A stretch of DNA of 64,000 bases from Bacteroidota bacterium (GCA_016124755.1 WGNA01000011.1:317211-381210), one strand, 5' to 3'; positions 1-64,000 are shown, numbered from the stretch's first letter. Made by a program: numbers and translations. Notes: a model not told the origin generated them from the sequence alone.

Positions 1-839
1 ATCACATACTCTTTCCCGTTCATGAGTTCGCCGTCGAGGTGGGCGTATAAAATCTGATCGGAGGTGATTTTTAATGTGCGGATTTTTTGGTGCTGCACAA
101 ATTTTTTATGGAGGTGTTTTCCTTTTTCTACTGCCGGAATCTGAAACAATCGGGCAATGGGATTTAACGGACCAATGGTAACCAGATCTAAAAAACCATC
201 GTCGGGGAGGCTGAGTGGAGAAACCCGGAAACCGCCGCCGTATTCCGTTCCGTTGGCAATCGAAATCATGAAAAAACGTCCGTTGAGTTTAAGGCTTTCC
301 GACTCAATTATCATCGGGGTGCTGCGGTAGAAAAGTACGTTCCGGAAAATCGCAATCCAGTATTTCCAGGTGGTTGAAAACGGAAGTTTCATGCGAACGG
401 TTTGTCGGGCTACACTGCCGTCGAAGCCAATTCCCACGCCGTTTAAAAACCATCGGTCGTTGCAGATTCCGATATCGCATTCGCGGGTTTTATCCGAATG
501 AATGAGATCGAAAGCCTGTTGCTGATTGAGTTCTCCGTTCATCAATCGGCTGAAATCATTTCCCGATCCGGCTGGAATTAAATGCAGAATCCGATCGCGG
601 GCTTCGGTAACATTCACCACGTCGTTTACGGTTCCGTCGCCACCGATAACGCTGATCACATCCGGATTAAAATCGCGGATCGCCGCCGACATTCCGTCGA
701 TGTCGTTGTCTTTTTGCGTTAAATAAAACCCGGAATCGAGGTCCGTTTTGGAAAGAAGAAAAGCTCTGTAATCTTCAAAAACCTGAAGTGCTCTGCCGCC
801 GTGAGCGAAAGGATTTCCAATCGCCAGAACGCGTTTCAT
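1..839 (-). CDS. Diacylglycerol/lipid kinase family protein (YegS/BmrU-like), 3' end outside window
   Basis: Not in ORF track because it runs off the edge. Manual translation from ATG at 839 gives [17 protein letters not shown]..., with GGDGT and PAGSGND motifs. ATGA overlap with the fbp stop. Confidence 0.85.
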
Positions 840-1843
840 CCAGCGGTTTGCTGAAGAAATTCCATGAGTTTGCTCACCATGTTTTTAGAACCGAGAATCA
901 CCGGAACACGTTGGTGAAGTTCGGTGGGAATTACATCGAGAATTCTTTCTGTTCCGGTGGATGCCGTTCCGCCGGCTTGTTCCATAATCCACGACATCGG
1001 ATTGCATTCGTACATCAGTCGTAACTTTCCTTTCGGAGCGCTTTCGGTTTCCGGATACATGAAAATTCCGCCTTTGATCATATTGCGGTGAAAGTCGGCT
1101 ACCATCGAACCGATGTATCGCGCTGAATAAGGTCTGTGCGATTCTTTATCAACCTGCTTGCAGTACTTGATATACTCGCGGTACGGCAGCGGGAACTGGG
1201 CAAAGTTTCCTTCGTTAACCGAATAAATTTTTCCGTTTTGCGGAACCTGAATATTCGGATGACTCAAACAGAAATCTCCGATTCCGATATCCAACGTAAA
1301 TCCGTTAACACCTTGTCCGGTTGTGTACACCAACATGGTAGAAGATCCGTAAATCACGTAACCCGCCGCCACTTGTTTGTTGCCCGGTTGAAGACAATCT
1401 TCCAGCGTCGCTTCCGAACCCACCGGAGTTACTCTTTTATAAATGGAGAAGATGGTTCCGATGGCTGCGTTCACATCGATGTTGGAAGAACCGTCGAGCG
1501 GGTCCATGGCAACAATGTATTTGGCATCGGGATTTAACGGACGGATATAATCTTCTTCTTCGCTGATAACCGCGCAGCAATCTCCGCCGGCTGCAAGTGC
1601 GGCAATAAATTCTTCATTCGCCAGCACATCTAATTTTTTAACGGTTTCCCCCTGAATGTTGGTGGTTCCGTGATTTCCGAGAATGTCAACGAGACCGGCT
1701 TTGTTCACGTCGCGGTTTACAATTTTTGCCGCGAGTTTGATGTCTCTGAAGATTCGGGAAAGTTCGCCGCTCGCACCCGGAAATTTTTGTTGTTCCTCAG
1801 CAATAAACTGACTGAGGGTAATTACTCTCTGCTTTTGTTTCAT
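836..1843 (-). CDS. fbp: Fructose-1,6-bisphosphatase class 1
   Basis: [21 protein letters not shown] and [11 protein letters not shown] motifs. Start moved to MKQKQRV (1843). Confidence 0.95.
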
Positions 1844-1938
1844 ACACCCGTAAAAGTTTCTGGCCGGTAGCGTCGCAGCAGTGGTCACCGCAGATTCGCT
1901 ACTTTTGAGGCGGCAAATATAACACGCTGCCACAGGAT

Positions 1939-3201
1939 ATGCAGGTATTCAAATTCGGGGGTGCGTCGGTAAAAGACGCAGATGCGGTGCGCAATGTCGC
2001 AGAACTAATCCGCAACAAAGGTTCTAAAGATGTTTTGGTCGTGGTTTCCGCAATGGGGAAGAACACCAATTTGCTGGAGGCTTTGGTTGAATCGTATCTC
2101 AAGGGGGAAGAATATCAGAACGTGTTAAATGAATTTGCCTCTTTTCACCGGCAGATCATTCGTGATTTAATTGGTGGCGAAGATCAGGGTTATTACGAAG
2201 TTGAGAATTTGCTGATCGAACTCGAATGCGCTCTCGATGGCGACCTGGTAAACCGCAGTTACGATTTTGTTTACGATCAGATTGTTCCATACGGCGAACT
2301 TATTTCAACCCGAATCGTTAGCCATTATTTAAACAGCGCGGGAATTAACAACCGATGGCTCGATGCCCGCAACTTCATTTACACGACTTCCGATCACAGA
2401 AGGGCCCGGGTTGATTGGTCGGTAACCGATGATCTCATCAGCAAAAAAGCCCGGAGATTAGTGGAAAAACAACTCACGATTACGCAGGGATTTATCGGCC
2501 GAACTTCCGGAAACGCCATGACAACGTTGGGGCGGGAGGGAAGCGATTATACGGCAGCCATTTTTGCGTACGGACTAAATGCCGATTCGGTTACGATTTG
2601 GAAAGATGTTCCGGGCGTGATGAATGGCGATCCGAAACGAATTCCGGATGCGGTTCTGTTACCGGAAATTTCTTTTAAAGAAGCCATCGAACTGGCGTAT
2701 TACGGAGCTTCGGTAATTCACCCGAAAACCATTCAGCCGTTAATGCGAAAGGGTATTCCGCTGTATGTAAAATCGTTTGTAAATCCGGATGCGCCGGGAA
2801 CACACGTGGCCGATCACGACCGTCAGGAAGTAATCGAAGTGCCGTGTTATATTGTAAAGGACAATCAGATTTTGCTTTCCCTTTCTTCTAAAGATTTTTC
2901 ATTTATCGTAGAAGACAATCTGGGACACATTTTTAATGCGCTGGCGACCTGCGGAATTCAGGTGAACGTGATGCAGAATACCGCAATTTCATTTTCGATT
3001 TGTGCTAATAATGACGGCCGAAGAATTAACCGGTTTTTAGAAATGATCGGCGATGATTATTTAGTAGAAAATCAGACTTCGTTGGTTTTACTCACGGTTT
3101 TTAATATTAATGAGGAAACCAATTTGAACCGGCTTATTGAAACCAGAGAACAATTACTCGAACATAAAACCGGTAATGCTCTGCAATTGGTTTTGAAATA
3201 A
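1939..3201 (+). CDS. lysC: Aspartate kinase (monofunctional)
   Basis: N-terminal [29 protein letters not shown] and WKDVPG motifs; C-terminal ACT-like region. Confidence 0.92.
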
Positions 3202-4344
3202 TTACTTGCCCTCTTCCCGGAATCGACGTATTTCGATATCGTCTTTAAACTCGGCTTTGTATTCACCCACACCCGGATTAAAAACATCGAATACACCTTC
3301 TTTTTTCCCGTTCACCCATTTTCCTTTAATGGTGGAATTATTAAGAGTGGCGACCTGCGTTCCGTACCCGTGTGGTTTCCCGTTTTTAAAGTAACCATCG
3401 AGATAACCGTCTTTGGTGTACAGAATTCCTTTTCCGTTAAACTGGTTGTTTGCGAAAAATCCCTCGTATCGATACGATTCTGAAAACGTAAATTTTCCCT
3501 TCCCGCTCATCAGGTCGTTTTCCCATTCTCCGGTATAAGAGGTTCCGTCGGAGTTTCGAATTTCGCCTTCGCCGTATCTTCTGCCCATCAGGAAATGACC
3601 CTTGTACGTGTATTGATTGGGAACGGTTAACCGGCCTTCATCCCAAAGAAATCCCAATTTCAGTGTACCCGAATATGTGAGTCCGAAACTGTCGGTAATT
3701 ATTCCTTCGCCATGTGGAATTCCGTATTGAAACTGGCCTGTGTAACGCATTCCGTTTGGCCAGACCATAGTTCCCGAGCCGGTATAACATCTCCCTTTCT
3801 CCGTACATTGTCCGTCTGGAATGAGGCGGAATCCCCACTCGGCAAGATGTTCGTGATCTTGTGTGGCAACGTAACTTTTGTTGGCAATAAACTTAACCAA
3901 TTCGATGTGTCGGTCGCGGAAGTACACAACAACATCGCCGTTGGTAAAACTTCCGTGCATTACGAACTGGTTAAACGTATCTGTGTAGAAGTTGCGGAAT
4001 CGTTCCTGAAAATAACCGTGGTTCATCCGTACTTCCATGCTCATCGGCAACTTCCCTTTAAAGGCGGAGTAGAGATAACCGGAATCGTAAAAGTTGATTT
4101 CAGAAAGAATAAAATTTTGATTGAATCTGGCGGTGATTCCGAGGTCGTACGAATTAATTTCATAGGTGTAAGTTGAAGGTTCGTACGATTCGTTGTGCTG
4201 CCCTTTTTCCATCTCCATAATAAGAGCTGCGAGGGGAGGGTGTGAGGCGGGCATGCCGATGAGATCGAGAAATTCATTACCCGATGGCATCCCGAAAACA
4301 CGTATTCCTGCAAGTAATAAAAGACCGGTTAATCGAAGTTTCAT
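3202..4344 (-). CDS. Exported MORN-repeat protein
   Basis: Repeated Y-x-G-x-[FW]...G-x-G units (YTGQFQYGIPHGEG, YTGEWENDLMSGKG). Signal-like MKLRLTGLLLLAG taken as the start. Confidence 0.8.
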   Translation of the reverse strand: MKLRLTGLLLLAGIRVFGMPSGNEFLDLIGMPASHPPLAALIMEMEKGQHNESYEPSTYTYEINSYDLGITARFNQNFILSEINFYDSGYLYSAFKGKLPMSMEVRMNHGYFQERFRNFYTDTFNQFVMHGSFTNGDVVVYFRDRHIELVKFIANKSYVATQDHEHLAEWGFRLIPDGQCTEKGRCYTGSGTMVWPNGMRYTGQFQYGIPHGEGIITDSFGLTYSGTLKLGFLWDEGRLTVPNQYTYKGHFLMGRRYGEGEIRNSDGTSYTGEWENDLMSGKGKFTFSESYRYEGFFANNQFNGKGILYTKDGYLDGYFKNGKPHGYGTQVATLNNSTIKGKWVNGKKEGVFDVFNPGVGEYKAEFKDDIEIRRFREEGK

Positions 4345-4434
4345 ATCTCTTTTTAGTCTGTGCAAATTAAGTAATGACATACCGGGTGAATCGGAAAGGT
4401 CAACAATTTTTTATTTAGAACGTTTTAAAATAAA

Positions 4435-4442
4435 TAGTTTTG
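4435..4442 (+). promoter_or_regulatory. Bacteroidota -7 promoter element (TAnnTTTG) for fdx-iscX-kdsC
   Basis: TAGTTTTG 10 nt upstream of the fdx ATG. Confidence 0.55.
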
Positions 4443-4452
4443 CGCGCTCGAC

Positions 4453-4779
4453 ATGGCATACCAGATAACATTCAAATTCGAGGATAAGAACATTCCGGAA
4501 GTGACTTGTCAAGGTTTAGACGGTGACAGTGTATTAGACGTTGCCCTGGATCATCACATCGACCTTCATCACAACTGCGGCGCTGTTTGCGCATGTAGCA
4601 CTTGTCACATTTACGTAGAGCAGGGAATGAATAACTTGCCGGAAATTACAGATAAGGAAGAAGATTTTATTGATAGGGCAATCAATCCGACATTGAGTTC
4701 GCGACTTGCCTGCCAGTGTAAGATTGCTTCGGATCTGATCATTAAAATTCCCGATCAGTCACAATTTAACGGACATTAA
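4453..4779 (+). CDS. fdx: ISC-type 2Fe-2S ferredoxin
   Basis: HNCGAVCACSTCHIY and SRLACQ adrenodoxin-type Cys motifs. Confidence 0.9.
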   Translation: MAYQITFKFEDKNIPEVTCQGLDGDSVLDVALDHHIDLHHNCGAVCACSTCHIYVEQGMNNLPEITDKEEDFIDRAINPTLSSRLACQCKIASDLIIKIPDQSQFNGH

Positions 4780-4795
4780 TTTCCCGTTTTAAAAC

Positions 4796-5032
4796 ATGGA
4801 AAAGTTTGAATTACCCATCGATTGGAAGGATTACGAAGACATCGCAATGGCGTTGTACGAAAGATTCGGAGACGAATTCGATGAAGGAAAAATTTACCGG
4901 ATACGATTTACAGATTTGTTGGAGTGGGTTCTGGAAGTTCCGAATTTTATCGGCAAACGGGAAGATTGCAACGAAGGTCATTTGGAAATGATTCAGTCGA
5001 CCTGGGTTTACGAATGGCGCGATAATCAGTAA
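4796..5032 (+). CDS. iscX: Fe-S cluster assembly protein IscX
   Basis: W.DYEDIAMALYE...RIRFTDL..W...LEMIQ..W pattern; directly downstream of fdx. Confidence 0.85.
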   Translation: MEKFELPIDWKDYEDIAMALYERFGDEFDEGKIYRIRFTDLLEWVLEVPNFIGKREDCNEGHLEMIQSTWVYEWRDNQ

Positions 5033-5034
5033 TC

Positions 5035-5523
5035 GTGTTATCCGAACTAAAAGATATCCGGCTGATTGTTCTCGATGTGGATGGAGTTCTAACCAATGGT
5101 GACGTTCACATCACGGAAGATGGAAACCTTCTTCGAACGATGAACATCAAAGACGGCTATGCACTTCGCAGAGCAGTTGATTCCGGATTAAAAATCGTAG
5201 TGATCAGCGGCGGCACTTCAGAAGGTGTAAGGATTCGGCTGAATAAACTCGGTGTTACGGATGTATTTCTGGGTGTGAAAGACAAGGTTGGTTCATTTAA
5301 TTCCTATTTAGAGCAAAACAACCTTTCAGTTCACCAAAGCCTGATGATGGGAGACGATTTACCGGATCTTGAATTGATGCAAATGGTAAAATTTCCCGCT
5401 TGCCCGGCAGATGCAGTTTCTGAAATAAAAGAAATCAGCAGGTACATATCGCCATTCAGCGGAGGTAAAGGATGCGTTCGGGATATTCTGGAAAAGGTGA
5501 TGAAGCTTCAGAACATTTGGTGA
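5035..5523 (+). CDS. kdsC: KDO-8-phosphate phosphatase (HAD IIIA)
   Basis: LDVDGVLT, KDG, MGDDLPD and GGKGCVR motifs. Confidence 0.88.
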   Translation: MLSELKDIRLIVLDVDGVLTNGDVHITEDGNLLRTMNIKDGYALRRAVDSGLKIVVISGGTSEGVRIRLNKLGVTDVFLGVKDKVGSFNSYLEQNNLSVHQSLMMGDDLPDLELMQMVKFPACPADAVSEIKEISRYISPFSGGKGCVRDILEKVMKLQNIW

Positions 5524-5553
5524 AATCCAAAAATGGAGATGATCAATAAAGTA

Positions 5554-5569
5554 TGTGACAAAAGTCACA
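5554..5569. promoter_or_regulatory. Crp/Fnr-type operator palindrome TGTGAC-N4-GTCACA
   Basis: Perfect TGTGA-N6-TCACA box in intergenic DNA. Confidence 0.55.
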
Positions 5570-5598
5570 AAAGGTCGCGGTCTCCTTATTTTATCTGC

Positions 5599-5619
5599 AT
5601 CTTAACATTCTGTTAAGAT
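5599..5619. promoter_or_regulatory. Operator-like inverted repeat ATCTTAACA-ttc-TGTTAAGAT
   Basis: Perfect 9-bp arms with 3-nt spacer. Confidence 0.4.
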
Positions 5620-5679
5620 AATTTTTCGAAAAATTTTTAAGGAAGTATTGTGCAGTTTTCAGAATTGTACTTATTTCGT

Positions 5680-5761
5680 GAGTGCCTTTGAAAAGAGGCA
5701 ATTTTTTCATGGTTAGTTTGGTTTATTTGCCCTGCTCACTCTGAGTGGGGCTTCTTTTTTT
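5680..5761 (+). ncRNA. Candidate small RNA (5' hairpin, U-rich anti-start-codon tract, intrinsic terminator)
   Basis: GCCTTT-gaa-AAGAGGC-type hairpin, then TTTTTTCATGGTTAGTTTGG, then a terminator; no ORF. Confidence 0.4.
5729..5761 (+). terminator. Intrinsic terminator
   Basis: GCCCTGCTCA-ctc-TGAGTGGGGC stem followed by TTCTTTTTTT. Confidence 0.75.
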
Positions 5762-5819
5762 ATAAGGTTTTCGTTTTTTCAAACCTTTGCCAAGGTCAGA
5801 AGATTAAAGAAGAATAGGA

Positions 5820-7655
5820 TCAGAGCTCTTTAAAATAGACCGAGATAGCCTTCGTGAAATTTTGATTCCGGACTTCCAGCTCATCCATTAACTTTAGATC
5901 ATTGCCCTCTGCCTTCCGGTACAAATCCTTGTCGGCTATGTAATCGTAAACAACACAGCCATCCCGACAAATAATTCCGGATCCCAGATTATAAAAGAAA
6001 TACGACTCATCCCGGGGGGTGTCGAACAAAGACCGGCTGAACATCCATTTATTTTCCCGCTCCTTCAAAACCCATTTAGACAGAGTTGCCGGAATATCAA
6101 CATGGCTGGCAAACTGGTGAAATACTTGAGGTTGTTTGATCGCCCCACCAAGAAGAATAAGGGGAATGTGAAATTTATCGGGATGATAGATGGGTAAATC
6201 TCCCGGTTGAGGAATTGCGTGATCTGCGGTTATCACGACTAGTGTGTGTTTCCATCTTTCCGTTTTGGAAAAAGCATCCAGAAATGCTCCGATGCAACTA
6301 TCGGTGTACCATGCTGCTTTAAACAACTTATTTAACGGGTCATCAAACGTCTTATTGATTTCCGGAATATCAAATGGTTCATGGTTGCTCAACGAAAAGA
6401 TGCCGTTGAGAAATGGCTCAGGTTGTTGGGTGCAGATTTTTAGTAAATGATCAAAAGTATGTTCGTCGTGAACACCCCATTTGCCTTTTTTTAAATCATC
6501 GAATTTGCTGAAATAGCTTTTATCGTAAATGCTGCATCGGTTTGCTACGGAAAAAATCGACTGAATGTTGGCGAATTCCAGATTTCCGCCATACGTCATT
6601 GAGGTGTGATAACCGGCGTCGGTGAAATCCTGCATCAGATTCGGAAGACGGAGTAACTTATCGGGGTGCTTTAAGATTTCGGTTTCGGCATTCCCCGGAA
6701 AACCGGTAAACAATGCGGTAAGTCCCTGATGAGAGCGGTCGCCGTTTGAATAAAAATTATCAAACAACCATCCTTGTTTAATGTATTCCTGCATCCGGGG
6801 AGCAACATCATCCCGACCATTTAGCTGGGATATGAGCCGCGCAGAATAGCTCTCAAGAACGATCACCACAACATTAGTCGAGTCGGGTAAATCGAATGGA
6901 AATAAATTCTGTTTGGAAGCATGTTTTTTCAAGATCATCATTGCTTCCGGAAAACTTATTCCGTCTGTATTAATGCGGGTTTTGCTGCGGTTTAAAATGG
7001 AAAAAACTGCGTTCCAAACCGTGTTAACCGAAACGTGATTAGCGTATTGATTGCGACTGTGATATGCCGAACTGAGGTTTAAGGTTGAAACATCTAATCC
7101 TCCCCGAATCGGAATTATCAGAATACCACAAATCAATAATGCCGTTATTCCGGAAGTGAAATCGGTTTTGGGTAATGCGGTTTTCTTTAGAACAAATCGC
7201 CACAACAACCACGTAGAACCGAAGAATAAAATAAAAATAAGTGCAAAAAGAAGTAAGTCTTTAACCTGCAGTGAGGCGGCGGCTTCTCTCGGGAAAGCGA
7301 GGTATTGCATAGCTTTCATATCGAGTTTGGCGCCCCAATAATTATAAAGTCTTGCGTCTGCTCCAATTGCTATGGCTGTGATGATGGCAATTAGAAAATA
7401 CAAAGTCTTAAAGATTAACTTACTTGTTTTAACGGAGAATGCTGCAGCAAAAACAGAGGTGAAAGTGAGAAGGAAGGTAATATACGCCGACATGGAAAGA
7501 TCGAGTCGGATACCGAACCGAAAGGAATTGAGTATTTCGGATGAGGTGATCTCATGAAATCCGTTGGTGAAAGTTAGAAAGACAATTCTGCTGAACTGAA
7601 AAAGCAGGAACCAGCAGATGAAATTCAGAACGCCGAAGAGTAAAACCTTTTTCAT
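5820..7655 (-). CDS. LTA synthase-family sulfatase/phosphoglycerol transferase membrane protein
   Basis: About five N-terminal TM helices; NVVVIVLES, SLSNHEPF and VITADH sulfatase-fold motifs. Confidence 0.85.
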   Translation of the reverse strand: MKKVLLFGVLNFICWFLLFQFSRIVFLTFTNGFHEITSSEILNSFRFGIRLDLSMSAYITFLLTFTSVFAAAFSVKTSKLIFKTLYFLIAIITAIAIGADARLYNYWGAKLDMKAMQYLAFPREAAASLQVKDLLLFALIFILFFGSTWLLWRFVLKKTALPKTDFTSGITALLICGILIIPIRGGLDVSTLNLSSAYHSRNQYANHVSVNTVWNAVFSILNRSKTRINTDGISFPEAMMILKKHASKQNLFPFDLPDSTNVVVIVLESYSARLISQLNGRDDVAPRMQEYIKQGWLFDNFYSNGDRSHQGLTALFTGFPGNAETEILKHPDKLLRLPNLMQDFTDAGYHTSMTYGGNLEFANIQSIFSVANRCSIYDKSYFSKFDDLKKGKWGVHDEHTFDHLLKICTQQPEPFLNGIFSLSNHEPFDIPEINKTFDDPLNKLFKAAWYTDSCIGAFLDAFSKTERWKHTLVVITADHAIPQPGDLPIYHPDKFHIPLILLGGAIKQPQVFHQFASHVDIPATLSKWVLKERENKWMFSRSLFDTPRDESYFFYNLGSGIICRDGCVVYDYIADKDLYRKAEGNDLKLMDELEVRNQNFTKAISVYFKEL

Positions 7656-8686
7656 TTGAATCGTTTCAGGTCAACTTCGGGAATCAGGGATTGGTCGTGG
7701 TAGATAAAATCAATTAACCATTTTGCCAGCAGTGGCGCCGTTGAAGATCCTTTAGATCCCAGTCCGTTGAACAAATACAAATGATCAATTTCGGGATGTT
7801 CTCCGAGCAGAGGTCGCCGGTCCCGAACAGAAGGACGTATGCCTGCTTGCTGATTAACCACCGTTTTATTTCCGGCAATAAAGGAATCGGTTTTATTCAG
7901 CAATTCCTCGCGGGCAGCCGGAGTAATTTCGGTGTTGATATTACGCCAGTCGTAAGTTGCTCCTGCTTTAATGGTATTAGTGCAAACGGGCAGAACGAAA
8001 CAGGAACCGACGAGAATGTCTGAAAAATCATATTCCGTTTCGATGGTAATTATTTCCCCTTTCATGGGAGTGAACGGGAGAAAATTCCAGATGGGATCAG
8101 CCGGCCATCCGTTGCTGAAAATAATTTTGCTAAAGGTATTTTCGCCAAACCCGAATCCGTCTTGTGTTTGGGTAATATCAGTCCAGTTGATTTTTAGATT
8201 AATGAAGGCCTTTTTTGAACTAAAATGTTCGCGGGTTCTCAGGATAAATTCGGGAAAATCAACCCATCCGCCGGATTCAATTGACAGACATCCGTTGGTG
8301 GAAACAATGCCTTCCGGATTTTTGCAAAATGCCGGGGTCGATATAAAATCTGAGAAAGGTTGCTCTTCAACTCTGGAACTCCAGGTGTTTAATTCGCCAA
8401 CAGAAGACAACACCCTTTTTACGGGCATCGGGTAAAAAAATCGATGTTCGAGAAGTCCTTCGGCCGCTTTATAAAATTCGGATGCGAATGGAAAAAATTC
8501 TGAAGCTTTCCAGGCAAGCGTTTGCCTTTTTCCGGTGATCGGATTCAGAAGTCCGGCTGCAACTGTGCTGCAATGATTTAATTCGGGTGTGTCGGCAACC
8601 AAAACTGATTTGCCATCCGATTCAAGCATCAGGGAAAGCACCGTTCCTGCGAGTCCCTGCCCAATCACCAATACATCAAAATGCAC
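7652..8686 (-). CDS. FAD-dependent oxidoreductase (DAO/MnmC C-terminal-like)
   Basis: IGQGLAG dinucleotide motif, GIRPSVRDRRPLLG and FNGLGSKG. Confidence 0.85.
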   Translation of the reverse strand: MHFDVLVIGQGLAGTVLSLMLESDGKSVLVADTPELNHCSTVAAGLLNPITGKRQTLAWKASEFFPFASEFYKAAEGLLEHRFFYPMPVKRVLSSVGELNTWSSRVEEQPFSDFISTPAFCKNPEGIVSTNGCLSIESGGWVDFPEFILRTREHFSSKKAFINLKINWTDITQTQDGFGFGENTFSKIIFSNGWPADPIWNFLPFTPMKGEIITIETEYDFSDILVGSCFVLPVCTNTIKAGATYDWRNINTEITPAAREELLNKTDSFIAGNKTVVNQQAGIRPSVRDRRPLLGEHPEIDHLYLFNGLGSKGSSTAPLLAKWLIDFIYHDQSLIPEVDLKRFK

Positions 8687-8809
8687 GGTGCGAAATTAAG
8701 TTAAGGTTAATAACGCAGGAAAAAGAGGTTGCTACTTTGGGCTAAAAATCAAAATGATCAGACGTAGTTGATTCTGGTTATGATTTAATTTGCGGCAAAT
8801 CCGAGCGAG

Positions 8810-10687
8810 TTGCGCATTTTTCCCGTACTAATTTTCTGTCTCTGTTTTAATCTGGCTTCGGCACAGGATTACGATTCTGTGGTTAATCAGCGGGAGTGGG
8901 CGCAATTTCTTACGTATAAAGATGTTTCCAACTTTCAGTTTAAAACGCAGACAGAAGATACGGCGCTTGACTTTGTTCACAGGGTGCTTCCATTAAAACA
9001 AAATCAAATCGCATGGCAACATCCGGGACCGTATTATTCTCCGTATCGCATATTGGAATTTTCATTGCCGGCTACCGACCATTTTCAGGTTTTTCCGGGC
9101 GTGATGAATGTTAATCATCTTCAGTCGGAGAACATCCGGTTTTACAGCAGTCGTTATCCGAGAACGGATCTCAAATATTCACAGGGCGGAGACGGTTTAT
9201 TGTTTATTAAAGCAGAGCATTCTCAGAACATATCAAAGAATTGGCTGGTGGGATTGAACTATGTGAGAAACAGGGTTCAGAACCGGTTTTATCAGAACAT
9301 GGCAGAGCAAAATCTGCAAAGAATGACCAATACTTTTTCTGCACAGTTGTTTACACGATTCAGAACCGAAAACCTTAAATATGAAGTTTTAGCCGACTAT
9401 ACCTGGAATAAATCAAAAATTCAGGAAACCGGAGGAATAACCAATTCTGCGGAATTCGACAGTTTAAACAGCCGTCAAAGACGATTCGGAGGAACAGCGT
9501 ATTTGTCGGATGCACAAAATCAGTTTTTAGAAAAATCAATTCATCTGGTTCAGATGTATCGCGACGGGAGTCGAAAAGTTAAAGATGGCGACACATTAGT
9601 TACAGACACGACCTACAATAACATCAAAAGTCAGTGGGTTCACGAATTTTACTTTAGAAATAATCAATACCGGTTTACCGATGATGCACCAAATGAGGAA
9701 TTATATCCGGTCAGAAATATTTCGCTAAAGGCATTTGATTCGGTTCGTTGCCAAACGATAAGTAATTCATTGCATCGGATGGGATTGATTAAGGGAAATG
9801 GTAGATATGATATCGCTGTTGAACACGAATTAATAAGAGTGCTTCAGCTCAATGGATATACTTCTGTTTACAGTAATGTGCATGTAATACAGGATTGGAA
9901 AATAGCAATAGGTCGGTTGAAACTGAGGCCTTCCGGAAATTGGACGGTGAATGGTTACAATAAAGGTGATTGGAATTTGAAATTCGCAGCAAATAGTTCC
10001 ATTGGTAAAGCGAAGATTAAAGCATCGTTGACGAGCATTCGAAAACGACCGGATTACAATTATCAGTTTTACGTTTCTAATTATTACTGGTGGTTTAATG
10101 ATCTGGCAAAAACAAATTATCAGAGCCTTGATTTGTTCATTGGTTCTAAAGGCAAAAAACTGAGTTTGGAACCTTCCGTAACTGTGGTTCAGGGATATGT
10201 TTATCTGAACGAATCCGGAGACGTTGAGCAGAATTCTTCAACGTTTCTCATTCAAAAAGTAAAGGCTATAGTTCTTTTAAATCTCGGGAAAAAATGGAGA
10301 TGGAACAACGAATTGTTGTATCAGAAATCTGGCTCCGATGTGTGGAGAACGCCGGATTTTTCGGCTCATACTAATTTGTTTGTTGAGGGAAAATTATTTC
10401 ACGGAAACATGTTCGCCAGAATAGGGGCAGAGGCGTGGTGGATGAGTTCATTTAAAGGATATACCTACGATCCGGCATTGAGAAATTACAAACTTTCATC
10501 AACTGCGGTCGGAGGATTTCCTCAGGCAGATGTGTATGTTGATATGCACGTGAGCACGGTAAAATTGTTCGTTCTTGTGGAGAATATCAGTCAGGGAAAT
10601 TTTAAATCTGATTGGTTTCTTCAACCGGCTTATCCAATGATCGGACGAGTGATACGATTCGGGGTTCAGTGGAGACTTTCGAATTGA
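8810..10687 (+). CDS. Putative porin (Bacteroidota outer-membrane beta-barrel)
   Basis: Signal peptide, HSQNI..NW..G motif, amphipathic strands, C-terminal YPMIGRVIRFGVQW. Confidence 0.75.
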   Translation: MRIFPVLIFCLCFNLASAQDYDSVVNQREWAQFLTYKDVSNFQFKTQTEDTALDFVHRVLPLKQNQIAWQHPGPYYSPYRILEFSLPATDHFQVFPGVMNVNHLQSENIRFYSSRYPRTDLKYSQGGDGLLFIKAEHSQNISKNWLVGLNYVRNRVQNRFYQNMAEQNLQRMTNTFSAQLFTRFRTENLKYEVLADYTWNKSKIQETGGITNSAEFDSLNSRQRRFGGTAYLSDAQNQFLEKSIHLVQMYRDGSRKVKDGDTLVTDTTYNNIKSQWVHEFYFRNNQYRFTDDAPNEELYPVRNISLKAFDSVRCQTISNSLHRMGLIKGNGRYDIAVEHELIRVLQLNGYTSVYSNVHVIQDWKIAIGRLKLRPSGNWTVNGYNKGDWNLKFAANSSIGKAKIKASLTSIRKRPDYNYQFYVSNYYWWFNDLAKTNYQSLDLFIGSKGKKLSLEPSVTVVQGYVYLNESGDVEQNSSTFLIQKVKAIVLLNLGKKWRWNNELLYQKSGSDVWRTPDFSAHTNLFVEGKLFHGNMFARIGAEAWWMSSFKGYTYDPALRNYKLSSTAVGGFPQADVYVDMHVSTVKLFVLVENISQGNFKSDWFLQPAYPMIGRVIRFGVQWRLSN

Positions 10688-10705
10688 ACCGGAGTTTAAA
10701 AAGGA

Positions 10706-11815
10706 TCAGTTTTGCTGATCTTCAGCAACTTTTAGAGTCCATACTTCTACTCTTTTGTTCATATCTTCCTGCTCCCGGTTTTTAGGTTCCGGATAAACCA
10801 TCTGGAAATTGCTGAGACCTTTATAGGTTAATCGAGAGTTAGAAATCCCGTTTTTAATTAAATAATTGTATACGGCCTTTGCTCTTCGGTAGGAGAGGTC
10901 GAGATTGTAAATTTTCTGAAAAGGGCTGCATCTTCTGGAGGATGGGAAATTCATGTGTCCCTGAATTTCAACGTAGAGGTCGGGATATTCCTGAAGCACT
11001 TTCAAAAGGTTTTCCAATTCAGGTTCCGACTCAGGTTTCAGAATATCTGAATCCGTATAAAAGTATATGTGATCAAAACGAAGCTTCTGAACCACATTAA
11101 CCGGTTTGAGATAGGCATCGATGTAAATGGTATCACCGAGAGATGATGAAATGAATTTTTCAATTTGAACGGTTTCATTCAAAAAACCTTCTCTGCTAAA
11201 CACCACAGCTGCCCCTTTTTGAAATTTTCGTGTAACGTATTTGCCGTTAATGTCGGTAACACCATGTTGATTTTGACCGTTGATTTCAATTGAAAAGGAA
11301 CATGGAAGCTTTTCTCGGGTGGCGGAATTATAGGTGTTGAACTTCAGAACATGTTTTTCCGGATTGGAAGTGGACAGGTTTTGCTCAGAATCCAATTCAT
11401 ATACAAACGTGATTTCAACTCTTCGGTTTTGAGATTTGATGTCACTTTTGGGCATGGACTCGCCGAAGTATTCCATGTGAATCATTTTCTCGCGAACACC
11501 CTGATCCTTAAGAAATTCCTTCGTGTATTCAGCTCTCTTGGAAGATAATACCTGATTGTATTCATCAGACGCATCACTATCGGTGTGGCCGGCAACATAT
11601 ATTTCCCGGATGCGCATCGAACCGATAGTTAAAATAGATTCTCGAATGAAGTTTTTAGCGGCAGGATTCAGTTCGTAGTCATCAGAATTAAAATATATCT
11701 GAATACTTTTCTGATTGAGATCCTGAGAAAGAGAAGTTTTAGGGCTTAAAGGGAAAATGATCAGAAACGTCAGGCAGACTTGACAAATAAGAAGTATGCT
11801 TTTCCTGGTCAACAT
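10706..11815 (-). CDS. OmpA-family protein with two OmpA-like peptidoglycan-binding domains
   Basis: GHTDSD...YNQVLSSKRA...QNRRVEI and IQGHM...NLDLSYRRA...MNKRVEV. Confidence 0.85.
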   Translation of the reverse strand: MLTRKSILLICQVCLTFLIIFPLSPKTSLSQDLNQKSIQIYFNSDDYELNPAAKNFIRESILTIGSMRIREIYVAGHTDSDASDEYNQVLSSKRAEYTKEFLKDQGVREKMIHMEYFGESMPKSDIKSQNRRVEITFVYELDSEQNLSTSNPEKHVLKFNTYNSATREKLPCSFSIEINGQNQHGVTDINGKYVTRKFQKGAAVVFSREGFLNETVQIEKFISSSLGDTIYIDAYLKPVNVVQKLRFDHIYFYTDSDILKPESEPELENLLKVLQEYPDLYVEIQGHMNFPSSRRCSPFQKIYNLDLSYRRAKAVYNYLIKNGISNSRLTYKGLSNFQMVYPEPKNREQEDMNKRVEVWTLKVAEDQQN

Positions 11816-11867
11816 TTCTAAACACGAACGTGAACGTTATAATCTTATTTCACTATTGAAGTGAATT

Positions 11868-11875
11868 CAAAGATA
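11868..11875 (-). promoter_or_regulatory. Bacteroidota -7 element for the OmpA gene
   Basis: TATCTTTG on the minus strand ~50 nt before the start. Confidence 0.5.
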
Positions 11876-11897
11876 GTTAACTTGCGGGATTCTTTAG

Positions 11898-11931
11898 AAA
11901 AAGAAAGCCCCGACCGTATAGGTCAGGGCTT
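11898..11931 (-). terminator. Intrinsic terminator
   Basis: Minus strand AAGCCCTGACC-tatac-GGTCGGGGCTT followed by TCTTTTT. Confidence 0.75.
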
Positions 11932-12005
11932 AAAATCAAAGATAAAATACTAAACTACTACTTATGATGAAAATTATTAACCATGTGCTCTTTCTCACGA
12001 AAGCT
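11898..12005 (-). ncRNA. Candidate small RNA (~100 nt)
   Basis: 5' CTTTC-gtga-GAAAG hairpin, CATGGTTA and TTTTCATCATAAGTAGTAGTTTAG tracts, strong terminator; same layout as 5680-5761. Confidence 0.4.
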
Positions 12006-12019
12006 ACGTTACACAATTG

Positions 12020-12034
12020 TCGATTAACGTGCCA
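12020..12034 (-). promoter_or_regulatory. Possible sigma-54 promoter (TGGCACG-N4-TCGA)
   Basis: Perfect -24 heptamer TGGCACG; -12 box deviates from TTGC. Confidence 0.3.
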
Positions 12035-12317
12035 TTAGTCAAGGTGTTGATAATGAGCGATAAAGAATATAAACGGCGCTACAAATGTCCCATATCGGGA
12101 AATAAATTTCCAATAATCGGAATGCGCTGTATTTTGTGCTTAATGTAAAAGAGCATTTCTTGCCGACAGTATTCGGAATAATGAGTTAAAGTGCTAATAA
12201 TGTTTTTGTTATTAAAAATGTCGTGCCACTAAATTTGAGCAGTGTTGGGGAGCTATTTGTCCAATATCGGGATGACGAAATAGATTTACATGATTGTGGT
12301 GGAGTCAATAGTACGTA

Positions 12318-13400
12318 TTAGTTGGATTCAAATGAAACTCCATGTGATATTGAATAAATCCACCCGAATTGATCTTCGGTCTTCCCATATTTCAAGGCAT
12401 CCAAAGAACGATGCAATGAGCTGGAGAGTGAATGTTCATCAACGGTTAATTCCATATCCACGTCACCGAACCGAATCAGTTTAATAGGTGCGATTGTGGC
12501 AGCTGTACCTGTTGCAAAAGCTTCCTTGAAATTTCCTTCCTGATACTTCGATAGCAAGAATCCCTTTTCGAGTGGCGCCTGTATTACTTCGACACCCATG
12601 GATTCTGCAAGTTTGATTACACTGTCTCTTGTTATACCTTTAAGTATGGTGCCATTTGTAGCAGGTGTAAATAGTTTGTTGTCGATAACCGCAAAGAAGT
12701 TACTGGTTCCAAGTTCTTCAATGTACTTGTGTTCTATTGCGTCGGTCCATAGAAGCTGATGAAATCCTTCCGCCTGCGCCAGACTTGCAGGATACATGGA
12801 AGCCGCATAATTGCCGGCAGCTTTTGCCTCACCAACTCCACCTCTAACGGCACGAACATATTGTTCTTCAATTCTGAGTCGGAGTGGTTCGCTATAATAG
12901 CTGGAAACCGGACAACCGTACATAAGAAATTTGTACGACTCAGAAGCCTTCACACCTAAATAATCATCCGTTGCAATCATTAAAGGTCTGATATATAATG
13001 AAGCTCCTCCAACATTGGGAATCCATTGCTCATCTAACTTCAGCCAAAGTTCCATCGCATCCATAAAGAGACCTTTTGGAATTTCCGGCATTTTTAAACG
13101 CCTTGCAGAAAAGTTCAGTCGTTCCCAGTTGTCAAATGGTCGAAACAGAGTTATTTCTCCATCATCAGTTTTAATAGCTTTCATCCCTTCGAAAATTGCC
13201 TGACCATAATGCATGCAACTTAGTGCGGGACTCAAAGACAAATTTCCGTAGGGCTTAATGTGTGGATTAACCCACTCACCATTTTTAAAATCAACCTCAA
13301 ACATATGGTCGGCGAAGATTCTGCCGAACGGGATGTTATTGAAATCAACACTTTGAATTCTCGAATGTTGACATCTTTGGATGCTTATAGAATTCTTCAC
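12318..13400 (-). CDS. ilvE: Branched-chain amino acid aminotransferase
   Basis: MHYGQAIFEGMKA, SLYIRP, AKAAGNYA (PLP Lys), ILKGITRDS and FATGTAA motifs. Confidence 0.95.
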   Translation of the reverse strand: MKNSISIQRCQHSRIQSVDFNNIPFGRIFADHMFEVDFKNGEWVNPHIKPYGNLSLSPALSCMHYGQAIFEGMKAIKTDDGEITLFRPFDNWERLNFSARRLKMPEIPKGLFMDAMELWLKLDEQWIPNVGGASLYIRPLMIATDDYLGVKASESYKFLMYGCPVSSYYSEPLRLRIEEQYVRAVRGGVGEAKAAGNYAASMYPASLAQAEGFHQLLWTDAIEHKYIEELGTSNFFAVIDNKLFTPATNGTILKGITRDSVIKLAESMGVEVIQAPLEKGFLLSKYQEGNFKEAFATGTAATIAPIKLIRFGDVDMELTVDEHSLSSSLHRSLDALKYGKTEDQFGWIYSISHGVSFESN

Positions 13401-13454
13401 TCGCTTCTAATCTATTTTCGCGTCGAAGTTCTAAATATTTTCACCAACAAACCA

Positions 13455-13925
13455 ATGAACAGTAACAAAATCAGTTTACCCGAATACGAAGATTTGATCG
13501 GTTTGTACGCTGAACTGTATGATTTACCAACAGAATCAAGTGATATAGAAATAGGTGAAACACCAGTCATTGCCGATGAACGACCAGTTCCGGTCTATCT
13601 GGTGGTTGTTGGCGACAAGAATTTTAAAAAAGACAATGAATTGGGATTTCTTCTGATAAATATCACGAAGGCAATTCACCTGAATCCCGATGAAGTCTTT
13701 ATTCACCAAGGTGATCTTTCTCACGCACTTTCCCTCATCCGCACGGATGGGTTGAAACTAATTTTAGTTTTTAACTCAGACTCGGGTTCTCAGAATTTGT
13801 ACACCGTCTCGAAAAATGAGGATATCGGCACTTCCCAGATTAATTCACCCTTTTTACAGGATCTGGAAAATGATCGCAATCAGAAAGTCAAACTCTGGAG
13901 CTTGCTTAAAACGGTCTCTTTGTAA
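13455..13925 (+). CDS. Hypothetical protein (weakly like Bacteroidota DNA Pol III psi-like small proteins)
   Basis: Start reassigned to MNSNK to avoid overlap with ilvE. FL..I.KAI.L and L.DLE.D...KVKLW..LK pattern recalled from such proteins. Confidence 0.55.
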   Translation: MNSNKISLPEYEDLIGLYAELYDLPTESSDIEIGETPVIADERPVPVYLVVVGDKNFKKDNELGFLLINITKAIHLNPDEVFIHQGDLSHALSLIRTDGLKLILVFNSDSGSQNLYTVSKNEDIGTSQINSPFLQDLENDRNQKVKLWSLLKTVSL

Positions 13926-14050
13926 GGTCAATATCGGGAGAATTATCCCAATATGGGACTCGAAAAATAGGTTTTCAACATTCGAAAAAAATCAAAACGC
14001 TGAAAATTAGTGTTTTGTGATGGACGGTATTGGCAGGAATGTTAATTGAA

Positions 14051-14058
14051 TAACTTTG
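14051..14058 (+). promoter_or_regulatory. Bacteroidota -7 element
   Basis: TAACTTTG 24 nt upstream of ATG 14083. Confidence 0.55.
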
Positions 14059-14082
14059 TTAGACTTATAAACTACTGCACAA

Positions 14083-14451
14083 ATGAGAAAGCTATTATTT
14101 GTTTACGGCAACTTTGTTCATCAGGCATACACCAAGATGATGATGATGCTCCTCGGTCTCGATGTCGATTATGTATTTGACATCAAATCAGCCGCTACCA
14201 GAATGGGCACCAGTAACTATCTCGCAATTCTTATTGATATTGATGCATTGGGATTGGAAGCTTTTGATCTTGCCCGTGAGATCAGGATGAGTGACTCAGA
14301 AATTCCGATCGTCGGAGTTACGGATGTCGCGGATTTGCATATCATGTACAAGGCAATTGATAACGGAATGAACGTTTGCATCCAACGCAGCGAACTCCTT
14401 GAAACACTCAGTTTTTATAAAGAGCGAAACAAGGTAAAAGAAGTAGCCTGA
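14083..14451 (+). CDS. Stand-alone atypical response regulator receiver domain
   Basis: CheY-like pattern (YLAILIDID, FDLAREIR, IPIVGVT, AIDNGMN); acidic pair and conserved Lys-Pro missing. Confidence 0.7.
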   Translation: MRKLLFVYGNFVHQAYTKMMMMLLGLDVDYVFDIKSAATRMGTSNYLAILIDIDALGLEAFDLAREIRMSDSEIPIVGVTDVADLHIMYKAIDNGMNVCIQRSELLETLSFYKERNKVKEVA

Positions 14452-14456
14452 AAAGG

Positions 14457-16745
14457 TTATCTCACAAACCGGAGTTTGGCAAAACGAAGCACTAACTGCT
14501 TTTTGCCAAAACTTTCGAAGTCGATTGTTGCTTTTCGATTATCTCCTGCACCATCAACTTCCGCAACATTTCCTTTCCCGAACCTCTGATGTTCCACAAT
14601 ATCACCAACCTTAATGTTGGAAGTATTTTCGGCAACGAAGTTTTCAATCACAGGGGGTAGATTCCGGATGACATTTTCCCTCGATTTTTGAGGCACACCG
14701 TAATTTCGACCCGGTGAATTTTTTGAAATTTCCGTGCGGGAAGGTTGATTACTCTGTGGCTTTGAAGTTCTGCCGGATCTGCTCTGAGCAAAGGACAAAT
14801 AATCGTCGTTCAATTCAGCAATAAACCGGCTGGGTTCGCACGGAAGTAATTGTCCGAACCGAAAACGGGAATTGGCAAATGCCAGTGTAAGTCTCTTTTC
14901 TGCACGTGTCATTCCCACATAGAACAACCGGCGCTCCTCTTCAAGATCCTGCCGGCTGCCGAGTGACATTTGAGAGGGAAAAAGATTCTCCTCCATTCCC
15001 GAAATATAAACATGCGGAAATTCCAGACCTTTAGCACTGTGAATGGTCATCAATGAAACTTTGTCATCGTTACCATCATCTTTATCTGCATCGGTTACAA
15101 GAGCAATGTCTTGCAGATACGACCCAAGATCTTTTGAAACTTCGCTGGTGTCGTCTTCCACAAATTCTTTGATCCCGTTTAATAATTCAACCACGTTTTC
15201 GTAGCGGCTCACACCTTCAACTGTTTTATCGTCGTGAAGGGATTTTAAAATACCGGTGGAACGGGCGATGTGCATAGCCAGTTCGTATGCATCCTGCTTT
15301 TCCAGCATTGTCGCAAAACTTCGGATCATCACGGTAAAATCGTCAAGTTTTGACGCGGCAGATTTTAGTTCCGCAAAAAATTCAAGGTTTGAAATTATCT
15401 CCCACCAGGAAACTCCTTGTTCTGCCGCCAGTAATTGAATGCGATCCAGAGTGGTTTTTCCAATTCCACGAGTCGGATAATTAATAATTCTTTTTAATGC
15501 TTCCTCGTCTTTGTGATTAATTGTTAATCGCAGATAAGCCAGCAAATCCTTAATTTCTTTGCGCTGGTAGAAAGAGAGTCCGCCATAAATCCTATATGGA
15601 ATGTTGTGTCTTCTCAGCGCTTCTTCCAAACTTCTCGATTGAGCATTCGTTCGGTAAAGAATCGAAAAATCTTTGTTGCTCAATTGGTTTTTCATCTTCT
15701 CTTCGAAGATGGATTGTGCAATTAAAGTAGCTTCTTCATTGTCGGTTACCGCTCGAATCACATTGATTTTATCTCCCTGATCATTGGAAGTCCAGACCTT
15801 TTTCTCGAGTTGGTCGCGATTGTTGGCAATCACTTCACCGGCTGCATTTACGATGGTTTGGGTTGAACGATAATTCTGCTCGAGCTTGAAAACTTTGAGA
15901 TCCGGATAATCTTTTTCGAAGTTGAGAATATTGCGGATCGTCGCACCCCGAAACGAATAAATACTCTGCGCATCATCACCTACTACACAAATATTTTCAT
16001 TAACCGCTGCCAGTTTTTTAATAATCATGTACTGACAATGATTGGTATCCTGATACTCATCAACCATCACATACTTGAATTTGTGTTGGTATTTGTTGAG
16101 CGAATCCGGATGTTTGGTGAAAAGCTCGTAAGTCTTTAGCAACAAATCATCAAAATCCATTGCTCCCGAAGTGAAACATCTTTTGGCGTACGTGGAATAA
16201 ATTTTATGAATGTACGGGCGACTGCTAACCGCATCGTGCGATGTGAGGTCATCGTTTCCCTCATACATTTTATAGGTGATGAGACTATTCTTCGCTGCGG
16301 AAATTCTGCTTAAAACAATGGAAGGTTTATACACCTTATCATCGAGTTGCATCTCCTTAATAATGGACTTCAGAAGACTCTTTGAATCCTCTGTATCGTA
16401 AATAGTAAAGTTGGAAGGATAGCCGAGTTTCTCCGCTTCAATTCTGAGGATTTTAGCAAATACAGAGTGAAAAGTTCCCATCCAGATATTGCGGGCTTCA
16501 GGACCAATCGCGGTTTCGATCCGGTGGCGCATTTCTTTCGCAGCTTTATTGGTAAAGGTTAAGGCGAGAATGTTAAACGGATCGATTCCTTTGTGGATCA
16601 TATAGGCGATCCGGTAAGTGAGAACTCGGGTCTTTCCGGAACCTGCGCCGGCCACAATCATTACAGGACCTTCGGTTTGAAGAACTGCTGCCCGTTGTGG
16701 TTCGTTAAGGGTTTTTAAAAAGTCGTTTGGATCGGTTTGCTTCAC
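14457..16745 (-). CDS. pcrA: ATP-dependent DNA helicase UvrD/PcrA
   Basis: AGAGSGKT, VDEYQDTN, VGDDAQSIYSFRGA, LEQNYRST, TIHSAKGLEF, EERRLFYV; C-terminal Tudor-like HQRFGKG. Confidence 0.95.
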   Translation of the reverse strand: MKQTDPNDFLKTLNEPQRAAVLQTEGPVMIVAGAGSGKTRVLTYRIAYMIHKGIDPFNILALTFTNKAAKEMRHRIETAIGPEARNIWMGTFHSVFAKILRIEAEKLGYPSNFTIYDTEDSKSLLKSIIKEMQLDDKVYKPSIVLSRISAAKNSLITYKMYEGNDDLTSHDAVSSRPYIHKIYSTYAKRCFTSGAMDFDDLLLKTYELFTKHPDSLNKYQHKFKYVMVDEYQDTNHCQYMIIKKLAAVNENICVVGDDAQSIYSFRGATIRNILNFEKDYPDLKVFKLEQNYRSTQTIVNAAGEVIANNRDQLEKKVWTSNDQGDKINVIRAVTDNEEATLIAQSIFEEKMKNQLSNKDFSILYRTNAQSRSLEEALRRHNIPYRIYGGLSFYQRKEIKDLLAYLRLTINHKDEEALKRIINYPTRGIGKTTLDRIQLLAAEQGVSWWEIISNLEFFAELKSAASKLDDFTVMIRSFATMLEKQDAYELAMHIARSTGILKSLHDDKTVEGVSRYENVVELLNGIKEFVEDDTSEVSKDLGSYLQDIALVTDADKDDGNDDKVSLMTIHSAKGLEFPHVYISGMEENLFPSQMSLGSRQDLEEERRLFYVGMTRAEKRLTLAFANSRFRFGQLLPCEPSRFIAELNDDYLSFAQSRSGRTSKPQSNQPSRTEISKNSPGRNYGVPQKSRENVIRNLPPVIENFVAENTSNIKVGDIVEHQRFGKGNVAEVDGAGDNRKATIDFESFGKKQLVLRFAKLRFVR

Positions 16746-16845
16746 CGTTCAAAATTACATTTCTGCCTTACCTAAAAGTTTATTTAAACGCTTTGTTATA
16801 AACAATTTGAATCAAAGTCTGCAACTTTGCGCGAAACTAAAACCC

Positions 16846-17391
16846 TTGCAAATACAGGAAACACCTCTTTCCGGAGCCTTTGTAATTGAACCCAAAGTAT
16901 TCGGAGATCACCGGGGTTATTTTTACGAAAGTTACCACGAAAGACTTTTTCAGGATGCGGGAATTCCAACCCGTTTTGTGCAGGATAATCAATCCATGTC
17001 GCATAAAGGGATTTTACGCGGATTGCATTTTCAGAATCCGCCGCATGCTCAGGGGAAACTGGTTCGGGTTGTGAATGGCAGTGCGTACGATGTAATTGTA
17101 GACATCCGGAAATCTAGCCCCACTTACGGTAAATCTTTCGGGGTTGAACTTACTCCCGAAAACAAGAAGATGCTTTGGGTACCGGAAGGTTTCGCACATG
17201 GATTTCTTACATTGGAAGACAACACGATCTTTCTGTATAAATGCACAGGATATTATCAGGCGGCAGCAGAGGACGGCCTCATGTGGAACGATCCGGGCCT
17301 CGGAATTTCGTGGCAGATCGGCGATCCGATTTTATCCTCCAAAGACAAACTTTACAAACCATTTAGCGAATTCAAATCTCCATTTATATGA
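16846..17391 (+). CDS. rfbC: dTDP-4-dehydrorhamnose 3,5-epimerase
   Basis: FGDHRGYF, FVQDNQS, LRGLHFQ and VPEGFAHGF motifs; TTG start at 16846 assumed. Confidence 0.95.
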   Translation: MQIQETPLSGAFVIEPKVFGDHRGYFYESYHERLFQDAGIPTRFVQDNQSMSHKGILRGLHFQNPPHAQGKLVRVVNGSAYDVIVDIRKSSPTYGKSFGVELTPENKKMLWVPEGFAHGFLTLEDNTIFLYKCTGYYQAAAEDGLMWNDPGLGISWQIGDPILSSKDKLYKPFSEFKSPFI

Positions 17392-18350
17392 GTAAACCTT
17401 TCTCGGAAGACATTCTCAATCTCGTTCACAAACTCGAAGAGAAGTACAAAAGTATGGGGCAGGATCTGGCCTCATATCTCGAAGGCAGATTGTATGAAGA
17501 TTACGTGCCTTACTGGGATTACGTTCATCTCGACACATTGCTCACTCTTCAAAAGCCTAAAACCCAGATACCCGACGAAATGATTTTCGTAATGTATCAT
17601 CAGGTCACCGAGCTTTATTTTAAAATGATTTTGCATGAGCTGGAGCAGATTGCGTCGAATACCCGGATAACCGGAGACTATCTGAGGGAGAAACTCAAGC
17701 GAATAAACCGCTATTTTATTATTCTAACGGATTCCTTCACAGTAATGAGTGAAGGAATGGAACAGAAACAATTTCTCGAATTCCGGATGGCTTTGCTTCC
17801 TGCCTCCGGGTTTCAATCGGCACAATACCGAATGATCGAGATTGCCAGTACCGAATTCATCAACTTAGTGAGCAAGGATTACCGCAACCGGTTTACGAAT
17901 GATTCTCCTGTTTCGGAAATGTACAAATACATTTACTGGCAAGCAGGTGCTACCGTTCTGGCAACGGGTGAAAAAACATTGACGCTACGCCAGTTTGAGC
18001 TAAAATACAATGAGCAATTATTAGAGATGGCAGAGGCGTATCAGCATAAAAATGTATGGAAGAAATATCTGAGTCTCTCCATTGAAGAGCGTGAAAATCC
18101 GGAACTGCTGGAAATGCTTCGTGACCTCGACCTCAATGTGAATGTGAATTGGCCATTAGCCCATTACAAAACAGCCGTTGCCTATCTTCAGAGAAATCCG
18201 GTTGATATTGCCGCAACCGGCGGAACAAACTGGCAGAAGTACCTGCCGCCCCGATTTCAAAAACGAATATTTTTTCCGGAACTCTGGACTGCTGAGGAAA
18301 TGGAGAATTGGGGTAAAACGTGGGTACGGAAGCACGTTTTTATGGAGTAA
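17388..18350 (+). CDS. kynA: Tryptophan 2,3-dioxygenase family protein
   Basis: YWDYVHLDTLL, DEMIFVMYHQVTEL, PASGFQSAQYR and TGGT motifs. Confidence 0.85.
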   Translation: MSKPFSEDILNLVHKLEEKYKSMGQDLASYLEGRLYEDYVPYWDYVHLDTLLTLQKPKTQIPDEMIFVMYHQVTELYFKMILHELEQIASNTRITGDYLREKLKRINRYFIILTDSFTVMSEGMEQKQFLEFRMALLPASGFQSAQYRMIEIASTEFINLVSKDYRNRFTNDSPVSEMYKYIYWQAGATVLATGEKTLTLRQFELKYNEQLLEMAEAYQHKNVWKKYLSLSIEERENPELLEMLRDLDLNVNVNWPLAHYKTAVAYLQRNPVDIAATGGTNWQKYLPPRFQKRIFFPELWTAEEMENWGKTWVRKHVFME

Positions 18351-18356
18351 TAATTT

Positions 18357-19031
18357 CTAATTCTGCTTTTTAAAATCTCCACGTTTCCAGGCTTCGAAGA
18401 ATTTAGCCCAGGCCAAAGGATTTAAAAGATTATTGGGAGGCAACTGACCTTTGTAGTAATATTTTGCGGCATTCGCAGCGAGATAAGATTTCCCGGCTTC
18501 GAGTCCGTCGGGTTTTAAGTATTGTGCACTTTCTTTAAGTGATTCCCGCTCAAGATTTTTACGGGCCCGTTCCATATCGTCGTCCGGAATATCAGCTTTC
18601 ACGAAATAATAATCGAACATTTGTCTGCCCGGCAAAGGATAAATTACTGCTTCCGGCAAGTGCATCGTATCGGTTGTAAGCAACTTTACCATGCTGTATT
18701 TATTGCTTTTTAACGTATCTGGAATCACGAAGGTTGATGTTTTAAAACCAACGTGAGAGAAAATTACCGTATCACCTTTTTCCGCAACGAAATTGAAAAA
18801 ACCATTAAAGTCGCAATAGGTTCCTCTCCTTGTTCTTGGAATTTTTATTTCGGCATACGCCACAGCCATTAAACTGTCGGCGGTAAGAACCAAACCTGAG
18901 AACTGAACATATTTATTGGAATTAGCAGTATCCGGTTTGCTGGAAGATGAAGAGGTCTGCGCCACAACTCCTCTTGAGGCTGTGAACAGAATTAGGGCTA
19001 AAAGGAGTATTCGTGTTTTCAACTTGTTCAA
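18357..19031 (-). CDS. Exported carboxypeptidase-like regulatory domain protein
   Basis: Signal peptide; GT..D.NGFF...GDTVIFSHVGFK pattern. Confidence 0.75.
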   Translation of the reverse strand: MNKLKTRILLLALILFTASRGVVAQTSSSSSKPDTANSNKYVQFSGLVLTADSLMAVAYAEIKIPRTRRGTYCDFNGFFNFVAEKGDTVIFSHVGFKTSTFVIPDTLKSNKYSMVKLLTTDTMHLPEAVIYPLPGRQMFDYYFVKADIPDDDMERARKNLERESLKESAQYLKPDGLEAGKSYLAANAAKYYYKGQLPPNNLLNPLAWAKFFEAWKRGDFKKQN

Positions 19032-19067
19032 TGTTTCATTAATCCAAACACATCCGGAAGGTAAATG

Positions 19068-20363
19068 TTACAGAACGATCCCTGCAATGATCGCCAATAA
19101 TACCCAAACCGGAGCGGGAACTTTTACTTTCCAAAGCAAAGCAGACAGAATTACGACGAGCGCGATGTTATCGTATTGAATAAAATTAGTCTCCTCCAGA
19201 TTTGTATAATGAAAGCTGTTCGGCAATTTCCATCGGAAGGCAACCGACAGAAATAACAGATAACCCGCCGCCAGCACCAAACCGGCAGATGCTGCAATTA
19301 CTCCGTCTAATGAACGCTTTATTATTTTGTATTTTTTAATTCGGTTCCAGATCGGGAAAACGAAAAAGATCATTAAAGTGCCGGGAAGAAAAATTCCAAC
19401 GGTTCCGATAAAACATCCGATAATTTGCCATGTGGTGCCGTAATCCCGCATAACAAGTCCACCACAATATGTTGCTACTGTAAAGATCGGTCCGGGTGTC
19501 GCCTGATTTAATCCGATACCGGTAAGAAATTCCTCCATGTTCATATAGTGTTTGAACTGAACGAATTGTTCGAGCATCATCGGAATAAGAACATTACCGC
19601 CACCAAAGACTAATGTTCCGAAACGATAAGTGTTCTCAAAGAGTGCCACGGAACGGTGCAAGGGTTCAATCTCAACAAACCTTTCGAATATTCCGGCAGC
19701 AATAAAAATTACCGTGAACACAACCGGATACCGCCAGTTGATTTTAAAATGTTTACCCGCATCATCCTGATTGATGAGTTCACTGTCTTTTTTATTCAGA
19801 AAATAACTGATGATTCCGCCTCCGACTAACAGGAAGGGAAAAATCCAGGGAGTTTTTACATAATCTTCCAATCGATGACGGAGCAAAGCAGCAATGGCAA
19901 ATGACATCCCGAGCAAAACCAGACGCAGCCTGCCCTTTGTTACTTTTCGAGCCATGGTTATTCCGGCTGTTACCACGAAAGCCACTGCGAGCGGAGACAC
20001 AAACCGGAAAATGTCTTTATCGAGATTGGAAAAATGCGCCAGTGCAAAAGAGCAGCAGGTCATGATTAAAAAAGCCGGAAGAATCCAAATGATTAATGTA
20101 AGAAATGCCAGAAAAGCACCACCGAATTTATATCCCATCGAAGTGATGGTTTGTGTGGAACTCGGACCGGGCAACATTTGAGCAAGGCTGTAGAGTTCTA
20201 AAAGTTCACCGGACGTGAGATATTTTCGTCTTTCTACCATCCGCTTCTGAAACATAGCAAGATGCATTTCCGGTCCGCCAAAAGCAGACACGGCAATAAC
20301 CAGCACATCTTTCAGGAAAAGCAGCCGCTTGATTTTCTTTACTTTTGACCCGGATTTATTCAT
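19068..20363 (-). CDS. chrA: Chromate ion transporter (long-chain CHR)
   Basis: AFGGP, AQMLPGPSSTQ, FGGG and QATPGP repeats; multi-TM. Confidence 0.9.
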   Translation of the reverse strand: MNKSGSKVKKIKRLLFLKDVLVIAVSAFGGPEMHLAMFQKRMVERRKYLTSGELLELYSLAQMLPGPSSTQTITSMGYKFGGAFLAFLTLIIWILPAFLIMTCCSFALAHFSNLDKDIFRFVSPLAVAFVVTAGITMARKVTKGRLRLVLLGMSFAIAALLRHRLEDYVKTPWIFPFLLVGGGIISYFLNKKDSELINQDDAGKHFKINWRYPVVFTVIFIAAGIFERFVEIEPLHRSVALFENTYRFGTLVFGGGNVLIPMMLEQFVQFKHYMNMEEFLTGIGLNQATPGPIFTVATYCGGLVMRDYGTTWQIIGCFIGTVGIFLPGTLMIFFVFPIWNRIKKYKIIKRSLDGVIAASAGLVLAAGYLLFLSVAFRWKLPNSFHYTNLEETNFIQYDNIALVVILSALLWKVKVPAPVWVLLAIIAGIVL

Positions 20364-20390
20364 TCCAGATTACGCTCAACAACACCCGAT

Positions 20391-20999
20391 ATGAGGAGGC
20401 AATTTATAAGTTTATTTCTTCTGATATTCACTTTTTTTTCAGGCATCACCGTCACTTTTACGGGTTGCAGCAGTATCGATAACCGGTACTTTAAAATGCT
20501 CGACACACTCGATAACCGAATGGTGGAAACCCGCAAACTTCTGTTAATAGACTACAAGACTATTGAAAACCGCAGAGATCTCATTGAATCTCATTTGCGA
20601 CTTATTGATATGTATGTTCGGGATACCATGACTCCGGAATTCGGGATGCAACTCGGGAAATACGAAGGTGTGCTAAAAATCTACAAGAACTTTTTAAAAA
20701 ACTACAGCGAATGTCTGGAAGAAACAGAAGAACTCACCGAGCAAGCCGAAGACCTGAGAAAGGCAGTGGAGAGCAAGGAAATTTCAAAAGATTCTTTCAA
20801 GGTTTATTATGCGAAAGAAACCGATGATCAGATCGAAAACATGACAAGAGTTCGAAACCTCATAAAACCGGTGCATTCTGTGGAACCCGATTATCAGCGG
20901 ATCAGCCGGATGGTCAATGAATATCTGACGAGTCTTGCCGCCAAAGATGAAGATCTGGCCAGAATACTAAAATCTCTTTCCGACACTACCTCTAAATAG
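20391..20999 (+). CDS. Hypothetical lipoprotein, alpha-helical
   Basis: Hydrophobic N-terminus ending in FTGC lipobox-like motif. Confidence 0.6.
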   Translation: MRRQFISLFLLIFTFFSGITVTFTGCSSIDNRYFKMLDTLDNRMVETRKLLLIDYKTIENRRDLIESHLRLIDMYVRDTMTPEFGMQLGKYEGVLKIYKNFLKNYSECLEETEELTEQAEDLRKAVESKEISKDSFKVYYAKETDDQIENMTRVRNLIKPVHSVEPDYQRISRMVNEYLTSLAAKDEDLARILKSLSDTTSK

Positions 21000-21026
21000 C
21001 CTTCTTCCGGCATACTTCAGAAACTC

Positions 21027-21055
21027 TTTGAATATGCCGAATACATATATTTTTG
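21027..21055 (+). promoter_or_regulatory. Bacteroidota -33/-7 promoter of gcvP
   Basis: TTTG (21027-21030) and TATTTTTG (21048-21055). Confidence 0.55.
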
Positions 21056-21076
21056 CAGCGCTTAATTTAACGCATC

Positions 21077-23965
21077 ATGGCGCTCAAAATCGATCAAATA
21101 GAGTTTTTTAAAAATCGTCACAACAGCATTACCGAAGCCGAAAGAGCCGAAATGCTGAAAACAATCGGCGTGTCTTCCGTCGATGAACTGATCAACAAAA
21201 CCATTCCTGCCGACATCCGACTTTCGGAGCATCTCGACATTTCACCCGCAATGAGTGAGCAGGCATTTCTTTCGAATCTGAAGAAGATCGCCGCTCAGAA
21301 TAAAATCTTCAGAAGCTACATCGGAATGGGTTATTACAACACTTTCACTCCGCATGTAATTCTCAGAAATATTATGGAGAATCCGGGTTGGTACACCCAG
21401 TACACACCCTATCAGGCTGAGATTGCACAGGGACGTCTCGAAGCACTTCTCAACTACCAAACTATGGTTAACGATCTTACCGGAATGGAGTTGTCGAACG
21501 CTTCTCTTCTTGATGAAGGTACTGCTGCTGCTGAAGCCATGCACATGTTCCACGATATCTGTAAGAAGAAAGATGCCAATAAATTCTTCGTGGATGAAAG
21601 AATTTTCCCGCAAACCCTCGATGTATTGGTTACCCGCTCAGAACCGGTTGGAGTGGAACTCGTGATCGGTGATTTTGCAACGGCTCAACTCGACGAGTCT
21701 TTCTTCGGAGCGTTGGTTCAATATCCGGATGCACACGGCGAAGTGCGCGATTACAGAAGTTTCTGCGAGGCTGCCCATAGCAATGATATTTTAGTGGTTG
21801 CCGTTTCTGATCTTCTTTCTCTTACCATGTTAACACCTCCCGGTGAATGGGGAGCCGACTGTGTGGTGGGTAATTCTCAAAGATTTGGTGTACCGCTCGG
21901 TTATGGCGGACCGCACGCTGCCTTCTTCGCAACCAGAGAAGAATACAAACGTCAGGTTCCCGGAAGAATCATCGGAATCAGTAAAGATGCGCAGGGTAAT
22001 TATGCGTTGAGAATGGCGCTTCAAACCCGCGAACAACACATCAAACGGGATAAGGCAACTTCCAATATTTGCACGGCTCAGGTCCTGTTGGCGGTAATGG
22101 CGGGAATGTATGCTGTTTATCACGGGCCGGAGGGTTTAAAAACTATTGCCGGAAAGGTTCACGGTTTAACCAAGGTTTTAAATTCAGCATTAAAACGTCA
22201 GGGTTACCAGACCGGTGACACCGATTTCTTCGATACGTTGCGCGTTCAGAATTTGTCTGGCTCACAAATCGATTCAATTCATAAAGCCGCTCTTTCAAAA
22301 GAGATTAATCTTTCAATCGGCAGTAACTGGATTCAGATATCATTAGATGAAACCACTTCATTGGCGGATGTTCAGGATATCTCAGATTGTTTCGCAGCCG
22401 ATTCCGGAAATCATACGCAGGTTTCGGATTTCACACACGATCTGGAAGTGGAATGGAACGATATGTTCGTGCGTAAAAGCGATTTCATGACCCATGAAGT
22501 CTTTCATAATTACCACACCGAACACGAAATGCTCCGGTACATGAAGTCGTTGGAAAACAAAGATCTCTCTTTGGTTCACTCCATGATTTCTCTGGGAAGT
22601 TGTACCATGAAACTCAACGCTACAACGGAAATGATTCCGGTTACATGGCCCGAGTTCAATTCTATTCATCCGTTCGTTCCTAAAGATCAGGTGAAAGGAT
22701 ATCTTCAGATTCTGGAAGAACTTGGAAATGATCTCGCGGAAATTACCGGATTTGCGGGAGTTAGTCTTCAGCCAAATGCAGGTTCACAGGGTGAGTATGC
22801 CGGACTGATGGTTATCCGTGAATATTTTAAAGATCGCGGTGAATCGCACAGAAACATTGCACTCATTCCTTCTTCAGCCCACGGAACCAATCCGGCGAGT
22901 GCGGTAATGGCAGGGATGAAGGTCGTGGTTGTGAAATGTTTAGAAAACGGATACATCGATCTCGAAGATCTCAATGCCAAAGCGGAGGAACATGCCAATG
23001 ATCTCGCTTGCATCATGGTCACCTACCCTTCAACGAACGGTGTTTACGAAGAAACTATCAAGCAAATTACTTCTGTGGTTCACAAACACGGAGGTCAGGT
23101 TTATATGGATGGCGCTAATATGAATGCTCAGGTTGGATTAACCAATCCGGGAATGATCGGAGCCGACGTTTGTCACCTCAACCTGCACAAAACTTTCTGT
23201 ATTCCGCACGGTGGTGGCGGGCCTGGAATGGGACCGATTTGCTGTGCCGAACATCTCAAACCGTATTTGCCGGGACATGCTGTTGTTCGTATCGGAGAGG
23301 ACAAAGCCATGCATGCTGTTTCAGCAGCTCCGTTCGGAAGTGCTTCTATTCTTCTGATTTCTTACGCCTATATTAAAATGATGGGTTACAACGGACTTAA
23401 AGAAGCAACCGAAACGGCTATCCTTAATGCTAATTACATTAAAGCGAGATTGGAAGGTCATTACGATATGTTGTTCAAAGGCAAAAACGGAACAGTTGCC
23501 CACGAAAAAATTATTGACACCCGAGGCTTCAAACAAACATCCGGAGTTGTAGTGGAAGATATCGCCAAGCGTTTAATGGATTACGGATATCACGCTCCAA
23601 CCGTTTCATTCCCGATTGCCGGAACATTAATGGTGGAACCGACGGAAAGCGAGAGCAAAGCCGAACTCGACCGATTCTGCGAAGTGATGATTTCGATTCG
23701 AAACGAAATTAAAGACATTGAAGAAGGTCGTCTCGATAAAGAAGACAATATGTTGGTGAATGCTCCGCACACGGCCCAGATGGTGATCAGCGACAACTGG
23801 AATCACGGTTATTCCCGCGAAAGAGCAGCCTTCCCGTTGAATTGGGTAAGAGCTAAAAAATTCTGGCCGACCGTTGCCCGCGTTGATAACACATACGGTG
23901 ATCGTCACCTGGTTTGCAGTTGCCTTCCGTTAGAAGCTTATGAAAGTGACACCGCCAACGCGTAA
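21077..23965 (+). CDS. gcvP: Glycine dehydrogenase (decarboxylating), P protein
   Basis: [29 protein letters not shown] and [18 protein letters not shown] motifs. Confidence 0.97.
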
Positions 23966-24067
23966 GTCTCATTTTCAATTGAATTGATCTGATAAATTTT
24001 GGGGTTGATGAAAAAGTCAACCCCGAATCTCATATCTTGCAGGCCACACCATTCACCTTATAATCCA

Positions 24068-24544
24068 TTGGAAATTGGTCTGATCATTCTTTTTATTGTT
24101 GTTGGGCTGATTTTTCTGCTCATTGAAATTCTGATTACCCCGGGAGTAATGCTCGGCATTGTCGGAATATTTTTTATCGCCCTTGGAATCTGGCGTTCAT
24201 ATTATTCTTTCGGATCAACCGTCGGCAACATTGTGCTGATTTCAGTTTTCACGGGAACTGTTGCATCCATCATTCTTGCACTAAAAGGAGGCGTCTGGAA
24301 ACGGATGGCATCAAATGAAACGATCGCATCACGGGCGGTTGAAGATGTGAATACGATTGTTAAAGTCGGTGATATAGGAAAGACGCTATCGGCTTTAAGA
24401 CCAAGTGGGAATGCGGTATTCGGTGAGCACAAAACCGAAGTGGCGACACTCGGTGAACCGGTTGAACCGGGACAAACCATTGAAGTGATTCAGATCGAAA
24501 GGAATAAGATAATTGTTAGAAAACATCAGAATTCCGAAGTTTGA
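24068..24544 (+). CDS. nfeD: Short NfeD family protein (NfeD1b/YqeZ C-terminal type)
   Basis: Three TM helices then G.TLSALRPSG OB-fold; upstream of floA; TTG start assumed. Confidence 0.8.
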   Translation: MEIGLIILFIVVGLIFLLIEILITPGVMLGIVGIFFIALGIWRSYYSFGSTVGNIVLISVFTGTVASIILALKGGVWKRMASNETIASRAVEDVNTIVKVGDIGKTLSALRPSGNAVFGEHKTEVATLGEPVEPGQTIEVIQIERNKIIVRKHQNSEV

Positions 24545-24583
24545 CCAATCAAGAAAAACCTTAAACACTAAAAAAATACATCT

Positions 24584-25570
24584 ATGGAAGGGCCATTACT
24601 GATATTCGTTATCGTCGCCATTATTATTTTCATCTTTATCTTCCTGTACTTCGTGCCGGTAAGTCTGTGGTTTACAGCGTGGGTATCCGGAGTTCGGGTA
24701 AGTATTGTTCAGCTTATATTAATGCGAATCCGTAAAGTGCCACCGTCATTAATTATTAATGCACAAATTAATTCATTAAAGGCCGGGCTCAAGACGACGA
24801 CGAATGAGTTGGAAACCCACTATATGGCAGGTGGTAATGTAAACAATGTAATCAAGGCTCTCATTAGTGCGGATAAAGCGAACATCGCGCTGGACTTTAA
24901 TCTCGCTGCGGCTATCGACCTCGCGGGAAGAGACGTGTTCGATGCGGTTCAGCTGAGTGTTAATCCGCGGGTAATAAATACGCCACCGGTTGCTGCGGTA
25001 GCCAAGGACGGTATTCAGTTGATTGCAAAAGCGCGGGTTACGGTTCGGGCTAATATTCATCAGTTGGTTGGTGGAGCAGGAGAGGAGACAATTCTCGCCC
25101 GTGTTGGGGAAGGTATTGTTACCACGATCGGTTCGGCCGATAATCACAAATCCGTTCTCGAGAACCCGGATCAGATTTCCAAAGTGGTTTTGGCAAAAGG
25201 ACTTGATGCCGGAACTGCATTTGAAATCTTGTCTATTGATATTGCCGACATCGACATAGGAAAGAACATCGGTGCCGGACTTCAAACCGATCAGGCGGAA
25301 GCGGATTTGAAAGTGGCGAATGCAAAAGCGGAAGAGCGACGTGCGCTGGCTGTTGCGAGTGAACAGGAAATGCGCGCAAAATCACAGGAAGCTCGTGCTC
25401 AGGTAATTCTTGCCGAAGCAGAAATTCCAAAAGCGATCGCAGAGGCATTCCGTCAGGGTAACTTGGGCGTAATGGATTATTACCGGTTAAAGAATATTGA
25501 ATCCGATACTAATATGCGCGATTCCATTGCCGGCCCGACAGCTCAACAGAAGAAGAAGGAGAAGGAATAA
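24584..25570 (+). CDS. floA: Flotillin-like protein FloA (YqfA/UPF0365)
   Basis: [36 protein letters not shown] and [17 protein letters not shown]. Confidence 0.93.
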
Positions 25571-25580
25571 TGGGGAATCA

Positions 25581-25637
25581 CTGACGAAAGCCTGAGTGCA
25601 GAATGGATAAGGATAAATTTATGGGAGGCTTTGTCAG
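25581..25637 (+). repeat. Repeat A copy 1: 57-bp hairpin element CTGACGAAAGCC...GGCTTTGTCAG
   Basis: Other copies at 26011, 29477 and 56396 (reverse). Confidence 0.85.
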
Positions 25638-25694
25638 CATAAATTGAAGAAATGGGGAATTGGGGAATTCGAGAATTATTGAAAACCTCCTCAA

Positions 25695-25843
25695 TTTCAC
25701 ACAACGTCACAACGACATTTTGCTCTTAAAACTCATTTCGAAATAAAATGGATTCCGTGCTCTTAAAAATCCTTGATATAAGGCACTGAATTTAATGCAC
25801 CAAAACTATTTTTCGAAGAAGAACTTTGTGCAGTTGTGCGAAA
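25695..25843 (+). repeat. Repeat B copy 1: 149-bp element with imperfect terminal inverted repeats
   Basis: TTTCACACAACG...GTTGTGCGAAA; same length as copies at 29599 and 31760. Confidence 0.8.
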
Positions 25844-25888
25844 CTCCAACCCAAAATCCGATTGAATTATTCCTTTGATCTGCGCGAA

Positions 25889-25954
25889 ATTCTGAGTTTG
25901 CGAAGAATCCCCTGAGACCCAAAAGAACCCTGTCATTCTGAGCAAAGCGAAGAA
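25889..25954 (+). repeat. Two degenerate GTCATTCTGAGC..AGCGAAGAA REP-like units
   Basis: ATTCTGAGTTTGCGAAGAATCC and TGTCATTCTGAGCAAAGCGAAGAA. Confidence 0.5.
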
Positions 25955-26010
25955 ACCCGGGATGGAATTGGTGAATTGTTCAATTGGAGAAATGGGGAAT
26001 TTGTGAATTA

Positions 26011-26068
26011 CTGACGAATGCCACTGAATTTTTCATTTAACAGCTTTTTATTAAAACGGCATTGTCAG
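26011..26068 (+). repeat. Repeat A divergent copy
   Basis: CTGACGAATGCC...GGCATTGTCAG: compensatory change in the stem, unrelated loop. Confidence 0.75.
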
Positions 26069-26308
26069 TATAAATTGGAGAAATATGGAATTGAGAAAAA
26101 ATCAGCCAGTGCATTTGGTTTCCACCGAAAATGCTCATCCGAAAATTAAATCTCTTTCATTCTTAATTCCTTTCATTCTTTTCATTTCAATTCTGAAGTC
26201 GTCTGTATCCAAAATCACTACACCTACACAAAATGACATCCTTGTGGTTGGCTTGATTTTCTGATCCGTTCAACTTTCTTTATCCTTGATTTCCAAAAGA
26301 CCAAGGGA

Positions 26309-29300
26309 ATGTTCTTCGGAAGAAAAAGCCACTTATTTTCTTTCCTCATTATTTGGGTTTGGAGTTTATTTCTCTCAACCGTCATTGCACAGAACCAGCA
26401 TAATATCTGGTACTTTGGTCAGAAAGCCGGATTAAAATTTTACAATGGATCTTATTCGGTAAGTGTGCTCACCGACGGACAAATGCAACAAATAGAAGGA
26501 GTAGCGAGCATTTCAGACAAAAACGGAAATCTGCTTTTTTATTCTAATGGCCAGATCGTTTACAACTCAAACCACCAACCGATGAACAACGGTTCCGGAT
26601 TAAAAGGTCATGCTTCGGCAACTCAGGGCTCCGTAGTTGTGCCCGCTCCCGGATCGGATAGTCTGTATTATTTGTTCACTACAGGTGCGGTGGAAGACGG
26701 AAATATCAGCGTATATTATTCCATAATCGATATGTCGCTGGATTATGGTTACGGTGATGTGATCTCGTCTTCCAAAAACACATTGCTGTACACCGGAAGT
26801 TGTGAAAAATGTGCGGCAACTTATCACTGCGACAATACTTCGGTTTGGGTGATGTTTCACGATTACGGGAGCAATCAGTACCGCGCGTATCTGTTGTCAA
26901 AAAGCGGTTTGTCATCAAGTCCGGTAACTTCCTCCATCGGAACAACTCATAACTCTTCATGGCAAAGAGCCGGACAAATGAAATTCTCCGGAGACGGCAA
27001 CCGCATCGCAAACGCCATTCGGGGAACCGATAAAAGCACCAGTTGTGTTGACGTGCTCGAGTTTAACCGCAGTACCGGAAAAGTTACGGGTTTTATTGCC
27101 AGCCTTAAACCGGGAGAACTCACACATGGTGTTGCTTTTTCACCAAATGATTCGTTACTCTATGTCTCTTCCGGTTCTTCTGTTCCACCAACCGGAACCG
27201 GAAAACTCAACCAATACGATTTGTACGCGGGTAACGGATCGGCTTCAGCCATTGCAGGGTCTTCGGTTTTGCTTTCGAATCAGTCAAATATCTGGTTCGG
27301 ACAACTACAGCTCGCCATCAACGGACGAATTTACTTATCGCCGCGAAATCAGAGTTCATTGGGTGTTGTCTACTACCCGAATGCAAAAGGCACCAATTGT
27401 TATTTTGTATTGAACGGACAATCGCTTGGTGGCCGAACCGCTGAACTGGGATTGCCGAATTTCGTGAGTACCGAAGCCCCACCCAATATTGCGAGTCTCG
27501 GCGACGATCGGGATGTGTGCGAAAACGACAGTGTGGTCTTCGAAATAAAATCTGCCAACTCCACTTTTTTGTGGCAGGATAATTCAACGGATTCCATTTT
27601 TATCGCGAAAAAATCCGGGAAATATTGGGTTGAGGTTAACCGAAACGGATGCACGTCTTCCGACACTGTTAATGTTTTGCTTCATCCCGCAATTGCCAAA
27701 CCGGACATTGATCCGGATACAACGGTTTGCGAAAACGATACGATTTGGTTAGATGCCACAACCTCCGGCGCAACCTACGAATGGAACGACAAAAGCAATC
27801 AAGCCAAACTTGCAATTACAAATGCGGGAACCTATTGGGTGGAGATTCAAAAAGATTTTTGCAAAGCTGCAGACACGGTCGATATCACATTTAAAAAATA
27901 CCCTCCCAAACCCGATCTCGGTGAAGATACTGCTCTTTGCAAAGTGGATTCTCTGGTACTGGATGCTGCCTCAAATTTTGCTACTTATTTATGGCAGGAT
28001 GGCGATACCGGTGCCGTTTATACCGTGACAGACAGCGGAACATATCATGTAATCGTTGATGTTTACGGATGTCATCGGGCAGATACGATTCATGTTTCGT
28101 TAAAACCCGATCCGCCCAAACCAAATCTTGGGAACGACACTTCGATATGTGCTATCGATACATTGATTTTAGATGCAACCACTTCCGGTGTGATGTACGA
28201 TTGGCAGGATCATTCAACGAATTCAACATTTATCGTTAGAGATTCCGGAACGTATTCGGTTGTGCTTGATCTGGATGGTTGCCTTTCATCCGACACCATT
28301 GTTATTGGCAGAAATCCAGCGACACCGAAACCCGATCTCGGCCCGGATACGGCGATTTGCGAAGGAGGTAATTATCTCATTGATGCCACAACATCGAATG
28401 CAATTTATTCTTGGCAGGATAATTCAATGCAATCGACTTTTCTCGCTTCTGATTCCGGTTTGTTCTGGGTGATAATTTCCGTAAACGGATGCCGGAACTC
28501 CGACTCTGTGCATATTACGCAATATCCGATTCCACCCAAACCGAATCTTGGAAACGATACAATTTTGTGTGACGATGTCTCTTTAACATTGGATGCTACA
28601 ACGGCAAACGCAACGTATCAATGGCAGGATAACAGTGCTCAACCTACGTTTGAAACAGATCAGGACGGGGATTTTTGGGTTACGATTTCGGTTAATGGTT
28701 GTGTTAATAGTGACACTGTTTCAATTCAACACATTGAATCTCCTCCCAAACCGGATCTCGGTCCGGATGGTTTTGTATGCGGAAGCGATTCGGTGATCTT
28801 AAAAGTTGAACCCAAAGGTGCTTCGGTTTTATGGCAAGACAATTCAACCGATTCAGTTTTTGTAATAAACGATGCCGGATATTATTGGGTAAAACTATCC
28901 AACGGAAAATGCACATCTGCAGACTCGGTTTCGTACCTGCATTATTTTCCGCCAACCAAACCGGATTTGGGAAATGATACTGCGATTTGTCAGTTTGAAG
29001 AACTCGAGTTTCGGGTAAATACGAAAGAAGCTTCTTTTTTATGGAGCGACGGTTCGGAGGATTTTATTAAAATCATCAATCAGCCCGGAACGTATTGGTT
29101 GAAATTTTCGAATCAATGCGGAACCGAATCGGATACCGTTGTGGTGGATGTAATATCCTGCATTGAGGATATTTTGATGCCATCCGGATTTTCACCGAAC
29201 AACGATGTTGTAAATCCGGATTTTGGTCCGGTCACCGATCGCTTTGGCCCCGATGATTATGTACTTAGAATTTACAACCGCTGGGGCGAACTCATTTTTG

Positions 29301-29440
29301 AAAGTACGACGCAAACACCGAGATGGAATGGAACGTATCAGGAAAAAGTCGTTCCCACGGGAGCATATTTATGGATATTGGAGGTTAAGCGTCCGTATCA
29401 GAAATACAGTTCTAAAGGAATGGTGAATGTGGTTCGGTAG
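26309..29440 (+). CDS. T9SS type B (gliding-motility-associated CTD) surface protein with beta-propeller-like N-terminus and 8 x 70-aa repeats
   Basis: NIWYFG N-terminus; eight P.LG.DT..C repeats at 210-bp period (27491-29170); CTD PSGFSPNND...IYNRWGELIF...WNGT. Confidence 0.88.
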   Translation: MFFGRKSHLFSFLIIWVWSLFLSTVIAQNQHNIWYFGQKAGLKFYNGSYSVSVLTDGQMQQIEGVASISDKNGNLLFYSNGQIVYNSNHQPMNNGSGLKGHASATQGSVVVPAPGSDSLYYLFTTGAVEDGNISVYYSIIDMSLDYGYGDVISSSKNTLLYTGSCEKCAATYHCDNTSVWVMFHDYGSNQYRAYLLSKSGLSSSPVTSSIGTTHNSSWQRAGQMKFSGDGNRIANAIRGTDKSTSCVDVLEFNRSTGKVTGFIASLKPGELTHGVAFSPNDSLLYVSSGSSVPPTGTGKLNQYDLYAGNGSASAIAGSSVLLSNQSNIWFGQLQLAINGRIYLSPRNQSSLGVVYYPNAKGTNCYFVLNGQSLGGRTAELGLPNFVSTEAPPNIASLGDDRDVCENDSVVFEIKSANSTFLWQDNSTDSIFIAKKSGKYWVEVNRNGCTSSDTVNVLLHPAIAKPDIDPDTTVCENDTIWLDATTSGATYEWNDKSNQAKLAITNAGTYWVEIQKDFCKAADTVDITFKKYPPKPDLGEDTALCKVDSLVLDAASNFATYLWQDGDTGAVYTVTDSGTYHVIVDVYGCHRADTIHVSLKPDPPKPNLGNDTSICAIDTLILDATTSGVMYDWQDHSTNSTFIVRDSGTYSVVLDLDGCLSSDTIVIGRNPATPKPDLGPDTAICEGGNYLIDATTSNAIYSWQDNSMQSTFLASDSGLFWVIISVNGCRNSDSVHITQYPIPPKPNLGNDTILCDDVSLTLDATTANATYQWQDNSAQPTFETDQDGDFWVTISVNGCVNSDTVSIQHIESPPKPDLGPDGFVCGSDSVILKVEPKGASVLWQDNSTDSVFVINDAGYYWVKLSNGKCTSADSVSYLHYFPPTKPDLGNDTAICQFEELEFRVNTKEASFLWSDGSEDFIKIINQPGTYWLKFSNQCGTESDTVVVDVISCIEDILMPSGFSPNNDVVNPDFGPVTDRFGPDDYVLRIYNRWGELIFESTTQTPRWNGTYQEKVVPTGAYLWILEVKRPYQKYSSKGMVNVVR

Positions 29441-29476
29441 TCAGCCCTTGCATTATCAGAATACATTGGTGGATTA

Positions 29477-29533
29477 CTGACGAAAGCCTGAGTGCACAAT
29501 GGATAAGGAGAAATTTAAGGCAGGCTTTGTCAG
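29477..29533 (+). repeat. Repeat A copy
   Basis: Near-identical to 25581-25637. Confidence 0.85.
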
Positions 29534-29598
29534 CATAAATTGAAGAAATGGGGAATTGGGGAATTCGACAATTGGAGAATTATTGAAAACCTCCTCCA

Positions 29599-29747
29599 TT
29601 TTACACAACGCCACTACGAAATTTTATTTCCCAAAATCATTTCGTAATGAATGAACTCAGTGAGCTTAAAAAGGATTTGCCTTAAGCCACAAAGCTGAAT
29701 TACAGAATAATGTTTTTAAGTGAAGAACTTTGTGTCGTTGTGCGAAA
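29599..29747 (+). repeat. Repeat B copy 2 (149 bp)
   Basis: TTTTACACAACG...CGTTGTGCGAAA. Confidence 0.85.
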
Positions 29748-29835
29748 CCAAAATCAAGCTGCTAAACCAAAGATCGTTGTCTGGGAAGCACTCTTAATTT
29801 ATTTCATCCTTAATTATTAATTGCACACAGCGCAT

Positions 29836-29880
29836 CCGCGTGACTTCGCGAAAAACTTTGCGCGACATTGCGGTTAAAAA
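29836..29880 (-). repeat. Repeat C, reverse degenerate copy
   Basis: Minus strand TTTTTAACCGCAATGTCGCGCAAAGTTTTTCGCGAAGTCACGCGG resembles the 34881 unit. Confidence 0.55.
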
Positions 29881-30163
29881 AACATTAGTCCTCTTTCGTT
29901 ATAATTATAGCCATCACGGATAGATTATTATCCCGTAAGAGTTTTCAAGAGAATAACACACCCGCAACCTATGAGCAAAAGACCCACAGGCGGTTACTCG
30001 AAGCCCTGAGAATTGAACAGTGCTAAAAACATGATCGGCTTCAGTATAGAAGGAGGCTGTTTCACTATTCGGAGATCCGTGCCAGTATGTGTCACGGCTC
30101 ATGGTTTAAAATGGTAATGTTGAATTATTGATAGAATGCGATATTCGGGAAAGTAATTCCAAC

Positions 30164-31756
30164 ATGAATTTTAGAATTATTGCGGTTCTTTTGGCTGTTA
30201 TTACAGGTAATGCATTGAAAGGGCAGGTGTACTCAACACAATACGATTCAGGATGGATTTCTTTTAATTCATTTGAAGTTGGTGAGGATAGTATATTGAT
30301 TTTTGGTTTAGATATCTATCAAGGTAAAGTTGCAGAGCATCGATTGGTTCTGAACCTATGTACTAAAGCCAAATTGATTTGGAGTAAGGAAATCAACATT
30401 CCGAATATGTACTTCACTTCCACATCAAACAGTCGAAGTTCGATTTTAATTGAAAATTATCTGTACATAGGCGGGGTATGTGAAGATAGTTTACACGAAA
30501 ATCAGGCTGGTTATATATTAAAATTTAATCTGAAGGAGGTTGATATTGCTGATTATTCTATCTACCAATTTGGTTATTCGACTCAAATATGGGGGTTAAC
30601 AAATCTAAAAAATGATGAAATTGGTGTGTGTGGTGTATTTAAGTTAACTTCCAATGATGACCCGATACGAAGTTTCCAAATGTCAGTAAATCATGAACTT
30701 GATTCTCTGCGCTCGTACTCTTGGGCATCGGATAGATATAAATCAGAGGGAGGGTCAAATGTATATCCCGAGAATCTTATTGAATATGAAGATGGAACTG
30801 TTTTGTCTGCTCAAATTTCTGCAAGAGCGGATGGATATAAACGTGATCCAATTCTATACAAGGTTAATGAGCAAAATAAGCTGGATTGGACTCTTGAATT
30901 GAGAAATGACACATTTTCACTTTTTAATTTTCTTTTGGTACCGATTGATCAAAATCAATTTATGGGTACTGCGGTGACTTCGTACTATAAACCATATAGG
31001 AATCCGGAAGCACTTCATGCTGATTGGGCTACAATAAATAGAGCTACGGAATTAAGAGTATTTTTTATTGACTCTCTGGGTGAGTTGATTTCCATGCATA
31101 GTATAAAGGAACAGCTACAACCATATTTTAATCATGACATAGTAGACTTGGAACTTGAGCATATTTTGCAACTTCAAGATGGTGGTTATTTGATTGTTGG
31201 TAGATCATTCTATTCTGAGACTTTTGGGGAGCAAGTGGGGTTTATGTTAAAGCTAAATAGCAAAGGAGAGTTTGTTTGGTACAGAAAATACCAACATCAT
31301 GTTTGTACTCCCTACTCTGGGGGATTTGAAATTACTAGAATATTAGGTGTAACTGAATTAAGCAACGGAAATATAGTACTTGCTGGAGAATACATCAGTG
31401 CACCTAGTGATAGTTTTCCTAAAGGCTTTCAATCCGGAATTACATTTTTTACTGATCAGTATGGTTGTTTGATGGAAGATTGTGAAAAACCATCTTTTAT
31501 AAACGATTCAGTTCAACACTACAGCAATCGCACGAAAGTCTTCCCGAATCCATCAAGTGATGGGGACATACATATCAGTAATTCAGATTCGATTAAACGG
31601 GAATTCTGGCTTTTTGATGTAAAAGGAGCACTGATACACTTTGGTAATTATGTGCACGACACCTCATTTTCCATTGAAGTGAATGGCATTTATTTTTTGA
31701 AGACATTGAACCCAGAATCGGGAGAAACCGAAACATTTAAAGTGATTAGAAATTAA
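30164..31756 (+). CDS. T9SS type A sorting domain protein, AT-rich
   Basis: Signal peptide MNFRIIAVLL; LQDGGYLIVG propeller-like motifs; CTD KVFPNPS...NGIYFLK...FKVIRN. Confidence 0.8.
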   Translation: MNFRIIAVLLAVITGNALKGQVYSTQYDSGWISFNSFEVGEDSILIFGLDIYQGKVAEHRLVLNLCTKAKLIWSKEINIPNMYFTSTSNSRSSILIENYLYIGGVCEDSLHENQAGYILKFNLKEVDIADYSIYQFGYSTQIWGLTNLKNDEIGVCGVFKLTSNDDPIRSFQMSVNHELDSLRSYSWASDRYKSEGGSNVYPENLIEYEDGTVLSAQISARADGYKRDPILYKVNEQNKLDWTLELRNDTFSLFNFLLVPIDQNQFMGTAVTSYYKPYRNPEALHADWATINRATELRVFFIDSLGELISMHSIKEQLQPYFNHDIVDLELEHILQLQDGGYLIVGRSFYSETFGEQVGFMLKLNSKGEFVWYRKYQHHVCTPYSGGFEITRILGVTELSNGNIVLAGEYISAPSDSFPKGFQSGITFFTDQYGCLMEDCEKPSFINDSVQHYSNRTKVFPNPSSDGDIHISNSDSIKREFWLFDVKGALIHFGNYVHDTSFSIEVNGIYFLKTLNPESGETETFKVIRN

Positions 31757-31759
31757 TTA

Positions 31760-31908
31760 TTTCACACAACGCCACTACGAAATTTTATTTCCCAAAATCA
31801 TTTCGTAATGAATGAACTCAGTGTGCTTCGAAATGATTTGCCTTAAGCCACAAAGCTGAATTAAAGAATAATGTTTTTGAGTGAAGTACTTTGTGTTGTT
31901 GTGCGAAA
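31760..31908 (+). repeat. Repeat B copy 3 (149 bp)
   Basis: Highly similar to copy 2; starts 3 nt after the stop codon at 31756. Confidence 0.85.
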
Positions 31909-31954
31909 CCGACGATATGATCAGGTCGCTTTCGTTCTTGTTAAATCGATTAAT

Positions 31955-32479
31955 CTAAAACTTCCGGTTCGCCGCTTTAAACGCCACATTCAAAAGTTTA
32001 AAATCCAGCTTGCCGTTCTGTTCTTTTAAATGTTCCAGAATCACCAGCGCCTTTTTCAATCGTACTTCCGACGACTTGGCCTGTCCTGCTATGTGAATGA
32101 GATTCCGTTGCTTGCCCGGAGTGAGCTGATGAAAAAAATCGTTTCCTTCTTTATCCTGTTTTAACAATTCTTGTAATTCTTCCGGCATCGGTAAACCGTA
32201 TTCACTGGTGTCGGGTTCCAGATTTACCAACACTTCATCACCTTCCTTTACACCGATTTTTTTCTGATTCGTTTTATTAATTAATACATAATATTCACCT
32301 TCTCCTTTTGGCATAAAGGCACATTGATACCGGATCTTATCATTAATTAAACAAACTACTCTCGAAATCTTTTGCGCATGAAAATCATTAAAAACAAAGT
32401 CCGGAACTGTGATACCGAAGTACCCAAGTTCCGGACTCATATTTTCAATTATTCCTTTAAAAGAATGTTTTAAATCCAA
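31955..32479 (-). CDS. DUF1905 / YdeI-OmpD-associated family protein
   Basis: D.SEYGLPMPEEL...F..LTPGKQR...AKS.E.R pattern. Confidence 0.75.
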   Translation of the reverse strand: MDLKHSFKGIIENMSPELGYFGITVPDFVFNDFHAQKISRVVCLINDKIRYQCAFMPKGEGEYYVLINKTNQKKIGVKEGDEVLVNLEPDTSEYGLPMPEELQELLKQDKEGNDFFHQLTPGKQRNLIHIAGQAKSSEVRLKKALVILEHLKEQNGKLDFKLLNVAFKAANRKF

Positions 32480-32498
32480 TGTTTATTACAACCTGTTT

Positions 32499-33911
32499 TT
32501 ATAACATGGTTGTCGGACAAACATAATCCGTTTTCGCTAAAGAAGAATTTTTCAATGCGCTGAAACCACCGGCAATATCCACCAGATTATGGTAACCTCT
32601 GGACTTCAGAATCGATGCGGCAATCACAGAGCGGTAACCACCGGCGCAATGCACATAGAATGTTTCATCTTTTGGAAATTCCGCCAGATAATCATTCAGA
32701 TTGTCAAGAGGAGTATTGTTCGAATCAACCAGATGTTCGCTGAAATATTCGCTTTCTTTTCGCACATCGAAAATCGGATGTTTGTGATGTGCATATTCTT
32801 TTTCAAAGGTCGGAACGTCAATCGAATCGATCGAATCCACTTCCATTCCGGCATCTTTCCAGGCCTGAAATCCGCCTTTGAGATAACCGATTGTCTTGTC
32901 AAAACCCACACGGGATAGTCGCGTAATTGCTTCTTCCAAACGATCTTCATCTACCACCAGAAGAATCGGCTGATTCACATCTTTTATCAATGCGCCGACC
33001 CACGGAGCAAATCCGCCGTCGAGTCCGATGAAGATGGAACGCGGAATAAATCCTTTCACAAATTCCGATTGATGACGAACGTCTAAAACCAATGCCTCGG
33101 TTGAATTGGCCGCTTCGTCAAAAGCTTCCGGAGAAAGCGCCCGGCTTCCCTGAGCCAATACGTCGTCAATACTGGCGTAACCTTCCTTATTCATTTTCAC
33201 ATTCATCGGGAAGTAGCCGGGAGGTGGCATTAATCCGTCGGTAACTTCTTTTACAAATTCGGCTTCGGTCATATCAGCCCGCAGAGCGTAATTCATTTTT
33301 TTCTGGTTTCCGAGAGAGTCAACCGTTTCCTTCATCATGTTTTTACCGCAGGCAGAACCGGCACCGTGACCCGGATAAACCGTAACATCGTCGGGCAAGG
33401 TCATGATTTTATCGCGCAAACTGTGAAACAAAGTTGCAGCGAGTTGTTCTTGTGTCATGCTTGCAGCTTTTTGCGCGAGATCAGGTCGGCCAACATCGCC
33501 GAGAAATAGTGTGTCGCCGGAGAAAATGGCGTTTTCTTTTCCGTCTTCATCGATGAGCAACCACGTTGTACTTTCCATCGTATGCCCAGGAGTGTGCAGA
33601 GTTCGCATCGTAACCTTACCGATTTTAAATTCCTGATAATCTTCGGCAACAATGGCTTTAAAACCGGGATTTGCTGTTGGACCGTAAATAATATCCGCAC
33701 CGGTTTTGTCGGCGAGCGTAACGTGACCGCTCACAAAATCGGCGTGGAAATGCGTTTCAAAAATGTAATTGATTTTTGCGTTCGACTTGGCAGCTCTGTC
33801 GATATAAGGCTGAACTTCGCGAAGAGGGTCGATGATAGCGGCTTCTCCTTCGCTTTCGATGTAGTAAGCACCCTGTGCCAGACATCCGGTATAAATCTGT
33901 TCTACGATCAT
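32499..33911 (-). CDS. MBL-fold metallo-hydrolase with rhodanese domains (persulfide dioxygenase-sulfurtransferase type)
   Basis: ETHFHADFVSGH, HTPGHT, SGDTLF, GRPDL and PGHGAGSACG; rhodanese HCAGGYRS. Confidence 0.9.
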   Translation of the reverse strand: MIVEQIYTGCLAQGAYYIESEGEAAIIDPLREVQPYIDRAAKSNAKINYIFETHFHADFVSGHVTLADKTGADIIYGPTANPGFKAIVAEDYQEFKIGKVTMRTLHTPGHTMESTTWLLIDEDGKENAIFSGDTLFLGDVGRPDLAQKAASMTQEQLAATLFHSLRDKIMTLPDDVTVYPGHGAGSACGKNMMKETVDSLGNQKKMNYALRADMTEAEFVKEVTDGLMPPPGYFPMNVKMNKEGYASIDDVLAQGSRALSPEAFDEAANSTEALVLDVRHQSEFVKGFIPRSIFIGLDGGFAPWVGALIKDVNQPILLVVDEDRLEEAITRLSRVGFDKTIGYLKGGFQAWKDAGMEVDSIDSIDVPTFEKEYAHHKHPIFDVRKESEYFSEHLVDSNNTPLDNLNDYLAEFPKDETFYVHCAGGYRSVIAASILKSRGYHNLVDIAGGFSALKNSSLAKTDYVCPTTML

Positions 33912-34052
33912 TGTTTATGCTTTAAAGATCTGTTTTAAGTATTTTGTTGAAGCTTTCAAAATATAGCCGTCAGGATCAGAGACGAATTTAACGAAGTATG
34001 TGACCCTGCTAAAAGTTCAACGGCATTTTTGAATTAGCTTCTAATTCATTGA

Positions 34053-34098
34053 CAAAAGTAGGATCCCATTTGTTTTTCAATCTGCAACCGATGTTACG
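34053..34098 (-). promoter_or_regulatory. -7 element TACTTTTG plus Crp/Fnr-type site GTAAC-N4-GTTGC
   Basis: -7 at 34053-34060 (minus strand); imperfect palindrome TGCAAC-cgat-GTTACG at 34083-34098, next to the Crp/Fnr gene. Confidence 0.55.
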
Positions 34099-34161
34099 AT
34101 CCGCACTGATTGTTGTCATTGCAAAGTGGGATTTCGGACGTACGAACGATGAACGCGTCGG

Positions 34162-34812
34162 TCACAAATGCGCGAGGTTAATCACATTGCGCTTCTGACT
34201 GATCAAACCGTCGGTTTCTAATTTTTTCATCACCCTGGAAATCACAACTCGGGAGCTGTGCAAATCATTCGCGATTTCGTTGTGTGTTATTGCCAACGTT
34301 TTATTCCCGGTTACCATCACTTTGTCGCGGAGGTAGTTCATAATGCGTTCTTCCATATTATTGAACGCGAGGTTATCGATAGCGGCGAGCATTTCGTTCA
34401 TCCGGTAATTATAGGTTTCCAGGATAAACGAGCGCCACGAGGAGAAACGGGCCATCCAGCTTTCCACCAGATCAATCGGAATCATCAGAACGGTGCAGGG
34501 CGATTCGGCGACTGCACGCACCTTGCTCTTCGACGCCTTCGTGCAACAATTAATGGTAACGGCGCAAGTGTCACCGCTTTCGAGATAATATAGCAGCAGC
34601 TCGCGGCCTTCCTTGTCTTCTGTGAGAATCTTTAACGAGCCTTTAATAACTAATGGTAAAAAGTCGATGTTGTCGCCAATGTCGATCAGCAATTCGTCTT
34701 CTTCAATATTTTTTGATTTGGCAACCTTCAGAATTTCCTGAACCAGATCTTGTTCAAGTATTTGGGAGAATCGCTCCTCCACCAATTGGGCAACGGCATT
34801 ATCAAGTGACAT
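34162..34812 (-). CDS. Crp/Fnr family transcriptional regulator
   Basis: GRELLLYYL..GDTC cNMP-like domain; HTH THNEIANDLHSSRVVISR. Confidence 0.92.
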   Translation of the reverse strand: MSLDNAVAQLVEERFSQILEQDLVQEILKVAKSKNIEEDELLIDIGDNIDFLPLVIKGSLKILTEDKEGRELLLYYLESGDTCAVTINCCTKASKSKVRAVAESPCTVLMIPIDLVESWMARFSSWRSFILETYNYRMNEMLAAIDNLAFNNMEERIMNYLRDKVMVTGNKTLAITHNEIANDLHSSRVVISRVMKKLETDGLISQKRNVINLAHL

Positions 34813-34863
34813 GAAGCAAATTAAAAGAAGACAAAGTGGAATTGGAAAGGAAATGTTTGACGA

Positions 34864-35154
34864 CCGATTCGATTATCGATTTTGGATTTTTGTTTTTACC
34901 GCAAAGTCACGCAAATTTTTTCGCAGAGTAACGCAGTGTTTCGTTCCAAGAAAACCTATTTGTAAACCGATTCGAATTTCGAATTTCGATTTTGGATTTT
35001 TGTTTTTACCGCAAAGTCACGCAAAGCTTTCCGCAGAGTAACGCAGAGTTTCGTTACCCAAAACCTATTTGTAAACGGATTCGCTTTTCGCTTTTTCGCT
35101 TTTGGATTTTTGTATTTACCGCAAAGTCACGAAAGCTTTCCGCAGAGTAACGCA
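34864..35154 (+). repeat. Repeat C: ~2.6 tandem copies of a 110-bp unit
   Basis: TTTGGATTTTTGT.TTTACCGCAAAGTCACG...CGCAGAGTAACGCA at 34881, 34991 and 35101; partial copy at 36501-36533. Confidence 0.9.
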
Positions 35155-35271
35155 ATCGCTTAATTCAATATAATTAGAAATTCATTTCATTTTTAATTGA
35201 TTCGATCGGTAGTGGGAACACAACCGACAGTTACCAATTGAGCATTGGTTTATCATTAAAATCAATAAAAT

Positions 35272-35574
35272 TTGATTTCTACTTTTGAAACATATCCTCC
35301 TGGAATTATAACAACTCCTTCTACCGACGAACTCTCATCCCTCCAGCTCAACATTAACACAGTTTTTGCAGAAATCAAAAAAACTGGAGAAGGTAAAAGC
35401 CGGTTACAGGTGAACCTCACAACCCCTGTCCGGATAATCAACGAAGTGCTTTTGTGCGGGATTTCCCATTTTACACTTGTTGAAAGCGCACAAAAACTTT
35501 ATGGAGAAATCGAAACAAGATCCGGAATTTGTATCGAGGAAATATTTCAAATCAGTAAGTTAAATGAAAAATAA
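35272..35574 (+). CDS. Hypothetical ORF, possibly a gene remnant
   Basis: 100-aa ORF with TTG start, ending 3 nt before the next gene; no recognisable motif. Confidence 0.3.
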   Translation: MISTFETYPPGIITTPSTDELSSLQLNINTVFAEIKKTGEGKSRLQVNLTTPVRIINEVLLCGISHFTLVESAQKLYGEIETRSGICIEEIFQISKLNEK

Positions 35575-35577
35575 ATT

Positions 35578-36441
35578 ATGTTTGATGTTATTACAATGAG
35601 ATCACATTTGTCCACATTTTTGATTGTCGGATTGTTTTTCTTATCTTTTACAACGAATTGCAATCAAAGTCTTCCTTTATTGGATTTTCCATTTAATACG
35701 GAAGGCCATGAATTTATTATTAAATATCACTTTCAGGCATTCGATTCCGTTTTGATGTATAAGAAGAACCTAACAGGTGATAGTGATTTGGTTTATGGAA
35801 AATGGTGTTTGAAAAACTCTCAGGGCCTTGACAGTATTATAACAATTGAATGCTATCAGGCACGCCCTGTTATGGAGAATACAGTTAAATCCCGTGACAA
35901 TGTTGATGAAATTGAATGTTATTCAATAATTGCAAAATCGTTTAAAAGAAAGGATTATAGTTATCTAGTTGAAAAGGATAACAGTGGTAATGAAATCCGG
36001 TTATGTTTTGATTCGCAAAGACCATTGATGTACGGTGAAAAACGGTGTTTTAGAACTAAGATTTACAAAAAGGAATCGGATACATACATTTTAAATTACG
36101 ACAACATAGAACATAAAAGAGTCTTTAAGTTTGACAACCACAACAATTTGGTTAAGGTGGGTTATGATTTAATTGATACATTCAATTATGCGGAAATGTT
36201 GTATGATAGTTCTAATGCGACTAAAAAAGTTTTGACCGAGTTCATGGGACAGAAACAATCATATCTCTATTTCTACACAAACGATGTTTTGGATTCAATT
36301 CAATGGTTTGAGAATGAGGAAGAGGTTCGTACTTTATTTTTTAAATATTTGGAGGATGTAATAGAGATAAATTCTCCTGAAATAGCTACTTCAACGTATT
36401 TATATGGTGTGAAGGCCGTTCGGTATATAAAAATAAAGTAG
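35578..36441 (+). CDS. Hypothetical exported protein, AT-rich
   Basis: 287-aa ORF, hydrophobic N-terminus with Cys, weak YD-like turns. Confidence 0.6.
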   Translation: MFDVITMRSHLSTFLIVGLFFLSFTTNCNQSLPLLDFPFNTEGHEFIIKYHFQAFDSVLMYKKNLTGDSDLVYGKWCLKNSQGLDSIITIECYQARPVMENTVKSRDNVDEIECYSIIAKSFKRKDYSYLVEKDNSGNEIRLCFDSQRPLMYGEKRCFRTKIYKKESDTYILNYDNIEHKRVFKFDNHNNLVKVGYDLIDTFNYAEMLYDSSNATKKVLTEFMGQKQSYLYFYTNDVLDSIQWFENEEEVRTLFFKYLEDVIEINSPEIATSTYLYGVKAVRYIKIK

Positions 36442-36659
36442 ATATTGTTTATATAACGGCGGAAATTTATATCCTACGCATGCACATTTCCTTAAAAAGA
36501 TTTAGCCGCAAAGGTTTCCGCAGAGGAACGCGGCATAATTTGTAGAACATTTCGGTATGAGAGGAATTTCCCATTTCGGATTTGCTAATTCAGATGAATC
36601 TTCAGGGATTTAACCTATTATTAATTTTAGCAAAATCCCCACATAGGATATACTGCTCA

Positions 36660-37142
36660 TTATCGAGTGTTGTTGTGTTTTTTATTTTCTTTAATTACCT
36701 GCTTACGTACATCGCTAAAGTCACCTGTAAATCCTGCTGATGCTGCCTTCCAAAGGAATTTAACAGATTCTTTTTTGGTTCTTTTCAACTCTATCTTATT
36801 GATTCGATTAAAATCAATATTATTCATTAAGAATAATTGAAGATTGTTCAGAAATGTATCCCACAACTTGTCTTCAGCAATATTAACCGTTTGTCCTGTT
36901 GTATTTATATCGACATGAACTTTAACATTATTTTCATTTATGTTTACACTTGTTTTTGATTTCCACCTTAATGGATTAAAGGTAATAAAGTTAGTAAAGA
37001 TATTTCCACGACTAAATCTTAATTCATTTCTGCCCTCATAAGTCAATTCGAAGCCAGATTGCCTGAAGTATTCAATTATCTTTTTTTGAACATAAATTTG
37101 ACTACTTACTTGAAATTCAATATGTTTTACTAATATTTTCAT
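36660..37142 (-). CDS. Hypothetical protein, AT-rich
   Basis: 160-aa ATG-started ORF in very AT-rich DNA. Confidence 0.6.
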   Translation of the reverse strand: MKILVKHIEFQVSSQIYVQKKIIEYFRQSGFELTYEGRNELRFSRGNIFTNFITFNPLRWKSKTSVNINENNVKVHVDINTTGQTVNIAEDKLWDTFLNNLQLFLMNNIDFNRINKIELKRTKKESVKFLWKAASAGFTGDFSDVRKQVIKENKKHNNTR

Positions 37143-37209
37143 CCTTCATTCCAATATTCAACAGGTTTTGATTTTTGTCTGTTATTGGCATCTACGCATG
37201 AAATGTTGT

Positions 37210-37248
37210 CCCCAACACCTTAATTCCTCTTAATTATTAATTCTTTTC
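37210..37248 (+). repeat. 39-bp direct repeat, left copy
   Basis: CCCCAACACCTTAATTCCTCTTAATTATTAATTCTTTTC, identical at 37611-37649. Confidence 0.9.
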
Positions 37249-37324
37249 CTTTTTTAATTGATTCAAGTATGCCAACGTATTGAATGTCCGATGTCCTCGT
37301 CCAACTTACAATTCGTTTAGCCAT
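37220..37324 (-). pseudogene. Truncated RelE/ParE-like toxin (N-terminal ~21 aa)
   Basis: MAKRIVSWTRTSDIQYVGILE overlaps the antitoxin end, then reads into the repeat and stops. Confidence 0.65.
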
Positions 37325-37554
37325 TCAAGGTTTCGTTTATCCATCGCTTCCTGTGAAATCAATCGTCCGTTCTTTATATCCGCTTCGCTCATTTCGAGCA
37401 TTTCTTTCTGGTCAGCGGTCAGTTCTACAATCTCATTATCCGCAGAACTCGAAGAAATCAGACTGTCGAGTGCAATCAAAAAATCCTTATTCCGAATGGT
37501 CAGGATTTTATCAATCAATTCACTGCGTATTTTATCTACGGTTGCCATAGTCAT
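37306..37554 (-). CDS. Putative addiction-module antitoxin
   Basis: Small acidic protein with ELT..QK.MLEMSE.DIKNGRLISQE...EWL pattern; overlaps the toxin-like start. Confidence 0.75.
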   Translation of the reverse strand: MTMATVDKIRSELIDKILTIRNKDFLIALDSLISSSSADNEIVELTADQKEMLEMSEADIKNGRLISQEAMDKRNLEWLNEL

Positions 37555-37610
37555 TCAATTTAATTACTAAATTCAGAAATATTATCGGGCTTTCATAATG
37601 TAACTGATTC

Positions 37611-37649
37611 CCCCAACACCTTAATTCCTCTTAATTATTAATTCTTTTC
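37611..37649 (+). repeat. 39-bp direct repeat, right copy
   Basis: Identical to 37210-37248. Confidence 0.9.
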
Positions 37650-37671
37650 ATTCCCCCGGGTTTTCTTCAGA

Positions 37672-39240
37672 TCACCAATAGCTACCCATTTCTTTTTCTA
37701 ATTGGCGAATCCACGCGTCGGTTATGCCAAGGGAATCCTGATTTACCCACGTGACTTTGCCGTACGTCGCATCGGTTAAGGTGAGTTCCGGAATCGATCC
37801 GCCGATGTATTCGCCTTTGTTTCCGGCGCGGGTTACAATGGTTGTGAGCCAGAAAAATCGTGTTTCGCCGGCGATGTTGCGGATAAACGGTCGAGACTCC
37901 GCCGGATAATTCTCAGACCAATCGTAATTCTTTCGGCTCTCCACAATCTTAGCCGGAACCGCGCTGCTGCCGATGTAAGAATGACTGTCTTTCCGGTGTT
38001 CAATAAAATAAATTTTACTGTCGGAATCACCCGGAATAAACAAACTCAGACTCAACCCTTTTTTCTCGGGTTGATAGGGTTCGAGTCCGAAGTAATTGCA
38101 AATTTTTCCGCCTTCCACATTCAGGAAAACCACGAATGGCTGAGATGCCGAAATATCGTCGGCAGCCGGAATGCGGATATCTCCTTCGTGATAACCCGGC
38201 ATTGGTGCAAAAAATCCGTTGGTAAACCGAAAGCTCTCGGCAATATTTCGGGCAACAACCGGCGGAATGAGGTTTTGTCCCTGAAGGTATTTATGCTGAT
38301 TTATTTCATCCGGAGCGATGTAATGTCCTGCTCCGAACAACACCCGATTTGCCCACGTATCCGATTCTTTTTTCTGATCAATTACCACAACTCCGCCGAA
38401 AACCGGACGCGGGAAAACCCAGCCTTTCCAACGAATCAACGGAACCACCTGAACCCATTCGCCCTTTTCGTTCTGCAAATACATCGGCTCGCTGGCTTCG
38501 TAGCTGAAAAATCGGGAAAGCGAAAATCCCCGCCGGATTGCATTGTCGGTTTCTTTTGAAAACAACAACAATTCTCCGATTTCAAAATTTACTTTATCGC
38601 GGTATTTAGCCGAAAAAACCGGAGCCGGTAAATGCGCCGGAATGCGAATCACTTCGTACATGTCTTTTCGCATTTGCTGAATGCGGTATTCTTTGCTCGG
38701 ACCCACAGCCGAACTGTAATAATACATGTCGTCTTTTCCCCGGATAAATTTGGGAAATGTTGCGTCTTCGGTTTCCGAAAGCGCTTCCTGATTAATTAAT
38801 GTTTTTAAAGAATGAACCGGCTGAATACGCTCGTGTCCTGTCTCGGGTAAGCCGTTTAAAATTACTTTATCCAGCTCACCGTAATACATATACAGTTTCA
38901 GATAATTGTGAACCGGCGGCCCAACAAAGATCATAAAAGCTAAAAAGGCCGAAATAAAAATAGTAGGTAAAATGCTGCCTTTAAACGTGCGTTTTCGGAT
39001 CACGCGCCAGTACCACGTCATCATTAAAAACACAAACAGAATTAACAGACTGTATTTGCGAATCCATAAAACGGCAGGTTGATACGATGCCCGGAAATAC
39101 AGTAGGGCGGCAACTAAGAGTATTAAAATGAGTGCCGAAATAATCTTGTATTTCTTAAATAGGTTGCCGATCGCGGTCGCAATTCCTTTTCGGATATTCC
39201 GGAAGAACCAGTATAAACGGTTGAATTCTGTTTCTGTCAT
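37672..39240 (-). CDS. Membrane protein, 3 N-terminal TM helices plus large soluble domain (operon gene 6)
   Basis: Three hydrophobic segments within aa ~30-110; ATGA overlap with upstream gene. Confidence 0.8.
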   Translation of the reverse strand: MTETEFNRLYWFFRNIRKGIATAIGNLFKKYKIISALILILLVAALLYFRASYQPAVLWIRKYSLLILFVFLMMTWYWRVIRKRTFKGSILPTIFISAFLAFMIFVGPPVHNYLKLYMYYGELDKVILNGLPETGHERIQPVHSLKTLINQEALSETEDATFPKFIRGKDDMYYYSSAVGPSKEYRIQQMRKDMYEVIRIPAHLPAPVFSAKYRDKVNFEIGELLLFSKETDNAIRRGFSLSRFFSYEASEPMYLQNEKGEWVQVVPLIRWKGWVFPRPVFGGVVVIDQKKESDTWANRVLFGAGHYIAPDEINQHKYLQGQNLIPPVVARNIAESFRFTNGFFAPMPGYHEGDIRIPAADDISASQPFVVFLNVEGGKICNYFGLEPYQPEKKGLSLSLFIPGDSDSKIYFIEHRKDSHSYIGSSAVPAKIVESRKNYDWSENYPAESRPFIRNIAGETRFFWLTTIVTRAGNKGEYIGGSIPELTLTDATYGKVTWVNQDSLGITDAWIRQLEKEMGSYW

Positions 39241-39767
39241 TTGTCGAGGAAGTCTTTTACGCCTTTTCGCCAGTCGTCACCTTTGTCTTTATCATCCTTT
39301 TTATCACTGTCGTCTTTTTTCTGCTCCTCTGGTTTTTCATCTTTCGACTCGATGGGAATCGTTACATTTTTATCTTTTATAGATTGTTCTATTTCGTCAA
39401 TTCGCTCAATGGTATTTCGAATTTGCTTTATCTGCGGCTGAACGGATTTAGTAAAAAACGGAAATAAATAAAAACTCAGCATCATACCGATCAGCATGAG
39501 CGCCAGATAAAGTAATAATTCAAAAAAATTAATATTACCGGCTACATAAAATAACCATCCGATTGCCAAAGTCATGGTTACCGCCGGAACCAATCGTTTC
39601 GAAAAAGGTTGCTGAAACAAAAAAGTATGTTGAGAATCTTCCGGCAATCCGTCTTTGTGTGTGAGTTTGTACCACGACCGGTACCAGAATAATCCGCGTT
39701 TACGGTCGAAAAATGCAAATGCAATCCCGACAATTAAACCAACAAGAAGAGGAAGTAATGTGCCCAT
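39237..39767 (-). CDS. Small 3-TM membrane protein with charged C-terminal tail (operon gene 5)
   Basis: Start MGTLLPLL; three TM segments, short coiled coil, K/D-rich linker, terminal DWRKGVKDFLDK helix. Confidence 0.8.
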   Translation of the reverse strand: MGTLLPLLVGLIVGIAFAFFDRKRGLFWYRSWYKLTHKDGLPEDSQHTFLFQQPFSKRLVPAVTMTLAIGWLFYVAGNINFFELLLYLALMLIGMMLSFYLFPFFTKSVQPQIKQIRNTIERIDEIEQSIKDKNVTIPIESKDEKPEEQKKDDSDKKDDKDKGDDWRKGVKDFLDK

Positions 39768-39778
39768 AGTAATGCAAT

Positions 39779-41044
39779 CTATTGAGTTATCTGCTGAAAA
39801 ATAAAACGGTGTTCTAAAATGGTTTCCACTGCCCACTCCTGAAAATCCTCTTTCCATTTTCCGTATTCGGCATAAAATCCGGATTTGTCGAAAAGGTATT
39901 TTATCACAACATCGTTATCGTGTTTGCAGGCGAGCAAATGCCATAATACAATTTTATCGTTTTGGTTAAGGTGTGGCGCGGGATACAAAAGATCTTCTTT
40001 TATTATTTCCGGAATTTCAAACGTTTGCCGGTTTTTGATTTTTAAAACCAGACGTTCCAATTCAAAATATTTATCATTTAAAAGCGATTCGGAAACAGCG
40101 GCTTGTACCAGCATTTTCGTATGTGTTCTCTCATTGTTACCGGTTGGAATCAGTTTTTTGAGATTTCGACAAGCTGACATCAGCATCGTCATCATTTTTA
40201 ATTCAATTAAATACGGATGTCGAATATAAAAATCAGCGTCGTTTTCGAGCAGGCCCTGTTCGGTTAAATAGGGGAGGAGCCCGTTATCGCTCAGATTAAA
40301 CTCCATCTGGTCGTGGTGTTTTTCTCCGCTGATTTCAGATGAATTATTTTTAAAAACCAGAAGCGGTCTTTTATTTTTTAGATTTCTGAAAACATACAAA
40401 CCATCAAATGCCAGCGTATAAAACGATAAATAATTTCCAAACGGAATCGATCGCAATTCAATGGAGCGATATCGCAGATCACCGAATTCGTTGCTGCTGT
40501 TGATGATGGCTTCCCGCAGTTTCGCATCGGCCCACGCATTTTCTTCCACCATAAATTTGTGAATGAGATTGCGCTGTTCCCGGGCCGCTTCCATTATTCG
40601 GTCAACCGTATTAAAATGAATCGTAAACACGTCGATCATCAGTAAATCAGCCGGATGCCGGTATGCCGAAATCTCCTGATCGAGTTCAAACCAAATGGCG
40701 CTTTGTGTAGTAATGTCTGTTATCTGTTCACCGTATTCACTGAAAATTCGTTTGTGAACATCCCAGTCGAACGTGTGAAACGGATGATAAATAGAGGCGT
40801 TTTGCTGTTCCGGACTAATAATAATTCCATACGGATTTGCCATGCCGTGCGACAGATAAAACGTGTTTTTCTGTTCTTCCGCAACTTCCGGACTCCAGCC
40901 CCAGCCGTCGATGTGGAAAGATTTGAGTTGGGTTTTTTCTAATCCGATATCGGCTAAAGCAGAATTGTACCGATCCACCATCAGTGATGTTTTCACCGGA
41001 ACGAGCCGGTTTCCGAACAAACCCGATTCAATTAGTCTAATCAT
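39779..41044 (-). CDS. DUF6638-like protein (operon gene 4)
   Basis: Start MIRLIESGLFGN overlaps the ATPase stop. RYN.AL...T.L..FHIDG.G.SPE pattern recalled from DUF6638; not verified by search. Confidence 0.65.
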   Translation of the reverse strand: MIRLIESGLFGNRLVPVKTSLMVDRYNSALADIGLEKTQLKSFHIDGWGWSPEVAEEQKNTFYLSHGMANPYGIIISPEQQNASIYHPFHTFDWDVHKRIFSEYGEQITDITTQSAIWFELDQEISAYRHPADLLMIDVFTIHFNTVDRIMEAAREQRNLIHKFMVEENAWADAKLREAIINSSNEFGDLRYRSIELRSIPFGNYLSFYTLAFDGLYVFRNLKNKRPLLVFKNNSSEISGEKHHDQMEFNLSDNGLLPYLTEQGLLENDADFYIRHPYLIELKMMTMLMSACRNLKKLIPTGNNERTHTKMLVQAAVSESLLNDKYFELERLVLKIKNRQTFEIPEIIKEDLLYPAPHLNQNDKIVLWHLLACKHDNDVVIKYLFDKSGFYAEYGKWKEDFQEWAVETILEHRFIFQQITQ

Positions 41045-42995
41045 GAATTCTTCCGGATCGTAATTCTTCTGAAGCTTTCTGTTGAATATACAAGCGTTTT
41101 GCCGTTTCCCGAATTTCCCGTTGCATGCCGGTTTCATTAATCCGGATGGCGTTTTCAATATAATTTAATGCCTCGTACAACCGGATGTCGGTAAACGTTG
41201 CGCCCCGCATATTTTCCTTCATTAAAACTTTTAGCATTTCCGCTTTTTCATCATACGATTTAAAAAAGAAATCGTCGGGATTTTCCCACCAGATTTCGGG
41301 AAGATCGAAGTCGATTATTCGAGCGTCAACTGCTTTTTGAATATTTCTCAAATCTCGCGAAGAGAAAAACGGATATTGATTTAAAACGGCATTATAAAAT
41401 GCTCCGAAGAAATCCTGCGACTTCGGATCGAAATCTTTTTCGGCTTTTTTATAAATCCCTTTAATGTCGGAATTCGTGAATTGAAATTCTTTATTGACTA
41501 ATTCACCAATAGTTTCCGGTTCTTTTTGCGCATCCATATAATGATACGTTCGCGGATCGCTGGCATCGATAAATTTATCGTCGAGTTCACTGTATTTCTT
41601 CCACCACAAATAATCCTGATCGATAAAATCTTCGGGTGACGTGGCGCCGTTCATGGAAGCGCGCATCTGAATCCGGGATAAAACCGCTTTATCAACCTGA
41701 TCGGGAATATTGGTGAAAAGCGAAATCAAACGGTTTCCGTAATTGATGGCGTACGCACCTTCGGTATTCCGCAGAAAAACGCCGATAAATTCCCGAACGC
41801 CGGCCGATACACCTTGACGGGTTCGTTCTTCTAAATTGTTTTCTGCGTCATCAATGGGAGCGAAGATGATTTTTCCCGGATCCTGCATCGGTTTAAACCA
41901 CTCCATTGCCCGCTCGGCCGTTCCGCCCTGATAAGTCGAAACGATGTTTTCGGGAAGTGGCCAGAACAAAAACGGATAACCCAATTGCTCGCAGCGTTCT
42001 TCGAGAATGGTTGCCGTTGCTGCGATGAGCATACTTTTTCCGGTTCCGGGTTTGCCGTCGGCCATAGTGATGGAAGGCAATCCGCCCAACGCATTCATCG
42101 GATTTTTCTTCGCTTCAAAATCATAACAAAGCATCCGCTCGGCGTATCGCTTAAAGAGGTGCTTTGCCTGTTTGTTCGCCACAATGTCTTCCATCCTCGT
42201 GGGGTTGAAAGCCATTCCTTTAACCGAAACCGAAATCTGCTGATCAAATCCCTGAACGGTGAATTCCTCACCTTCGAGTTTGTAATGATTGTTCGTAAAA
42301 ATATCGGCGTATTTCAGAGCTTCACGGCGCATCTGAATTTCTTCTGCAAGTCGTTCGAAATACAAAGAAGTAATGCGCAATAAGTGCAGATCGGTGTTAA
42401 TGATTCCGGATCGTTCGAGATACGCTGCGTAATAATACAGCGAACATTGAATCGCTTTCGAAGGCCGCGTTAACGACACTTCGGGTATTCCACTAAAGTC
42501 AATATTGATGGAAGATTGTTCGTCTTCCTGAATGCTTTTTACTTTAAAAGCGATGTACGAAGCGGCGGTGTAGATGAGAATTGCCGACTGGGTTTGTGAC
42601 TTGTCGTGAAATTCGGGAAGGTCACTTTGATAAAGATTTCCGTCTTTATTTTTTTGCTGAAGAAGCTCTAACCCACTCGAAGTTCCATACAAATTCGAAA
42701 GATATTTTCCGATGCAATAACCCCGTCGAATTGCATTGAGAACCTGGTTGCAAACATTCGATAAAATTACCCGGTCGTCGCTGATGCGAACTGCATTTTT
42801 TAAAACCGACAACTGATCTTCCTCATTCCCGAGTGCTTTGGAAGCCTGGGTTAAAAAGGTAAGATCGATTTCTGATTTGGAAGATTTCCGGTCGGGCATC
42901 CAACCGACGGTTTTGAGATAGCCGGTGACTTCCTCGCGGAATTCGTGCAGGTTTTCGTTGCGTATTAGTAATAATGACGAATCATTCTTCTCCAT
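41037..42995 (-). CDS. AAA+ ATPase, classical clade (operon gene 3)
   Basis: Walker A GKPGTGKS, pore-loop IVSTYQG, Walker B IFAPIDDAE, sensor-1/SRH FTNIPDQVDKAVLSR, lid FSSRDLRNI. Confidence 0.9.
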   Translation of the reverse strand: MEKNDSSLLLIRNENLHEFREEVTGYLKTVGWMPDRKSSKSEIDLTFLTQASKALGNEEDQLSVLKNAVRISDDRVILSNVCNQVLNAIRRGYCIGKYLSNLYGTSSGLELLQQKNKDGNLYQSDLPEFHDKSQTQSAILIYTAASYIAFKVKSIQEDEQSSINIDFSGIPEVSLTRPSKAIQCSLYYYAAYLERSGIINTDLHLLRITSLYFERLAEEIQMRREALKYADIFTNNHYKLEGEEFTVQGFDQQISVSVKGMAFNPTRMEDIVANKQAKHLFKRYAERMLCYDFEAKKNPMNALGGLPSITMADGKPGTGKSMLIAATATILEERCEQLGYPFLFWPLPENIVSTYQGGTAERAMEWFKPMQDPGKIIFAPIDDAENNLEERTRQGVSAGVREFIGVFLRNTEGAYAINYGNRLISLFTNIPDQVDKAVLSRIQMRASMNGATSPEDFIDQDYLWWKKYSELDDKFIDASDPRTYHYMDAQKEPETIGELVNKEFQFTNSDIKGIYKKAEKDFDPKSQDFFGAFYNAVLNQYPFFSSRDLRNIQKAVDARIIDFDLPEIWWENPDDFFFKSYDEKAEMLKVLMKENMRGATFTDIRLYEALNYIENAIRINETGMQREIRETAKRLYIQQKASEELRSGRIHD

Positions 42996-44097
42996 GTTGT
43001 CGGGTATAGATGTATGGCGGTATCGATAATTTTTTGAGTTCTTCCGGGAAGCTCGAATTGAGGTGTTGCAGAACTCTGTGCGATGTGATCATGTACCGGA
43101 AAACCTTCGACACCATGCGGTCGATACATTCTTTATTCGCATCATCAACATAAAAAATCTGGCGCAATTCTCCTTTTGATAAAAAGCTTCCGGACTTTCG
43201 TTCGCCGGTTGAAAAAATCAGTTCGCTTTCGTAGGTGAAAATAAAATCATCGCGTTCAAATTCATCTTTCAACAGTTTCGTGAACGGATGTTCATCCATG
43301 GAATAATGCCCGTAAATCGGGCCGAAACCGGTGCGCTTCAGAATTTTCGGTTTAATGGATTCCCAGCCGTTATCGATGTCGGAAGCGATCACTTTCAACG
43401 GCGCTGAATTGTGGGTGATGTGCCGGATGTTCTCTTCGAAAAACTCCGAGAGTTTGTCTTCCGAGCGATTAACTTTTCCGGCCATCGGGTTGTCGAATAC
43501 CAACAGATAAACAAACGGACGGTTGGTCACCGAATCGAATGAAGCCCAACTGTACATAAACCGTCGGGTTTGTTCGGCATCGTTCAGATTTTTTATGAGT
43601 TGAAGTCTACCGGGAGAAAACTCGGTGAAGTGCGATTTTTTATAGAGATCCGTGTAATACTGAACCCGGCTCATTTGCTTTAACAGATTTTGCGGATGAG
43701 TTTTATTGCGGATGAGCGTATCGAGGATTTCATTTTTTAAAGAACCGGCTGCCGGAAGATCGTGGAGTTTTTCCTGTCGTTTTTCGATGTCGTCGTTCAG
43801 CCGTTTGAATTCCAGAAAATTCGGAAAGCCTGATTCGGTGGTGTCGACCAACATGGGCTGATCTTCACTAAAAGCGTATTTCATCCCGAATGCTTCGATC
43901 GTGTTCAAAAACCGTTGGGCAAAATCCTGTAACACCGAAATCTCGTACGGATTATCGCTCTGGATTTGCGGAATGGAACTCAGCAGCGAGTTGAGGGCAA
44001 ACCGAACATATTCGAAATAATCTTCGTATGCATTGTCGCCCACCAGAACACTGCGGTCGTATTCGGTGAAGTGATTCGTTATGTCGATCGTTTTCAA
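42982..44097 (-). CDS. Conserved hypothetical cytoplasmic protein (operon gene 2)
   Basis: 371-aa ORF, 14-nt overlap with the ATPase, no TM segments. Confidence 0.8.
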   Translation of the reverse strand: MKTIDITNHFTEYDRSVLVGDNAYEDYFEYVRFALNSLLSSIPQIQSDNPYEISVLQDFAQRFLNTIEAFGMKYAFSEDQPMLVDTTESGFPNFLEFKRLNDDIEKRQEKLHDLPAAGSLKNEILDTLIRNKTHPQNLLKQMSRVQYYTDLYKKSHFTEFSPGRLQLIKNLNDAEQTRRFMYSWASFDSVTNRPFVYLLVFDNPMAGKVNRSEDKLSEFFEENIRHITHNSAPLKVIASDIDNGWESIKPKILKRTGFGPIYGHYSMDEHPFTKLLKDEFERDDFIFTYESELIFSTGERKSGSFLSKGELRQIFYVDDANKECIDRMVSKVFRYMITSHRVLQHLNSSFPEELKKLSIPPYIYTRQHGEE

Positions 44098-44111
44098 GCC
44101 GGGCTCGACTT

Positions 44112-45485
44112 TCAGTCCATCAGGTTGTCAACCGAATCGTTACCGGATTTTTTGTTCTCCGGTTCCGGAGTCGGTTCGCCGCCGTCGCTTTCGTAATTAA
44201 AGGAGAAGGTTTCGCTCACATCGATTCCGAATTTACGGCTGTGCTCTTCCATAATTTTAGCGTCCTGCTCTTTGTATTTTGCGGTAGCTTCGGCCATGGC
44301 AACGAGAACTTTGTGAAGCTCGGCCATTCGCTCCGGTTGTTTTTTGATGCGTTGAATTCGGTCTTTTTCTGAACCCACAAACACCTTGGCAGCGATCTCG
44401 GTAATTTTCTGATCGGTCTTCACACCGGCTTCTTCATAAATGGAAGCCGCTTCCTGAGCCGTTGCGGATTGAATCAATTGCAAACCGGATTCATAAGTGG
44501 TTACCCTTTCTTCGGTGTCGCTTCGAAGCTGACCGATAAGTTGTTTGAGGTTGTTTTTGGTAGTGGTTTGCGCTTCGAGGTGAATTACAATCTGATCCAC
44601 AAAACGCTCTTTTGATTGGAATATACCGAGGGCCACGTTGTATTTGCCCTTGAGTTCGGCGCGCTGTTCACGGAGGTCGGCGATCTTTTTTTGTTGAGCG
44701 GTGTATTCCGGACTGTTGTTCGGCAATTCGATGAGTTCGTTTTCGGAAGTTTTGAGTCGCGCTTCGAGTTCGTCGAGTTCCTTTTTGCGCTCTTCCATTA
44801 TTCGGGCGGCTTTCTCTTTGGTTTCGAAAGCGAGTTCCTTCCGGTTTTTGAGAGCATCGATCTGCACCTCCACTTCGAGAATCATGTTCTCAACGATGGC
44901 CACCATTCCCTGAACCTGAGAAATAATCCGGTTGAGAGATTCCCCGATATCGGCATTTTTCAGCCTGTCGCGGTAACGTCGGTTTGCTTCGGCTTCGGCA
45001 GCTTTAAGCGCTTCCACTTTCGCTTCGAGTTCCGCTTTGGTTGAACGCACTTTCCGGTTTTTATATCCAAAGAGGATGTTCCAAGCGTTCGACATTTTGG
45101 TTGCGTCTTCGGCTTCTACTTCGGCTCTCTGACGCGCTTTGGTTGCATCCTGAACGAGTTTGGTTTCAGCGTCGTTCAGCTCCTGAAGTTTGGAAAACTC
45201 ACCTCCGCAACTGTCGAGCATAGCTCTGAGGTGGAGCATAAGTTCCTGAAGATCGGATTCGGTTTGATCTACATCTCCGTTGAGCGACTCGAAGTTCGAG
45301 TTGATTATTCCGGAAATAATGTCTTCAGAAGATTTGTTGCCCTGGGCTGCTTTTTCAATTTCAGCTTCAATTTTGTCGAGTTTGCTGACTACGCTTTCAC
45401 CCTTCTTTTTCTCGATCCGGGCTTTGAGTTCGGTAACTTTTTTGTCGTTGCCGAGTTGGTCGAGAAGATCAAAAGAATCTGCCAT
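44112..45485 (-). CDS. Long coiled-coil protein (operon gene 1)
   Basis: E/K/A/Q/L-rich helical sequence throughout. Start set at MADSFDLL because the track's TTG lies inside the -7 promoter element. Confidence 0.85.
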   Translation of the reverse strand: MADSFDLLDQLGNDKKVTELKARIEKKKGESVVSKLDKIEAEIEKAAQGNKSSEDIISGIINSNFESLNGDVDQTESDLQELMLHLRAMLDSCGGEFSKLQELNDAETKLVQDATKARQRAEVEAEDATKMSNAWNILFGYKNRKVRSTKAELEAKVEALKAAEAEANRRYRDRLKNADIGESLNRIISQVQGMVAIVENMILEVEVQIDALKNRKELAFETKEKAARIMEERKKELDELEARLKTSENELIELPNNSPEYTAQQKKIADLREQRAELKGKYNVALGIFQSKERFVDQIVIHLEAQTTTKNNLKQLIGQLRSDTEERVTTYESGLQLIQSATAQEAASIYEEAGVKTDQKITEIAAKVFVGSEKDRIQRIKKQPERMAELHKVLVAMAEATAKYKEQDAKIMEEHSRKFGIDVSETFSFNYESDGGEPTPEPENKKSGNDSVDNLMD

Positions 45486-45509
45486 CGTTTTTACGGTTGT
45501 TGTTTGTGC

Positions 45510-45517
45510 CAAAAGTA
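45510..45517 (-). promoter_or_regulatory. Bacteroidota -7 element of the six-gene operon
   Basis: TACTTTTG 24 nt upstream of ATG 45485. Confidence 0.6.
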
Positions 45518-45730
45518 AGGATTTCAGGTTTTTATACTACTGCTTCGCTGATTAACATAACCGAATGAATCGATTTGATTCGTCAATAGGGAATTCAATC
45601 TGGACAGGGAAGTAGTGTGTCTGAAAATCTAACTTATAATACCTATGATACGGAATGCAGAATGGAAAGTTACAGGGAGTTTTAGAATGTATTGGTTGGG
45701 TTATTATGTATTAGGGTAATTTTTGTAGGT

Positions 45731-45782
45731 GTAAATGGTATAGTAGGGGTAAGGCATGCCTTACCCCTACTATACCATTTAC
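45731..45782. repeat. Perfect 52-bp palindrome with GTAG-family REP core
   Basis: GTAAATGGTATAGTAGGGGTAAGGCATGCCTTACCCCTACTATACCATTTAC equals its own reverse complement. Confidence 0.9.
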
Positions 45783-45806
45783 CATTAAACAATAACATTC
45801 TTCAAT

Positions 45807-46229
45807 CTATTTTTTCAAAAACCAATTATCCAATTCCCAAAATTTATCTTTCATCAGACTTAAAGCAAATGCAGAGGCCGATGCGGCATATACAGAATAA
45901 TCGAAAGCGCCTTTTATTCCGGTGGAAAATGTCATGGACAAGGCAAAAAGTAACAGCAGAATTCCACTGAGTTTTGCAAATAGTTCCGTTTTAAATCCGG
46001 CCAGAAGTGCAATTGCAAAAGTGATTTCTGCGGCAGTAGCAATAATTGCCACAACTGGAATAAACGGTTTTGGAAACCACGGATTGATTAATTCGGTGTA
46101 GGCTAAAAAATTATCCCAATTCCCCCAAACCGAAATATCTTTATTCCAAAGCCCGAAACGGTCAGCAACGGCGGAGAGAAATCCGCATGAAATGGTAAGT
46201 CGGAGAAATAGTTTTATGAATTTGTGCAT
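45807..46229 (-). CDS. DoxX family membrane protein
   Basis: LFLRL...GFLSAVADRFG.W...WG.W..F..YT...AE pattern; four TM segments; start at MHKFIK. Confidence 0.8.
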   Translation of the reverse strand: MHKFIKLFLRLTISCGFLSAVADRFGLWNKDISVWGNWDNFLAYTELINPWFPKPFIPVVAIIATAAEITFAIALLAGFKTELFAKLSGILLLLFALSMTFSTGIKGAFDYSVYAASASAFALSLMKDKFWELDNWFLKK

Positions 46230-46248
46230 TGCATACTGTTTTACGTAT

Positions 46249-49200
46249 TCACCTATTGCTATCATAGTATTCCCATCCTGTGCCCTTACCATAATTAAAG
46301 TAGTAAGAGCCGAATAAAGGAAACAGGTCAATACTGTTCCTCCAAATCACTTCGTCGGAATTATAATTAATCTCACTAATATGAATTTTCTGTTGCAGGT
46401 ATCCGGTTTTGTATATGTCAGGTGTTTCCAGATGAGTCATTCCATCTGGTGCACACGAATTTTTAATGGCAGATATAGCTTCTAAATTTCCCTGATACCA
46501 AATTCCAATTTTATGATCATTATGATATTCTCCGGTTTCGGTTAAACGCCCCTGAGCATCGTAATAAAACCAAATTCCATTCTTTTTGCCATTTAGAATG
46601 GTGCCTTCTAATCTACGATTTCCGTTGTCATAATATTCATATACTTTACCGGAATTGTTTGTGATCAATTCTTTTCCGGTAGCATCCCACATGTTCAGAT
46701 AAAAGATATTTTCGAAACTCACATCCAGATCCAAATTGCATTGATATTGTTGAAAGGCAGAAAGCACCAATCCTTTTAATGACATGTTGCCATTGGGATG
46801 CCAGGCGGTTATTTTCCCATAATATTTGATAGAGTCTCCATTAACCGGGTTGAAATAAATTCCTGTGGAATAATCTATTTCTTTTAAAGGCCCACCGTTT
46901 ATATCCCAGTGTTTCCAGGTGCCTTTTTTATATCCATTACTAATTGTTCCCTCTGATGCTTTTATTCCGTTTTTGTAATAGAGAACATATTTTCCATTCT
47001 GTGTGTCATCGAATTGAAGTAAGCCATATTCTTCATTCAAAGAATTAATAAAAATAAGTTCTCTCAGGTCTTGCTTTAAAACAATGGGAAACTTTTCCGG
47101 GTTTTTATGGGTTTCAATAAATTCTTCTTCCAAATAAATGAGATCTGAATTCTCAAAATTAAATCTAGAGTCATAGTCATCACAAAATCCATTTATAAAT
47201 ATTGAGTGACCTGCGTAAAAAGCACTGTCCGCAATGCTATATACTACTTCGGCTTTTAATACTCCGGTTGAATAAAAATAGCGCACGGTATCAGTTAAAA
47301 ATCCATTTTCAATTCTTGCGGAAACCATGGTGTCGTCCAATCGGTTGCAGTACCAATATCTGCCTTGTGGAATGCCTTTATTTATAAATACGGATCCCCT
47401 TTCTTGGTAGGGAGTTCCGTACCATTTTAACCAGCCATCAACCGTGTCCTTGTGATAGTTTGTTTTGTAATCGATCTGACCGTTATTGCTAAATTTAATC
47501 CATTCTCCATCCAGTTGATTTCGTGTATAAGTGTTCAGGGAATACAGATCACGAAATGTTCCGTGCTTCTGCCCGTTCACATACGCACAACTGAATGTAA
47601 ACAAATTGGTAGTACCGTTACGCTTTTGATTTGAATAATGAACATAGTATTTCTCTTTATCAGTAAAAAATACAGATTCAACCAATCCGTTTTTTACAAA
47701 CAGGCGATAATTTACCGGATAGAAAAAAGCGTGATTTTTACAAATTTTCACATTTAATTCTAATGTGCTGGGGTTGGTTAGTACCATGGTGTAGGTCATT
47801 TCTGCTTCACTACTCTCAACAGTACTCAGATTAATGATTCCGGAAAAGGGTTTACCTTTAAGCCATATTTCATAGTTCAGTGTGTCAGCAGGTTGATATA
47901 GAATGCGGGCATGATGTAATACATGATCATATCTATTTGGATAAATCTTGCCCGGTTGGGTTTTTATTAAATACGAATAACGAATGCACAATTCATGATT
48001 TTGATCCCAATCATTAATTGTGACTTCCAAATTCGAAGTGAGGCTGTCTGAACGTCTATAGTTGAAATCTCTGCAATTTATCCCATTGTAAAAATTGTCA
48101 TAGAAGCCCAATCCTGAGTGAAGTACGTAATTGAATACCTTTCGATGTGAAAGTAAGTGGTTTGATCGATTATATTTTCTATCGGTAGAATTTGGGGAAT
48201 TCAGTTGGACTATGCCTATGCTATCGGGATATTTTAAATCCCAATACGACAGTTCCGAAGCATATTCACCGGATTCAGAAGAAAATAGCAGATTGCGATA
48301 TAAATACACTTTGGTTTTCTGAATCTCTTTTTTACCCATAAAAGTTTTTCTAAATTCTGTTGAATTCATGGTAAACAGATGTTTATCTATGTCTGAACCA
48401 GCGGAACTGAATTGAATGGTTTGATAAATTGATCCATTCTTTCTGTAAAAATGTATTGGGTTTAGCGTGTCGGAAGTTCTGAAATCATATTTAAATTCTA
48501 ACCGACCGTTTTTATGATATCTTGCCATAACAAGATTATCTGACCAGCTACTATTTATTGAAGCATTGGAAGCAAATATTTGACTATACAGGCAATTATT
48601 CCCTCCGTTCATTCGATATTGTTTTAAACTTCCGTCGTTGTGCCAGAAATATTCGTAACGATTAGAATCAGCACAATCAAGCGCTATCATCACGCCCTTT
48701 TTATTAAAACGGATGAATGTTGTGTCTTTTAATTGCGGAGTATGAATCGTTTTTATTTTTCCATTTTTGAAATAACTGATTTCTTTCATACTTAACTGAA
48801 CAAATTCGGTTTTCCCGTTCCTACTTGTTACCGTCGCAGTATCATAGAAAGATTCTTTCAAGATTCTTCCTTTCTCATCATATTTGACCAAACGTCCGTT
48901 AATAAATCCATCAGAAACATCGCATGAATAAAGGATGTGTTGTTTGTAGGTGAGCGTCATTGATCCATTAACAGTATCCGAATCGTAATGATAACTTAAG
49001 ACATATTTGTCGTGGAATATTTTCCAATCACCTGTTTTACGGTCACGATCGTATTGTCCGCTTTGAATTAGTTTCCCATCTTGATCATACCATTTAGCCG
49101 AACCGTTTTTCAAATTATCCCTGAAAGAAACTATTGCTGCGATGTGTGTTGTGTCCTTTTGTTTAATTCGCTCTTTAGCACCTGTTTTGCGAGCCTTTTG

Positions 49201-49458
49201 ATAATAAATAATATAATCTCCGTCGGGCATTATAAAGGGGTTGTAAAACAAATTATGCTCAAACTGAAATTTTAGTCCAGTTGTGTAATTAAAATTCATG
49301 GTTTCAATACCGCTGGTGAACCATGGTTTGACACGTGCCGGATAAACAGAATATTCAATCCCCTGAAATTTTGCTTTTGGAATAATCAACTGTGCCCGCA
49401 CCACTTGACTATTGAAAATAATTGAAAGGATAAAAGTGATGCGGATTGCCCTGATCAT
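46249..49458 (-). CDS. Large exported MORN-variant/YwqK-repeat protein, paralogue 3
   Basis: Signal peptide MIRAIRITFILSII; repeats such as YYKNG..ASEG...NG.KKG.W; collinear with the other two paralogues. Confidence 0.8.
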   Translation of the reverse strand: MIRAIRITFILSIIFNSQVVRAQLIIPKAKFQGIEYSVYPARVKPWFTSGIETMNFNYTTGLKFQFEHNLFYNPFIMPDGDYIIYYQKARKTGAKERIKQKDTTHIAAIVSFRDNLKNGSAKWYDQDGKLIQSGQYDRDRKTGDWKIFHDKYVLSYHYDSDTVNGSMTLTYKQHILYSCDVSDGFINGRLVKYDEKGRILKESFYDTATVTSRNGKTEFVQLSMKEISYFKNGKIKTIHTPQLKDTTFIRFNKKGVMIALDCADSNRYEYFWHNDGSLKQYRMNGGNNCLYSQIFASNASINSSWSDNLVMARYHKNGRLEFKYDFRTSDTLNPIHFYRKNGSIYQTIQFSSAGSDIDKHLFTMNSTEFRKTFMGKKEIQKTKVYLYRNLLFSSESGEYASELSYWDLKYPDSIGIVQLNSPNSTDRKYNRSNHLLSHRKVFNYVLHSGLGFYDNFYNGINCRDFNYRRSDSLTSNLEVTINDWDQNHELCIRYSYLIKTQPGKIYPNRYDHVLHHARILYQPADTLNYEIWLKGKPFSGIINLSTVESSEAEMTYTMVLTNPSTLELNVKICKNHAFFYPVNYRLFVKNGLVESVFFTDKEKYYVHYSNQKRNGTTNLFTFSCAYVNGQKHGTFRDLYSLNTYTRNQLDGEWIKFSNNGQIDYKTNYHKDTVDGWLKWYGTPYQERGSVFINKGIPQGRYWYCNRLDDTMVSARIENGFLTDTVRYFYSTGVLKAEVVYSIADSAFYAGHSIFINGFCDDYDSRFNFENSDLIYLEEEFIETHKNPEKFPIVLKQDLRELIFINSLNEEYGLLQFDDTQNGKYVLYYKNGIKASEGTISNGYKKGTWKHWDINGGPLKEIDYSTGIYFNPVNGDSIKYYGKITAWHPNGNMSLKGLVLSAFQQYQCNLDLDVSFENIFYLNMWDATGKELITNNSGKVYEYYDNGNRRLEGTILNGKKNGIWFYYDAQGRLTETGEYHNDHKIGIWYQGNLEAISAIKNSCAPDGMTHLETPDIYKTGYLQQKIHISEINYNSDEVIWRNSIDLFPLFGSYYFNYGKGTGWEYYDSNR

Positions 49459-49523
49459 TGATGTTTTAGCTGAACTATGTAGAAAGAGGTGGGGAGTAAT
49501 AAAGGTCTTGAAATTTACCATTC

Positions 49524-52500
49524 TTAATACCGATAGCCATTCGATTCAATATAATAATAATCTCCATACAACGGAAGCAGCCTAAAACTTTGCTGGTTGA
49601 TAATGTTTCCATTGACATAAATGTATTGAACAATATGAATGGGTTGTGTAATATAACCTGTGGATTCGGCATCCGGGAAATACGGCGGACTGATTTCGCC
49701 TTTCATGCACCGGTCGTAATAATGCGGAACAGCTTCCAGATCACCGGCTAACCAAGTTCCTGTTTTAATTCCGTTTATGTAATTACCTACTTCCTCTAAC
49801 CTGCCGTCGGGATCGTAGAACTTCCAAAGACCGTCCCGTTTTCCGTCTTTTATTTCCCCCTCTAATCTGCGGTTTCCATTGTTGTGAAACTCGTAAACCC
49901 AACCGTTGTTATTGTGAAAAGTTTCTTTTCCGTTTTCATCGAAAAGTGAAAGATAAAAGAGATTTTCAAGCGAAATATTCATTTCACGTTCACAACGAAA
50001 TTGTTCAAATTGAGAAGTGATTAATCCTTTTAGAAGTGGTTTTCCGTTCGGGTACCACATCTCAATTTTTCCATAGTAATCAATGGTGTCGCCGGTATTT
50101 GGATTTACATAAATTCCAGTGTCATACGTAATCGTTTTTAACCTGCCTCCATTCAAGTCAAAATGTTCCCATGTGCCGGTTTTAAATCCGTTTGTCACAT
50201 TTCCATGGGAGGCCAATACACCGTTTTTATAATAATAGAAATATTCACCGGAATTGTTAGGGTCGAAGCTGATGAATGGCTTATTAAGATATTGATAGTT
50301 GCCGTCAAAACTTTTTAGGTCGCCGACTAAATGACGGTAATATACCGGCTCCAATACACCAGTTTTGGCGGTACTTTTATAGCTCTGAAATCCCCTTAAA
50401 AAAGCATTTTTCCCGGCAAAAAATACACTATCTTTTTGGCAGTACAACACTTTGCATTTAACTATACCTTCGGAATAAAAATATAAAGCAGTATCAACCA
50501 AATATCCGTGGTTTAATTTAGCCCAAACAGAAGTATCGTTAACAACTCCGCCATACCAGTAATAACCATGGGGTAGGCCCATGTCGATATAAACCTTTTC
50601 TTTCAGTTTTCCGGGCGTATGGTATTTGTAAAACCAACCATTTAAGGTGTCACGGGTGTAATAGGTTTTAACCTCAATCTGATCGTGTAATACGGCAAAA
50701 CTCCTTCTGCCCTGTGGTGACTTTACTTCCGAATGCAGATCATACTTTATGTACAATCCATTTAATTTCCCGCTGTCGTATTCCATTAATTCGCCGGAAG
50801 ATTTGCAGGTTCCCTGTTTTACTCCGTGATCGTAATAGGCTTTTATCGCGTTCGGTGGATTGCCTATAAATGTTCCGTTCAACGCCGAATTATCGTAACC
50901 AATTTCACCCTTAAATAAGTTAGAAGACATGAATTTCAGATAGCCATTGTCAATTGTAAAATGGCTGGTTATTAGTTGATCGGTGAGTTCATATTCTCTT
51001 CCTGCAACCAGATTTAAGTTAACCAGATTGTTCACACCAACAACATAAGAAACAAAGGTTCCGGTTTCTGTTACCTTCATTAATTTGATTTTGTTGCTCT
51101 TAGAACGTTTCGTGGCACTGCTATAATCAATAGTCCCGTTTAATGGTTTTCCATTGTATTCAAATCGGAAATCGGGTCGTAATGGAATGGTATTAAGTGA
51201 CCGGCCTTTTAAAGTTTCCGGACTTGTCACAAACATTTTTTCCGGATTAGCCTGAATGGAAAATTGATGAATAAGACAGAATTTCTGATCGTCACTGTAC
51301 TCCCTTTGGGTAATATATATTTTGTTGGAACCTGAAATAGAATCAATGGTGAAAGTAGTGAGTGGCAGAACTGCTCCTTTTTTATCTAAGTAAAACAATT
51401 CTCTGGCAACAAAATCCGTATGCAACAGATATAACTCCCGACTTAATACTCTTCTTTTTTTATTTCTTTTTAACTCTTTAAATCCATAATGGTCGGGATA
51501 TGTTAGATTTAGAAATGTTGGGGACAAGATGGTGTCCGATCGGCCAAGACTATCATAGTTTACAGTCAGAATCGGGTAACCGGATTCCAGAAATACTTGT
51601 TCCTTTGATAGATATTTTATCTTTTGATTTGATTTTGCAGGTGAATAAACTTTAAATGCAGATAGCTTAAATATATAGATATCGTCCTTTTTATTAAAAT
51701 GGATGAGCTCAAATTTCGCCGGTTCATCATAAGGCGGGAGGGAAAATATTATTTTTACAGGTAAGGTGTCTGTCGTAAAATCATATTCCGAGGTGATGCG
51801 ACCATTCTTATAATTAATTTCCTTCAGGAAGGTGCTGTTTTTAGAAATCTGTTTAGTAAACCACCTGTGGAATTGCTGTTTCAACGTATCTTTAAAATCT
51901 GTCGAAGGTTCATTTGATGTTCTGGCTGAATAATATTGAAGGGTATCATTCGATATGATCTCTTCGTACCGAATGGTATGCGATGGATTAAAATACGATA
52001 AATAACATATCTTGCCCGTATTGCTGAACAAGATATCAACGGTGTCTTTTGTAGGCGGATATCGCACTGAACTTTTATTCCCGTTTATAAAAAACGTGGA
52101 TTTAGCAGGACAGTCAATACAAGAGCCATCATAGACTACAAGAGCCATCATCCGTTTTTGGTCGTCAAATTGATATCCATCTCCGGTTTTTATGCCGTTT
52201 GTGTATGTGCCATATTCAAAAAGTATATCTTCAAAATAATTAAACCACATGCCATGAAGTAAATCATTGTGGTAATGATATATTAAATGAAATTGGTTAT
52301 TAATTATATTCCATTCTCCTGTTTTTTTATCATTGTCGAAATGGCCGGTTTGGATTATCCCTCCTCTATCATTATACCAGATAACCTCACCGTTTCTCTG
52401 ATTGTCTTTAAGGGAAAAAAGAATGGCAACAGTCAGGGTATCATATAGGTATTCCGATTTAGAACCTATATGATAACCAATATACTCTCTGAACTTTTGA

Positions 52501-52799
52501 TAGTAAATAACATACTTCCCATCCGGCACGCTAAACGGATTGAAACTTAGCTTTAATTCCTGGTCAATCATTGTTGCGTAACGTGACGAACCTGGATAGT
52601 TGTACTTGTAGTCTTTTATGTATTGCTTTCCATTCCAATTAAATCTGGGTAATCTGGCGGGATATACATTTACCTTTTCCCCGTGAAAATACACCTGTGT
52701 TACCGGCATTTGGGCAAACAGGTTATTTTTAGAAATGCAGCACAAGCAAAGAATAAAAATTGAGTAAATAAGATTTATTCTCAGTTTGATGAATTTCAT
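49524..52799 (-). CDS. Large exported MORN-variant/YwqK-repeat protein, paralogue 2
   Basis: Signal peptide; EFHNNGNRRLEGEIKDGKRDGLWKFYDPDG. Confidence 0.82.
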   Translation of the reverse strand: MKFIKLRINLIYSIFILCLCCISKNNLFAQMPVTQVYFHGEKVNVYPARLPRFNWNGKQYIKDYKYNYPGSSRYATMIDQELKLSFNPFSVPDGKYVIYYQKFREYIGYHIGSKSEYLYDTLTVAILFSLKDNQRNGEVIWYNDRGGIIQTGHFDNDKKTGEWNIINNQFHLIYHYHNDLLHGMWFNYFEDILFEYGTYTNGIKTGDGYQFDDQKRMMALVVYDGSCIDCPAKSTFFINGNKSSVRYPPTKDTVDILFSNTGKICYLSYFNPSHTIRYEEIISNDTLQYYSARTSNEPSTDFKDTLKQQFHRWFTKQISKNSTFLKEINYKNGRITSEYDFTTDTLPVKIIFSLPPYDEPAKFELIHFNKKDDIYIFKLSAFKVYSPAKSNQKIKYLSKEQVFLESGYPILTVNYDSLGRSDTILSPTFLNLTYPDHYGFKELKRNKKRRVLSRELYLLHTDFVARELFYLDKKGAVLPLTTFTIDSISGSNKIYITQREYSDDQKFCLIHQFSIQANPEKMFVTSPETLKGRSLNTIPLRPDFRFEYNGKPLNGTIDYSSATKRSKSNKIKLMKVTETGTFVSYVVGVNNLVNLNLVAGREYELTDQLITSHFTIDNGYLKFMSSNLFKGEIGYDNSALNGTFIGNPPNAIKAYYDHGVKQGTCKSSGELMEYDSGKLNGLYIKYDLHSEVKSPQGRRSFAVLHDQIEVKTYYTRDTLNGWFYKYHTPGKLKEKVYIDMGLPHGYYWYGGVVNDTSVWAKLNHGYLVDTALYFYSEGIVKCKVLYCQKDSVFFAGKNAFLRGFQSYKSTAKTGVLEPVYYRHLVGDLKSFDGNYQYLNKPFISFDPNNSGEYFYYYKNGVLASHGNVTNGFKTGTWEHFDLNGGRLKTITYDTGIYVNPNTGDTIDYYGKIEMWYPNGKPLLKGLITSQFEQFRCEREMNISLENLFYLSLFDENGKETFHNNNGWVYEFHNNGNRRLEGEIKDGKRDGLWKFYDPDGRLEEVGNYINGIKTGTWLAGDLEAVPHYYDRCMKGEISPPYFPDAESTGYITQPIHIVQYIYVNGNIINQQSFRLLPLYGDYYYIESNGYRY

Positions 52800-52809
52800 A
52801 ATACTGAAA

Positions 52810-55800
52810 TCAAAAATCCAGATATAGATGATTGTAATGACCGCGATATTCGCCGTAAAGCGGAATTAACATAACCGTATTACTACTGATATATTCTCCG
52901 TCTTTGTACATGTATTCACTAATTTTAACCGGTTCGGTGATGTAGCCCTGCGCCTCGGCATCCGGAAGGGAATACGGTTGCAGTTCACCTTTTAAACAGC
53001 GATCGTAAAAATGAGGAACGGCTTCCAGATCGCCGGAAACCCAGAGTCCGTCGGCTTTCCCGTTTTTATATGTCCCGATATTTTCAAGTCTGCCTTCCGG
53101 ATCGTAAAATTTCCAGAGACCCACTCTTTTACCATCTTTGATATTTCCTTCCAGCCGGCGTTCTCCGTTGTTGTGAAATTCGTAAATAGCTCCCGAATTA
53201 TTCACTAATAGTTCTTTCCCGTTTTCATCCCACATGTTCAGATAAAACAAATTTTCAAAACTCACTTCCATTTCCTGATCACAACGGAATTGGGTGAATT
53301 GAGATGTAATATATCCCTTTAATAATAGGGCTCCGTTGGGATACCACTGCGTTATGGTTCCGTAATACCGAACTGTATCCCCGTTATCCGGATTGATATA
53401 AATTCCACTGTCGTATTCAATTGTTTTTAATTTTCCGCCGTTGAGATCCCAATGTTCCCAGGTGCCGGTTTTGAATCCATTTTCAACGCAACCATGTGAA
53501 GCTTTTACTCCGCTTTTGTAGAAATACGTGTATTCTCCAGTACGATTCGGGTTAAAATTCAACATAGGTTTTTCTATGTAATTGTGCAGATTGTTGTAAG
53601 AACTCAAATCACCCAATATCCGGTTTGAACGGCTCGTTGCAGAGGCAATTTCTGCATAATCGGAGTAACTGTTATAGTAATATCCGGTTGTTTTCGTTTT
53701 ACTTCGGTTAACATAGTATCCATCTTTAAAAATATATCTTCCCGCATAAAACTCACTGTCTTCCAATTGATGAATGCACATAGCTTTTAACACGCCTTCT
53801 GAGAAATAATAACGCGCGGTGTCGTACAAAAATCCGTTTTTAATTTTTGCCGAAACCAAGGTGTCGCAACCCACATTTCCGTACCAGTAATCTCCGTTTG
53901 GCAGTCCGTGATCGATGTATATTTTTTCCTTAAACAAATTGGGCGATGCGTATTTGTAAAACCAACCGTTTAGCGTGTCTAAAGTATAATTGGTTCGCAC
54001 ATTTATCTGGCGATCGATTTTCCCGTTTTCTGTGTAATAGCCAAAGTCGATATAGCTGCCATGAAGTGTGTCTTCATAATATTCTTGAAACTTATCATAA
54101 TTTTGAAACAAACCATTTTTTTTGCCCAGATCATAAAATCCGGTGACTCCGTTAATACTCGTTTCCCCGTTTTTAGTACCGTCGATATAATCGATTTTAT
54201 CGGAAGACCAGTACCCTCCATTAATGGTTTGAACTTCACCGTTGGCGGTTTGAATACTACAATAACTGAAATCCCCTTCACTGTTACTTGGAAAACGGGT
54301 TTTTACTTTAACAACCGTATTGATGTAATCTGAAAGATGCTTCGAATATTTTGATTTCATCATCCATTTGCGCCTTCTCCATACATCATTCACTATGAGT
54401 TTTCCATTGAAAGGGAGATTGTGGTAATAAATCTTATAATCAATCGTGTCGGGTGAAGAAAGAATGGTCTGGTTTATAATATTCGTGGAACTACCCCGAT
54501 AAACCTTGCCGCTGTCGGCTTTGATCTGGTATTGGTGAACAATGCACAAATCGTGTTTTTTGTCCCATTGTTTCAGGGTAACATCCGTGGTTCTTTCTAA
54601 TGTATCGGATTTTTGGAATTCCGCTTCCTGATAAACAATACCTTTCGTTTTTATGGTGTGAATTTCCTTATTCGTATTTAATAAAATATACGTTTTATTA
54701 TCTCTCTTTTTGCTTTGCTTCCAATACGACAACACCGGACCTATGCTGTCGGGATACAGATGTTGTAGATACGATTGGGATGATCGGAGATATAGGTAGC
54801 CTTTTTTGTCGGTATATGAAAAATGAATGGAATAATTTCCGCTGTATTCGTGGACTCGTATCGCATCGGTTGTCTTTTTAATTTTACTGTAATCGAGACG
54901 AATTGTCTGCACTCCAATCCACTTTTCTTCCACCCAATAGGAAGTATCTCCGGGAGCAGAAATTACTTTTACCGTTTTTCTGGGCTTCCCTTTTTTATCA
55001 TTAACGGTAACATTCTGGTTCAATCCGCCTTTGGCAAAATCATATTGGTATTTGAGTTTTCCATCTTTAAAGTATCGAACCAGTTTAACTACATCTCCAT
55101 CTTCATTTAGCACTTCATTAAATACTTCAATAAGAGCGACCGAATCGAGATATTCCTGAGAAGTGTCTTGATCTCTGTGTCGCTCGTATCTGTCGCTGCG
55201 CAACTGTCCGTTTTTATACCAGTTTATGTAGTGGAAGAGCGAGTCACTCGTGCGAATACCCACATATTTTTTTTCTCCTTTTTTGAAAAAACTAGTGCTG
55301 ATTGTGTCGTTTTCAAACGGATATTTATGATAAGTAATAATTCCTTTTTTGTTATAAACTCTCGATTCCTTTACAATAGAATTTGTTTTAACATAAGATT
55401 CACCGGTGCTTAAATATCTTGGGGACTGTGTGGTGTCGTATGTGTATTTTGAAATGAGTCTTCCTTTTTCGTTAAAATAATTAAATGTCCCCATTTTAAA
55501 GCCGCGGTTGTAATTAATTTCAGATAGCACAACATTTTTATAGGTGTGAATCATTTTACCTTGTAACAAGCCGTTTTCGTAATGATATTTTAAAACGTAA
55601 TCGTCGCGTATGATCGCCCAATCACCTACTTTCACATCGTCTTTGAAATCACCGGTCTGAATAATTTCGCCTTTGTCGTTGTACCAGGTTGCCTTTCCGT
55701 TTTTTCGTTCGTTCTGAATTTCAAATTTTACCGCAACCAAAGTTGTGTCTTCATGACTGTATTTCGGTTTATAGGTGTGGCGGTCAATTTTTCGAACTCG

Positions 55801-56085
55801 TTTTTGGTAATAAGCGATGTACCTTCCGTCGTCGAGAGGAAAAGGATTATACGGCAGAGTTTTCTCGTATTTTAATCCACTGCCGTAATAAGGTGAGTCA
55901 CCGAGTTCGTCACCAATCGTTTTAGCGCTGTAACCATATTCGGCTTTTCCGCCGGGTAATCGTGCAGGATATACTTTAACCGTTTGCCCCTCGAAAGTGG
56001 TGAGTACGGTTGGCATTTGCGCATATAGGTTGGTGAAAAATAAGAAAGCGAAGAATGTGTTAAAAAGGCGTTTTATCGAATTCAT
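52810..56085 (-). CDS. Large exported MORN-variant/YwqK-repeat protein, paralogue 1
   Basis: Signal peptide ending LYAQ; EFHNNGERRLEGNIKDGKRVGLWKFYDPEG. Confidence 0.82.
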   Translation of the reverse strand: MNSIKRLFNTFFAFLFFTNLYAQMPTVLTTFEGQTVKVYPARLPGGKAEYGYSAKTIGDELGDSPYYGSGLKYEKTLPYNPFPLDDGRYIAYYQKRVRKIDRHTYKPKYSHEDTTLVAVKFEIQNERKNGKATWYNDKGEIIQTGDFKDDVKVGDWAIIRDDYVLKYHYENGLLQGKMIHTYKNVVLSEINYNRGFKMGTFNYFNEKGRLISKYTYDTTQSPRYLSTGESYVKTNSIVKESRVYNKKGIITYHKYPFENDTISTSFFKKGEKKYVGIRTSDSLFHYINWYKNGQLRSDRYERHRDQDTSQEYLDSVALIEVFNEVLNEDGDVVKLVRYFKDGKLKYQYDFAKGGLNQNVTVNDKKGKPRKTVKVISAPGDTSYWVEEKWIGVQTIRLDYSKIKKTTDAIRVHEYSGNYSIHFSYTDKKGYLYLRSSQSYLQHLYPDSIGPVLSYWKQSKKRDNKTYILLNTNKEIHTIKTKGIVYQEAEFQKSDTLERTTDVTLKQWDKKHDLCIVHQYQIKADSGKVYRGSSTNIINQTILSSPDTIDYKIYYHNLPFNGKLIVNDVWRRRKWMMKSKYSKHLSDYINTVVKVKTRFPSNSEGDFSYCSIQTANGEVQTINGGYWSSDKIDYIDGTKNGETSINGVTGFYDLGKKNGLFQNYDKFQEYYEDTLHGSYIDFGYYTENGKIDRQINVRTNYTLDTLNGWFYKYASPNLFKEKIYIDHGLPNGDYWYGNVGCDTLVSAKIKNGFLYDTARYYFSEGVLKAMCIHQLEDSEFYAGRYIFKDGYYVNRSKTKTTGYYYNSYSDYAEIASATSRSNRILGDLSSYNNLHNYIEKPMLNFNPNRTGEYTYFYKSGVKASHGCVENGFKTGTWEHWDLNGGKLKTIEYDSGIYINPDNGDTVRYYGTITQWYPNGALLLKGYITSQFTQFRCDQEMEVSFENLFYLNMWDENGKELLVNNSGAIYEFHNNGERRLEGNIKDGKRVGLWKFYDPEGRLENIGTYKNGKADGLWVSGDLEAVPHFYDRCLKGELQPYSLPDAEAQGYITEPVKISEYMYKDGEYISSNTVMLIPLYGEYRGHYNHLYLDF

Positions 56086-56340
56086 GCATTAAGGGTTTAC
56101 CCGGAAACGAAAGTAAGCACTGTGAAGTACAAAGCAGAGTGAAAGTTGGTGTGTATTTAGGAAATGGCCGGTATATTTGAGAAAACGTGCTATCTATCGA
56201 ACTATGAATTGCTTAACCAAACAATACATCATGCCTTCAACAGGTTTCTTGTACCGAATGAATCCGTATTGCATTGGGCCAACAGTAGATTCTTCAGATT
56301 TTTATTCCATTTTGTCAGTCAAACACTCCATGAAATTTAA

Positions 56341-58548
56341 ATGAAGTCAGAAGCAAAATCTTACTTTCTCCAATTCCCTATTTCACCGATTCATGCTGAC
56401 AAAGCCTCCTGTAAATTTCTCTTTATCCCTTTTTCACTCAGACTTTCGTCAGTAATTCCCCAATTCCCCAAATTCCGTATTCTCAAATTCTCCAATTGTC
56501 GAATTCCTCAATTCTTAATTCTTTTCATTTTCTCAATTCTTCAATTCCGTACTATGGCAAGTCCGGATCTGGATTCTACTGTAAGGCTTATTCAAAAGTG
56601 TATGCGGCCAGATGTTGCTGCATTTGGTGATTTAGTGGAAATAGAGGTGTTGCCGGTTAAATGGCGTCATACAACCTATATGGGGTTTACACTTAGTGAA
56701 AGTGATTCGGATCTGGTAATTTTTGAACTCACCGGACAGGAATTCAAAATCTCTAAAAGCCGGTTAGTTTCAAAAAAGAGCATAGCATACAACGACAGTG
56801 TTGTCCATCGGGTGTCGGAATACTCCAAGTTTTACAGTCGCTTGCATTCATATTGGGGGTGCGAAGAAATGCCCTATATACTCTCGTTAGTCTGGTTGGA
56901 GTACCATAATCATGTAAATGAAGCGTATGAAATTTTAAATTTTAATGGAAAAAACCGTGGAGAGCGGGCTTGGGCGCAGGATCGGATAAAGGATGATTTT
57001 GCTTACCTGTATTTCAACGAAATGCTCATCGCCTGGACGCATGACCGTAACTATGAAAAGGCACTTTTGTATGGCAGTTATCTGAAAGATTCGGTTTATT
57101 CAGATTTTGAATATTGGGATATTGCCAAATTACTGAACAATCAATTACGGAATAACCAGGACGATTTTCAAAAATATTCACTTCCGGATTCGTTACAATG
57201 GGCTCAGAAAAAAAGTCTGTTGAGCCGGGAACAACAGATTAAATTCCTGCTGGATCGTTTGCACATATTAAATTGTGTTCAGTTCTTTCAGCCTGGCGGT
57301 GTTAATTATTCGCAAGTGCAGACAAACGTTCCGGTTTCCCGGGTTTTGCAGGATACTTCGTACAATGATTTTTGGGAAATATTTATGCCTTACCAGGTTA
57401 TTAATCCTTATAATGAATTAATAGAAATGGATCTGGAATTATCGGAAGTAAAAATTCTGCTGCCACACCTGTTGGATTCATCGTTCATCCCAACATTTTC
57501 TTATCACAGAGATTTTTTGAGTTCTCGCGTCTTGTACCGGTATGATTGGGTAGTAGAGAATTTAGTGTTTAATGCCACGAACCGGCGACTGTTATCAAAT
57601 GATTATTTCTGGTCGTTTACATACGAAGAGAAAAAGGCGGAATTAAAGAAAATAGAAGTCTGGTGTGGTCTAAATGAAAAGGTTCCGGAAGAAGAACGTC
57701 TGGTGAAAATAATTAAGGAGACAGATAATTATGCTGAATTCAATTTGGCATTACGTACTGCAGGTAATAAAAGGTATACTTCCATCATTCCAGGTCTGGA
57801 AAACCGGATTGTGGGAGAAGATAATATGCTAAATGAAACAAGAAAGATAAGCGTTGTGCAATGGATAGTGAATCATGATACAGGGAGATATTTGGAAACA
57901 GTCCATAGAATTGATGATTATTTGGTGGCAAAAATTCCGCATTGTAAGAAATATGATAAGTATGTAAATGACCAGATGCTCCTATATTCCTCGTTGTATC
58001 TTATTAAATATGATTCTTCAAATGATAAATCATATGAATATCTGAAATTAGTATTAACGGATGAGGAGTCCGGACAAAATCGTTATATACAGGCAGTACC
58101 ATTTTTATTGAGTATTAAGGATGATAAGGCATTCTACTTTGCGGAGGAATTATTAACTGCATTGAGCTTAGAGGAAAAATATATTTCAAGCGAATTGGAT
58201 GTTGCACTTCAGATACTTTTGTTAAACAGAAGTGAAAAAGCGCTACGGTACCTGGAAATGAATTTGAGTGATACGAGTCAAGCCAATAAGAAAGATTGGA
58301 TATCAGATATTAATAAACTGGATGATTCCTATTGCGAATATTATTTCAATTTAATAAATAGTTGGCGGTCAGAACCGATATTATGCTGCGCTCCCACTGA
58401 TAAAAAGGCTTTTTTGAAATGTTGTAAGAAACAACAAAAATGGCTGAAAGAACAATTTGAATTAATAAAGGCAGGGGAGCACAGCGAGATTGAGGATCAT
58501 CTTTTAACGATGCCGGTTTATTATGGTTTTGTGGATTCAGGGAATTGA
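56341..58548 (+). CDS. Hypothetical alpha-helical protein; start uncertain (56341 or 56554)
   Basis: 735-aa ORF; much of the first ~70 codons is repeat-derived DNA. Confidence 0.7.
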   Translation: MKSEAKSYFLQFPISPIHADKASCKFLFIPFSLRLSSVIPQFPKFRILKFSNCRIPQFLILFIFSILQFRTMASPDLDSTVRLIQKCMRPDVAAFGDLVEIEVLPVKWRHTTYMGFTLSESDSDLVIFELTGQEFKISKSRLVSKKSIAYNDSVVHRVSEYSKFYSRLHSYWGCEEMPYILSLVWLEYHNHVNEAYEILNFNGKNRGERAWAQDRIKDDFAYLYFNEMLIAWTHDRNYEKALLYGSYLKDSVYSDFEYWDIAKLLNNQLRNNQDDFQKYSLPDSLQWAQKKSLLSREQQIKFLLDRLHILNCVQFFQPGGVNYSQVQTNVPVSRVLQDTSYNDFWEIFMPYQVINPYNELIEMDLELSEVKILLPHLLDSSFIPTFSYHRDFLSSRVLYRYDWVVENLVFNATNRRLLSNDYFWSFTYEEKKAELKKIEVWCGLNEKVPEEERLVKIIKETDNYAEFNLALRTAGNKRYTSIIPGLENRIVGEDNMLNETRKISVVQWIVNHDTGRYLETVHRIDDYLVAKIPHCKKYDKYVNDQMLLYSSLYLIKYDSSNDKSYEYLKLVLTDEESGQNRYIQAVPFLLSIKDDKAFYFAEELLTALSLEEKYISSELDVALQILLLNRSEKALRYLEMNLSDTSQANKKDWISDINKLDDSYCEYYFNLINSWRSEPILCCAPTDKKAFLKCCKKQQKWLKEQFELIKAGEHSEIEDHLLTMPVYYGFVDSGN
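56396..56452 (-). repeat. Repeat A copy, reverse orientation
   Basis: Minus strand CTGACGAAAGTCTGAGTG...GGAGGCTTTGTCAG, with GGGGAATT-type octamers alongside. Confidence 0.85.
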
Positions 58549-58564
58549 TAAATTCAATGCGCTT

Positions 58565-58993
58565 TTATCGGATTTCAAATTTTACCGGAAGTCGGTACAT
58601 GGAAGGAACATTTACTCCATTAACACTTGCGGGCGACCACAAAGGCATGTCTTTTACCACCTGAAGAACCGCTTCCCGAAAAAGTTCTAACTGATCTTCA
58701 CTCAAGGTAACATCGCTGTTTTCAACCTCAGTCGACACAATCTGAGCATTTTTCACACGGCCGTTACGATCAACCACAAATCTAACCTGAACATCAACCG
58801 TGGCATTTGTTTCTAATAGACTTTCCGGGTAAATAACATTTTTATTAATGTACGATTGGAGGTCGTTTTCCTGCACACCAAATGTTGCTTTGTGATTCAC
58901 AGTTCCCGTATTGGCTGATGCACTTTTAAAACAGGTGGTAATAATCAGAATTGCGGCCAGGAGACTTTTTACGTTTAGGTTGATTGTTTTCAT
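58565..58993 (-). CDS. TonB C-terminal domain protein
   Basis: YINKNVIYP, V.VRFVVDRNG.V and MP.W.PA..NG..V.....LPVKF. Confidence 0.85.
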   Translation of the reverse strand: MKTINLNVKSLLAAILIITTCFKSASANTGTVNHKATFGVQENDLQSYINKNVIYPESLLETNATVDVQVRFVVDRNGRVKNAQIVSTEVENSDVTLSEDQLELFREAVLQVVKDMPLWSPASVNGVNVPSMYRLPVKFEIR

Positions 58994-59270
58994 TTTTCTG
59001 TTTTTAATGTTTGATATACCTCAGACGCACCACTATTTTAATGGTTACAAATTTTAGTCGACCGTTTAAGTTGGTTTATCCGGGGAGACACAAACAGATA
59101 TTTTTAAAAGACGGTTGATCGGTTCCGGAATTCTCCGATTAATAATTTATAAAAAACAGTAAAGATTGTATGGGCTAATCTCATTTTTGGGTTTGGTGAC
59201 ACAAGAACCTGAAATGAATTCAGGATGAACTTCGCGGGAATATCCTCCAATTCACCTATTTAATTCTTCA

Positions 59271-60254
59271 TCAGCCTACCGCAAACCTCGAATCCAAAAC
59301 CCGGTTTCCGTCTTTGTTGTAAAGCGAATAGGTAAATCCGGAAGTTAGTCCATAAGCGCCGTATTCTCCTTTTGTGTTGAGCGCGAGCAACCCGACCTGT
59401 TTGTTTTTTATTTCGGAATGTTTGCGGATTATTCTTCGAATGGTTTCTTCGCATGCCTCCTGGGGACTGGCACCATTGCGCATCAGTTCAACCACGGTGT
59501 GCGTGCCCGCAATGCGCATCACCATTTCACCGACTCCGGTTGCCACTGCGGCACCAACTTCTCCATCGACGTACAAACCCGCACCAATGATAGGTGAATC
59601 GCCAACTCGCCCGTGCATTTTAAAAGCGAGCCCGCTGGTTGTGCAGGCTCCCGAAATTTTGCCGTTTTCATCTAACGCAATCATCCCGATGGTGTCGTGA
59701 TTTTCAATGTTCGCTTCCGGTTTGTACTTACTCTCTTTCAACCATTCCAGATAGCGCTTTTTCGATTTGTCAGTCGGTACTTCGGCATTCGACCGGCTAA
59801 ATCCGTTTTTAAGGGCAAACTGATAAGCTCCCTCACCGGCGAGCATCACATGTGGAGATTGATCCATTACTTTTCGGGCAACCTGAATCGGATGTTCGAT
59901 GTGCTGGAGAAACGCAACCGATCCGCACCGACAGTCGTGATCCATAATACAGGCATCAAGCGTTACAAAACCATCGCGATCCGGGAGTCCGCCCAAGCCT
60001 ACTGTTTGATTGGTGAGATCCGATTCGGTTACCGAAACCCCGGCCTCCACAGCATCCAATGCGTTACCACCGGAATTCAGAATTTTCCAGGCTACTTCAT
60101 TGGCCGCGATACCATGGCGCCAGGTAGATAGAACGATGGGTTTGTTTTTAATTTCAGTTTTGGATTCACCCCATTCACTGAAATTATTCTTAGAAAATAA
60201 AAATGAGAGTGCGCCGAGAGAAGATTTCCTGATAAAAGATCTGCGATTGCTCAT
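59271..60254 (-). CDS. N(4)-(beta-N-acetylglucosaminyl)-L-asparaginase (glycosylasparaginase), Tat-exported
   Basis: SNRRSFI twin-arginine motif; autocleavage HD|TIGM; GRVGDSPIIGAG. Confidence 0.92.
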   Translation of the reverse strand: MSNRRSFIRKSSLGALSFLFSKNNFSEWGESKTEIKNKPIVLSTWRHGIAANEVAWKILNSGGNALDAVEAGVSVTESDLTNQTVGLGGLPDRDGFVTLDACIMDHDCRCGSVAFLQHIEHPIQVARKVMDQSPHVMLAGEGAYQFALKNGFSRSNAEVPTDKSKKRYLEWLKESKYKPEANIENHDTIGMIALDENGKISGACTTSGLAFKMHGRVGDSPIIGAGLYVDGEVGAAVATGVGEMVMRIAGTHTVVELMRNGASPQEACEETIRRIIRKHSEIKNKQVGLLALNTKGEYGAYGLTSGFTYSLYNKDGNRVLDSRFAVG

Positions 60255-60399
60255 ATACCTTTTGTTCTTTGATTTTGTACATCCAAAAGTTCGGATGGTT
60301 CAGATCAAAAATAAGTTAAATGAAAATGTGTGTTCCGATAAGAGGGAATTCCTCATCGATAAATGCCGTAACTTTTGTTCGAATTCAACGTCTGAAAGA

Positions 60400-60478
60400 T
60401 TGAAGTATAATTCGCCAGGCAAAGGTGAGGTTCTCCCGGTCGCAGAATCCAAAGAGATTAGGTGGCCGGGATTTTTTA
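60400..60478 (+). promoter_or_regulatory. Structured 5' leader with alternative terminator (riboswitch/attenuator candidate)
   Basis: Hairpins TCGCC/GGTGA and GGTTCT/AGAATC; competing stem TCCCGGTCGC/GTGGCCGGGA followed by TTTTTT. Confidence 0.5.
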
Positions 60479-60537
60479 TTTCGGATTGTACCCAACCTGC
60501 TCTTACGTTATTCCGTATATGCAGGCAAACATCCGAC

Positions 60538-62241
60538 ATGAAAACCCAAATCTATCTTCTGAGCATCCTAATTTTCGCAACCGTTTACAGTGCGCAGGGA
60601 TCAACCAATGTTTCTTCGGTTATCACGAGTAATCAAACCTGGAATATGGCAGGAAGTCCCTATTTTATTCCGGATAGCACTTTAATTCCAAATGGTGTAA
60701 AGCTCACAATCATGCCTGGAGTGAAGGTTTTTAACAAATCTGTTAAAGGCAAATTAATTGTTCAGGGAGAATTACAAGCTAGGGGGAAGTCGGGGAGTTT
60801 GGTGGATTTTAGTATTGACTCCATCATTTTCAGGGACAGTTCTGGGCATTACAATCCGGCAACAGGTTCAGGGTGCATGTTAGATTTTTGTACGATGGTG
60901 GCAGATGTTACCTTAACGGGTTCCGGGGTTTTCTTTAAAAAATGCAAATTCCGTAAAGCACCCGGTTATTATGGAATGTTTAAGATAAATCGTTCCGGTA
61001 TACTTTCAGAACTCACGCTAGATAGTTGCGATGTGAACAAATATTATTTTGCCACCAGCAGAGATTACGTATCCAAGCCGCTTTGGGGAGATCCAATTTG
61101 GCCGGCTAACGAGAAGTTTATTTTAAAAATAACTAATTCCATTATTTCGGAATCTGCATTTATGATACAGGGAGATCTGGAAATGAAAAGTAATGTATTT
61201 ACCCGAATTGATTCCAGTCACTTTTTTATTGTTAATCGCGGACTTATTCAATGCAACAAAATAACTGAAACCACAACTTTACATTTGCACATTGATAAAA
61301 ATGACACCGGGTCTTTTAGTTTTAATACCCTTGACAGTGTTGGTGTGAAGGAATTTAAAACTACATTGAATAATGTTTATGGAATGCTCAATGTTCATGC
61401 GTCTTCCCCAACACCTGATTTTAAGATAGAGTACAATAATTTTTTACATTTATATCAAAATGCCTGGTGGCCCAATAAACCAGATTTCAAATTGGTTTTG
61501 AAATTGGATTCAGCTCAAAAATCAACTTTTACTTATGATGTGAAAAAAAATTACTGGGGCACGATAAATAAATCAGAAATTGAAGGTTTTATCCTCGACG
61601 CGAACGACAGTCCACAAATGAACGCAACAGTTTTGTACGATGATTTTCTGAAACAACCGGTTAAGATGTGTCTTGATATTCCGGGTTGTCAGGCGTATTT
61701 TTATTTTGGAATTGATACTACAAAACCGGATGAAATGCTGATTATAGATGCGAGTACGGGAACCGATAACCAAACCAATTATTACTGGACCTTTGGTGAT
61801 GGCAACGTTTCAACAGACAGCACACCGTCTCACGTATATGCTTCGGCGGGTAAGTATATTTTATGTTTATATATCCAAAATCCGGATACTACTTGTAAAA
61901 GTGAATTTTGCGATACTGTTGATGCAACTAAATCCGGATTTAAAATTAAAGTATGGAAAGATAAAAATGTGGGATTAAGTGAGTTAGGGGGAGTTGAATT
62001 AGCCGGTGTTTATCCTAATCCCTCTAATGGTAGTTTTAACCTGCATTTGCAAAAAATGTATTTTGATGATGTGCAATTGGGAATTTATGATGAATACGGA
62101 AGAATAATATGGGAGCAAGTTATAAAGCCCGGTTGTCAAATTGTTGCCGTACAAATGCCGGAAGGATCAGACGGGTTGTATTTTCTTAGGATCCGGACTT
62201 CAGAAGGACTATCGGTTAAAAAAATGGTGATTCGTCGCTGA
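60538..62241 (+). CDS. T9SS type A cargo protein with beta-helix-like N-terminus and PKD domain
   Basis: Start MKTQIYLLS; W...GSPY...L.I.PGV; PKD YYWTFGDG...PSHVY..AGKY; CTD VYPNPSNG...GLYFLRI...KKMVIR. Confidence 0.85.
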   Translation: MKTQIYLLSILIFATVYSAQGSTNVSSVITSNQTWNMAGSPYFIPDSTLIPNGVKLTIMPGVKVFNKSVKGKLIVQGELQARGKSGSLVDFSIDSIIFRDSSGHYNPATGSGCMLDFCTMVADVTLTGSGVFFKKCKFRKAPGYYGMFKINRSGILSELTLDSCDVNKYYFATSRDYVSKPLWGDPIWPANEKFILKITNSIISESAFMIQGDLEMKSNVFTRIDSSHFFIVNRGLIQCNKITETTTLHLHIDKNDTGSFSFNTLDSVGVKEFKTTLNNVYGMLNVHASSPTPDFKIEYNNFLHLYQNAWWPNKPDFKLVLKLDSAQKSTFTYDVKKNYWGTINKSEIEGFILDANDSPQMNATVLYDDFLKQPVKMCLDIPGCQAYFYFGIDTTKPDEMLIIDASTGTDNQTNYYWTFGDGNVSTDSTPSHVYASAGKYILCLYIQNPDTTCKSEFCDTVDATKSGFKIKVWKDKNVGLSELGGVELAGVYPNPSNGSFNLHLQKMYFDDVQLGIYDEYGRIIWEQVIKPGCQIVAVQMPEGSDGLYFLRIRTSEGLSVKKMVIRR

Positions 62242-62253
62242 GGAAATTCCCGA

Positions 62254-62826
62254 ATGACGGAATCAGATATCATACGGGGTTGTGTTAAGAATGACAGGCG
62301 TTGTCAGAATCAGCTGTATCAACAGTATTTTCCTCTGATGAGCAGTATTGCACGTCGGTATTTCGAAAGCCGGGACGATGCTCTGATGGCAATTAATTAT
62401 GGCTTTCTGAAGGTCTTGCAAAACATCGAAAAATTTAATCCGGAATATTCATTGGCCACATGGATACGGAACATTTTAATTAATCATATCGTGGATGAAT
62501 TGCGGAAGAAGAAATCCTATGCAGATTATATTCAACTGAGCGATGCCGAGGAGGATTTTAATCAAGCACAAACAAATTTAACAGAGGGGAAATGGGAGGA
62601 AGAAGAGTTGCGAACCATGTTGGCCGCATTACCACAGTCGACGGCAAATGTCTTTAATCTCTTTGCGATGGACGGCTTTTCGCACCGTGAAATTGCTGTA
62701 AAGTTGAGGATTTCGGAGGGAACCAGCAAGTGGCATGTTAGTGAAGCCCGCAAACGGTTAAAGGTTTTGTTAAACCAAAAATTGAAATGTGAAAATAAGT
62801 TGGGAATAACGGATTCAATGAAATGA
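62254..62826 (+). CDS. ECF RNA polymerase sigma factor
   Basis: Q..LY..Y, GFLKV, TWIRNILIN (region 2); VFNLFAMDGFSHREIA.KL.ISEGTSKW (region 4). Confidence 0.92.
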   Translation: MTESDIIRGCVKNDRRCQNQLYQQYFPLMSSIARRYFESRDDALMAINYGFLKVLQNIEKFNPEYSLATWIRNILINHIVDELRKKKSYADYIQLSDAEEDFNQAQTNLTEGKWEEEELRTMLAALPQSTANVFNLFAMDGFSHREIAVKLRISEGTSKWHVSEARKRLKVLLNQKLKCENKLGITDSMK

Positions 62827-64000
62827 ACAGAATTGACGAAATATTCCGTAAAGGTTTATCGGATAAGGGTTTTGAATACACCGATTCTTATTGGTCGGAT
62901 ATGGAGAAATTACTGCCAGCTAATGAAAAAAGGGTTGTGCCTTTATTTCGATTCAAATCGTGGATTTGGTTGCTGATAGTACCCCTTTTTTCAACTCTTT
63001 GGTTTTTGAATTTTAGTGGTGCTGAAGTTTCAGCGGGAGCCAGAAGTATTACAAACTTATCGGCAAAGTGGATGAGCAAAATCAAATTAACAAAAGCCAA
63101 AGAAGATGAGGAAACGAAAGAAGACAGCAATCTTGTTATGGGAGAATTAAAAAATTCAGAAGACCAAATTTACAGGTTGACTCCGAGTGTTAAAAAGTCT
63201 GTTGGAGATAATTTAGAAATAAGTGATAAGGTATGTAATCTTAGCCAATACGATACCTCGAACCAATTGTTGAAAGGTGACTTTCCGGAGGATTTGGATT
63301 ATGTAAGTAAAGGGAAACCCAATTTTAATCTTTCACAAAAGCCGATTCCGCCTTTCAGCGAAAACCGGATTTCTTTTTATCCATTGAAAGAGCTGGATAC
63401 TTTCATTGAACAAAAAAATAACAAAACAATTTTTAGTAAAGTTCAATTGGAATTTTCTCCTTTAATTGGGTATGTTTTGTATAAACCTGTGGTAATCTCA
63501 AATGACGAAATACAAACTGCAAAGCAAATATTGAATTCACCAGAGGTGGGACTTCGTATTTCCGCGGGATACCGACATCTGACTTTACAAACAGGATTCT
63601 CATTATTCACATTAAAGGAAAAAACGAATTATAAAAACCCGGTAGACTTTTGGACTTATGATACATCGATAGTTAGAGTTCAGACTTATTACAGTTCAAC
63701 AAATTCAGGCAACCGAATTGATTTATTTTCAACCCAAATTGATTCAAACCGAACGGTGGAACAAGAAGATTTTTGTCCGGGATGTTTAGCACAATTCCGT
63801 TACGTAAATATTCCTTTACAACTGGGTTATGAATTCAGATACAACCGGCTTCAGTTCTCTGTAGCTGCAGGTTCGGGACTTATGCTGATGCAGAAATCAA
63901 CCGGTTTCTATCAACCTGTTTCAAAGGATAATGGCAATCTAAAAGAGGCACCTTACCTGAAAATATCGGATCAGGTAAAGATGCGATTTGTCGAATTGAA
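62823..64000 (+). CDS. Putative anti-sigma/outer-membrane beta-barrel protein, 3' end outside window
   Basis: Manual translation MNRIDEIFRKGL...YWSDMEKLL, then a TM segment, later YVNIPLQLGYEF barrel-type strand; ATGA overlap with sigma gene. Confidence 0.7.
   Translation, partial: MNRIDEIFRKGLSDKGFEYTDSYWSDMEKLLPANEKRVVPLFRFKSWIWLLIVPLFSTLWFLNFSGAEVSAGARSITNLSAKWMSKIKLTKAKEDEETKEDSNLVMGELKNSEDQIYRLTPSVKKSVGDNLEISDKVCNLSQYDTSNQLLKGDFPEDLDYVSKGKPNFNLSQKPIPPFSENRISFYPLKELDTFIEQKNNKTIFSKVQLEFSPLIGYVLYKPVVISNDEIQTAKQILNSPEVGLRISAGYRHLTLQTGFSLFTLKEKTNYKNPVDFWTYDTSIVRVQTYYSSTNSGNRIDLFSTQIDSNRTVEQEDFCPGCLAQFRYVNIPLQLGYEFRYNRLQFSVAAGSGLMLMQKSTGFYQPVSKDNGNLKEAPYLKISDQVKMRFVEL

Follow-up and report, generated by a model that had tools for sequence, protein, structure and literature searches.

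A conserved six-gene operon with a predicted classical-clade AAA+ ATPase, probably encoding an undescribed cellular machine

A 64,000-nucleotide stretch of DNA from a Bacteroidota bacterium (the window) carries six adjacent genes, here g1 to g6, that keep the same order in distant bacteria and match no described system, and thus probably encode an undescribed cellular machine. The first-pass annotation had pointed to a conserved but unassigned operon that combines an AAA+ ATPase with a coiled-coil protein and two membrane proteins, and this description is confirmed; the check that it proposed against known pathways, made here by family searches, maps the operon to none of them. Our tentative reading is that the six products would form a self-contained machine, located on the cytoplasmic side of the inner membrane and powered by the classical AAA+ ATPase, and that, of the functions we might infer for it, maintenance of the envelope or membrane would be the likeliest.

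Checking the ORFs in the window sequence places all six genes on the minus strand, co-oriented and tightly packed between positions 37672 and 45485. The g1 and g2 genes are separated by 14 nt, g2 overlaps g3 by 14 nt, g3 overlaps g4 by 8 nt, an 11-nt gap lies between g4 and g5, and g5 overlaps g6 by 4 nt, in agreement with the overlaps and small gaps first described. Given that g2 and g4 both overlap g3, they may be translationally coupled with it. The operon had also been credited with a promoter of its own, and the box in question, TACTTTTG (TAnnTTTG; 45510 to 45517, minus strand), does lie 24 nt upstream of the g1 ATG. We take this to be a Bacteroidota-type -7 promoter element, for which TAnnTTTG is the consensus. 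Of 17 related loci, the window counted, 12 have a TAnnTTTG box at 32-46 nt before the g1 start, and the other five (L023, L025, L028, L035 and L036) lack it. We count the length of g1 from the ATG; a longer ORF, starting at a TTG, begins within the box itself.

The six genes are conserved as a unit. Scanning 185,579 species genomes (one genome per species), we found a relative of g4 encoded at 425 loci. The best 80 of these span Bacteroidota, Desulfobacterota, Patescibacteria and one gammaproteobacterial MAG, and among them the order g1 to g6 is kept in 61 of the 62 loci with enough flanking sequence. The best loci form 22 lineage groups at less than 60% g4 identity; between Bacteroidota families the identities of the operon proteins are just 27-41%, and the six-gene order persists down to about 25-40% protein identity. 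Such clustering is far beyond chance. The gene-neighbourhood survey that had been suggested thus finds that homologues do stay clustered, and the statement that genes 1-4 cluster in other Bacteroidota was correct.

Beyond the phylum it is g1 to g4 that cluster, in Sinorhizobium and Shinella and in Vibrio. In Sinorhizobium meliloti and Vibrio vulnificus the core appears in the order g1-g2-g3-g4; the S. meliloti homologues of g1 and g2 align with hhalign probabilities of 98.4% and 99.9%, and the g3 homologues score 41.8 bits (S. meliloti) and 50.1 bits (Vibrio) as AAA proteins. Going by locus tags, SMc02733 is probably part of the S. meliloti copy. The alphaproteobacteria observed with the core are Rhizobiaceae. 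We conclude that g1 to g4 are an ancient four-gene cytoplasmic core, kept in order in lineages as far apart as Bacteroidota, Patescibacteria, Rhizobiaceae and Vibrio, and that the membrane module following it varies, being g5 and g6 here and elsewhere DUF2333 or nothing adjacent. In S. meliloti and in a Yonathbacteria MAG (Patescibacteria), which belong to unrelated lineages, the gene after g4 encodes a DUF2333 protein; a search of 301 Bacteroidota genomes found no DUF2333. At the Desulfonema magnum locus the core stands without a membrane module, in Vibrio g4 is followed by mfd, and one Desulfobacterales contig carries g4 with none of g1 to g3 within 9.8 kb upstream.

A distribution of this kind might be expected of a defence system, and the first-pass annotation had indeed raised that possibility. 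In such a reading the AAA+ complex would sense infection, and g5 and g6, or DUF2333, would act as membrane-disrupting effectors in anti-phage defence or abortive infection. The operon is self-contained, with a membrane module that differs by lineage; it is present across at least five phyla and yet patchy, being carried by 4 of 401 Bacteroidota genomes, by 16 of 65 genomes of the family to which the window belongs and 5 of 28 in one genus, but by none of 125 in the sister family. Some copies have acquired extra genes: a NUDIX gene between g3 and g4 in a clade of Flavobacteriaceae, a D12 methyltransferase, or a DUF559 gene plus an IS element. The surroundings of the loci nevertheless make us regard defence as unlikely. 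Searched against PADLOC-DB v2 (2023 library), the six proteins gave no match with E under 0.009, the best ones being noise (Cas8a for g5, E=0.0098; DruB and IetA for g3, E=0.013 and 0.019). In 120 flanking ORFs drawn from the 22 lineage groups, no family is seen more than three times, the nuclease-type families RNase_T and RNase_H_2 appearing twice each, and the 25 families listed of the 143 found in the flanks include no integrase, transposase, restriction or toxin-antitoxin family. In the window the flanks carry T9SS cargo, a Crp-type regulator and MORN proteins. We found no relative in 50,697 phage records and none in IMG/VR, while the 10 matching plasmid records (of 72,556) are all non-mobilisable replicons of at least 0.88 Mb. 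Furthermore, the locus and its conserved neighbours are inherited stably, both in many genera of Flavobacteriaceae and in Sinorhizobium/Ensifer species.

Pfam families were matched by g3 (AAA) and g4 (a DUF) alone, and searches of the six proteins against PADLOC, NCBIfam and PDB profiles identified no further family. The g3 product (41037 to 42995; 652 aa) matches PF00004 over residues 314-446 with 34.0 bits (cut-off 21.2; E=4.8e-8), and consists of an unassigned N-domain (about 290 aa), a single AAA module and a long lid or C-terminal region; the N-domain, the classical-clade motifs and the variant Walker B had already been noted. Its Walker A, GKPGTGKS (314-321), conforms to GxxGxGK[ST], with G314, P316, G317, T318, G319 and K320 invariant in 27 sequences. 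A canonical Walker B reads hhhhDE and ends in the catalytic Glu. This pattern is not found in g3 or its relatives (27 sequences); instead the variant IDDAE (DD-x-E, 382-385) has D382, D383 and E385 invariant, placing Asp where the canonical Glu would be and an acidic residue two positions later, and with DD in place of DE the kinetics of hydrolysis may be unusual. The pore loop, STYQGG (about 353-358), has Q356 and G357 invariant in the same 27 sequences, with Gln where classical AAA proteins carry a hydrophobic residue; in the general form ST(Y/F)QGG, the aromatic is replaced by Leu in one clade. A second region of homology is present, and in the sensor-1/SRH stretch FTNIPDQVDKAVLSRIQMR the residues N429, D435, S440, R441 and R445 are invariant (27 sequences); by comparison of motifs, we take N429 to be sensor 1 and R441 and R445 to be arginine fingers. 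Against the PDB, matches of the g3 profile are confined to the AAA core (profile positions 259-450) and comprise Cdc48 D1, AFG2, VAT, NVL, Rpt4, p97, Vps4B and NSF, with E from 2.8e-9 to 8e-6, so that the closest solved relatives are unfoldases and disassemblases. Besides AAA, Pfam finds no domain in g3 at E<=0.1, neither MIT nor Vps4_C. Judged by its motifs, g3 is an active-looking classical AAA+ ATPase.

The candidate partner of this ATPase is the product of g1 (44112 to 45485), a cytoplasmic, all-helical protein. The ORF and an AF2 model (pLDDT 69.3, helical at residues 6-419) bear out the earlier description of about 457 aa, nearly all helical, with an AWNILFGY patch; in the model the patch sits at a helix-helix turn, and the ends are of low confidence (residues 1-12 and 426-457, pLDDT below 50). 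A tip rich in Trp/Phe and basic residues, SNAWNILFGYKNRK, lies at about residues 132-145, and an alignment of 25 homologues indicates that its aromatic-plus-basic nature is retained across phyla. Both disordered ends carry short conserved motifs, DSFDLLDQLG at the N-terminus and VDNLMD at the C-terminus, neither of which is conserved beyond Bacteroidota.

Kinship of g1 with PspA/Vipp1/ESCRT-III or TelA, which had been proposed, found no backing. No Pfam, NCBIfam or PADLOC family matches g1 above cut-off; Snf7 and PspA_IM30 are not among the 25 families listed of 59 matched by 25 g1 homologues at Pfam E<=1, nor among the five Pfam matches of the window's g1, and TelA (PF05816) is likewise not among the families listed for the homologues. 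None of 35 PDB sequence matches at E<=10 is an ESCRT-III, PspA or Vipp1 chain. The suggested structure search returned just generic long-helix matches: Foldseek gave none at E<=1e-3, and the look-alikes are elongated bundles (MukF, syntaxin, an SMC coiled coil, F-BAR) at Z 10-13. Hairpins of CHMP4B and Shrub align to residues 216-333 with Z of 9.9, 9.3 and 9.2, and for helical models values under about 13, a range that takes in every g1 match, are uninformative with this tool. Sequence and structure searches thus gave g1 no detectable kinship to any polymer-forming membrane remodeller.

One could still suppose that g1 builds filaments of a cytoskeletal or scaffolding kind, serving shape, division or a compartment, with turnover controlled by the AAA+ ATPase and no special link to envelope stress. 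The length of the protein, its elongated look-alikes and the retention of the operon in very small Patescibacteria genomes would suit such a role; those look-alikes, however, all fall within the noise range just given, and carriers are a small minority of genomes in every sampled group, which argues against a basic cell-biological role. We consider this very unlikely.

Complex prediction bears directly on the contact between ATPase and coiled coil that the annotation had asked to be checked, and the predicted contact is weak. For the N-domain of g3 with g1, the median ipSAE was 0.36 against 0.00 for the best control, a verdict of 'weak support', with runs sharing at least 90% of contacts and a partner pLDDT of at least 61. 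In the calibration set, 58 of 80 solved complexes attain this mark, as do 2 of 110 mismatched pairs; scores of 0.60 or less, however, account for only 7 of the 80 solved complexes and for both passing mismatches, so that a pass of this kind, for a contact not already considered likely, is wrong more often than right.

The two remaining core proteins are cytoplasmic. The g2 product (42982 to 44097; 371 aa) belongs to no known family: its alignment has 15 invariant columns in 27 sequences, these members share no consistent Pfam match, no PDB relative was found at E <0.05, and all 57 homologues are unnamed or 'hypothetical', none with a Pfam domain. The g4 product (39779 to 41044; 421 aa), described at first as DUF6638-like, is a clear member of DUF6638 (PF20343), at 127.7 bits (cut-off 27; E=7.3e-37) over profile positions 1-395 of 439; the term DUF6638 is absent from searchable papers. 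It has an alpha/beta N-half, with the motif DGWGWSPE, and a helical C-half. The AF2 model is confident (pLDDT 88.6, pTM 0.85) and matches no solved fold: there was no Foldseek match in the PDB at E<=1e-3 (best 0.77), none in BFVD, a best VIA-align Z of 4.6 over 48,161 chains, and no PDB sequence relative at E <0.01.

Hydropathy finds no hydrophobic transmembrane (TM) segment in g1 to g4 and three each in g5 and g6, as expected from the earlier view that the last two are membrane anchored. The g5 product (39237 to 39767; 176 aa, inner-membrane) starts at an ATG at 39767 that we chose by aligning homologues, an alternative start being at 39857. Its predicted topology gives a basic cytoplasmic loop bearing a conserved YR-W-Y-LTHK motif and a long, charged cytoplasmic tail that terminates in DWRKGVKDFLDK. 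The position of g5 between g4 and g6 is conserved, and g5 and g6 are fused in 2 of 150 listed representatives (P0363 and P0399). Behind its three N-terminal TM segments, g6 (37672 to 39240; 522 aa) has a domain of some 400 aa, rich in Pro/Gly/Trp, that is conserved in alignments of 28 and of 69 sequences. From hydropathy combined with the positive-inside rule, the g5 tail is predicted to lie inside, and the g6 domain outside, the cytoplasm. No Pfam family matches g6, including 28 homologues at E<=1, and there is no PDB relative; its family comprises 307 representative clusters at E<=1e-3 among 1.84 billion. No relationship of g6 to DUF2333 (PF10095) was detected, hhalign giving probabilities of 0.6% and, with a 75-sequence profile, 2.2%.

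With polytopic membrane proteins dedicated to the operon, one of them having a large outside domain, and a classical AAA+ ATPase with a pore loop, one may ask whether g1 or other clients are threaded to or from a g5/g6 membrane complex, in the manner of EccA (type VII secretion), Bcs1 or Msp1. The motifs at the g1 ends could then be recognition signals, but these are not conserved outside Bacteroidota. There is also a sub-threshold resemblance of g1 to the coiled coil of the T3SS translocator SipB (Pfam T3SSipB in 3 of 25 homologues, best E=1.4e-4; PDB 3tul, E=0.012), which we reject as typical coiled-coil noise. Moreover, g5 and g6 together have only six TM segments and no similarity to known channels, and some lineages have no adjacent membrane module. 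Translocation, insertion or extraction of proteins is accordingly quite unlikely in our view.

Returning to the reading that we prefer, a machine for envelope or membrane maintenance, we envisage that g3 would act as a hexamer, its pore loop and ATP hydrolysis engaging a disordered end of g1 and thereby disassembling or remodelling a g1 assembly; that an ATPase recycles a coiled-coil polymer is a reasonable inference. The Trp/Phe-plus-basic tip of g1 would contact the membrane, g2 and g4 might serve as adaptors or cofactors, the g5 loop and tail would dock the complex, and the outside domain of g6, as sensor or effector, would provide the link to the cell envelope. Two weak leads point towards the envelope: in a P. 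fluorescens strain a DUF2333 gene is flanked by genes for a peptidoglycan amidase and a NUDIX protein (PMC5256989), NUDIX being also the gene found between g3 and g4 in the Flavobacteriaceae clade, and a ChvI-binding fragment is reported to map within SMc02733 (PMC3687685).

Comparison with known systems gives likenesses of principle rather than of family. Like TelA and other Ter-type proteins, g1 is an all-helical cytoplasmic protein of roughly 400 aa encoded with membrane proteins, but Ter-family genes are absent from the operon. Neither DUF6638, which includes g4, nor DUF2333, which fills the slot after g4 elsewhere and shows no detectable relationship to g6, has an assigned function, so that belonging to them has no explanatory value. 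The best matches of the g3 AAA module are Cdc48, p97, VAT and AFG2 (E 2.8e-9 to 1e-6), with which it has Walker A, sensor 1 and the second region of homology in common, and which likewise work with cofactors encoded or recruited separately. These type II enzymes, however, carry two AAA modules to the one of g3 and have DE in Walker B in place of DD-x-E, and the N-domain of g3 has no detectable similarity to that of Cdc48. NSF, among the weaker g3 matches, offers the example of an AAA+ protein dismantling a membrane-anchored helical bundle through adaptor proteins, and syntaxins are among the look-alikes of g1 (Z 12.2 and 10.8, inside the noise range for helical models); but NSF is a two-ring enzyme, a TM anchor is lacking in g1, and no SNAP-like protein was identified.

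The comparison with Vps4 or CdvC and ESCRT-III has a similar balance. Unlike Vps4, g3 has no detected MIT or Vps4_C domain, Vps4B aligning with it over the AAA core only (positions 314-450, E=5e-6); g1 is about twice as long as ESCRT-III proteins, and g2, g4, g5 and g6 have no ESCRT counterpart. The working principle could thus resemble that of Vps4/ESCRT-III or NSF/SNARE in a machine that is a member of neither family. That it is an ancient non-homologous analogue of ESCRT-III/Vps4, a new prokaryotic membrane- or envelope-remodelling machine with lineage-specific membrane anchors, we think doubtful. Were it so, its parts would be a divergent AAA+ ATPase, a new elongated helical protein with a membrane tip, and g2 and g4 with new folds, in a machine common to Patescibacteria, Bacteroidota, Verrucomicrobiota, Desulfobacterota and Proteobacteria. 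The shared features are a single-ring classical AAA+ ATPase with a putative substrate-binding N-domain beside an elongated helical protein, and in that protein disordered ends and a likely membrane-binding surface, both predicted, which make ATP-driven disassembly of a helical assembly at the membrane a plausible common principle.

The operon spans positions 37672-45485 on the minus strand and comprises six ORFs, whose starts we set by alignment with homologues: g1 (44112-45485, 457 aa), g2 (42982-44097, 371 aa), g3 (41037-42995, 652 aa), g4 (39779-41044, 421 aa), g5 (39237-39767, 176 aa) and g6 (37672-39240, 522 aa), all on that strand. The first-pass annotation had described six co-oriented, tightly packed or overlapping genes, and we recovered the same ORFs and the same junction lengths: g1 and g2 are 14 nt apart, g2 and g3 overlap by 14 nt and g3 and g4 by 8 nt, g4 and g5 are separated by 11 nt, and g5 and g6 overlap by 4 nt. 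The promoter it had placed ahead of these genes was also found, as the box TACTTTTG, read from the sequence at 45517-45510 (minus strand), 24 nt upstream of the g1 ATG. A TAnnTTTG motif, which we take to be the Bacteroidota −7 promoter box, precedes the g1 start by 32-46 nt in 12 members of a set of 17 related loci that includes the window, and the other 5 lack it; this retention of position fits a conserved promoter ahead of g1.

Two small ORFs lie downstream of g6 on the same strand (37306-37554, 82 aa; 36660-37142, 160 aa), neither with a Pfam family. We left them outside the operon because flanking families do not recur across lineages. Among the 120 nearest flanking ORFs, taken from 22 lineage groups, no Pfam family recurred more than three times. 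In the window itself the operon is flanked by genes for T9SS cargo, a Crp-type regulator, a rhodanese/metallo-beta-lactamase protein and three tandem MORN-type paralogues. The latter, of 1090-1091 aa each, occupy 46249-56085 (minus strand) directly upstream of the operon; the first matches the MORN_2 repeat (E=6e-9), Pfam assigns no family to the second at E≤0.001, and the third lies at 52810-56085 on the minus strand.

How widely the operon is distributed was approached through g4, a single-copy gene in the window's genome and a clear member of DUF6638 (PF20343; 127.7 bits against Pfam). DUF6638 occurs in 4 of 401 sampled Bacteroidota genomes; within the window's order the count is 17 of 191, with 16 of 65 in its own family and 0 of 125 in the sister family. 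In two distant Bacteroidota genomes, homologues of g1, g2, g3, g4 and g6 adjoin in the same order at 27-41% identity. A pattern scan of 185,579 genomes, one per species, gave 425 loci with a g4 relative; the best 80 of these were fetched and profiled with all six proteins, and gene order was scored in the 62 with enough flank on both sides. Within that set g1-g6 stand in order at 61 of the 62 loci, the single exception being Desulfonema magnum, which has g1-g4 only. The fetched loci form 22 groups at less than 60% g4 identity and come from Bacteroidota, Desulfobacterota, several Patescibacteria lineages and a MAG labelled Gammaproteobacteria. The homologues thus remain clustered, and the suggestion in the first-pass annotation that genes 1-4 also travel together in other Bacteroidota is borne out by both the distant genomes and the fetched loci. 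One further contig (L040) carries g4, and none of g1-g3 is present in the 9.8 kb that precede it; a tandem duplicated ORF pair (about 141 and 156 aa) lies at 4211-7430, upstream of its g4 homologue.

More distant copies differ in what follows g4. In Sinorhizobium meliloti the order is g1 (362 aa)-g2-g3, a DUF559 gene, an IS element, g4 and a DUF2333 protein, and hhalign identifies the g1 and g2 of this species as homologues of those in the window (98.4% and 99.9% probability, respectively). Vibrio vulnificus has g1-g2-g3-g4 and then mfd, and a DUF2333 gene also follows g4 in one Yonathbacteria locus; none was found in the 301 Bacteroidota genomes searched. We considered whether g6 might be a divergent DUF2333 and rejected this, the relationship being undetectable by hhalign. 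Judged from these sequences, the architecture is that of a four-gene cytoplasmic core, g1-g4, followed by a membrane module that varies by lineage. For the S. meliloti protein, 1,563 of the candidates scored are relatives at E≤1e-10, and the 120 of them listed belong to Sinorhizobium/Ensifer, Rhizobium, Pararhizobium, Shinella and close kin, all Rhizobiaceae-type. In S. meliloti Ak57 (L089), the genes splitting the operon between g3 and g4 (7060-8895) encode a DUF559 endonuclease-domain protein and an ISRm16-family transposase. Upstream of g1 in that strain (2540-2600) we observed CTTGTC-N17-CTTTAT, presumably a sigma-70-like promoter, and no GGAAC-type sequence, which we take to be the general-stress consensus.

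Insertions between the operon genes were seen at several other loci. Across one Flavobacteriaceae clade a NUDIX gene (∼195-205 aa) separates g3 and g4: it is present in 30 fetched loci (within L054-L088), in L007 and in the sampled genome G191 (L008 19272-19856). The L007 copy matches Pfam NUDIX at E=3.2e-10 and as a query returned 31 further phmmer matches, and the strict canonical NUDIX-box pattern is found in only 3 of the clade's inserted ORFs. G191 was at one point a candidate for a variant with g4-g6 only; this was ruled out, as g3 is present upstream at 131853-133799 of its contig, and an insertion of ∼8 kb (∼122700-130770; L008 11213-19272) that includes a 1490-aa ORF interrupts the operon, parting the NUDIX gene from g4. 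Small variable ORFs occur between other operon genes in the same clade, among them ORFs of ∼100-118 aa between g4 and g5 (L056 11321-11677, with similar ones in L057, L065, L068, L070, L072, L074, L075, L077 and L083); the single g4/g5 insert tested matched the '23S rRNA-intervening sequence protein' family at E=3e-29. One Flavobacteriales MAG has a D12-class N6-adenine DNA methyltransferase and a 278-aa ORF between g3 and g4 (L026 7851-9817). In a long-read MAG (L027 6915-10001), g2 and g3 form one 1028-aa ORF, which may reflect an assembly indel, since these genes lie 1-2 nt apart in sister MAGs. In the Flavobacteriaceae clade and in two MAGs, one of Flavobacteriales and one of Yonathbacteria (L054-L088, L007, L025, L049), g1 is preceded at a distance of 64-2095 nt by an ABC-F ATPase gene, an adjacency that is probably coincidental.

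The protein g3 scores 34 bits against Pfam AAA (cut-off 21.2), and its family profile matches Cdc48 D1, AFG2, VAT, NVL, Rpt4, p97, Vps4B and NSF in the PDB (E 2.8e-9 to 8e-6), in agreement with the classical-clade assignment made at first pass. These matches are confined to the AAA core; in the PDB profile search neither the N-domain (∼290 aa) nor the C-terminal part had a match. Across 27 homologues the Walker A motif, the acidic DD with E at +2 (IDDAE), the sensor-1 Asn and two SRH arginines are invariant, as is the QG of the pore loop ST(Y/F)QGG. We read g3 as an AAA+ enzyme whose catalytic and substrate-engaging elements all appear conserved, with an unusual (DD) Walker B.

The g1 model (pLDDT 69.3) is helical across residues 6-419 with low-confidence ends, and a turn at about residues 130-141 bears AWNILFGY followed by basic residues, an aromatic-plus-basic character that is kept across phyla. 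The predicted protein is helical, its ends are disordered and its tip is aromatic and basic. The first-pass annotation had looked to PspA, ESCRT-III and TelA for its kin, and this found no backing: among the families listed (25 of 59) for 25 g1 homologues at E≤1, there was no match to Snf7, PspA_IM30 or TelA. The profile search against the PDB returned generic long-helix proteins only, and on the same grounds we rejected the Foldseek PDB matches (F-BAR, alpha-pore-forming toxins, colicin Ia; best E 0.067) and the wide VIA-align matches (MSP1, MukF, syntaxin; top Z 12.9).

The AlphaFold model of g4 is confident (pLDDT 88.6, pTM 0.85) and has no match in the PDB by Foldseek (best E 0.77) or in BFVD; VIA-align over 48,161 chains gave a best Z of 4.6, a search in which a single-domain match could be missed at 421 residues. 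The g4 profile likewise found no relative in the PDB, and the term 'DUF6638' is absent from the literature searched. For g2, g5 and g6 there was no Pfam, NCBIfam, PADLOC or PDB relative, and for g6 none in the PDB with a wider profile either; Pfam searches at E≤1 with each sequence aligned for g1, g2 and g6 gained no family. An ESM Atlas feature search with g6 and a g2 homologue returned 'hypothetical' clusters and a sub-0.9 YagK/YfjJ lead, which we distrust. Hydropathy predicts three TM segments in g5, three in g6 and none in g1-g4, which accords with the membrane anchoring earlier ascribed to genes 5 and 6, and charge counts predict that the long charged tail of g5 faces the cytoplasm and the ∼400-aa domain of g6 the outside. 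With 307 representative clusters at E≤1e-3 out of 1.84 billion, g6 belongs to a small family, whose named sources also include Verrucomicrobiota and Bdellovibrionota. Two of 150 listed g6 representatives carry a g5-like N-terminal part (E 1.6e-13 and 1.3e-6), suggesting that the two proteins function together as a single membrane unit.

A role in defence had been one of the original proposals. PADLOC matched no known defence model to the six proteins, and an NCBIfam search with them gained no family beyond AAA and DUF6638. Mobile-element and restriction families are absent among the 25 listed of 143 flanking-ORF families, and no relative was found in the phage collection or IMG/VR. Ten of 72,556 plasmid records match, all of them non-mobilisable replicons of at least 0.88 Mb. 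A sequencing-run search listed no RNA run for the operon, and the one data set containing it was the probable source sample. The system is patchy at large scale and stably inherited within some clades, and for this reason an accessory cellular function fits better than a fast-turnover defence island, defence being the less likely reading.

The function that we infer for the operon is that of a protein-remodelling machine, in which g3 would form a hexameric remodeller engaging g1, with g2 and g4 serving as its cofactors. The machine would work on the cytoplasmic side of the membrane, with g5 and g6 as anchors of the complex or as its link to the envelope. In a predicted complex of g3 residues 1-275 with g1, ipSAE was 0.36, and the highest-scoring of three controls reached 0.00; the tool's verdict was 'weak support', a pass that it rates as more often wrong than right unless the interaction is already likely. 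Of the overall reading offered at first pass, the conserved, unassigned AAA+ operon stands, a contact between ATPase and coiled-coil protein is tentative, and the kinship of g1 and the defence role are not supported. By its locus tag, SMc02733 is presumably a member of the S. meliloti copy of the operon. A ChvI-binding fragment maps within SMc02733 (PMC3687685), and in a P. fluorescens strain a DUF2333 gene has genes for a peptidoglycan amidase and a NUDIX protein as neighbours (PMC5256989). We regard both as weak leads towards the envelope.

Complete and compact, the operon is conserved across phyla. No function is assigned to five of the six proteins it encodes, and at least one combines a confident predicted structure with the lack of any solved look-alike. 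Membrane-acting multi-protein AAA+ machines (ESCRT, NSF, Cdc48, FtsH, PspA-linked systems) hold a central place in cell biology, and to our knowledge few are known in bacteria. The operon is retained in genome-reduced Patescibacteria, and its presence in the tractable S. meliloti and in culturable Flavobacteriaceae (Algibacter, Winogradskyella) puts its function within direct reach of genetics and biochemistry. Any role that emerges, be it in envelope maintenance, defence or transport, would at once give DUF6638, several unnamed families and probably DUF2333 a function, and we consider the operon a good target for experiment.

With gene order kept across phyla and no described system matched, the operon is, as first suggested, conserved and uncharacterised, and the system appears to be undescribed. 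A comparative-genomics paper on PSP (PMC11237479) describes AAA+/PspA neighbourhoods other than this one. When membership was assessed, the system fell outside both Vps4/ESCRT-III and NSF/SNARE: MIT and Vps4_C domains were not found in g3, and the families listed for g1 homologues link it to neither ESCRT-III nor PspA. It is in working principle, rather than in membership, that the system would come closest to Vps4/ESCRT-III or NSF/SNARE.
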